Source: Phyllobates terribilis
Lineage: Eukaryota
Length of the DNA: 64,000 nucleotides
Assembly: GCF_046119375.1 (NCBI RefSeq)
Contig: NW_027362765.1
Span: forward strand, 232,438,001 to 232,502,000
Direction: 5' to 3'
Part shown: positions 1 through 64,000 of the stretch, piece after piece
Numbering within the stretch: position 1 is the first letter of the stretch
How the letters are laid out: each line of letters begins with the position of its first letter
Notes under the pieces: generated by a model
What the model was told of the DNA's origin: nothing
Database searches by the model: none
Seen by the model: only the letters and a program-made list of their open reading frames with translations
Program-made: the position numbers and the translations under genes

Positions 1-1746
1 GACCGAAGGGCATCACCAGATTCTCAAAATGACCTACCGGAGTGTTAAAAGCAGTTTTCCATTCATCACCCTCCTTCATTCGTAACAAATTGTATACCCC
101 CCGGAGATTTATTTTAGAGAACCACTTGGCCCCTACTAACTGGTAAAACAAGTCCGGAATTAACGGCAATGGGTAGGAATTGCGTACGGTAATCTTATTA
201 ATTTCACGAAAGTCCAGACATGGACATAAACCACCGTCTTTTTTTTTAACAAAGAAAAATCCAACGGCCACAGGCGACTTAGAAGGTTTAATGTGACCAG
301 CAGCCAAGCTCGTCTGTATGTATTCCTCCAAGGCCTTTCTTTCAGGGATAGTCAGATTAAATAAGCGACTCTTGGGAAGAGTAGCTCCAGGAACAAACTC
401 AATGGTGCAATCATAGTCCCTATGAGGAGGTAAAACTTGCGACCCCTCCTCTGAAAAAAAACTTCCAAAAATCCTGAATAGGTACAGGTAATTCCCCTTT
501 TTCCACAGCCGTAATGCGACCATTACAACATTTATCATAGCACTTAGGACTCCAAGACTTAATCTCATTAGTAGACCAGTCCAGTAAAGGATTGTGCAGT
601 TTTAACCAAGGCAAACCTAAAACGACTGGAGAGGGTAAATTATTTAATACCACCAAATCCAAATTTTCTTGGTGAATGCCATTGATAGTGAGGGGAAATG
701 CAGCAACCTTGTGAGTAATACATTTCAAAGGAGTGTTATCAATTGCAATCACAGAAATAGGTGATGACAAAGGTTTGGATTCCAATTTAAGTTTTTCCAA
801 AAGCCCCTTATCAATCACATTAAGTGTAGAACCACAATCCACAAATACCTGAAATTCAATCAAATCTTCCTGCAATGAGGTACTCCCTGAAAGAAATACT
901 CCCTTAGAGTTCAAACAAGCAATAAGGGCGTAACTGACTTTTTTTTTTCTCTACTTAAACGAAGCTCACAGTTTTTAATCAAATGGTCAGATTTACCACA
1001 ATAAAAACACAATCCCTTGGAAAACCTGCGGTCTCTTTCCTGAGAGCGGAGTGACATCGCCCCAACCTCCAACGGTTCTCCGCCGTCCGAGCAGACCCTC
1101 TGGGAACTAGGAGCTGCCATTGCAGGAATCTTTTCATCATAAACCCTGGCATGCAGTCTCCTGTCCACACGTATAGCTAATTGCATGGCTTCTTGCAAGG
1201 TTTCAGGTGCAGGAAATGCAATCAGCAGATCCTTAACCCTTTCACTTAGACCAGCAAGAAAAAAACATTTTAACGCCGAATCATTCCATTTCACTTCTGA
1301 GGACCACCTTCTGAATTATGTACAATAATTTTCAACATCACCTGACCCCTGATTCAAACGTCTCAGTTCTGTCTCAGCAGATGAGACTCGATCAGGATCG
1401 TCATACAATAGCCCCATAGCAGAAAAAAAATCCTCCACTGACCTTAAACATGGATCATTAGGTTGGAGAGAAAAGGCCCACCCCTGTGGTTCCTTGCGCC
1501 AAAGTGACATGATAAACCCAATGCGCTGTGATTCATTCCCAGAGGACTTTGGTCTCAAACGAAAATATAATAAACAAGCATTTTTAAAGGAAAAAAATCT
1601 TGTTGTTTACCATCAAAAATATCAGGGAGTCCTACCTTCGGTTCCACAAAATGCGCTCCAGGACAGCTATTCACGTGTTGCCGGAGCTCGGACACCTCCA
1701 GAGACAATCCCTGCAGGCGTTGAGCCAAATCTTGAACAGAAACCAT
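1..1746 (-). pseudogene. gag-pol pseudogene (gag, CCHC zinc knuckle, aspartic protease, start of RT)
   Basis: ORF fragments 1555-1746, 1316-1558, 911-1294 (CFYCGKSDHLIKNC) and 420-914 (FVDCG protease motif) are collinear with copy B. They are broken by an in-frame TAA at 1316-1318 and by frameshifts, e.g. at the homopolymers 1591-1597 and ~938-948. Confidence 0.92.
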
Positions 1747-1794
1747 ACTGATCCCCGGATTTCTTTCCTTAAAGTTTTTTTTTTGTTGTTTTGG

Positions 1795-1805
1795 GCTGGA
1801 CTTAC
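1795..1805 (-). promoter_or_regulatory. Primer-binding site, putative self-priming type
   Basis: The minus strand reads GTAAGTCCAGC directly after the LTR end, with no TGG/tRNA-type match. It is complementary to GCTGGACTT in the LTR (+ strand AAGTCCAGC at 2134-2142), about 30 nt downstream of a TATATA box. Confidence 0.7.
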
Positions 1806-2205
1806 TGTTATGATCTGCAACATAAACTAGGGAAAGAAGGGGAGAGCTGTCCCTACAGTAAGACTAAGCTGAGTCCCTACGTTGTAGCGGGCGACCTGTT
1901 CCTTGTGAACAGACCCGCCTTCGTCCTCGGCTAGTCTGAATGGAGACCTATAGAGAAAGGGAGGGGTCCCTAAAAGAACTAAGGACTGGGACAAAAATGA
2001 GACACCTCCTAACAGAAGTTGTTGCAGAGCAAAAGATAAACTGACAAAAGAACTAGAGGTCCAGAGGACCAAGCAAACTAGAGATAGATAGGCACAAAAG
2101 CACCTGGCTAGAAAGACAGTCTAAACAACACTGAAGTCCAGCAAGGCCAGAAGGGCGGAGCTGGAATATATAGGAAGATGGTCACGTGACCGCAGAACAC
2201 AAGAT
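1806..2205 (-). repeat. 5' LTR of copy A, main segment (remainder at 5259-5297)
   Basis: Aligns by eye to solo LTR 59786-60217. Its terminal segment ...ACAGGAGGGTTCTAACA resumes after the hAT insertion. Confidence 0.9.
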
Positions 2206-2865
2206 TAGTGTTGAGCATTCCGATACTGAAATATCGGGTATCGGCCGATATTTGCGGTATCGGAATTCCGATACTTAATTCCGATACTTTTAGAATATCG
2301 AATACCGGAATCGGAAGTTCCCATAATGCCTGCGCTCTGCAGGGTCTCTGAAGGATGACAAGCTGGATGGCAGCGCTCAGCTGCGATCCAGCCTGGCATC
2401 AGAATGCCATCCCAGCGTGGGAGAATTCTCCTGATTGTTTAAAAGCCGGCGGGTGGTAAAAAGCCGCCGGCTTTTAAACAATCACACGGCCCCATACTGC
2501 TTCCCCGCAGCCTCCCACCCCGATCCTCCGCTCCCCTCGCCACCTCCCATCCCGATCGTAAGTTAGGACCGGGCGGGGAGCGCAGCACCAAGGAGCAGGG
2601 AGCGAAGGACCCGGGTGGGGAAGCCGGCAGTGAAAAGACTTCACCGCCGGCTTTCCCGTTCTGTGCTGCGCTTTCCCGCCGGTTATTTCAAATGAACAGC
2701 TGAGGTATCAGGTGATGCCGATCAGCTGTTCATTTGAAGTAGCCGCGGTGCCCTCAGAGGGTTCATGTGAGTTCATGCTTGACTGCATTGCATGAACTCA
2801 CATGAACTTTCCCACGGCCACACAGGTCAGCCTCACCTCCCAGACCATCAGCCCGTCATGATTGG

Positions 2866-2985
2866 TGTGTGCGGGTGTGCGCGGTGTCTGTGCGATGTCT
2901 GCGGGTGTGCGCGGTGTCTGTGCGATGTCTGCGAGTGTGTGCGGGTGTGCGCTGTGTCTGTGCGATGTCTGCGGGTGTGTGCGTG
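2866..2985. repeat. GT-rich minisatellite (~32-bp unit GGTGTGCGCGGTGTCTGTGCGATGTCTGCG) inside the hAT element
   Basis: 3-4 tandem copies visible. Confidence 0.8.
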
Positions 2986-4491
2986 CAGGCAGACATAGGC
3001 CGATGTGACACTACTACTCCCATCGGCCTATGTCTGTCCCCCGTCCACTCGTGCCAGCAGGATCAGCTCGATGGGAGCAGTAGTTCCCATCAGCCTGATC
3101 CTGCTGTTTAAATTGCCCTACTGTGTCCCCAATAAATGTTAAATACATGTCATTGGTGGCCAGTGGTTGCCTACAATAAATTAGTTTATACATTACCTGT
3201 CCCCGCCGATCGCCACCTAAAATAAAGTAAAAAATAAAAAACTACACCTATACTCACCTAGACACCTAATTCCCCGAAGCCATCGATCTCCTGTAATAAA
3301 ATATAAAATAATAAACCACAACCTTATCCTTACCCCTCCGTAGCAGTCCACGAGTGTCCCACGAAGATCTCCAGTTCAGAGCAGCCACATAGAATGTGAC
3401 CGCTCTGAACCGCCGCCGCCGCTAGAATGACGGGGCCGTAAAGCAGCCCCATCATTGTATAAGCGGGTTCACCAGAGTTCAGGCAGCGCTGCTCCGGTCA
3501 GCTCCTTTACGGCCCTGCTGTATCGTGAGAAATTCCCACGGTACAGCAGTGCCGTAAAGGAGGTCTCCGGAGCTGCGCTGCCTGAATGCACTCCGGTGAC
3601 CTCAGTCAGGGGCTCACACTGCCGGGAGCGGACGTGTTCCCGGCAGCGTGAGCTTACAGCAGCCATGCACAGCTGTCACCATCTCCAGATGTGACAGCTG
3701 TGCATGGGAGATCAGCGCAGGAACGTGGACAGGTAACTATTTTTTTTTTTTTAGTAAACTAAGAATTAAATAAAATGGTGTGTTTTATTTCAAATAAATT
3801 ATTTTTTTCTGGGTGTAGTGTGTTTTTTCTTTTTAACACTTTGTAGGTTAGTAATGGGGGTGTCTTATAGACGCCCATCATTACTAACCTGGGCTTCATG
3901 GCAGCTGGCGCTGACATGAACCCCAGCCCTATTACCCCCTGCCACCGCACCAGGGCAGCGTGGAAGAGCGAGGCTAAGTGCCAGAGTTGGCGCATCCTAT
4001 GGATGCGCCATTTCTGGGGCGGCTGACGGCTGGTGTTTCTAGCCTGGGAGGGGGCCAATATTCATGGCACCCTTCCTGGGCTATTAATATCAGCCCCCAG
4101 CTGTCTGCCTAAAGGGGTTAAGGCCAGCTTGGCATTATCAGCTGGCCCTAAGCCCGAAATTCATGGGGTCACGCCAATATTAGACATGACCACCATGAAT
4201 TTCTAGTAAAGTATTTAAAAAAAACACAACACCCAGAAAAAAGTCCTTTAATTGAAATAAAGACACAATTCTTTATTGTTCTAAATTAAACTATACTTAC
4301 CATCACGCCCATTCCAGCTGAAGCCAACGATCTCCTGCAATAAAAGAAAAATAATAAACCAACCTCATCCTTACCTTTCCATGGTTCCCACGACAGCTTC
4401 AGCTCTGCTACATCGAGATGACAGGCTGGACCGCAGCAGAACGCTGCCATCCAGCCTGTCATCCCGCAGACACTGAGAAGCGCAGGCACAT

Positions 4492-5040
4492 TAAATGACA
4501 AGTACAGTAATCAACACTGTCACTGTACTTCATATATATGTGACTGACATGTTTCTATCTATCTAATCTATGTATGATTCTCTATTCCTTCTATTCTAAA
4601 TTGTCGGGTACAGATGCTGAATTGCCGGCCGGCTTTTTTAAAGAGACGGTGCATGAAAACACTATTATTTTTTTAAATAAATCCTTTACACTAAATGACA
4701 AGTACAGTAAGCAACACTGTCACTGTACTTCATATATATGTGACTGACATGTTTCTATCTATCTAATCTATGTGTGGTGCTCTATTCTTTCTGTTGTAAA
4801 TTGTCGGGTACCGCTGCTGAATTGCCGGCCGGCTTTTTTAAAGAGACGGTGCATGAAAACACTATTATTTTTTTTAATAAATCCTTTACACTAAATGACA
4901 AGTGCAGTAACCAACACTGTCACTGTACTTCATATATATGTGACTGACATGTTTCTATCTATCTAATCTATGTGTGGTGCTCTATTCTTTCTGTTGTAAA
5001 TTGTCGGGTACCGGTGTATGCCGCTGTTGAATTGCCGGCT
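4492..5040. repeat. 200-bp tandem repeat, ~2.7 copies, inside the hAT element
   Basis: TAAATGACAAGT(A/G)CAGTAA recurs at 4492, 4692 and 4892 with near-identical downstream sequence. Confidence 0.9.
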
Positions 5041-5472
5041 TTTCGCATAATACATTCTACATTATTCTTAGTTGTTTTACTTCATGTAGAATTAACCTAC
5101 AAGGAAAGAAAGGGTTTATTTTCATTCCGATATTTGTGTCCCATTGACTTGCATTGGTTTCCGGTATCGGAATCGGCGATATCCGATACTTTTTGAGTAT
5201 CGGTCCGATCCAATCCGATACGATATTTCCTGATATCGGAAGGTATCGCTCAACACTACACAAGATAGAAACAAAAACAAACAGGAGGGTTCTAACATCA
5301 GTCACTACTCAGTACAAAGTAAGTTGCGGCTGTAATCACACCTTGCCACTGACTGACAGCTGGTTCTACAATGCAATAGTACAGAGCCATCTGGCAGTCA
5401 GTGTTGGGGCACGGTTACAGCTGCCGCTCATGATGTACTGAGCGGTGGTTGAAGACCCCTCTATGACTGAAA

Positions 5473-5668
5473 GGCCACGTTCACACGTTCAGTATTTGGT
5501 CAGTATTTTACATCAGTATTTGTAAGCCAAAACCAGGAGTGGGTGATAAATCCAGAAGTGGTGACGTGTTTCTATTATACTTTCCCTCTGATTGTTCCTC
5601 TCCTGGTTTTGGCTTACAAATTCTGAGGTAAAAAAACCTCACCAAATACTGATTGTGAGCACGTGGTC
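5473..5668. mobile_element. PIF/Harbinger-type MITE, family A (AAAACCAGGAG fold-back)
   Basis: TIR GGCCACGTTCACAC-like, TAA on the right flank. Homologous copies at 36534, 43410, 44485, 58826 and variants at 53916 and 59246. Confidence 0.75.
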
Positions 5669-6435
5669 TAAGGCTCCCGGGAGGAATAAAGATCATTTCC
5701 TCCCGGTAGCAGTGCTTTAAGTAGGACAGTCGCATGGCCAGATATTTACTGAATTACACACATCTTTCCAAGTCCCAGCCATCTTGTGTACAGTGTAACA
5801 GTATCAAATGCCTTTGAAAAATGTATCTATGCAACATCCACAGCTTTTACTTTGTTACAAGATTGTGACAAGCTTCTATCTTTCTAGTCATAGGGTGAGA
5901 TCTCTATTGAATAGAGAGAGCGAACGAGCTTATAGGTAATAGGTGCTATGAGATTAGACAGTGTGGAGCGAATATGAGCACTCTTGTGAGATAATTTTTA
6001 CTGGAAAGGTATGGGTTGTCTGAGACATGGAGGGATTTTGGAGATGTCCTGTGCTGTATAGGCAGTCCTCTGGGTAGTGATGTCATAAGAATTGAGACAT
6101 CACATCACATTACCAGAACAGTCAACTTGACATAACATCACAGGGCAATGATTGGCTGTTGTGGTTGTGTGATGTGACATTACTACCCTTAGGCAGGCAG
6201 CAGTCGATGATTAAAAAAGAAGCAAAGAAATCCTTTGCATGACTATATGTTTAAGGTATATTTGCTTACTGTCATCCTACAATGACAGGATTTTCTGGAA
6301 TTCACCAGGATCTTGTAAAACTACTTTTAAACTTAGGTGCCTAGGTTTTTCTTCATTAAAGGGGTTGATCTTGCCCCGCTCATTTCTGCGTTAAGAGGTG
6401 AGGGGAACAAGTGATGTCACATCTATTAACTCTTA

Positions 6436-6774
6436 GGCTGTGTGCCCACGATGAGTTTTTGGTGCGTATTTGCAGCGCGTAAACGATCTAGAAACGCATT
6501 GCATACCTTATCCCATGACTTCCTATGACATTCTGCAAGTTCTGTGCACATGGTCAGGATTTTTTCTGCGCAGATTTTACTTGCAGAAAAAATACGGACA
6601 TGACCAATTCTTGTGCGTTTCTGCATGCGTATTTGCCTATACAATGCATTGGAAAAACGCATGGCAAATACGCGTCAAAAACGCATGTAAAGACCGCATG
6701 CGTTTTTCTGCCAAGGAGATGCAGAAATGCTCAGGAAAATTTCTGCTTCATTTCTGCATCGTGGGCACTTAGCC
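6436..6774. mobile_element. PIF/Harbinger-type MITE, family B
   Basis: TIR GGCTGTGTGCCCACGATG...CATCGTGGGCACTTAGCC, TTA TSD on both sides. Confidence 0.85.
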
Positions 6775-6965
6775 TTACTGGGACGCATAGGAGTTGATCT
6801 GCAGTACCCTGCAGCGGCTGCTACATTTTGAACAGAGCTGTGCTGTTCACCTCCATTCAATGTTTACATTTGGCAGAAACAAATAACAATTTGTTCGTGT
6901 GGGGGTATGGGGGTATTGGGTATTGGATATCTGCAATCTGATATTAATCAACCATCCTAAAGATA

Positions 6966-8325
6966 CAGTACTGTGTAAGGCTGTGTGCCCACGATGCGTT
7001 TTTGGTGCGTATTTTGGTGCATATTTGCAGCGCGTAAACGCTCTAGAAACGCATTGCATACCTTATCCCATGACTTCTTATGACATTCTGCAAGTTCTGT
7101 GCACATGGTCCGTATTTTTTCTGTGCAGATTTTACTCGCGGAAAAAATACGGACATGACCAATTCTTGTGCGTTTCTGCATGCGTATTTGCTTATACAAT
7201 GCATTGGAAAAACGCATGGCAAATACGCACGCAAATAAGTGTCAACTACGCGTCAAATATGCATGTAAAAACTGCATGCGTTTTTCTGCCAAGGAGATGC
7301 AGAAATGCTCAGGAAAATTTCTGCTTCATTTCTGCATCGTGGGCACTTAGCCTAAAAGTTTTAGGCAGGTGTGGAATAAATTCTACAAAGTAAGAATGAT
7401 TTAAAAAATAAAAGTGTTAATAGTTTTTTTTTAGCAATTACCAAAATGTAAAGTGCATGAACCAAAGAGAAATCTAAATCACATTAATATTTGGTGTATC
7501 CACCCTTTGCCTTCAAAACAGCATCAATTCTTCTAGGTACACTTGCATGCAGTTTTTGAAAGAATTCAGCAGGGAGGCTGTTCCAAACATCTTGGAGAAC
7601 CAACCACAGATGTACTAATGTAGGTTTGTGCAAATCCTTCTGTTTCTTCTTGCAATCACACACAGACTCAATGATGTTGACATCAGGGTCTGTGGGATAA
7701 CATAAAGAGACATAAGGATTTACACAGGCCTACATCTACAGAAGATCTGTGGTTAGTTCTCCAAAATATTTGGAACAACCTCCCTGCTGAATTCCTTTAA
7801 AGGGAACCTGTCACGTCATTTATGCTGTTAAACTGCCCCTAGTGTTTTGTTAGTGATGCACATTGCATCACTAACATGCTTATCTCAAGAAAAACATTCC
7901 AGTATTTAGCGCAAAAATAACTTTTTACACTTTGAAGATTGCCCCACATTCCTCCGGATTCAGGCATAGGGATGGGCAGCTCTAACTTTTAAGTCACGGT
8001 CAATCAACTGTGTGTTTTGAAATTCTCCACGCCCAATTTCCCAGCAGATACCGCACTTGCGCAATGACACTGAGCTTTCCAGGCATGCTCACTGAATCTG
8101 GGTGTACATCCCAGCTTCATATCCTATGTGCGCATGCTCCGGAGCCACTGAGCGTCAGCGCGGTGGGCAGGAAGACTGTTCATAAGTGTACCTAGAAGAA
8201 TAAATGCTTTCATGCTACTTTGAAGACAAAGGACGATCACAGCAAATAATGATTTTATTTAGATTTTTTTTGTTCATTCACTTTGCATTTTGTTAAATGA
8301 TAAAAAAATAAATTATTAGCATTCT
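6966..8325. mobile_element. Tc1/mariner-type non-autonomous element, fragmented; hosts a Harbinger MITE, a T2-type MITE fragment and probably the piggyBac insertion
   Basis: TA + CAGTACTGTG..AAAGTTTTAGGCAGGTGTG terminus is reconstituted when MITE 6979-7352 is removed. Tc1-like internal sequence at 7490-7620. The right end is uncertain (ACTG-TA at 13751-13756). Confidence 0.5.
6979..7352. mobile_element. PIF/Harbinger-type MITE, family B
   Basis: Same TIRs as 6436-6774, TAA TSD on both sides. Confidence 0.85.
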
Positions 8326-10212
8326 TTAACCCGTTTCTAGCCAAGGGCGTACTAATACGTATCTGTGCCCTGGGCCTTATGGGCCTGATACATATTAGTA
8401 CGCCCTCTCTTTAATGGGACACCGCGACTTTGGTCGCGGTGATCGTATTAAATTTCCGGTGCCATCTTACCTTAGGGTAGATGGCGCAGGCATCTCGGGG
8501 GGTGTCGCCGCCCCCCCCCTCCCGCACCCACGCTCCTAAGAGCATCGATCCTAGGCTGTTGCTAGGAGACCCCAGCCCTGGCCCCAAACTGCTATGATCG
8601 GTGCGATCGCCGATCACACCGATCATAGCGGGACCGCGCGCTAACAGGGCGCTCACCGGCTTGTGACCTGCCTGTCACCGCCCTGTGATGTCAGAGAAGC
8701 CCCCAGCCAGCTCTGATTGGAGCGATCGATGATGATATCGATCGCTCCAATCAGAGTACCTGAACACAGGTGACAGGGCGGTCACAGGGCAGTGACCGGC
8801 TTGTGATCTGCCTGTCACTTCCCTGAGACCCCCTGTGGTGCGTGCCCAGGCCCCAGCCATCTCTGATTGGTGCGATCGATGTCGTCATCGATCGCACCAA
8901 TCAGAGTACCTGACCGAGAGGTGACCGAGTGGTGACCGGCCTGTGACCTACCTGTCACCACCCTATCACCCCCCTGTGACCGCCCTGCAGATCCTCACAC
9001 TTGGTGAGGATTTCTGCAGAGCAGTCACACTGATCTGCACTGTGCTGGGCCTTGTAGTGCCACAGAATCTTCTGTGACACTACAAGACCTTCCTCTCATC
9101 TGCTCCAGTCGCTGCTGCTGCTCTGGCATCCTGCTGCGGTCTCCAGGGTCCTGGGTCTCCTGCTCCAGCATCCTGCTGCGGTCTCCTGGGTCCTGAGTCT
9201 CCAGCTCCGTATCCTGCTGCTCCGGATCCTGCTCCAGAGCCTCTTCCAGAACCTGCTGCTGATCCTGCTGCTGAAAGAAGAACAGAGAAGACTTTGGTAA
9301 GTCTATTTCTATTCTCCCCTCATCCACCCCTATCCCCCCTCCCTCCTTTTACCCCCAAACCACCTCCCCCCAGTTAGTTTTTTTTTTGCGCGTCCTGCAG
9401 CAGCCGAGCGCTGACCAGTGACTACGTCACTGATCAACGTCCGTGCTCACTGGTTTTCAGGACTTTTTTTGACCCTGTCAATTCCCCCCCCCCCACTTTG
9501 CACCACCTCCGTGACGCAAATCACTGATCAGCACTCGCTACTGTACCCTTTTTTTTCAACTAACCTTTTTTCTTTTCTAGAGGGTGGTCGCGTGGTGCGC
9601 CGTGCTGGGCCTTGCGGTGCCACAGAAGCCTGTGACACCACAATTGCCGCTCCTGCTCCAGAAGACATCGTACAGAAGACATCGTACAGAAGACATCATA
9701 CAGAATACATCTTACAGAATACTTCTTACAGAAGACATCTTACAGAAGACATCTGAAAGATGAGAACTGTAAGTAGGATTTTTTGATCCATCCTCATCCA
9801 CCCCAATCCCCCTCTCTCCCCTCTCCTCCTTCCCCCCTTCCCATCCCCCTTTTTCCCACCAAGTGCTGATCATTGCTTGATCAGTACTTGATCGCTCGAC
9901 TTTTATCCGTTTTTTTTCCCGTGCTTTCTGCAGCGGCCGAGCGCTGATCAGTGACCACAGATCACTGATCCGCACTCATGCTCGCTGTTTTACACTCCCC
10001 CCCACCTTTGCAACACATCCGCGTGCACACCCAGCAGCTGCCGAGAGTTGATTGGTGACATAGTTCACCGATCCGCACTCGTGCTCGCTGTTTGCACCAC
10101 CTACAGTAGTTCCTTTTTTTCTCAGAAAAAAAAGTTCACACCAAGCACACTGACACACACACACTCTAAATAAAGTACTGACACACACGCACCACATGCA
10201 TAAGAAAAAAAG

Positions 10213-11915
10213 ATGTCCCGCTCATCCTAAACTCGCTATTCAGCTGAGGAGGCATACTCTTTTCTTGCCTCCGACACTGACAGCGAGGGCGAGGATCCCA
10301 CATTTCTTTATTTTTCTGACTCCTTGTCGTCCTCCTCCTCCTCTTCCTCCTCAGGTGCTGCTGGACTGCCCCGCAGTCGTCGCAGGAGAGAAGATGATCC
10401 AGCACCCCCCACTACTGACCCCATATGGACCTCGCCCCATGAAAATTATGAGCCACTGATTCCTGATTTCGTGGCGGAATCAGGAATCAAGTTTGACACC
10501 ACCGGCCTCACAAAAATAGACTTTTTCAAAGTCTTTTTCTCTGAGGACTTTATAAACCTCATGGTGGGCCAAACTAATTTATAAGCTCATAAATTTTTGG
10601 AACAAAACCCCTCTTCATCATTTTCTAACTGGTCTCCTGTAGACGCAGAAGAGATTATGAAGTTTTGGGGCCTTGTCCTTCATATGGGGATCCTGAAGAA
10701 GCCGGAGGTTCGGCAATACTTCAGTGTTGACGTTTTCTATAACACTCCTGTGTTTCGAATGGTCATGATCCGAAGATGCTTTGAGGCCATCCACAAGTTC
10801 TTGCATTACAACAATAATGCAAGGTGTCCTGCACGCGATGACCCGAACTTTGATCGTCTTTTCAAAGTTCGGCCAGTCATCGAGCACTTCGACAACAAGT
10901 TTGCTGAAGTGTATGTACCCCAAAGGGACATCTACGTGGATGAGTCCCTAGTTCATTTCAAGGGGCGGCTTGGATTCCAGCAGGACCTGCCCAGTAGGGC
11001 CAGGTATGGGATCAAGCTGTATAAACCTCAGGGTACACTCACAAGTTTACAGTTTATGAAGGGAAGGACTCCCGGATTCAACCCCCTGAATGCCCCCCTG
11101 TTCTGGGAGTGAGTGGGAAAATTGTGTGGGACTTGGTGCACCCACTGCTGGATAAAGGTTATCACTTGTACGTGGATAACTTTTATACCAGTGTCCCTCT
11201 CTTCAAGTCCCTCTCTGCGCGACGTACCACAGCCTGCGGTACTGTCCGCAAAAATCAGAGAGGCCTCCTAAAGACTCTAATTGGGCAGCTGCTCAGAAGG
11301 GGTGAGAGCAGAGCCCAATGTAGCGACCACCTGTTGGTGGTCAAGTACAAGTACAAGAGGGATGTCCTTCTCTTGACCAACATACATGGTGATGGCAGCA
11401 CCCTCAGCACTGTACGAGGTTCCACTACACAGGTCGCCAAACCAGACTGTGTAGTGGGGTATAACAAGTACATGGGGGGAGTTGATCTCTCTGATCAAGT
11501 CCTCCAGCCATACTGTGCTTTGAGAAAGGCCAAGGTATGGTATAAGAAGCTGGCCGTGCACATTGTACAGATGGCAATACACAACGCTTTCCTTCTGTCA
11601 CAATGTGCAGGCCAGATTTCTGCGTCGTATCTTCACATTAAGGAGACAGTTGTCAAGGCCCTGATATTTGGCAGTGGTGATGGAGCGGGCCCCAGTACTT
11701 CCGGAACTGAAGGACCTCAAATTGTACCAGGCCAGCATTTCCCGGGGCAGATCCCTCACAACGGAAAAAAAGGTAAGTCACAAAAGAAGTGCCGAGTGTG
11801 TTATAAAAGGGGAATACGCAAGGACACAGTTTATCAATGTGACACCTGCCCTGACAAACCTGGCCTGTGCATGAAAGACTGCTTCAAAAGGTACCATACT
11901 TCCATGGACTACTAA
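10213..11915 (+). pseudogene. piggyBac transposase (PGBD4-like) pseudogene
   Basis: Acidic/Ser-rich N-terminus, catalytic motifs YVDES, YVDNFYTS and GGVDLSDQ, and C-terminal Cys-rich domain CRVC...CDTC...CMKDCFKRYH. In-frame stops at 10228 and 10582, and a frameshift/deletion at ~11020-11110. Confidence 0.92.
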
Positions 11916-12074
11916 ATTAATTTCTGACGTATGACAACCTGATGAACACTACACAACTGACGTAGTGTTAGTCAGGTTGTCTTACGTCAGTTGTGTAATG
12001 TTCGTCAGGTTGTCCTACACAACTGACGTATAACACTACATTGTAAAATTCACAAATCGGGTATCAGTTCCAAA

Positions 12075-13100
12075 AAGGGGGCACTTGTTGGGCATTTCCA
12101 CTGTTTAGTCACATCAGGGGCTCTGAGAACGTGACATGACGCTCGCAGACCATTCCATCAAAGTCTGCATTCAAAAGCGTCACTGATTTCCTTCCGAGCC
12201 CTGACATGTGCCCAAACAGTAGTTTTCTCCAACACATGGGATATCAGCGTACTCAGGAGAAATTGCACAACAACTTTTGGGGTCCAATTTCTCAGAGTAC
12301 CTTCGTGAAAATAAAAATATTGCGGCTAAAGGATTGTTTTTGTGGAAAAAAAATATTTTTTTTTCTTCATGGCTCTACGTCATAAACCTTTGCAAAACAC
12401 TTGGGAGTTCAAAGTGCTCACCACACATCTAAATAAGTCCCCTGAGGGGTCTAGTTTCCAAAATGGGGTCACTTGTGGGGGGTTTCCACTTTTTAGGCAC
12501 ATCAGGGGCTCTCCAAACGCGACATGGGGTCCGCTGTGAATTCCAGCGAGTTTTGCATTGAAAACGTCAAATGGTGCTCCTTCACTTCCGAGCCCTGCCG
12601 TGCACCCAAACAATGGCTTTCCCCCACATATGAGGTATCAGCATACTCAGGAGAAATTGCACAACAACTTTTGGGGTCCAATTTCTCCTAGTACCCTCGT
12701 GAAAATAAAAATATTGCGGCTGAAAGATCGCTTTTGTGGAAAAAAATGATTTTGGCTCTACGTCATAAACTTTTGCAAAACACTTGGGGTTTCAAAGTGC
12801 TCACCACACATCTAAATAAGTTCTTTAAGGGGTCTAGTTTCCAAAATGGGGTCACTTGTGGGGGGTTTCCACTGTTTAGGCACATCAGGGGCTCTCCAAA
12901 TGCGACATGGAGTCCGCTGTGAATTCCAGCGAGTTTGGCATCGAAAACGTCAAATGGTGCTCCTTCCCTTCCGAGCCCTGCCGTGCGCCCAAACAATGGC
13001 TTTCCCCCACATATGAGGTATCGTACTCAGAAGAAATTGCACAACAACTTTTGGGATCCAATTTCCCCTGGTACCCTTGCGAAAATAAAAAATTGGGGTC
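12075..13100. repeat. ~385-bp subterminal tandem repeat (about 3 copies) of the piggyBac element
   Basis: AAATGGGGTCACTTGTGGGG at 12461 and 12844, with a diverged copy at ~12080. The same unit occurs inverted at 28740-30200. Confidence 0.85.
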
Positions 13101-14216
13101 TAAAATAAAATTTTTATGAAAAAAAGTTAAATGTTCATTTTTGCCTTTCACGTTCAATTAATTGGTGTGAAGCACATGAAGGGTTAATAAACTTCTTGAA
13201 TGTGGTTTTGAGCACCTTGAGGGGTGCAGTTTTTAGAATGGTGTCACTTTTGGGTATTTTCTGTCATAAAGGCCCCTCAAAGTCACTTCAAATGTGATGT
13301 GGTCCCTAAAAAAAATGGTTTTGTAAATTTTGTTGTAAAAATGAGAAATCGCTGGTCAACTTTTAACCCTTATAGCTCCCTAACAAAAAAAAATTTTGGT
13401 TCCAAAATTGTACTGATGTAAAGTAGACATGTGGGAAATGCTATTTATTAACTATTTTGTGTGACATATCTCTCTGATTTAAGGGCATGAAAATTAAAAT
13501 GTTGAAAATTGCAAAATTTTCAAAACTTTCGCCAAATTTCCATTTTTTTGACAAATAAACGCAAGTGATATCGAAGAAATTTTACTACAATCATGAAGTA
13601 CAATATGTCACGAAAAAACAATCTCAGAATCAGGGGGATCCGTTGAAGCGTTCCAGAGTAATTACCTCATAAAGTGACAGTGGTCAGAATTGTAAAAATT
13701 GGCCCGGTCATTAACGTGCAAACCACCCTCGGGGGTAAGGGGGTTAAAATACTGTACATCCTAAATATTATATGCCAAAACAATCTATTCAAGGTCAATC
13801 AATAAATACACATTAATATATGAGATTTCTTATTTTAGGGAGAAAGAGCATTTGATGACAGTCATTCATTATTCATTACTTCTCTTCTTCGTATCTGGAT
13901 AGATATGTTTTTCTGTAAGGGAAAGTAAACAAAGCAACCAGACAGTTTTCACCGCATAGCAATGTGAAAAGTTTCACGCCCGATGGCGTTTTTTCATTGC
14001 TGTAGAAGTTACAGTATGATTGATTAGATTGTCATGGTGAGGGTTGGAAAGGTTTTTCCTCTTCTGTTTTATATTGTTGTTATATAACTTGTTAAAACTT
14101 GTGCCTGTGCTACCTTAGTTTTTAACTATGTCTAGTTGTGTGGTTAGAGGAGTATATTTTAACCCATTAATGATCACCAATATGACTTAAAACTGACCTG
14201 CGATATAAGAGACTAG

Positions 14217-15436
14217 TGTGTCACCCAGGGGGATATAGGGGACTCGGTACCCGGACCTTTTACCTTGCTTAGGATGTCACGGCAGTCTGCTCCCGGGCCC
14301 GTACTCTGGGGTCTCTCTTGAAAAAGGGGTTTTTAGTGTATAGTTTGTTTCGTGACGCTACCTGGGGTGTCCGGTAATGGTTACCGGTGCTGCTGCAGAC
14401 CTCCGGGGGTGATGAAATGGCAGCTGGGATGTTTCTGCTCCCCACAGGTAGAGCGGGCCCCAGGGCAGTGTAGTATAGATGATGGTGATGCTGGGGCTTG
14501 TGGTGCAGGAGAGATGGCACAGCTGAAATAACTGACGGAGGCAGTGGAGTGCAGTCATCCGAGTTTACTCACAGTTCTGTTCAAGCTCCTCAGGTACACT
14601 GTACAGGTGTCAGCCTCCCGCGTTGGACTGCGTCTACCAGATAAGGGGTCCAGCACTTTCTCAAGTATATCAGGAGCGCTTGACGGAACCCCACTTTCTT
14701 TATGTTCCTTACTAGACCGACTTCTCGCGCCGGGTCTTCTCCCTCCTGCCCTGCGCTTTCCCACACTCAGTCCCGATCGGGTGCTCTGAAGTCCCTCCTG
14801 GACCTACTTGATGCCCTTCACGGTGACTAGGGTGAGACTGTGGCAACTGCACCATGGAAATGCAGAAGCCTCCGGTTTTCCAGCCGAGACCTGGAGTAAC
14901 ACGGCTGGTCCAGGGACCGGTTCCCTTCTGGCGACCTGATCCCTCTGACACTTGGCAGACTCGGGCGTACGGGTGCCGTCCTGCACTCACCGTACCCCCT
15001 GGGATCCCTTCTGTTAACGGAGCCTTTCTCCTCTGCTCCCCTCCTGGGCCTCTATTACTGGGCCCCTTTCTGGAGCAGAGCTCCTGAAGAGACTCTGCTC
15101 TCCTCCTCTCCTTGCTACTCACTTTCAGAACTACACTACTCCTCTTAAGATGGCTTCCCTTTATATACACCTATAAAAGTGCTCCCCTAAACTGCTTCCC
15201 CCACCCTCACCCACTACTGGTCCCCCCTCTCTTTGGTTCCCCCCACTCCAGCCAGGGACAGGGCTCAGCAGGAACACAGTGCATCTTGCCCTTCCAGCCG
15301 GCCTGAAGTAGTGTAGTGTTGAATGCAGGTGTTGGGGTTCCGGGCAGCACTCCCTCCTTACCTGAGAGAAGGAGATACCACACCTCTGGGTGAGGTGCAG
15401 TACCTCTGTGGCGACTGAACCCTCAGGGGCGCCACA
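14217..15436 (-). mobile_element. Solo LTR (1220 bp), related to the LTRs of element 18110-27770
   Basis: TG...CA ends and 4-bp TSD CTAG (14213-14216 and 15437-15440). The terminal ~70 bp align with 19320-19380. Minus-strand TATATAAA at ~15160 and AGTAAA at ~14563. Confidence 0.88.
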
Positions 15437-15544
15437 CTAGCATCCTCTGACAGGTGACAATCCAGCAGCTGTCAACTGTACACTATATTTGTCAACTTGT
15501 TGCATCAGCCACAAACAGTGCTGGCATCGACCAGGGCCGTTTAA

Positions 15545-16345
15545 CCCCTTAAATACTGCTGGCAATAGCGACTATAGCATCTAAATGGTTAACAAAATGT
15601 GGGGGCTCCCTTTTTAACCCAATCAGCACCCTGAGATCTTGATCACATGGTCCTGATGTTTGCCATGGCAATTGATAGCCAAATAATGGCCTTAAAGTCT
15701 TCCAGCTATAGCGGTCTGTTTAGAAGTTAGAAACATTTAGGTGGTAAAAATAATTTTTTTTCATTTCTGTCATTTCACTTTGCAATAATACCTGAAAAGC
15801 ACCTGAAGGGTTAATAAACTAGCTGAAAGCCATTTTGAATATGTTGAGGGAAGCTGTTTTTAAAATGGTATCACTTTTAGGGATTTCCAATATATAGGAC
15901 CCCCAAAGTCATTTCAAAACTGAACAGGTCCCTAAAAAAATAGGTTTTGTAAATTTCCTTGAAAAAAATGAAAAATTACTGCTACATTTTTAAACCATCT
16001 AATATGTTAACAAAATAAAAACACATTTTATAAATGGTGCTGATGTAAAGCAGACATGAGGGAAATGTTATTTGTTAATGTTTTGTGTGGCATGCCTATT
16101 GAGATTAAAGGTATAATCAAAATTTGAAAATTGCAATTTTTTTTAAATCGTTGTCACATTTCTGATATTTTTATAAATAAACACAAAACATATCAACCTA
16201 AATTTACCACTATCATAAAGTATAATGTGTCACAAAAAAAAGAAATAATCTCAAAATTAATGGGATATGTTGAAGTGTTCCAGAATTATTACTACATAAA
16301 GTGACACATGACAGGTTTAACAAAATTGGCCTCGTCATTAAGGGG
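15545..16345. mobile_element. Diverged piggyBac-like non-autonomous fragment
   Basis: 16150-16345 is homologous to the piggyBac right end at 13500-13743. CCCCTTAA...TTAAGGGG motifs are present. The left boundary is uncertain. Confidence 0.55.
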
Positions 16346-16759
16346 TGAATGTGTGATCAGAAAATGACCTGTTGTTTAGATCAGGTCTTTATGTACATTT
16401 TTTATTTTAGCAAAGTTTTTTTTACCTTAAAATGCACATTCATTTTTTACCTGTGGATTTTCCCACATCTAATGCAATTCTATAAGCACATAAAACTCAG
16501 CGTACCCGCAAGAGAAATTGACAAGTTGCAGATTTCAATAACGCACCGCAGGTCAGTTTACACAGAATAAAAAAAAACACAGTGGGCATGAGATTTCTAT
16601 AAATCCCATAATCTTTGCTGGAACGATGTTTTTTTGCAATATGTAAATATTAATTGTGAGACCATAATGTAAGTCTAAAAAAGCCATGATATGTAAAAAA
16701 CAGTTACGCTTTGAATGGAATCTTTCCCCAGGTTTTTGACACTTAATCTGAAAAGCAGC

Positions 16760-17462
16760 ATAATGTAGATTCAGAGACCCTGATTTAAGTGATGTGTTCA
16801 CTTATTGGGCTGCTTGCTGCATTTTTAATAAAATCGCCGTTTTATCAGCAGGAGATTATCACTAGAGAACTTGTAAACCTTCACATTCATGAGCTCTGTA
16901 TAACCCCGCGCCCACCACTGATTGGCAGCTTTCTGTGTACATTGTACATGGGCAGAAAGCTGCCAATCGGTGGTGGGGGCGGGTTTAGAGAACTGGTAGA
17001 TCTGAAGTCGATAAAACAGGAGAGAGATATTTGATCCAGAAATCCCGATAAAGATTAAAAATAGCAGTTTATTCCAAACATATTAAAAACATGGCAAAAG
17101 AGAAAAAAAAATGTATTTTCTTTTTTTTTCTTTTTTATATTTTAATATGTTTGGACTAAACTACTATTTTTAATCTTTATTGGGATTGCTGGATCAAGTA
17201 TCTCTCTCTCCAGGCTTAGTCCAACCTGAAAAAAGGTGGGATTTCTCCATGCATCAATTGTCTACCTTTGGATCCAGAAGCAGTATTCTAAACAGAATAA
17301 TAGAAGAAAAGCTTCCACTTTTTCCTTTTTGTTTCCCTACAGATAAGACAGGGATTTTTATCAAGACTGCAGCAAGCAACCCAGTAAGTGATTCATAGCT
17401 GGAATCAAGGTTTCTGCACCTACATCATGCGGCTCTCAGTAGCAAAAGCCTGGTGACAGATT
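16760..17462. mobile_element. Kolobok/T2-type MITE, interrupted by a ~190-bp fold-back segment
   Basis: 16820-17020 and 17340-17462 are homologous to the TTAA-flanked MITE at 46802-47245, including ...CCTGGTGACAGATT. Confidence 0.6.
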
Positions 17463-18109
17463 TGGTAACCAGTCAGGTACTGAAGCCTCCTAGCTTCCCA
17501 ATAATGTCTTTAGTACCTGAGACAATAGCTGGAAAAATTTAATTTTAATGCTATCCTCAGCATTTGCAAATGTACTTGATTAGTCCAGGGAGGTCTGTTC
17601 ACTGAGAGCAGTCCGATTGTACGTGCCTTAGTAGGTAATCATATATGGCACTCCAGAACTGTAGGAGAGGTGCCTTTGTAGGGTTCCAATCCGTTGTGTA
17701 TGTTGTGAGTAAAACTCGGCACGCAACGTATGTATGTGATAACAGACGTGGTTTTAATTACAGTCCAAAACAGTCCAATGAATAGCTATGACGTTTCAGT
17801 CCAACATGGACACTCATCAGAAAAGCGGACTGTGTCTGTACGAAGGATTAGGAATGTGCAGCGCTGAAGTATAGTGCTATGGGCGCCCATTCCCGACAGT
17901 GGCTTAGTCACTATACTTCAGCATGTACAAAGCATTGGACTGTTTTGTACATGCTTTAATCACGCGTCCCCTTGGCATCACCGACATCCTCCTGACTCGC
18001 TGCGTCTTCTCTTCTGCACTCATAGTCTAGCGCATGCACATGATATCTTTTCTTCCTAGCATCGAAGAGAAGACACATGATGTCAATCAGGTTCAGGGGG
18101 GCATGATTA

Positions 18110-19380
18110 TGACGCGCCCCCTGGGCCAGTGCTGTAGTGCGGCGCGCGTGCGCGCGGGGAATACCCGGAGCCGGATCCGATGGGGGTAGTAGTCTTCGTG
18201 TGGCGGTGACCCGGTCCGTGCCCAGGGTGGTCAAACTAAACGTGTGGCAGTCTTTGTAGATGTTATAAATGTCGACTACGCCACCCGTTGATTTGCGGTC
18301 GCAAGGCCGCCACTGCAAAACAGTCCGCTGAGGCCGATGGTATATATGTGCAGCTATGGTGGTATAACCCCCAACGGGAGAGGTATAGCCTCAGGGCAGC
18401 TGGTGCGGGTGAAGGGAGTGATAGTAAGAGCGTCCCGGTACCTATGGTGCTGGTGGTGCGATGGAACACAGAGACTGATTGCAGTTTTCATTGCTTTACT
18501 CACAGTTGTTATTAACGTCAGTCCTGCAGGTGATGACGACCCGAGCCATGCTGCGTCCACCAGGTACGGGGCTCGACCAACCCCCAGGCAGTTCCAGAGT
18601 GTGACCTTGAACTCCTTTCCCCGTTCCTTTCTCTGGCCGTCCCCACTAGGGACCCACCCATGTCCAGCTTCCTCGGGCCTTCTGGTGGCGAAACCTTTCT
18701 CCGGTCTCCCTGACCCTATGTGGCATGCCTTCGTGGTGAGTGTAGTGAGTGGTCGCGCCAAGACGTGGCCACGTCCTCCGGTTCCTGGCTGAGGATAAGT
18801 GGCCTCCACCAGTTTGGGATCCGGTACCCTGATCTGCCAACCCTTCACCCGCTGACTACTAGCGTGTTCGGGTTCCTTCTTGCTTCATGTCTCTGGGCCT
18901 TTTCTTATGTTTCATTCTTTCCTTGCTTCTTGTTCCTTTCTTCTTCACTCTTGCTCCCTCCAGGGGCAGCACCCAGACAGGGCTGCTGCTCCCTGTCACT
19001 CCTCTTCTCACTCTTCTTCTGTCTGACTGAACTGAACTCACTCCTAAAATGGTGCCCACCTTTTATACTCCCTCTGACACCCGAGCCCAGGTGATTAGCA
19101 ACCAATGGGCTCCTTCCTATGCCCAGAAACCCGCCCCTATCTGCTCCTACACCACTGGGTTTTCCTCCCCCTCCCCACTCCAGCCAGGAACAGAAGCTGT
19201 CGTACCTGCACATCTTTCTAGTGGGAGTACCGTCGGTCTGTTCCTCGGAAATGGGGTGTGTGTGGTGCATGCAGCTAACTGAGTTCTAGTCCACACTCCA
19301 TCCTTACCCGGGAGTGGAATACCACACCTCTGGTTCGAGGTGCAATACCCCTGTAGCAGCCGAGCCCTCGGGGTGCTACA
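18110..19380 (-). repeat. 3' LTR of the outer element
   Basis: Matches 26500-27770 at offset 8390. Minus-strand TATAAAA at 19061-19067, with CCAAT (~19102) and GC boxes upstream. Confidence 0.95.
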
Positions 19381-19390
19381 TTCCCCCCTG
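19381..19390 (-). promoter_or_regulatory. Polypurine tract of the outer element
   Basis: Minus strand CAGGGGGGAA lies immediately before the TGTAGCACC start of the 3' LTR. Confidence 0.85.
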
Positions 19391-19997
19391 GTAAATCACA
19401 GCACGTCCTTGGGCTGAAACAGAGCAAAACAATTACAAACTTACAAAAATTTTAAAGTGTACACTCATAAATAAGACATTAACTTTCAAATCATCCCTTT
19501 ATGGGAGGTACTCTTTTCACTTTAACGTTACTGATATCAACACTTTTGCTAATGCCACGGGAACTCTTTTGTAGAAAACACGATATATAAAAAACTTCAG
19601 CATCGTTACTTTTAGCAGCATTATGAAACTTTCACATTTAGACATTTTTCATATAAAACATTTTCAACATTCTTGACTTCTTGGGATCTGGCCGCTGTGC
19701 AACTCACGACCTGATAAATTGCAACAGTCACTGTATCTTGAGGTTGGGAAGGGTTCTTACAAAACCAATAGGGGGCGCTTTAGGAAGCGCAACTAAGTAC
19801 AGGGTCGGCCGCTCTCAGTCCTCAGCCAGGTAGAGGGAAAGGATGACCGCTCTCAGTCCTCGGTCAGGTTAGGGATTAGGGCAAAGCAGGCAACAGTTCT
19901 CTTTCTGTCCCAACGGGGACCACACTCTTTGTGGAAACAGTCTCACAACAGTCCTTATACTCGATCGGGTAACTATTTACATCTCCTCTTTTACCGT

Positions 19998-21094
19998 TTA
20001 CGATTGACGGTGTCCTCCACACGCTCCTTCCTCTTCCTCAGGTTCAGACCCGTCCGGGCCCCCTTTCTTCTCCTCCTGGTACGATAACTCCTCCTCCTCC
20101 TTGACCCGGTGGACATGAAGGGCGTACCACCCCTTCACTCCCTTATGCCTGGTATAGGTGACGGTATCTCCAGGCACCAGGTCCCGTCCACTGAGCCCCT
20201 CCGGTAGGTGGGACTCTACGTCGCTCCTGTTTACAAACACCTGGCTCATGGTCTTCGGGTCTTAGATGATGCCCCAGCCACATGCCATGTGAAACTTAAC
20301 AACAGTCCCGGTGACTCGGGGACCGTGAGCTGTACGGGGGGTCCTGGCGGGCCCTTGTCTTCTGCTCCACGTTTTTAATGTGGAGCCACTCCTTCACTTT
20401 CCTCTCTCTCCGCTCCCGCTCAACCGTTGACCGTTGTTGGCGGCAGGTCCCATAGCGCCGGGCGGCGCCCGCCCGGGTCTCCTGAGTGAACCCCATCAGG
20501 TCTTCTCCAGTGGGGTCCCCCTCATATTGAGCGTCTTCCAGCGGGGGTGAAGAGAGGTCCACGGGCTCCGGAGCTGGGATTAGCGGTTCATCTGGGGCCC
20601 TTGCTCCCTCGGGGTGACTCTTCCTGGAGCGGGGTTTGGTGTATTCAGGCGGCCAGATGAATGGTGTCCCATCCGGGCAGGTGTGCTGCTCATACAGGTC
20701 TTTCCCCAATGGTGGCACAACTGGGGGCCCCGGCTGGGGTGCAGCGCCCGCGGGCACTCGGCCTTTCAACCAGGCCGGTGACTTTCTGATCGTGCCCGAT
20801 GTTGGGGAGCACGGTCCTGGGCGAGGCTCCGCTGCAGAGCTTGCTGCTGGAGGGCTAACTGCTGGTGATGGAGGCACGGCGGGCGGTGCGGCACCCAGAG
20901 CTTCGGGTTCCGCGGCGGGAGGTAGGGGCAGGTCCGCGGCCACAGGGCCCGGAGTAACGGCGTTCCCCTTACTTGTCGTTGCGGCCTCCCCCGCGGCGTT
21001 GTCCTCGGCCTCCGATCCGCTTCTGCTGCCTCTCGGGATGGACGCGGTGCTGGATGGTGGCTGCGGTGGTGAAGCTCTCCTCCGTATCCGACAT
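19998..21094 (-). pseudogene. Disrupted ORF: Pro/Ala-rich low-complexity region, then a cold-shock-domain-like (OB-fold) module, then an acidic tail
   Basis: Minus frame 20318-20103 reads RVTGTVVKFHMACGWGII*DPKTMSQVFVNRSDVESHLPEGLSGRDLVPGDTVTYTRHKGVKGWYALHVHRV, with RNP1-like GWGII and RNP2-like VFVN. TAA at 20262-20264. It joins ORF 20296-20943 if one G is removed from the run at 20336-20341. The true start is uncertain. Confidence 0.72.
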
Positions 21095-21302
21095 CCTCCT
21101 CCCCCCTAGTGGACCGCGGCCTACCTCGCGATGATCCTCTTCCATAGGCCGCGGCTCCGCAGTGGATCGTCAGGGTTGAGGACCTTCCGTCGCGCTCCTG
21201 TGACGTCGGCGTCTGCTGGGCTCCTTCCAGGACCTTACGCAACGTCCGGACGTGAGGCGGGGCTTCAGTTCTCGCGGGCTTTCGGAGTCCACGCCCCTCT
21301 TC

Positions 21303-21424
21303 TTCCCGCGCGGCGCCCTCAAGATGGCGTCCAATGGCGGGAAAACTCCACGGATGGCGGGAAGAAGGCAGAAGATGGCGGGAATCGGCTCCAGATGGCG
21401 GGAAACGACTCCGGACGGCGGGAA
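21303..21424. promoter_or_regulatory. Phased cluster of E2F-type (GGCGGGAA) and YY1-type (AAGATGGCG) motifs in a CpG-rich leader
   Basis: GGCGGGAA at 21336, 21356, 21377, 21397 and 21417. TTCCCGCG at 21303. AAGATGGCG at 21321 and 21372. Function is inferred from motif match only. Confidence 0.55.
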
Positions 21425-21493
21425 ACTTCACCACAGGTAAGTATAAAAGTCTCTTTTTTCAGGCACGCAGTACCCGGTGGTTGCGGGCACGTA

Positions 21494-21504
21494 ATCCTGC
21501 CGAC
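21494..21504 (-). promoter_or_regulatory. Distal part of the tRNA-Ser PBS of the outer element (proximal part at 26484-26495)
   Basis: Removing the nested element and one TSD copy restores minus-strand TGGCGTAGTCGGCAGGATT, complementary to the vertebrate tRNA-Ser 3' end (...AATCCTGCCGACTACGCCA, recalled from memory). Confidence 0.85.
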
Positions 21505-21925
21505 TGTTATGTTCTGCTACCAAAGCTAAGGAAAGAGAGGAGATCTGTCCCTACTATAAGACTCAGCTGAATCCCTACGATGTAACAGGGAACCTGATCC
21601 TGCGATCAGACCTGCTAAAGTCCTAATCTAGTCTGTACGAAGACCTATAGATGTGGGGAGGGAATCCCTACAAGTACTAAGGACTGGGAGGAATATGGGA
21701 CACCTCCTAACAGAAATAGTAGCAGACAGACGAACAAACAAAATAGATAGAACATAGAGGTCCGTAGACCAAGCAAACTAACAGAGTTAGATACAGAGCA
21801 CAGGCTAGCTAGAAAGTAGATATACAATGAAGTCCAGCAAAGCCAGAAGGGCGGAGCAGGATTAAATAGGCCAACAAGGTCATGTGACCAGCAAAGGAAA
21901 AAAACCTAACAGCAAGGTTCTAACA
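21505..21925 (-). repeat. 3' LTR of chromovirus B
   Basis: Identical by eye to 26063-26483. Confidence 0.95.
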
Positions 21926-21937
21926 GTACCCCCCCTT

Positions 21938-24900
21938 CTAAGAGGATCCTCCGGATCCCCTAGGACCAGGCTTATCAGGAAATCTCCTGTGAAACGCTCT
22001 GATAAGTCTGGACGCGGAAACATCATCTGACCTCACCCAAGAGTTATCCTCGGGTCCGAAACCTTTCCAGGCCACAAGATACTGCAAACTACCTCTATAC
22101 CGTCTAGAGTCAAGGATGCGAGAAATTTCATATTCCCCGTCCTCCACCACCGGAGGAACAGAGGCAGAGGCGTCACCATCCGACACAACAGCTTTTTTTA
22201 ACAGAGAGACATGAAAGACCGGATTAATTCTCCAGGAGGTAGGAACCTCCAACCTAACAGCAGATTGGTTGACAACCTGAAGCACCTTAAAGGGCCCTAC
22301 AAACTTGGGACCCAATTTCTTAGAAGGAATCCTCAACCGCAGATTCCTAGAGGACAACCAAACCATGTCACCAACAGCGAACAAAACCTCCTGTCGTTTC
22401 CTATCAAAGTAGTCTTTAGATTTTCTGTTGGCCTCCTGAAGATTACCACGCACATCCGTCCAAACTCTTTCCAAATCACCGGAAAAATTCTCCTCCTCAG
22501 GCACGGCAGATCCCAACTTGGAGAACGACCCAAACGACGGATGTCTCCCAGAACAACAAAAAAAAGGCGAACAACCAGCAGAAGAAGATGTATGATTGTT
22601 CAGAGCAAATTCGGCAAGTGGCAGAAACTCAGACCACCCCTCTTGATTGTCTGCCACAAAACAACGCAAGAACTGCTCAACATCCTGGTTTTTCCTTTCT
22701 GTCTGGCCATTAGATTCAGGATGATATCCGGACGAAAACGACAAATGAATTCCCAACCTGTCACAAAAGGCACGCCAAAAACGAGCCACGAACTGAGGAC
22801 CCCTATCAGAAACAATGTCAGTAGGAACGCCATGAAGTCTGACAATTTCCTTGACAAAGGCCTTAGCGAGAGTTTTAGCGCAGGGCAGTTTGACGAAGGG
22901 AACCAAGTGACACATCTTGCTAAAACGGTCCACGATCACCCAGATGACAGTAAAACCCTCAGAGGGGGGAAGGTCAGTTATAAAGTCCATAGCCAAATGT
23001 GTCCAAGGAGCACTGGGGACCTCCAAAGGACAAAGCAACCCCGCAGCAGGAGTATGTGAGGACTTAGATCTAGCACATATAGTACATTGGCGCACCCACT
23101 TAATGACTTCCTTCTGCCATCCAGGCCACCAAAAACTGCGACCCACCAGTCTCTTGGTCTCAGAGATTCCGGGATGACCTGCCAACCGAGATTCGTGACA
23201 CTCAACAAACAAATCTCTCCTAAAGGTCTCAGGCACAAACAACCTCCCATGAGGAGTGTTAGATGGGGCATTCTCCTGAGCTTTAAGAATCTCATCTTCC
23301 AAAACGGAGTCTAAAGCAGCTATCACAACACCTTCTTGTAAAATGTTTTCCTCTTTCTCAGCACCGACTATGGGAGAAAAACTGCGAGACAAGGCATCCG
23401 CCTTAACATTCTTAGTACCAGGGATGTAAGTAACGGAGAAATTAAACCGCGAGAAAAACAGTGCCCACCTAGCCTGACGGGCATTCAGGCGCTTGGCAGC
23501 ATCAAGATATATCAGATTTTTATGATCCGTAAGAACCTGAACGGGAAATTCCGCACCTTCCAAGAAGTGGCGCCAGTGTTCAAATGCGAGTTTAATAGCC
23601 AATAATTCCCGATTACCAATATCGTAATTCAGTTCAGTCTCCGAAAATTTTTTTGAAAAAAAGGCACAGGGATGTAATCCATCCCCGTTATCCTGAGACA
23701 ATACTGCGCCAACCCCCACAGAGGAAGCATCAACCTCAACCAAAAACGGCCTAGTAACATCAGGCTGCATAAGGATGGGAGCAGAGGTGAACCTCTCCTT
23801 GAGATACACAAAAGCTTCAATGGCCTCAGAAGACCACTGAACCGCATCAGCACCTTTCCTGGTGAGATCAGTCAGAGGTTTGACAATACTAGAAAAATTT
23901 TTTATGAATTTTCTGTAGTAATTGGCGAAACCCAAAAACCTCTGTATCGATTTCAAACCAATAGGCCTAGGCCATTCCTGCACAGCCTGAACCTTAACCG
24001 GATCCATCTCAAAACCTTTGCTGGAGATAATGTAGCCCAAAAAACTAATTCTCTGTACAGCGAACTCACATTTCTCCAGCTTAGCAAAAAGCGAATTGTC
24101 CATTAATAACTGTAATACCTCACGCACGCTCCGCCAATGAGACTCCAGATCTGGCGAATAAATCAAAATGTCATCCAAATACACAACCACATTTTTACCG
24201 ATCAAAGGTCTAAGGATGTCATTAATCAGATTCTGAAAAAATGCAGGAGCATTAGTAAGACCAAAAGGCATAACCAAATTCTCAAAATGACCCACAGGAG
24301 TGTTAAAAGCAGTCTTCCATTCATCACCCTCCTTCATGCGCAACAGATTGTATGCCCCCTTAAGGTCAATTTTAGAGAACCACTTGGCCCCCAATAACTG
24401 GTTAAACAGATCAGGAATCAATGGCAGTGGGTAAGGATTGCGTACCGTAATTTTGTTAATCTCACGAAAATCCAGACAAGGACGTAAACCGCCGTCCTTT
24501 TTTTTTACAAAAAAAAATCCAACCGCCACAGGAGACTTAGAGGGCCTAATGTGACCGGCGGCCAAACTTGTCTGTATGTATTCCTCCAAAGCCTTCCTCT
24601 CAGGAATAGTAAGGTTAAATAAACGACTTTTAGGAAGAGTCGCTCCAGGGACAAATTCAATAGAACAATCATAGTCTCTATGGGGAGGCAAAACCTGCGA
24701 TTCCTTCTCAGAAAAAACTCTCCAAAAATCCTGAATAGGAACAGGCAATTCTCCCCTATCCAAAGCTGCAATACGCCCGTTACAACACTTGTCATAACAT
24801 TTATGGCTCCAGGATTTAATTTCACTGGTAGACCAATCCAGTACAGGGTTGTGAAATTTTAACCAGGGCAAACCCAATATTACTGGAGAAGGCAAGTTAT

Positions 24901-26006
24901 TCAACACTACCAAATCCAATTTCTCATGGTGAACACCATTAATAGTGAGAGGAAATTCACTGACCTTGAGAGTAATATTCTTCAAAGGGGAGCCATCCAC
25001 AGAAACCACAGCAATGGGGGATGATAAAGGTTCAGGTTTTAAATTGAGTTTTTCCACGAATCCCCCATCAATTACATTCAGTGTAGACCCGCAATCAACA
25101 AACACCCGAAATTCCATTAATTTTTCCTGAGCAATCGTGGAAGCAGCTAAAAATATACCCTTGGAATTTAAACAGGCAATACGGGCGTGACTGACCATTT
25201 TTTTTTCTTTCTTCATACGAAGCTCACAGCCTTTAATCAAATGACCAGATTTTCCGCAATAGAAACACAAGCCTTCCGAAAAACGACGGTCTTTTTCTTG
25301 AGAGCGAGGTGCCACCGATCCAATCTCCATCGGTTCACCACTGTTAGTACACACATTATCATAACCAGAAACTGACATAGCAGAGGATTTGCTCTCATTA
25401 ACCCTAGCACGCAGTCTTCTATCCACCCGTATAGCTAATTGCATAGCCTGTTGCAAATCCTCAGGTGTAGGATAAGCAATTAGCAGGTCTTTAACCCTTT
25501 CACTGAGCCCAGCAAGAAATAGACTTTTCAGAGCAGAATCGTTCCACCCTGTTTGAGTAGACCAACGACGGAAATGAGTACAATATTTTTCCACATTACC
25601 CGATCCTTGTTTTAAACGTCTCAACTCAGTCTCAGCTGATGCCACATGGTCAGGATCATCATATAATAGTCCTAAAGCAGAAAAAAAACTATCCACTGAT
25701 CTGAAGCATGTATCACTAGGTTGCAAAGAAAAGGCCCACTCCTGAGGCTCTTTGCGCAACAGTGACATTATGAACCCTACGCACTGGGATTCATCCCCAG
25801 AGGACTTGGGTCTCAAACGAAAATACAATAAGCAAGCATTTTTAAATGAAAAAAAATTCTCGATGTTCACCAAAAAATAAATCCGGCAAACATACCTTAG
25901 GCTCCAAGAAATATGCTCCAGGACAGTTACTCACGTGCTGACGGAGCTCGGCCACTTCCAGAGAGAGTCCCTGCAGGTGTTTAGCCAAATCCTGAACCGA
26001 CACCAT
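21938..26006 (-). CDS. Gag-Pol polyprotein (gag, CCHC knuckle, protease, RT, RNase H, integrase, chromodomain); one apparent +1 frameshift near the N-terminus
   Basis: The 1311-aa open frame 21938-25873 contains CFYCGKSGHLIKGC, FVDCG, YLDD, RNase H (EVDAS...TDHKNL), the HHCC finger, D-D-E (MDF, SDRG, TER), GPF and YEISRILDSRR...YLVAWKGFGPEDNSW. The ATG at 26006 (MVSVQDLAKHLQG..., homologous to copy A) is out of frame by one T in the T8 run at 25849-25856. The corrected length would be 1355 aa. Confidence 0.93.
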
Positions 26007-26051
26007 GATGGAAAAAAAAAAAAAAAAAATCTTTCCTTAGAGAATTTGCAG

Positions 26052-26062
26052 GCTGGACTTAC
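26052..26062 (-). promoter_or_regulatory. Primer-binding site of chromovirus B, putative self-priming type
   Basis: Minus strand GTAAGTCCAGC is complementary to GCTGGACTT at 26396-26388, which begins 30 nt after TATTTAA (26426-26420). Confidence 0.72.
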
Positions 26063-26483
26063 TGTTATGTTCTGCTACCAAAGCTAAGGAAAGAGAGGAG
26101 ATCTGTCCCTACTATAAGACTCAGCTGAATCCCTACGATGTAACAGGGAACCTGATCCTGCGATCAGACCTGCTAAAGTCCTAATCTAGTCTGTACGAAG
26201 ACCTATAGATGTGGGGAGGGAATCCCTACAAGTACTAAGGACTGGGAGGAATATGGGACACCTCCTAACAGAAATAGTAGCAGACAGACGAACAAACAAA
26301 ATAGATAGAACATAGAGGTCCGTAGACCAAGCAAACTAACAGAGTTAGATACAGAGCACAGGCTAGCTAGAAAGTAGATATACAATGAAGTCCAGCAAAG
26401 CCAGAAGGGCGGAGCAGGATTAAATAGGCCAACAAGGTCATGTGACCAGCAAAGGAAAAAAACCTAACAGCAAGGTTCTAACA
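26063..26483 (-). repeat. 5' LTR of chromovirus B
   Basis: TG..CA ends, identical to the 3' LTR, followed by the TSD. Confidence 0.95.
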
Positions 26484-26499
26484 CCGACTACGCCAAAGT

Positions 26500-27770
26500 T
26501 GACGCGCCCCCTGGGCCAGTGCTGTAGTGCGGCGCGCGTGCGCGCGGGGAATACCCGGAGCCGGATCCGATGGGGGTAGTAGTCTTCGTGTGGCGGTGAC
26601 CCGGTCCGTGCCCAGGGTGGTCAAGCTAAACGTGTGGCAGTCTTTGTAGATGTTATAAATGTCGACTACGCCACCCGTTGATTTGCGGTCGCAAGGCCGC
26701 CACTGCAAAACAGTCCGCTGAGGCCGATGGTATATATGTGCAGCTATGGTGGTATAACCCCCAACGGGAGAGGTATAGCCTCAGGGCAGCTGGTGCGGGT
26801 GAAGGGAGTGATAGTAAGAGCGTCCCGGTACCTATGGTGCTGGTGGTGCGATGGAACACAGAGACTGATTGCAGTTTTCATTGCTTTACTCACAGTTGTT
26901 ATTAACGTCAGTCCTGCAGGTGATGACGACCCGAGCCATGCTGCGTCCACCAGGTACGGGGCTCGACCAACCCCCAGGCAGTTCCAGAGTGTGACCTTGA
27001 ACTCCTTTCCCCGTTCCTTTCTCTGGCCGTCCCCACTAGGGACCCACCCATGTCCAGCTTCCTCGGGCCTTCTGGTGGCGAAACCTTTCTCCGGTCTCCC
27101 TGACCCTATGTGGCATGCCTTCGTGGTGAGTGTAGTGAGTGGTCGCGCCAAGACGTGGCCACGTCCTCCGGTTCCTGGCTGAGGATAAGTGGCCTCCACC
27201 AGTTTGGGATCCGGTACCCTGATCTGCCAACCCTTCACCCGCTGACTCCTAGCGTGTTCGGGTTCCTTCTTGCTTCATGTCTCTGGGCCTTTTCTTATGT
27301 TTCATTCTTTCCTTGCTTCTTGTTCCTTTCTTCTTCACTCTTGCTCCCTGCAGGGGCAGCACCCAGACAGGGCTGCTGCTCCCTGTCACTCCTCTTCTCA
27401 CTCTTCTTCTGTCTGACTGAACTGAACTCACTCCTAAGATGGTGCCCACCTTTTATACTCCCTCTGACACCCGAGCCCAGGTGATTAGCAACCAATGGGC
27501 TCCTTCCTATGCCCAGAAACCCGCCCCTATCTGCTCCTACACCACTGGGTTTTCCTCCCCCTCCCCACTCCAGCCAGGAACAGAAGCTGTCGTACCTGCA
27601 CATCTTTCTAGTGGGAGTACCGTCGGTCTGTTCCTCGGAAATGGGGTGTGTGTGGTGCATGCAGCTAACTGAGTTCTAGTCCACACTCCATCCTTACCCG
27701 GGAGTGGAATACCACACCTCTGGTTCGAGGTGCAATACCCCTGTAGCAGCCGAGCCCTCGGGGTGCTACA
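26500..27770 (-). repeat. 5' LTR of the outer element
   Basis: Matches 18110-19380 and is followed on the minus strand by ACTT and then the tRNA-Ser PBS. Confidence 0.95.
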
Positions 27771-28739
27771 ATTACATCATGTAAAGCCGGACTGCTCTCA
27801 GTGAAGAAACGCCCCCTGAGTAATCAAATACATTTGCCTATGCTGAGGATGGCTTTAAAAGTTTATTTTTCCAGTAATAACAGCTGTTGTCTCAGACATT
27901 AGAGATATTATTGGAAAGCAGGATTCACATTCTAAATTGTACTGTCGTTCAGCGTTAGAGACCCAACCGATTCCCTTTGTTAGAAGGACACTCATTGGTT
28001 ACCTCAAAAAATGCTATCAATTCCAAGGAAGAACTTTAAAGAGGTTTTCCCACGAACAAAAGTTGATTGTAATCAATAGATCTTGGAATAATAATAATTT
28101 CCACAAGTGGATGTGTTTTAACCACTTTACAACCCAAGGTGGTTTGCACGTTAATGACCAGGCCAATTTTTACAATTCTGACCACTGTCACTTTATGAGG
28201 TAATTACTCTGGAACGCTTCAACGGATCCCCCTGATTCTGAGATTGTTTTTTCGTGACATATTGTACTTCATGATTGTGGTAAAATTTCCTTGATATCAC
28301 TTGCGTTTATTTGTGAAAAAAAACAGAAATTTGGCGAAAATGTTGAAAATTTTGCAATTTTCAAAATTTTAATTTTTATGCCCTTAAATCAGAGAGATAT
28401 GTCACACAAAATAGTTAATAAATAACATTTCCCACATGTCTACTTTACATCAGCACAATTTTGGAACCAATTTTATTTTTTATTAGGGAGCTATAAGGGT
28501 TAAAAGTTGACCAGCGATTTCTCATTTTTCCAACAAAATTTACAAAACCATTTTTTTAGGGACCACATCACATTTGAAGTGACTTTGAGGGGTCTTTATG
28601 ACAGAAAATACCCAAAAGTGACACCATTCTAAAAACTGCACCCCTCAAGGTGCTCAAAACCACATTCAAGAACTTTATTAACCCTTCAGGTGCTTCACAT
28701 TAATTTTTGGAATGTGGAAGAAAAAAATTAACATTTAAC

Positions 28740-30200
28740 TTTTTTAACAAAAATGTTACTTTAGACCCATTTTTTTTTTTATTTTCGCAGGGGTAACAGG
28801 AAAAAATGGATCCCAAAATTTGTTGTGCAAATTCCCTGAGCACGCAGATACCCCATATGTGGGGAAAAAACACTGTTTGGCCGCACGGCAGGGAATGAGC
28901 GCCATTTGACTTTGAATGTAAAATTTGCATGAATAATTAGCGGACGCCATGTTGCGTTTGGGGAGCCCCTCATGTGCCTAAACAGTGGAAACCCTCCCAC
29001 AAGTGACACTATGTTGGAAACTAGACCCCTCAGGGAACTTATCTAGATGTGTGGTGAGCACCTTGAACCCCCAGGTGCTTCACAGAAGTTTATAACATTG
29101 AGCCGTAACAATAAAATTTTCACATTTTTCCCACAAAAATATTTTTCAACCCCCAATTTTGCATTTTCATAAGGGTAACAGGAGAAATTGCACCATGCAG
29201 TTTGTTGTGCAATTTCTACTGAGTAAGGAGATATCCCATATGTGGGGGAAAACCACTGTTTGGGCGCACGACGGGGTTCGGAAGGGAAGGAGCTCCATTT
29301 GACTTTTTGAATGGAAAATTTGCTTGAATAATTAGCGGACACCATGTTGCGTTTGGGGAGCCCCTGATGTGCCTAAACAGTGGAAACCCCCCACAAGTGA
29401 CACCATCTTGGAAACTATACCCCTCAGGTAACTTATCTAAATGTATGGTGAGCACCTTGAACCCCCAGGTGCTTCACAGAAGTTTATAACATTGACCGTA
29501 AAAATAAAATGTTCACATTTTTCCCACAAAAATGTTTTTCAGCCCCCAATTTTGCATTTTCATAAGGGTAACAGGAGAAATTGCACCATGCAGTTTGTTG
29601 TGCAATTTCTCCTGAGTAAGCAGATACCCCATATATGGGGGAAAACCACTGCTTGGGCATACAGCAGGGTTCAGAAGGGAAGGAGCACCATTTGACTTTT
29701 TGAATGTAAAATTTGCTTGAATAATTAGCGGATGTGCCCCTGATTTGCCTAAACAGTGGAAAGCCTCCACAAGTGACACCATTTTGGAAACTAGACCCCT
29801 CAGGGAACTTATCTAGATGTGTGGTGAGCACCCTGAACCCTCAAGTGTTTTTTTATAAAAGAATCAAACTTTTTCCACAAAAATTATGTTTTAGCCCCAA
29901 TTTTTTTTTATTTTCACAAGGGTAAGAGGAGAAAAACTTTTGTGCAATTTCTCCTGAGTACACCGATACACCATATGTGGGGAAAATACAGTGTTTAGGC
30001 GCACAGCAGAGTTCAGAAGGGAAGGAGCACTGTGTGACTTTTTGAACCGAAAATTGGCTGGAATCGAGAGCGGACACCATGTCGCGTTTGGAGAGCCCAT
30101 GATGTGCTTAAATAGTGGAAACCCCCCACAAGTGACCCCATTTTGGAAACTACACCCCTCAAGGATTTTATCAAGGGGTATAGTGAACATTTTGAACCCA
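28740..30200. repeat. ~385-420-bp tandem repeat array (about 4 copies), same unit as 12075-13100, inverted
   Basis: CCCCACAAGTGAC(A/C)CCAT(T/C)TTGGAAACTA recurs at ~28995, ~29390, ~29768 and ~30125. Confidence 0.82.
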
Positions 30201-30255
30201 GAGGTACGACACAGAATTTGATAACATTAGGTCATCATATTGAATAAGTTGTCAT

Positions 30256-30553
30256 TAGTCTTGAGCGCAATGCTCGCTACTTGAGTTTGCATCGAGTACT
30301 CAGGTACGCACCATGTATCGCGGGTGCTCGAGTGACATGCTCGAGTCCCCGCTTGCATGTTTCACGGTTATTAGACACCCAAAAAAAAAACACGTGGGGA
30401 TCGCTTGTGCATGGCAGGCAATCCCCGCAAGGTTTTTTGGCCTCGAAGCATATGGGGCGGAGACTCGAGCATGTCACTCGAGCACCCGCGATGCTCAGTG
30501 CATACCCGAGCACCGATGCAAACTCCAGTAGCGAGCACTTGCGCTCAACACTA
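30256..30553. mobile_element. hAT MITE
   Basis: TIR TAGT(C/G)TTGAGCGCAA...GCGCTCAACACTA, same family as 2206-5258. Degenerate 8-bp TSD GTTGTCAT / GTCGCCAT. Confidence 0.8.
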
Positions 30554-30600
30554 GTCGCCATATCGTCATCTTTTTTTTTTTTTTTAATTTTTGAAAAAAA

Positions 30601-30693
30601 TCCCAACCCTAACTCTAGCCCAACCCTAACCCCAACCCTAACCCTAATCCCAACCCTAACCCCAACCCTAACCCCAACCCAACCCTAACCCTA
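30601..30693. repeat. Telomere-like (CCCTAA/CCCCAA)n tract
   Basis: About 15 hexamers, alternating CCCTAA with CCCCAA-type variants. Confidence 0.85.
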
Positions 30694-33321
30694 GCGTTTA
30701 TTTTTTACATTCCGCTCCTCGTGCGGTATAAGTGATTAGGCGACTTTATTCTTCGGGTCGGTGCGATTACAGCGATACCAGTATCATATAGGGTTTTTAT
30801 GATTTACAGCTGTCACACACTAAAATACACATTTTTTTGTAAAATCTAGTTTTTGCATTGCCATATTTTGAGAGCTATAATTTTTCCATATTTTGGCCGA
30901 CAGAGTCATGTGACGGCTTGTTTTTTGCGGGATGAGTTTACGTTTTTATTGGTGCCATTTTCAGGCACGTGTCATTTTTTGATTGCTTTCTATTAAGATT
31001 TTTGGGAGGCAGAATAAACAAAAAAGAGCAATTCAGGAATTGTTTTTTTTTTTTTTTTTTATGCTGTTCCGTGTGTGGTAAAATTTATAAGGTTGCTTTA
31101 TCTTTCGGGTCAGTACGTTTACAGCGGTACCACATTTATATAGTTTTTCTATGTTTTGGCGCTTTTACACAATAAATGCTATTTTATAGAAAAAAATTAT
31201 TTTTTTGCATCGCTTTATTATGATTGCTATAACTTTTTTATTTTTCGGCTGATGGAGCTGTATGGCAGCTTGTTTTTTGCGGGACAAGATGACGTTTTCA
31301 GCTGTACCATTTTTATTTATATTAATCTTTTTGATCGCGTGTTATTCCATTTTTTGTTTGGCAGTATAATGATAAAGCATTGTTTTTTGCTTCTTTTTTA
31401 TTTATTTATTTTTTTTACAGTGTTCACTAAAGGGGTTAACTAGTGGGACAGTTTTATAGGTCAGGCCATTCCAGATGCGGCGATGCCAAATATGTATATG
31501 TTTTTTTTCATAATAATATTTATTGATGGGTACATTATATTTTTATTTTTGATGGATTATTTTTTTAATTTTTTTAAATATTTTTACAATTTTTTATTTT
31601 CACTTTCTGACACTTTTTTTTACTTTTATTCTTTGTCCCACTATGGGACTTTCACTTTTTTTATTCTGATCGCCTGTATAGCACAGGGATGGAGCACCAT
31701 CCCTGTGCTATACAGGCTGTTAGCGCTGCAGATGCAGAAGATATTTTGGTCATGCACTGCGCATGACCAAAATACCTTCCTGCTGTCTGGTGACCCGGAT
31801 GTTGTCATGACGACATCGGGTCGTCATGACAACATCCGAGAAGCCGCGGTAGACAGCCCTGGAGGCCAGCAGGAGAGGTGAGTATCCCGATCACCTCCCC
31901 TTGCCCCCGCAATGCTGCGATCAAATTCGATCGCAGCATTGCGGAGGTTAATGTGCCAGGAGCGGTGCGGGACCACTTCCAGCACATAGCACCGGGTGTC
32001 AGCTGTGACAGCCTGTGTGCGGACACGATCGCAAAGACGTATTAATACGTGTCAGGCTCTTAAAGCCCAGATATGTATTAATACGTCTTGGGCTTTAAAG
32101 TGGTTAAATATTCCTGTGCTGAGATAATCTTATAAATGTGCCCCTGCTGTGTACTGTGTAATGGCTGTGTCTGACCGTGTACGGAACATGGTCTGATCAT
32201 ACCACAGCTCCTGGGCAGTTGAGGACACAAAAGAGTAAACAGACATTAGAGCATGGGATCACAGCTGATTCATTTTGTGAGGTAAAGCATTTCCCTGCCT
32301 GTTTTTAAACAATGTTTTACTTCAAAGAAAGAATCAGCTGTGATCCCCTGCTGTAATGTCTGCATACTCTTTTGTGTCCTCCCCTGCCCAGGAGCTGTGG
32401 TATAATCAGACCATGTTCCGTACACGGTCAGACACAGCCATTGAATAAAATGAACTTTTGTTGGTGGGAAAACCTATTTAAGGCTTTATTTTATTCAGTT
32501 CTTTCTCCTATGTCATATTCACAGCAGCACAGGAAGATGAGATGATGTGGAATAATGCAGGGTTCTTACACTGAAGAGCTGGTGGATGTTTTTTCTTCTA
32601 GTCTAGAAAATAACACTGTCGATGTGATCGATGACCTCCAATCAGGATTGGCAACTGTCCAGAAATTCCAGGACAGTCCGTAAAAATAGGCCTGTCGATA
32701 AAAATTTTTTTAAGGCGTCTTGTGATTTTTTTTAACACGAAGAAACTTATACAGATTATTTTGACTATACTTATCATTTTACAGTTTTCAGGAACTGCAT
32801 GACTGTAGTCATGATTTCTAAAATAATAATGATTTATTGTGGTTTTCCAATGTGTTTGTAAAAAATATTGTATGTCCGTGATTTTTTGATGAGCTATCCC
32901 AAAAAAAATAAGAAGTCAACTTGGCAACTCTACCTAAGAAAACCCCCTTAAATTTCTCAATCCCTTTTTCAACAGAGCTCCTGGGAGTATGACCTTGAGG
33001 AAGTGGAATACTGAGGATTAATGCATTCACACCGGAGTTTCCAGTATTGGGAAGTTCACACACTGCAGGTTTGGTTTAGTTTTTCCCTTCATTTTTTTTC
33101 ATAGTAGCAAAACCAGGATTATATCCATGAAACAAAAATACAAAATGATAAAGCTCCTCTTTACTTTTTTCCAGTGCTGTATATAGGAGAGAGGGGGCAC
33201 ACCATACAGAAGGATGTTGTACTGGGCCGGCTACAGGTTTTCATGAGCCACGAGTCTCAGTGGGCCCCTTTAACGCATACCACGATTCATGATGCACAGA
33301 TACCGCAGAGAAATATACATA

Positions 33322-33853
33322 GAATAGAAAAAAAGGGAAATGAAGTCTTAACGGTTGGTACAAAAATATAACAACTTTATTGATACAAAAAATACACATT
33401 TAAAAGTCTGCAAGTGCAAGGGATGTGTGTACAAAAGAATGGCAATACCGAAAAGCAGCAGGGACACATAGAGGTAGAGAATCGATCAATCAATCCTGCG
33501 TTTATCAGAATGCATGGGACTCGATAGGGATAGATGGAGAGGAACAGTAGTATGTCACAAGAGATAAATATATAAACAATATTGTAAAGCTTAGTGCTCT
33601 ATCTCCTGCATGATATAGTGCAATCATATAGGCAGTAATGCTCGTCTCCTAGAGCCCACAGCTCAATGATATAGCTGTGCCTTATCATAATCGATCCCCC
33701 TAAGTACCCCATGAACGTCCATGTATATCAACAAAATCATTACCTCAAAGTATAAAAATGTGCCCCACCAGGTGGTAAGAAGGACTAGTGCCTCTCCCTC
33801 CCGACGCACGTTTCGCAGGGAACACGTCCAGCTTTCTCAAGGGAAGGAAGGTG
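33322..33853 (-). mobile_element. Probable Penelope-like non-autonomous insertion
   Basis: It interrupts a sequence that is contiguous at 34903-35040 (33250-33320 plus 33855-33937 form the split copy) and carries a hammerhead-like motif at its end. No RT visible. Confidence 0.5.
33794..33849 (-). ncRNA. Candidate minimal type I hammerhead ribozyme (U3:A8 core variant)
   Basis: Minus strand UUCCUUCCC-UUGAGAA-A-GCUGGACGUGUUCCCUGC-GAAA-CGUGCGUC^GGGAGGGAG: 9-bp stem I, G10.1-C11.1 stem II, quasi-palindromic stem III, GUC cleavage triplet ending at 33803. Confidence 0.62.
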
Positions 33854-34089
33854 AGAAATATACATATAGCACAATGCCAAAGATTTCACTTACTTCTTCC
33901 ATTACATAAGTGATATCTATTGTAAATTCAACAATACCATACAGCAGAGGGGATTTAGGTGATCTAGGGCCACAGGTTTCAGGGTTTCACTACCTGTAGT
34001 GTTCGAGGTAAAATGGATATTGATAAATGTACCCTACCAGTAGAAACTGTCCTCAGCAGTGTGCACTTTACAAAAGCCATTTTCCTCCT

Positions 34090-34600
34090 ATATAGTCCTC
34101 CATACAGTATTATGGGCACCACATAGTCATCCATACAGTATTATGGGCACCACATAGTCCTCCATACAGTATTATGGGCACCAGATAGTCCTCTATACAG
34201 TATTATGGGCTGCAGATAGTCCTCCATACAGTATTATAGGCACCACATAGTGCTCCATACAGTATTATGAGCACCACATAGTCCCCCATGCAGTATTATG
34301 GGCACCACATAGTCCTCCATACAGTATTTTGGGCACCACATAGTCCTCCATACAGTATTATGGGCACCACATAGTCTTCCATACAGTATTATGGGCACCA
34401 CATAGTCCTGCATATAGTATTATGGACCCCGTATAGTGCTCCATACAGTATAATGGGCCCCATATATTGCTCCATTCAGTATAATTGTCCGAATATAGTG
34501 TTCTATACAGTATAATGAGCCCCACATAAGTGCTCCACACAGTATACTGGCTCCCATATATTGCTCCATTCAGTAAAACAGGCTCCATATAGTGCTTCAT
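34090..34600. repeat. 31-bp minisatellite (CATAGTCCTCCATACAGTATTATGGGCACCA), ~11 good copies and then diverged
   Basis: Tandem copies directly visible. Confidence 0.92.
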
Positions 34601-34865
34601 ACATAAAAAATAAATAATCAAATAATCACCTCTTCCTGTTTCCCCACTGCTCCAGTCTCTTCAGTGTCTTCTGAGGCTCTGCACTGTTCAGCACAGAGGG
34701 CGCACTGTAGTGACGTCATCGTGCCCTCTGCGCTGAGACGTCACAAGAACTCAGATGCAGAGGGGGAATGATGGGAGAATGAGCATCAGCTGACGCCCCT
34801 CTCTTAAACAATTGAACTGAAACAGTTGAAAGTACAGTGCAGCGGGAGGGGGGGGGGGGGGCGGA

Positions 34866-36235
34866 CAGGGCCAGCTCAAGGTTTATGTGGGCCCTGGGCG
34901 AAAGAGTCTCAGTGGGCCCCTTTAACATATACCACGATTTATGATGCACAGATACCGCAGAGAAATATATATATAGTACAATGCCGAAGATTTCACTTCT
35001 TACATTACATGAGCGATATCTATTGTAACTTCTACAATAACTCAGAAACCGGCGAATTCTCTCAACACACAGTGCAGACCGGACAGTATAGCTCCATGCA
35101 GAATATTGATCCCCATATAATGCTCCATACAGGATACTGGTCCCCATATAACGCTCCATACAGGAAACTGGTCCCCATATAATGCTTCATACAGGATACT
35201 GGCCCCCATATAACGCTCCATAGAGGATACTGGCTCCCTTATAACGCTCCATACAGAATACCAGAATACTGGCTCCCACATAATGTCCCATGCATGATGT
35301 CACTCCCCCTTATAATGCCCCATGCAGGATGTCATCTCTCCCCCTATATAATGCCCCATGCAGGATGTCACCTCTCCCCCCCTTATAATGCCCCATGCAG
35401 GATGTCACCTCTCCCCTCCCATATAATGCCCCATGCAGGATGTCACCTCTCCCCTCCCATATAATGCCCCATGCAGGATGTCACCTCTCCCCCCCATATA
35501 ATGCCCCATGCAGCATGTCACCTCTCCCCCCCATATAATGCCCCATACAGGATGTCACTTTCCCTCATATAATGCCCCATACAGGATGTCACTTTCCCTC
35601 ATATAATGCCCCATGCAGGATGTCACCCCCCATATAATGCCCCATACAGGATGTCACCTCTCCCCCCATTATAATGCGCCATGCAGGATGTCACTTGTCC
35701 CCCCCTATATAATGCCCCATGCAGGATGTCACTTGTTCCCCCCCACCATATAATGCCCCATACCTCCATACATATATATAAAAAAAAATCAAATACTCAC
35801 CTCACTTCTCACCTGCTACAGCTGCTCTGGACTCCTCACCTACGCCGGCTCTACGCTGTGACGGCTCAGGAGAGAGCGCGGTGTAAAGACGTCAACGCGC
35901 CCTCTGACCTGAGACGTCACAGTGCAGCAGCCTCGGAAGAAACCGGAGCTGCTGCGAAGGCACGGGGAGAGGTAAGTATTGAGCCGGGGTCCTGAGCAAG
36001 CGGGGAGGAGCGGGTTCTGACACCGGCACCGCACCGCCCACGAGTCCCATAGCGCGCCAAGGTGCCCGATGGTGAGTGGGCCCCCCCGCCTGCTCAGGGC
36101 CCGGAACTTGCCCGGGTGCGCCGGGTGCTGACGCCGGCCCTGGGGGGGGGGGGGGGTATGCCACTGAGTGGGCCCCCCCGTTTGTCCAGGGCTCTGGCAG
36201 GTGCCCGGATACCCCGGGTGGTGACTTCGGCCCTG
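34866..36235. mobile_element. hAT-like non-autonomous element containing minisatellites
   Basis: CAGGGCC...GGCCCTG termini; a second left-end copy at ~33222. No matching TSD found. Confidence 0.5.
35100..35760. repeat. Two adjacent ~31-33-bp minisatellites (CCCCATATAATGCTCCATACAGGATACTGG and CCCCATATAATGCCCCATGCAGGATGTCACCTCTC)
   Basis: About 6 and about 15 tandem copies visible. Confidence 0.9.
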
Positions 36236-36533
36236 ACCTTGTGTTTGATTCCATCCTTTGACCAATTTCTCACCCTCTTGTTAAGTGATAATAGAGGAGT
36301 AGTCCTAAAGAGCTACTCCCCAATAGCAAATTGGATGGGCCTCCTCTCTTTAAAGGACCCATGGAACTGCATGTGTTTCGCCAATAGCATATGCTTCCTT
36401 CCTATTCTGTAACAAGGGCCGTAAGAAAGAAGACAATGATAGACTGAATAAAATCAATCATGTTAACTTTTCTTTATACAGCTGAAAGTACACCACTACT
36501 GTACTATTTCTTTAACAGGTACAAAAAGTGTAA

Positions 36534-37606
36534 GGCCACATGCACATCTTCAGTATTTGATCAGTATTTTACCTCAGTATTTGTAAGCCAAAACCAGGAG
36601 TGGGTGATAAATACAGAATTTGTGTAGCATCGGCGTCTCTGCCTCCTGCCGGGCAGAGACGCGGTTCCCCTCACTGCCACGGCCCTGGTCCGGTGTCTTC
36701 CGGCTCCCGTCCTGCAGCTACTGTAGCGCGCACTGCACGCAGCTTCCCGGGCCCTGTACTTAGGGCGCGCGTGCTCCCTCCTTCTTAAAGGGGCCGCGCG
36801 TGCCGTCCTAAAAAGTCCCCGGCCAATGGCCGGAGGACTTCCCCTATTTAAAGCACCTCCTCCAATATGGAGGTGCCTGTGCAATGGTTGTTGCTCTGTG
36901 TTGCTTCAGCCCTCAGGTCCCTCTGTAAGTCAGTCCTGTCCGCCAGTCTGTTCTTCAGTCCAGCCCACCAGTCTGACTACTATCCAGCCCGACAGTCTGT
37001 CTACAGTCCAGTCCGTCAGTCTGTCTATGGGCTCTGCCCGCCTGCTTACCTCGAAGCACCTGCCAGTTACCTGCCATGTCCACCAGCCTGCTTACCTGGA
37101 AGCACCTACCAGTTACCTGCCGTGCCCGCCAGCCTGCTTAACTGGAAGCACCTGTTACCTGCCGTGTCCCCCAGCCTGCTTACCTGGAAGCACCTGCCAG
37201 TTACCCGTTGTGCCCGCCAGCCTGTCTACCCGGAGCACCCGTCTGGTTATCTGCCGAATCAGCCTGCTTACCCACTTTACCGGTCTGTTCCTGCCATCTG
37301 ACCCATGGGAGTCACCTGCTCTCATACAAGGTCGGTCTCAGAGTGGCACCTGGTCCCCCTGCTCAGTCCCTCCCTGGTTCACGGAGTCGACTGAGCCACC
37401 GTGCGACCTTGGTCAGGCCGAGTAGGTACTTAGTCACACCCCTCTGGCCCCTCCTTGCACCGAAGCACAGAGGTTCCACCACCCGAACCCGTAACAAGTG
37501 GTGATGTGTTTCTATTATACTTTTCCTCTGACTTTTCCACTCCTGATTTTTGCTTACGAATACTGAGGTAAAATACTCAAAAAAATCTCAACGTGTGCAC
37601 GTGGCT
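36534..37606. mobile_element. Harbinger MITE family A, split by a solo LTR
   Basis: 36534-36619 plus 37497-37606 reconstitute a family A MITE. Confidence 0.75.
36623..37496 (+). mobile_element. Probable Gypsy solo LTR (~874 bp) with internal ~33-bp repeats
   Basis: TGTAG...GTAACA ends, TATTTAAA at ~36844, tandem CCAGTTACCTGCC...CCAGCCTGCTTACCTGGAAGCA units at 37040-37270. TSD is degenerate. Confidence 0.62.
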
Positions 37607-38900
37607 TTAGGGTCCCATGAGGGACTACACTTAAAGGGCTTTTCCAGTTTCGGAGAACCACTTTCCACCAGACTGCAGTTTGTTCTAATAGAATAAACTG
37701 TGCTTTACTTACCCTCACTGGGTCCGGCACTGCTACCGATGAATGTTATTGTCTGCAGTGGTGACATCATGTTGATGTGCTGCACCCTATCAGTGGCTTT
37801 GAATGCTCATTCATGGGTGAAATGATCTTTTGTGCAGCACAAAAAATCATTGTTCTTGATGGTGCATTGTCTTGTGTAAACAGGACTCGAACTGCAGAGA
37901 ACAAGGGTTCAGAAAAGATTGCTTAGTGTGCATTATTTAACGTTGTTTGCCTATGTAAACATAAGAATAAAAGTTTACCGATCGGCGGTTGTATCATACC
38001 TCCGCTCGGTCCATGTCCATGCCTAACAAACAGGCAATCCCCGCATGTGTTGCGTCTGTCTACTGTCGCAAATCATGCAGTCACAGGGAATCAAACACAT
38101 TATCAGAGCACGCCAAAGATACTCGGTTAACATTTGAGCATGCTCATATAACATGTTATCAGAGCATGTTCGCTCAACACTATTGGTGACCTGACTCAAG
38201 GGTTCAACCCTTTTTTGTCACAGTGTAGTGCCCTATTCTCTCATCTCCCTGACTCTCAAGGGTTAAGTCTTAAAGGGCGCTATCTCTCAAAGGTTTCTGT
38301 CCCACTCACACTTTACAGACACTCTATCTACATTAGGCAGCCATTCACTAAACTAACTAAGCCAACCATCTTACTGTATATACCCCATAGAACAAGACAT
38401 TTGAGGACTATGCTCCCAGGCTACATTTCAGGCATACAGGACAACCAGCCTTCAGCTGTAGGCAGAAAGGGATTCTCTCTACCTGATACGGGACTAGACT
38501 ACGAACTCCCCTGGTTTAAGCTCATTACCGTCACCTACCCTGGTTCTCCACCTGGTGACCATTCTCACAGTCCCTGCAGACTCACAGAGCTAATCAATGA
38601 GCTATCTCTACACCTCAGCCATTAGCTTGTAGGTGGAAGCCCACACAGAAACTCACAGGCCCACCACCTATATGGAACACTTCTATCAGTCCAAGATCTC
38701 TTCAGTCAGTTACTAGCTTACAACCCATTCTGTGACTCATTTACAAAGTTTTAGTTGGCAAGACTGACTGCCAACCTGTCTTTCACTCTAAGGTCAGTGT
38801 TCGGTCAGAGAGGCAATCTTCTCCTGCAGCTCCTCACAGGCCAATTAGTCATCACACTCAAACTTTGCAACCTTACAGTTACTATCCACCTAACATGTAG

Positions 38901-39596
38901 TGTCTCAGGTTTACTGCAACAGAAAGGAGCCAGAAGACTGCTCTATCTGATTATTCGTACTCCTGCACTGATTAGAAGCACTTCTCCTTCATATTAAATA
39001 GTGCAAGTTTCTTCTAGCAGTGCAGGGGTTAATCTGTTCAGTTGAGAGCTCCTGGAAGCTTTCCTGCTTTGATGCTCTCAGCTGTACAGTGTTGGCCACT
39101 CCCCTCTCCTATATATACTGCTTCTGGCAAGCAGGCATTGCCGGAGTTAGCTTCATGTTGCATGGTTCAGGAGCTGGAGGAGTTTTGTTGTCTGAAGAGG
39201 CTTTTGGTGTATTTATCTAAAGACTGTTGCCTTGTTTTAGTTGTGTGCAAATCCTCTTCTTCTCCTGTTTTGGTTTTTCCCTTCCTTCACTTCCTGGTGT
39301 TCCACTCTGTTGTTTGTGAGTGCACATTTGTGTGATTGTTTATTTCCTTTTTCTCTGTACGTATTCCTTTGTTAGTCTAGTTGGTGTATTTCCATACACT
39401 ACTACTCCCCTCTTCCCTGGGTGGGGGGAGGGAACAGACTAAGGGATTAATCAGGAATTCAGAAAGGTATGTGGCCCCGGCGTCTTCACCATTGGAAGTA
39501 ATCCGTGGAGCAGGGATAGCTAAGGTGCCCCCTAACGCTAGGGACAGGGAAGGAGCCTCTTGCCCCAAGATATCATCCAACAACAGAGTCACGACA
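38901..39596 (+). mobile_element. Gypsy-type solo LTR (696 bp)
   Basis: TG...CA ends, perfect 5-bp TSD TGTAG (38896-38900 and 39597-39601), TATATA at ~39110. Confidence 0.8.
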
Positions 39597-41334
39597 TGTA
39601 GGTTATTAACCCTCCACCAATATTCTAGTCTGGCATGCTATGCTGCACAATGTATCTATATAGCCCCTTTCTATCAGCTTTACCCCATACACCTATCATC
39701 CCCCAATCAGCACCAGGCTCCTCCTTTGCTTAGATAGGACAACACACCTTTTTTATTGTCCCCTAGAGGCCTCCCATTGCAATAGTCAACTCATAACAAG
39801 ATTCTGATACATTGATGCTGAAGGGCATCCAAGTTCATCTTGAAGATCTTGGAAAAAAACGTGTTACATTATTATGGTCTTTAAAGAGGACATGCAACAA
39901 AAATGATACACAGCGGTACATATTCTGCAACAGATAGGGGTTTCACTTTTTATACCTCACCAAGTACAAATCTTGTGCTACCTTATCAGTGACATTACAA
40001 ATACGCTAAAATTACTTTACCTTTCAGTGGAACTTGACCAAAAGCAAAGAAAACCATCTTGACTTCAATAAATCACCAGGGGAGGACATAAATAGATGAA
40101 TTGCCTCAAAGCAAGAATGAAATGGGGCTCTCCTGCTGTGGCAGGGTCATGTCACCATACTATCTTCATAACAGGACACATTCCTTTTTTGGTTCCCCTG
40201 CCCATCTATTCCAGAAGCAAAGGGATTTGGGTTGCATCCACCTCCCCTTTTTGTGATCAAGGAGAAGCAGTATGGGGCAACCTCTTTTGGGTATCCCTTC
40301 TTCACGGGATCTATAGCAGCTATCCAGTCTGTCTGTCTGTTATATTAGTCCATCACTCATTTGTGCCATCCTCCCATGCCTGGCATTGTGTGGCAAGAGT
40401 TGACATCTAGCCAACTCCTAGATAAGTTAAAACAAATACTATTAATACAAAAATCCTTGTCAAACAAGAAGATAGACGTAGTATTATACCCCACCTTGTA
40501 TATCTTAATACGGACTGACATATACATATACAGATTGGCACAATTGTAGACAAACATTGACAGGCACAGGATGAAACCATTCGAGACACATACGCTGACA
40601 GTTACATGTGAACAGAGGGATGTGCTCTTCCTTCTCCAGTAGACAGGCTGATTTTTACATTTCCTATTGTTTGTGCTGCTGCGTCCAGAAGTGTGGTTGT
40701 GTACTGCTGAGACAAGGTGTGTGGCTACGTATCGCTGAGTAAGGGTGGGCACGCTTGTGCGGTGCTGAGTAAGGGTCTATGTGGTTTTATGTTGCTGATT
40801 TAAGTCTTGTAACATTCTTTCTAATCTCACAATAAGTTGTGGTTTCTTTATGTTAAGGTGTGACCTGAGCAAAAGAGTAATGTTCTGAATGGACTTGACC
40901 TTAGTACGTTAGGTCATATAGAATAAACACAGAAATATACCCTTCATCCACAACATCTCTTTAAAGGGGTAGTGTAGAATAGAAGTTTAAGGGGGTTGAC
41001 AGATTCTGCTTAGTTTTTGAAGAGAGAGCACTAGAGGAATTTAACATTGGCATCACTGGTGCTGTGGGTGTTGGAATACTTTCTATCTTGGTCAGGGAAG
41101 GAGGACAAGAAGACAAAGCTTGGCCAACACTGGAGTGGGTTAGTATCAGGCACCTATACTGCACTCCTGAGGAATACAACTGCTACATGAGTTAAAGGAG
41201 TTGTCCCCAAAAATAGTATAGACGACCTATCCAATGGATAGGTCATCAATATTAGATGCATGGGTGTCCAACAGCTGGTACCCTCACAATCAGCTAAGCA
41301 AGACCACTAGAGCAATTTAACAATGGTATCACTT

Positions 41335-42240
41335 AGGGCTCTTTCACATATCAGTGTGTCCAGTACATGTGGTGACAGTTTCCACACGTACTGGAGACAC
41401 TAACATACGCAGACCCATTCAAATCTATGGTCTGTGCACATCTCAGTGTGTTTCCACGCACCGTATATCTGTGTGATCCATACAATGACATGTCCGTTTT
41501 TTGTGGATGCACAGTCCACGAAAGTGTCTCATGCTGAACACACACGGATGACATCTGTGTCATCAGTGTGACACGTACCGGCGCCTGGGAATCAGTGTAC
41601 TGTTAGCGCTGTTCCCAGGCGCTGGTGCTGAACACTGCCCTCATCATGGTTCCCTTCCGGGGCTGCGATAAGCACCAGCAGGGACAATGATGAGGGTAGT
41701 AGTTGTCTGCACCCGCTGTGTCCACCTTTAAAAATAAAATTAAAATAAAAAAATTCTCATACTCACCTAAGTGTCCCCCGCTGTAATCCATGTTACCGAT
41801 CAGCAGAGGAGCCGGGGAGAATGAGCTGCTCCAGCGAGTAGCCCCGGTATGCGCTCAGGAGCGGTGTCCTGTCACTCACTGAGCGCAGCTCCAGGGCCAC
41901 TTGCTGCATTGGCTCATTCTCCCTGGCTCCCCGTCGCCAGTGGTCAGAGGATTACAGAAGGGGGGAAATCTCTGGACAGGTGAGTATCTGAATTTTATTA
42001 TTTTAATCTTATTTTTACAGGTGGACCCAGCGGGAGCAGACTACTACTACCCTCATCATTGTCCCTGCTGGTGCTGATCGCAGCGCCGGCAGGGAACCAT
42101 GATGAGGGCAGTGTTCAGCACCCGGCGCTTGGGAACAGCACTAACTGTAGTGTTGATTCCCAGGCGCAGGTCCGTGTGATCCTGATGCGGCACATGTGCG
42201 GCACATGGTTGCCTGTGAGGGAAACCAGTCTTAGGATATT
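41335..42240. mobile_element. Fold-back MITE (Harbinger-like), right end truncated
   Basis: Inverted arms 41575-41710 / 42030-42165 around a palindromic core at 41760-41986. Left terminus TTAGGGCTCTTTCACA. Confidence 0.6.
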
Positions 42241-42559
42241 AGCACACTAATTTATTTTGGAACAGAAACTGAGTTTCCGTACAGTGGCACATGGAGTCTT
42301 TTTGCTGATTTTTTTTTTAGAAGAAACTGAGCAGAACTTCAAAGTTTTTCAGAGGTATTTGGACAATTTCCTCTCAGTTTCTGATTAGACTTTCTGCTCC
42401 AAAAACTCCTATGTGTGCACGTAGTCAGTTACCCAGAAAATAGACTTTTGGTGCACATACTCTAAAGCTGCAGAATCTGTCAAGTCAGCAGTCTTCTCCA
42501 TGATTGTGGAGCCTACTGAAACAGACTATGGGACCTTTTTTAATGCTTAGGAAGCCTTT

Positions 42560-42779
42560 GCAGGTGTTTTTTGTTAATTATTTTAATTTACTGAGATAAT
42601 GACTTTTGTGTTTTCATTGGCTGTAAGCCATAATCATCAACATTAACAGAAATAAACACTTGAAATAGATCACTCTGTTTGTAATGACTCTATATAATAT
42701 ATGAGTTTCACTTTTTGTATTGAAGAACTGAAATAAATTAACTTCTTGATGATATTCTAATTTAGTGAGATGCACCTGT
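42560..42779. mobile_element. Tc1-like terminal fragment
   Basis: Ends GAGATGCACCTG-TA with a typical AT-rich Tc1 inverted-repeat sequence (family recognised from memory). Confidence 0.5.
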
Positions 42780-43409
42780 ATGTTCCCACGATGAGTTGTT
42801 GGTGAGTCTTTTACGATGCGTATTTTCTAAAAAATGCAAGTAACCTATTTTTCTTAATGGGTGCAGAAATGGTGCAGAAAATCTGTAACATCAAAACTTA
42901 CCAAAAGCTCATCGTGGGAACGTAGCCCAAAGCATGGTGCAAAAATTGACTTTTTGGAGAGTTTCAAAAGCAGTAATTGAGCAGGCCCTCCAAGTTTTTG
43001 AGGAGTTTTGAATTTTTGAGAAAGATTTGGAGAGTTTCCACATAGATTCTTTTCAGTTTCTGCTCCAAAAACTCCACAAAAAGCTACATGTACATCGCTA
43101 TTTCCTCAAAAACTTAGAGATTCTGCTTCATTTTTGCTCAAAAGATGCGATGTGCACATACCCTTTTGCTACAGTTTTTTTTAGTTTATTTTAGTGTGCA
43201 TCCTCTTCCAAAATGCTTTAAGTTCCCTTAAGAAATGCTCAAGTAAAAGAGAAATGCCCCAGGAAAAGAGAAGTTTCGTTTTTGAACACTCCAAAAACCC
43301 TCAGTGTGAACATAGCCTAGGGGAAGCTTATTGTCGCTGATCTCCACCCTGACTACTAAATGATTGTCATGAATAGAGACCCCACCTTATTGGCTAAAAC
43401 ATTCTTTAA

Positions 43410-43602
43410 GCCACGTTCACACGTTCAGTATTTGGTCAGTATTTTAAATCAGTATTCATAAGCCAAAACCAGGAGAGGAACAATCAAAGGAAAAGTATAA
43501 TAGAAACACGTCACCACTTCTGTATTTATCACCCACTCCTGGTTTTGGCTTAAAAATACTGATGTAACATACTGACCAAATACTGAATGTGTGAACATAG
43601 CC
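43410..43602. mobile_element. Harbinger MITE family A
   Basis: Homologous to 5473-5668, TAA/TTA flanks. Confidence 0.8.
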
Positions 43603-44484
43603 TTAGGGTAAGTTCACGTGTTACAATTGTGCTGGGTTGTTTGGCCGGATTTATCTTTCTGTGAGTTTTATAGCTTGTAAAAATGGCATAAATGTCATAC
43701 TTTGGAGGTGAAAAAACAGATACCACCCGTACTGGAAATATGGGCATGTGAAGTAGGCCTTATATTTATACTGAGTTTCAGCTAACATCGCGCTACAGGA
43801 TTATTGCCACACTCAAATAAAAACCAGAGCAAAAAATAGCCTCACAAATTCTGGCATTTCTGGCATAATTTTCTGATGTGGCTCAGATGAAACGCCAAGG
43901 CCGCTGCCATTTATGGGTTCCTGACTGGATACAGTGGTCACATGATGTCCTTTGCCAGAAAGAAAGTGAGACGACTGGCAGGTGCACAGAAGAATGGCAG
44001 TGCTCCGGTAGACTATAGCCTTGTCCACACGTTGCGTTTTCGCCTCATCCTTTCCAGCGCATTTTTGCTGCGGACAAAAATGCAGCGTTTTAGTGTACCA
44101 GCAAAGTAAATGAGATTTCTGAAATCTCATACTCAAGCTGCTTCCTTTTTCCTTGCAGATTTGAACCATCAAAGCATTTTGCACATTCCCTATATCTGTT
44201 TTCTTTTATGACCGCAAAAGAAAAAGAGGGAAAAAACCCAATGGAAGAAGATTATGGGAGAAAATACTTTTTTTTTTTTACAAAGTTTATATATATATAT
44301 GTATGGTATATTGAAAAAAAATGTTGACATCTTTCCAAGCAAACATCTGATCGCAGTATTTTTGTTCTTCCCTATTGCCGGAAAATCTGGAGAAAAAAAG
44401 GCAGGAAAAAAAATCTATTAAAAGTGTTTTTTTTATACTCTGTATCATACAAGTATAATTAAAGATTCGTGTTCAGCCCATTTA

Positions 44485-44672
44485 GCCCACGTTCACACGT
44501 TCAGTATTTGGTGAGTTTTTCACCTCAGTATTTGTAAGCCAAAACCAGGAGTGGGTGATAAATCCAGAAGTGGTGACGTGTTTCTATTATACTTTTCCTC
44601 TGACTCCTGGTATTGGCTTACAAATACTGAGGTAAAAAAACCTCACCAAATACTGAATGTGTGAACGTGGTC
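44485..44672. mobile_element. Harbinger MITE family A, ~0.7 kb upstream of mmp9
   Basis: Homologous to 5473-5668, TTA TSD on both sides. Confidence 0.82.
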
Positions 44673-45079
44673 TTAACAGTATGTGTACCCAATGTCTTAA
44701 TTCCGACAGCAGATCCGCTGAGTTTGCCTAGTCACAGATGCTACATGAAAAAGTCGGCGGTCTTTATCCTGAAGCGACGTCACTGGTGGTTTTGCTATTG
44801 CTTTTTTTGGTGGCGTCTTCACCCTATATTTTCAGTTATACAGATTGGTTGGCTTCCAAATGAAGCCGCTCGAAGAATTAATATGTTACTTCCATTTACC
44901 GCTTCATGGTTTCCGAACCCTGAATTGATTAAAGAAGTAACAAAAGGCTGAATATGTGCTGAACGTGTGCATTATTGTGCACTAAGTTTGGCTTGTTTTT
45001 GTAGGGGTTTTACTGCGCTTTTTCAGGTGAAATTTTTCTGGGGAACAGAATTTCTGGCCGATGTTTTTGTTGCGTATTT

Positions 45080-45300
45080 CGTCAGGAAGTGACTCTACGC
45101 TGTTGACACAACAATGATGAAATGTCTGTCGTTTTTATTTTTAATCTGTGTGACACACTTACACCCCCTCCCCTCCATTCCTGCTGGTGTACAAGTGTGA
45201 CACACAGCTCCCCCTCCCCTTACATACCATGTGTTACAATCTTGTGGTCTGAGGTTTTCGTGATTCAGCCGTTAAGGTGTATATATATAGTTGAGATAAA
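45080..45300 (+). promoter_or_regulatory. mmp9: mmp9 proximal promoter
   Basis: TATATATATA at 45280-45289 (~75 nt before the ATG), AP-1-like TGATTCA at 45261-45267, ETS/AP-1-like AGGAAGTGACTC at 45084-45095, CACCC/GT-box at ~45162. Motif classes are as known for vertebrate MMP9 promoters. Confidence 0.6.
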
Positions 45301-45362
45301 CAGGAGCATGCAGACAGGAGACAAGGAAAGAAAAGGAGCTGGTTCTGGTTGTCACCTCGAGA

Positions 45363-56698
<11,336 letters not shown>

Positions 56699-57064
56699 AG
56701 CTGCAGTGAAGGTGCAGATTGGTTTACGAAGAGTTGGATGGGCAGATAGGAAAGGGTTAAACAGCTGTTTGATCAGAAGAAGTACGGTAGCTTCCAACGG
56801 GGAAATCTTTGTTTTTATATATGTGAACCTGAAAACCCACCTCTTCTTCACAGCAGATGTGCTCTTACAAGAACTGTAAATTTCAGGCACTGTAAACATG
56901 GTCTCCATGTTTAATCCCCCCCTAGGGACGTGTGTGTATGTGTGTGTGTCTATGTCTGCCTGGCGCAGGCTTTCCCGGAACTGTGTGACAGATGATGAGT
57001 TGTGGCAGTAGTGAAACGAGACAAGGTGACCTTTCAGAGATTTCGATAATATATTTTCTTTTCT

Positions 57065-57070
57065 AATAAA
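57065..57070 (+). terminator. mmp9: mmp9 polyadenylation signal
   Basis: AATAAA ~370 nt after the stop, followed by a T-rich tract. The 3' UTR includes a (TG)n run at ~56929-56950. Confidence 0.75.
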
Positions 57071-57963
57071 TACTGTTCTTTCTTGACCTGTGCATCCTTA
57101 TTTTTTATCATATGGAAGCTGTATTTTGGGGAGGCAGCAGGGAAAGCAAAAGAGCTGACATGTGAAACAGAAATCACCATAAAAGGGTTATCGTGTGTGG
57201 AAATCCCTGGTAGTAAGCTGACTGGTTCTTTTACCCTGCCCTTACCCCCATGAAAAAATGAGCAGAGGAGGAAACCAAAATGTTCATGCTCTCATCCCAA
57301 TGGAAGCCATTGTTTTCAATGGAGATCTATGAAGCCTGTTTACATTGAGCATCTCTGAAGTCAGCTGGCACCTTCAGAAGCCCCTATGTTAGTCAAACAA
57401 GTACTAAAAGGAAACAGACTTCATTAAACGGAACCTGTTAGAAACTTTAACCCACCCAAACCATTTGTAGGATTGTGTAGCCCTTTAAAAGATAAAACAG
57501 TCAATTAATTTATGACCCCAAAGTGTTGTTTCAGCTTCAGAGATTGTGTTTTGAAGTTGAGTCTTGAAGTGCATTAGGGTGTGCTGATGCACTTACAGCT
57601 CCTCATCCTCTGCCGTATTTCTGAACTAGCAGCAGCCTCTCCCGACTGAATGACAGGTCAGTGGCCAGTGTACTAAAGCTAATGATCTGTCAATCAGTGA
57701 AGGGAGGGTGCTGCTAGTTTAGGAATACATCAGAGGTTAGGGAAATGTAAGGAGCAGCACGATTGGTGCTGGTTTATCCTATAAAGGGCTACACAATCAC
57801 ATTAATGGTGTGCGAGGGGATGAAGTGAACAAAAGTTTCTGACAGGTAACTTTTACTATTGACTAAGAATAAGCCTGAGGAGCTGATAGGCAGGCAGTAT
57901 GTTATAGAGTGGAAGCAGCTGAACAGATTGATACAAATCATTTGGGGAATTGATTTGGTATAA

Positions 57964-58822
57964 GCCTGTGTGCCCACGATGCGTTTTTTAAGCGTTTCCG
58001 AAGCGGCACAAACGCTGCAGAAACGCTTAAAAAATGCATGGTAGAAGGCCTGCCATGTCCCCCAATGATAATCCGCATGTGCTGTGCACATGCTGCGGAA
58101 ATTTCCGCTGCGGATTATCATTGCAGAAAAAAACACAGCACTACCAATTATTTTGCGGAAGCGCTGCGTTTTCTCCGCCATTGACTTGCATTGGAACACT
58201 TGGATTCCGCATCACTGTATATGTAGATGCGCATTCCACGCCTTTCAATGTGCGGATGGTACCTGGGTTTGGAGAAGAGGAGACTCTCCTCCGGACCCGG
58301 GTACCATAGAACCTGTAAAAAAAAGAATAAAATAAAAAATAAATATTATACTTACCTTCTGATGGCCCCCGGTCTCCTTGTCTTCGCTTGCCGGCAGATT
58401 GCGGTGGACTGAAGGACCTGTGACAAGTCACGCGACGCTGACGTCGGCCGGTCCTTCAGTGTACCACGAGCTGCCGGAGTGAGGCAAGACACCGGGGGCC
58501 ATCAGAAGGTAAATATAATATTTATTTTGTTATTTTTTACCATTCTTTCGGTCACACTATATAAATCCATGCCAGTTGCATGGATTTAAATAGTGTGACC
58601 AAGTTGTCAAGCACTTTCCACGTGATGCTAAAATCGCTTGGAAAGCGCTTGACAACCCGCATGCGGAAATGCATGTGAAGAACGCTTCACATCCGCAAGT
58701 CCCTGGCAGGAAAACGCATGTACAATCCGCATGTACAATCCGCATGCTTTTTTTCTGCCAGGGAGATGCAGAAACGCTCAGGAAAAAAATCTGGAGCATT
58801 TCTGCTTCGTGGGCACATAGCC
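57964..58822. mobile_element. Harbinger-type non-autonomous element (859 bp) with palindromic core
   Basis: Family B TIRs, TAA TSD on both sides, core fold-back at 58320-58540. Confidence 0.82.
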
Positions 58823-58825
58823 TAA

Positions 58826-59020
58826 GGCTATGTTCACATGTTCAGTTTTTTTTCAGTATGTTACATCAGTATTTGTAAGCCAAAATCAGGAGTGGGTAAA
58901 AAATGCAGTGGTGGTGCACATGTTTGTATTATACTTTTCCTGTGATTGTTTCACTCCTGAGTTTGGCTTACAAATGTTAATATAAAATACTGACCAAACA
59001 CTGAAAGTGTGACCGTAGCC
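58826..59020. mobile_element. Harbinger MITE family A
   Basis: GGCTATGTTCACA...GTGACCGTAGCC, TAA on both sides (left TAA shared with the previous element). Confidence 0.8.
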
Positions 59021-59245
59021 TAACAATCATTAATCGAAATCTCTGCTCATTATGGACTTAAAGGGAACCTGTCACCAGATTTGACCGATATGAGATACGG
59101 TCACCACCTTTCAGCCCTCATATAATAAACCCAGACCTGCAAAGACAAGAAAAATAGCTTTTATTATGCTCATCTGGGGGGCAGTCTGGTCCGACAGGTG
59201 TCGCTCGTCATGGTCCCGTCAAACCTGGTGAAAGGTTTGCTTTGA

Positions 59246-59437
59246 GACCATCGACCCACTATCAGTATTCGGTCAATATATTTTCTCAGGAGTGGGAGAC
59301 AAAACCAGGAGTGGGTGATAAATGCAGAATTGGTGACTGGTTTCTATTATACCCTTTCTCTGATTGTTCCTCACCTGGTTTTGGCTTCCACTCCTGAGAA
59401 AAAATACTGACTGAATACTGATAGTGGGGCCATGGCC
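59246..59437. mobile_element. Harbinger MITE (family A variant)
   Basis: Inverted homologue of 53916-54118; left end degenerate. Confidence 0.7.
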
Positions 59438-59785
59438 TAAGTGTCCAGCGGGCAGTACTAGTAGATTTTCATCACAGGTCGTGTGCAGAGCAAGGCCAGG
59501 AGATGAGCCCACTTCATACCAGATAGATGTCGCCTGTGTTTCACAGCCAACATCTGCCTCTAACAATCGCTGTTGTTTAACCATTTAAATGCTGCTGTCA
59601 ATTACTAACAGCAGCATTTAAATTATCTGCTTTCCGGTGTCTTGATGGATTACCATGACATCTGATGGCCTGCTTAAAGAGGAGTTCAAAACTAAAGTTG
59701 ATTGTAATCCTAAAGGTCTGCCTATCTAATGTAAAAACCTAATAGCTTTTCTAATAAAACTTTGATGAAAAAGTCCCTACCGTTC

Positions 59786-60217
59786 TGTTATGATCTGCAA
59801 CAAGTACTAAGGAAAGATAGGGGAAAGCTGTCCCTACAGTAAGACTAAGCTGAATCCCTACGATGTAGCAGGCTGCCTGTTCCTAGTGAACAGACCCGCC
59901 TAAGTCCTCGGCTAGTCTGAACGAAGACCTATAGAATTAAGGGAGGGGTCCCTAAAAGAACTAAGGACTGAGACAAAAAAGGGACACCTCCTAAACAGAA
60001 GTTGTTGCAGAACACAAAAAGATAAACTGACAAAAAGTACTAGAGGTCCCAGAGGACCAAGCGAACTTGACAGAGAAAGGCACAGAAGCACCTGGCTAGA
60101 GAGACAGTAGAACACTGAAGTCCAGCACAGCCAGACGGGCGGAGCTGGAATATAAAGGCAGATGGTGACATGACCGCAAACCACAAGATAGAAAAAACTA
60201 ACAGGAGGGTTCTAACA
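59786..60217 (-). mobile_element. Solo LTR (432 bp) of the chromovirus copy A family
   Basis: TGTTA...CTAACA, perfect 5-bp TSD CGTTC (59781-59785 and 60218-60222), high similarity to 1806-2205 plus 5259-5297. Confidence 0.93.
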
Positions 60218-62279
60218 CGTTCCCTGTCTACTCTATCTGCTTTATTTATTCATTTTACTTTGATTTTGATGACATTTCATTTGAGATTCTGCAGTCCATG
60301 CTGGGTTACTTAAACAGGATGTCATCAAATGGCTGGGGTTGCATTCACTCCCGCAGCTGCTTTCTCCAACCTGAAACAAAGCGTCATCAGTGACATCTGT
60401 TTCAAGGGTTGGGCTAGTCCCTACACTACTGTGCATGTGTTGGTTGTGAATTCTGAAGCTTACTCTTTGTGCAATATTCCTTTTCAATCAATGTGCAGTG
60501 ACAGTGCGCTCCCTCACTGGCTCTAATGAGAAGCGAGGAACCAGCAAGAGAGTGCACTGTCAGTGAGCATTGTAAATGAGAGAACGTGGGGAACTGGGAG
60601 CTCAGAGACCAGACTTCCCACTCAAACAGATGTCACTGATGACATAACTCTCCTTTCTTCTCCAATGGCCCTTTAAGTGCTGGTAGAGCATTTTGTGGTT
60701 ATGGTAGGTTTTATTCCATTTAGCGTATTACTAATCATTCTAAGACTTCTATTAAACCACCATTGAACAAAACACCTATAAGGAAGAGTGATAAGACCCA
60801 ATTTTTCCGTTGAGGTATATACCTAGTAAATGACCCATTAAATCAGACAGTGGCATCTTGAGGTTGGCATAAGCATCCCACAAGTTTTTGCAGACAGGCA
60901 AAACATCAAACAAGGCGCAAGATGAAAGCATCTTTCAGCTTTATTATTTTTGTAAATAACTGTTATCTTTTATGAGTCTTGAAAATCTAGCGCAAAACAT
61001 GTAGGAGGTAAGGAGAATGATGACTGAGCTGCATTGAAAATCAAAGCGGAGGCTTTTTGATCAGGCTGGATTGGGTATGACATGCATGAAACAGCATCAA
61101 ACATTATGCACAAATGAATGTTAGAAACCATTGATTGGAAAATAATGAATTATTGCTGGAAATGACTTTAAGTTATCTGAAACTATCTTTATTATCATAA
61201 TAAAAAGGGGTTGCCCTATTTCAATCAGCCCCTCTATTGCTATGCTATAGGTCTTGCAATAGACCATCTCTCCACTTTTGTTACTCACCTGTTCCAGCAC
61301 AATCACTGGGCCTGGCTACTGTCTTCTATGGCCGCCTCAGTTTGCAGTAGTTCATGCCAGGTTTCTAAGGTAACCCAGCTAATTACTCTGCCAGAGCTGG
61401 CCTTAAAAGGCCTAGGGTCATGATGTCAGAGGTGAGGCGCTTGGGTATCAAGTAGCATTCCCAAAGTTGCCTCAAGTTTGTCAGGAATTTGCTGCTATGT
61501 CTCTTGGCACAGCTCAATTTAGGAGTCTACCATCAGCCTTGCTATTCCTGACTTCCTACAAACAGTTATTTCCAAGCCCAGTCCAGTTTTCTTGGTGTAG
61601 TCCACACCAACCACTCAACAAGTTATCAGCGGCTCACAACCGTTCTGGAACCTGTTCACACCTAATCTCTGCAGTCAAGCAAACGCATCTCGATATCTCC
61701 AGTTTGTCTATACTACACTGCTATGCTATCCTTCGGTAAACCATTTCCTCGCTACAAATCCCAGTTAGCATATATCACTGCAATTAATCATTTTCCTCAC
61801 TGGAAAATGCCAGACACCAGTCTGCATTTATTTCCGTCTTGTATCTGTATTGACCATTTCCCTGCTGGAAGATTCCAAGCTTCATTTACTACTGGTATAC
61901 CTGTGATTAACCATTGACCTGCTGGATGATATCAGAATTTATTTCTGTGATTAACTGCAACCCTTCTGGAAGATTCCAGTTTATTATCAGCTTGTTTGTC
62001 TGCCATTCTGCATACTCATTTGCCCTAGCCCTCTCTGACCCATGTGTCATCTGTCAAGACTCACTCTTTGCACCATTGCCTCCAGGTCATGATGCTCACC
62101 CATACCTACGGCTAAGAGAGTCTACCTCACCTAGTGAGCCCTTATCATCTCTAAATAGTCAGAAACATGATTATAGTGGGTGCAAGAGTTGCAGTTTTGT
62201 CCGGGCCTTGAAGCCTAGGTGAGCCAAAAAGGTCCCTGAGGGTCACATAAGAAGACCAATACTAATAAAAACCATTTGT

Positions 62280-63929
62280 TGAAATTACTGCTTTTGGGGT
62301 ATGTCTCTACAGGCTTTACGTATCTAGAGGCTGAAATTTTTGCCCATTTTTCTTTGCAAACTAGCTCTAGCTCAGTGAGATTGGATGGAGAGCGTCTGTG
62401 AACAACAATTTTCAAGTCTTGTCACAGATTCTTAATGGGATTTAGCTCTGGACTGTCACTGGACCATTCAAGCACATGAATATGCTTTGATCTAAACCTT
62501 TCCTTTGGAGCTCTGGAAGTATTAGAGTTGTTGTCCTGCTGGAAAGTGAACCTACCCTACACTCCAGTGTCAAGTGTTTTGCAGCTTCTTACAGGTTTTC
62601 TCAAGGATTTACCTAAATTTAGCTCCATCCATCTTCCCATAAACTCTGACCAGCTTCCTTGTCCCTGGTGAAGAAAAGCATCCCCATAATATGATGCTGC
62701 TACCACCGTGTGTTGATGGTGGGGATGGTGTTTTCAGGGTGATGTGCAGTGTTAGTTTTCTGCCAAATTTGGCGTTTTGTATTTAGCGCAAAAAGTTCTA
62801 CTTTGGTCTTATCTGGCCAGATCATGTTCTTTCACAAGTTACCTTTGTCCCCTACATGGCTTTTTGCAAACTAGAAATGGGATTTCTTATGGCTTGCTTT
62901 CAAAAATGCCTTTCTACTTGACAACTCTTCCATAAAGGCCAGATTTGTGGAGTATACGACTTAGGCTGCGTGCCCACGTTGCGGATTACAAGCGCTTTTG
63001 ACGCGGATTTTCCGCAGCGTAAACGCTTGTAAAACGCTTGTTAATCCGCACCCCATGGTCCCCAATGAGAATCCGCAAGTTCTATGCCCATGCTGCGGAT
63101 TTTTCCGCAGCGTTTATGCTGCGTTCAAAAATCCGCAGCATGTTCATTGATTTTGCGTTTCCGCATGCGGAATTGCCTTATACAATGCATGAAAAAACGC
63201 AAGGCAATTCCGCATGTCGAAAACGCGTGAAAAACGCGTGCGGAATTCCGCATGCGTTTTTCCGGGAGAGGACATGCGGAAATTAAGCAGAAATTTTCTG
63301 CTTCATTTCCGCAACGTGGGCACATAGCCTAATAGTTGTCCTGTGGACAGATCCTCCCACCTGAGCTGGGGATCCCTGCAGATTCTCCAGAGTGACCATG
63401 GGCCTCTTGGCTGCTTCTCTAATTAGTGCTCTCCTTGCTTGGGATGTCATTTTAGGTGGACAGCCAAGTGTTGGTAGGTTTGCAGTTTTGCCATACTCCT
63501 TACATTTTTGGATGATGGATTGAACAGCGCTACGTGAGATGTTCAGAGCTTTGGCTATATTTTTTTTTTATAACCGAACCCTGCTTAATTCTTATCCACA
63601 ACTTTATTCCTGAAATGTCTGGTGTGTTTCTTAGTTTTCATGATACTGTTTAATCACTAATGTTCTCAAACAAATCTATGAGGTCTTCACAGAACATCTG
63701 TAGTTATACTGAACATAAATTACACACAGGTGGACTCAATTTTCTAATTATATGACTTCTGGAGGCAATTGGTGACTCAGGTTTTTGTTTAGGAGTATCA
63801 GACTACAGGGGGCTGAATACAAATGCATATCAAAATTTTCATATTTATATTTTTTAAATTAATTAGGAAACCATGTATCATTTCCTTTACCCTTCACAGA
63901 CACTTGCTATTTTATGTTGATATATCACA
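62280..63929 (-). mobile_element. Decayed Tc1-family transposon with transposase pseudogene (ATG at 63641), split by a MITE
   Basis: Minus-strand fragments RALIREAAKRPMVTL, LWPDKTK, HGGSSIILWGCFS, FQQDN, WSSDSPELNPI and PSNLTELELVCKEKWAKI, with multiple stops and frameshifts. Confidence 0.88.
62964..63329. mobile_element. Harbinger MITE (family B-related) inserted in the Tc1 transposase
   Basis: GGCTGCGTGCCCACGTTGCG...CGCAACGTGGGCACATAGCC, TTA/TAA flanks. Confidence 0.85.
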
Positions 63930-63931
63930 TA

Positions 63932-64000
63932 CACTGTGTTCCAAATTATTATGCAAATAATATTTTCTCAGATTTTCCCAAATTACCTATATGAATTGCA
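63932..64000. mobile_element. Start of another Tc1-like element (runs off the window)
   Basis: TA + CACTGTGTTCCAAATTATTATGCAA, a Tc1-type terminus recalled from frog elements. Confidence 0.5.

Follow-up and report, generated by a model that had tools for sequence, protein, structure and literature searches.

A non-autonomous LTR retroelement of the poison frog Phyllobates terribilis with a broken gene for a diverged, predicted cold-shock domain protein

The locus and its surroundings

Why should an LTR retroelement in which neither gag nor pol is detected carry a gene that appears to specify a cold-shock domain (CSD) protein? The question is raised by a stretch of 64,000 nucleotides from P. 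terribilis (contig NW_027362765.1, positions 232,438,001 to 232,502,000 of the forward strand), hereafter the window, whose numbering is used throughout. We propose, at a probability of about one half, that the element is a frog LTR retroelement of the non-autonomous kind and that its one gene encodes a Y-box-derived RNA-binding protein domesticated by the element.

The window is vertebrate and rich in repeats. Exons of an MMP9-type gelatinase (~45100-52630; Peptidase_M10 and fn2 matches), with a cysteine switch, three fn2 exons and a zinc-binding motif, lie about 17 kb from the outer of the two LTR elements described below. A decayed DDE transposase was located at 10.6-11.9 kb, and the region ~8330-13750, which matches DDE_Tnp_1_7 and zf-Tnp_2, was recognized as the remains of a piggyBac-like element, whose internal repeats recur, inverted, at 28113-30200. 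Tandem arrays with units of 31, 37-38 and 46 nt occupy 33999-35761 and 37017-37280.

Anatomy of the outer element

Self-comparison of the window revealed two nested LTR pairs. The outer element, all of whose parts are given here on the minus strand, has a 5' LTR at 26500-27770 and a 3' LTR at 18110-19380, each of 1271 nt and with TG...CA termini; the 5' LTR contains a TATA-like box at LTR position 314 and an AGTAAA signal at 881. The pair is flanked by a 4-bp target-site duplication (TSD; 27771-27774 and 18106-18109, to which strand does not apply). Four of the 1271 positions differ between the LTRs (0.31%, Poisson range 0.09-0.81%), in agreement with the recent transposition at 0.3% divergence that had been proposed from the sequence. 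The first 12 nt of the primer binding site (PBS; 26484-26495) lie 4 nt from the LTR and are complementary to the 3' end of tRNA-Ser, an assignment made by comparison with the tRNA-Ser template oligonucleotides in the accessible part of PMC3299991; a further seven matching nucleotides are found at 21493-21499, across the inner element. The polypurine tract (PPT; 19381-19389) adjoins the 3' LTR. Both of the boundaries originally placed around the gene are present, but the PBS is split by the 4979 nt of the inner element.

Between these sites lie a CpG-rich leader (21146-21499, CpG o/e 1.1), the cargo gene and a 3' non-coding stretch of 607 nt (19391-19997, 41.5% GC). The leader holds five copies of a 7-nt motif, out of eight in the whole window. 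This motif is TTCCCGC, followed in four copies by CAT, and CGCCAT occurs five times overall in the leader; we take these copies to resemble E2F and YY1 sites. A strong splice-donor-like motif is present on the plus strand near 21437, and a motif of ~30 nt occurs in two imperfect copies at 19806-19877 in the 3' non-coding stretch.

With the inner element removed, the internal region amounts to 2135 nt, in which the longest stop-free frames have 269 and 230 codons. Neither of these two frames has any Pfam match, and no match to gag or pol was found in the plus-strand frames. The outer element is a non-autonomous LTR retroelement, without a detected reverse transcriptase or integrase of its own, and the anatomy first described for it (LTRs, PBS and PPT, with gag and pol undetected) is upheld. 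The cargo open reading frame (ORF) had been read as sense-oriented and as the only coding remnant. Its orientation is borne out, since element and ORF are both on the minus strand. As to the second point, gag and pol are indeed undetected, but the overlapping frame of 230 codons (20766-21458) is stop-free as well; it has no Pfam match, and against the relatives described below gave only one low-complexity match of 31 residues (E 0.97).

At 14217-15436, on the minus strand, lies a solo LTR of 1220 nt that belongs to a related subfamily and has its own 4-bp TSD. It shares the TATA and GTGAGTAAA layout of the outer LTRs, its terminal 90 nt are 80% identical to the outer LTR, and the global alignment score of the two is -220 as against -721 +/- 38 for 20 shuffles. 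The outer LTR family thus comprises at least two subfamilies. Each outer LTR also contains, ~170 nt before its end, a 12-nt stretch that matches the beginning of its own PBS at 11/12 positions (26662-26673 and 18272-18283; 0.10 matches expected by chance), which the solo LTR does not have. No matches were returned by Rfam for 17500-28500 and no tRNAs by ARAGORN. The literature on the PBS and TSD of Gmr1 yielded nothing usable, including the accessible part of PMC4592553 on primer sites.

The inner chromovirus

The inner element (21505-26483, minus strand, 4979 nt) is a chromodomain Gypsy element inserted within the outer PBS. It possesses 421-nt LTRs with no differences, a 5-bp TSD and a frame of 1330 codons covering part of gag, protease, reverse transcriptase, RNase H, integrase and chromodomain. 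It is younger than the outer element. Since it is younger and makes duplications of a different length, we infer that it is not the helper of the outer element, a role against which the 5-bp versus 4-bp TSDs speak together with the unrelated LTRs.

Its TSD sites (21500-21504 and 26484-26488) fall inside the outer PBS. No targeting is evident from this, since the 5-bp target of a solo LTR related to the inner element (59786-60217) is unrelated. The window's two chromovirus copies, 77% identical, are out of frame at the same early-gag T-run (25849-25856 and ~1600-1640), which may reflect a slippage hot spot, an assembly error or recoding.

The cargo gene and its lesions

The cargo gene is present in two pieces, both on the minus strand. 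The upstream piece (20296-21105) specifies a Pro/Ala-rich region, a conserved block and a charged helix, and the downstream piece (19998-20345) the CSD (20312-20106) and an acidic tail, ending at the terminal stop 19998-20000. Translation reproduced the peptide originally reported, with its in-frame stop within the CSD (20262-20264, minus strand). The two pieces are in different frames. Both are matched by P0007, a protein of 431 aa from P. terribilis: the upstream piece with 40% identity over 293 columns (E 2e-37), and the CSD piece with 57% identity over 114, both within the single frame of P0007. When this one-frame protein was used in tblastn, the alignment switched frame in the minus-strand zone 20323-20345, which contains a run of six G residues (20336-20341). 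Because P0007 matches both pieces in a single frame they were once one gene, as had been surmised for the Pro/Ala-rich ORF and the CSD ORF. The Pro/Ala-rich part does belong to the gene, but homology to P0007 begins at 21066 and not at 20943, the limit first given. The homologous frame is open from 21105, with upstream stops at 21106-21108 and 21121-21123. The ATG at 21145 was rejected as the original start, since the sequence from there aligns to the N-terminus of P0007 no better than expected by chance (435 of 1000 shuffles).

If half the divergence of the LTRs is taken as the measure, 1083 coding sites should have acquired ~1.7 substitutions and 0.07 nonsense changes (upper bound 0.17) since the insertion. 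With so few nonsense changes expected, the lesions are probably older than the insertion. The gene of the window copy was therefore probably broken before this copy jumped, and the protein was, for that reason, probably not needed in cis for the jump. The frame break taken alone is possibly an assembly error, since it coincides with the G run and both chromovirus copies are out of frame at their T-run, although the 1330-codon frame of the inner element passes unbroken through nine runs of length 7 or greater; such an error is an unlikely cause of the in-frame stop. With that stop, the frame break, the two stops upstream of 21105 and the split PBS, the window copy is dead. The earlier statement that the element carries a binding protein has to be limited: the gene is whole in a natural relative, but the window copy cannot make the protein.

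Identity of the cold-shock domain

With X placed at the stop, the window peptide matched PF00313 over residues 5-73 (20312-20106) with 27.7 bits (E 2.6e-6), against a curated cut-off of 27 bits. A hidden Markov model (HMM) built from seven relatives, with the window row excluded, scored 105.6 bits at the same place and 0.6 bits at the next-best place in the six window frames. The AlphaFold model is a five-stranded OB barrel with pLDDT over 90 in the barrel, and Foldseek returned 49 matches at E<=0.001, those listed being Csp, YBX, Unr, LIN28 and CARHSP1 structures, with Csp, YBX and CARHSP1 filling the top ranks. In NCBIfam and PHROGs only weak Csp-type matches far below the cut-offs were seen, including a retron Se72 effector. 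Judged by profile and predicted fold, the CSD of the window element is real, and the original identification survives on all three counts: PF00313, model and Foldseek.

Against PDB sequences, the best eight of 11 matches of the window peptide were YBX1 or YBX2, each of them weak (E 0.005-0.011). The domain is 30-33% identical to YBX1 in the Foldseek rows, and its loop is within one residue of that of YBX1 and five residues longer than that of Csp. The CSDs of YBX1-3 are over 90% identical among vertebrates, and an identity of 30-33% would place the family CSD outside them.

The nucleic-acid-binding face of Y-box CSDs includes a Trp (of 'KWF'), a His and the RNP Phe residues. Among the eight family CSDs (window copy and seven relatives), the RNP2 Phe and an aromatic residue in RNP1 are kept in 8/8 and the RNP1 Phe in 5/8, the window copy lacking it; the Trp and the RNP2 His occur in none. 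The RNP1- and RNP2-like motifs of the original prediction are only partly canonical. With Trp and His gone from all eight and the RNP1 Phe retained in only five, binding of ssRNA or ssDNA by the family CSDs may be weak or different.

Relatives and origin of the family

Word-index searches with the window peptide were blank although P0007 is in the database and within the length range, so that such blanks are uninformative. An exhaustive search gave 31 matches, namely seven single-domain relatives, 19 tandem-CSD proteins and five repeat artefacts (P0006, the best-ranked match with 36 repeats, and P0013, P0014, P0018 and P0025), which are repeat-driven and contain no CSD. The relatives with a species name are P0007, encoded on a 259-Mb contig, and P0012 of Ranitomeya imitator; both are single-member automatic gene models, that is, predicted proteins. 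PF00313 scored three of the seven relatives above its cut-off and three below, with no match to the seventh. The window copy is the sole family member seen inside an LTR element.

P0007 consists of a disordered region, a 44-residue charged helix, the CSD and an acidic tail. Its predicted structure has a short helix (2-21), disorder to ~265, a helix (274-317), the barrel (327-397), a further helix (400-411) and the acidic tail, with pLDDT under 50 in 250 of the 431 residues, the alignment being shallow (7 rows). A homodimer prediction for residues 262-414, in which the alignment was not used, scored 0.00 and is uninformative. An atlas search with residues 200-410 returned only CSD clusters under 0.9, which serve as leads only.

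CSD identity within the family is 27-67% (28 pairs of the eight CSDs), whereas the upstream parts align at E<=0.001 in only three of 21 pairs. This is what purifying selection on the domain would be expected to produce, as judged from protein sequences. Neutral decay, which would have told against the original prediction, is not apparent in the family so far as conservation of the protein shows. In a tree with 14 of the 19 tandem-CSD proteins (P0015, P0024, P0030, P0035 and P0036 left out), and without YBX, LIN28, CSDE1 or bacterial Csp rows, the eight family CSDs formed one side of a 100/99 branch, opposite the 14 tandem-CSD domains.

The family profile gave 33 PDB matches, led by eight YBX1/YBX2 chains (39-41.5 bits) and followed by bacterial Csp (best 36 bits) and CSDE1 (20.6 bits); LIN28 was not among the 33. 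VIA analysis of the P0007 model placed CARHSP1, Unr and LIN28 on top, tied at Z 10.5-11.5 (best Z 11.5, rmsd 2.2, 81 aligned), so that a Y-box origin of the family CSD is favoured, though not proved.

How the gene came to be there

The proposed reading has to be weighed against other origins of the gene. In the strongest competitor, which we regard as somewhat unlikely, the CSD gene would belong as an accessory ORF to a larger, autonomous Gypsy or ERV element. The window copy would have arisen from it by internal deletion of gag-pol, and the protein might do the same work, though in a family that is autonomous. Selection on the gene is more easily explained in such a lineage, bird ERVs have CSDs beside pol (PMC12287698), and deletion derivatives in which LTRs, PBS, leader and PPT survive are frequent among frog ERV families (PMC8278194, in the part accessible). 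Against this, no remnant of gag or pol was found in the 2135-nt internal region, no fusion with a retroelement domain occurs in any of the seven relatives, and pol-less LTR families with a single ORF do exist in frogs and fish, as the accessible parts of PMC4585706 (1A11, Xretpos and lambda-olt 2-1 of Xenopus) and PMC12067270 (BHIKHARI of zebrafish) describe.

Improbable, too, is a passive cargo, in which an amphibian host CSD gene would have been captured once as mRNA and be decaying, the relatives being host genes or pseudogenes. The window copy does have at least two lesions, and capture of host mRNA by retroelements occurs (PMC12287698). However, no poly(A) remnant was found in the 3' non-coding stretch, the gene stands alone and in sense between leader and PPT, its domain is ~30% identical to YBX1 whereas the bird captures reported in PMC12287698 are near-canonical, and the N-termini of at least eight clusters are unrelated, which is odd for a host gene. 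A very diverged Gag, with the CSD in place of a zinc-knuckle nucleocapsid as in a gag-only element of the BHIKHARI or 1A11 kind, is very unlikely: the cargo ORF is the sole ORF and in the gag position, and gag-only LTR families were initially thought to be without known homology (PMC12067270, accessible part), but the P0007 model (7 rows) has two short helices, one long helix and a barrel and no helical bundle, the upstream sequence is about half Pro, Ala, Ser, Thr, Gly and Glu, a CCHC knuckle occurs in none of nine sequences, and the VIA search, by which the upstream part was barely tested, listed no capsid or other fold for it.

What the protein may do

If the gene is an element-domesticated, Y-box-derived one, the outer element would be mobilised in trans by an autonomous element with 4-bp duplications, and intact family members would make the CSD protein. 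By analogy with Y-box proteins, which coat mRNA and retroviral RNA, the protein might coat the element's single-stranded RNA; coating could then stabilise this RNA and help it to compete for the helper's particles. The accessible part of PMC5047747 reports that YBX1 stabilises murine retroviral and HIV RNA. The CSD protein might also have a chaperone, priming or packaging role, as had been suggested from the sequence. The window copy would be a dead end, its gene probably defective already at the time of copying and its PBS split afterwards. More tentatively, and with some doubt, we suggest that frogs may harbour old, still-moving LTR parasites without gag or pol, their only gene a Y-box mimic whose re-tooled binding face selects element RNA for the helper's particles or for germline mRNP stores; broken copies would in turn live off these parasites and be supplied in trans.

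Usually, non-autonomous LTR elements retain either gag or nothing at all. An element that has retained, under selection, nothing but an RNA-binding protein of host origin would, if this reading is true, represent a third strategy, that of competition at the RNA-protein level, and the whole gene in poison frogs is a hint that elements of this kind maintain an RNA-coating helper of their own. The family would provide a natural, divergent CSD clade in which the Y-box Trp and His are missing and with which the determinants of CSD specificity could be tested, and 'uncharacterized CSD proteins' in poison-frog annotations would be genes of elements and not of the host. Taken with the bird ERV cases (PMC12287698), it would speak for CSD capture as an adaptation that recurs among LTR elements.

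Comparison with known systems

The original prediction took CSD cargo to be undescribed in vertebrate LTR elements. This is contradicted by PMC12287698, the accessible part of which reports 46 bird ERVs with CSDs, captured several times; its authors suggest that proliferation may be aided by such repeated captures. The capture of CSDs by vertebrate LTR elements has, then, already been published and the idea is not new. We found no publication on an amphibian CSD-bearing LTR family, in a search that covered subscription journals thinly (a Repbase or Dfam entry may exist), nor on an element devoid of gag and pol that has a diverged CSD clade of its own. The bird ERVs resemble the outer element in being vertebrate LTR elements with PF00313. 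They differ in being RT-bearing members of ERV-A/B and ERV-G with CSDs at varied positions, whereas the outer element is without detected gag or pol, and in having near-canonical CSDs (E 3e-14 to 9e-26 in 30 of 41 pfam00313 rows), as opposed to a diverged clade in a dedicated protein of the 400-aa class.

The families 1A11, Xretpos, lambda-olt 2-1 and BHIKHARI share with the outer element LTRs around one ORF, the lack of pol and an amphibian or fish host. The ORFs of 1A11 and Bik are Gag-like, that of Bik with a capsid fold, whereas no capsid fold is predicted for the outer-element protein; no CSD in single-ORF families is reported in the accessible parts of PMC4585706 and PMC12067270. XtERV-S likewise comes from a frog, has deleted derivatives and is primed at a tRNA-Ser PBS of 19 nt, but its TSD is of 5 bp and it possesses full gag-pol-env (PMC8278194, accessible part), which makes it an unlikely helper.

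YBX1 and YBX2 are the best PDB matches of the family profile and have a similar long loop and a five-stranded barrel, but identity is ~30%, the binding-face Trp and His are lost in 8/8, and the family CSD is C-terminal, behind a long helix. Y-box proteins possess a tail of alternating basic and acidic stretches, which is absent from the family proteins. LINE-1 ORF1p, which chaperones its own RNA, is composed of a disordered region, a long helix and an RNA-binding domain. This layout is like that of the cargo protein, by analogy only and with no homology claimed; ORF1p differs in belonging to a non-LTR element, in its RRM fold and in being a trimer.
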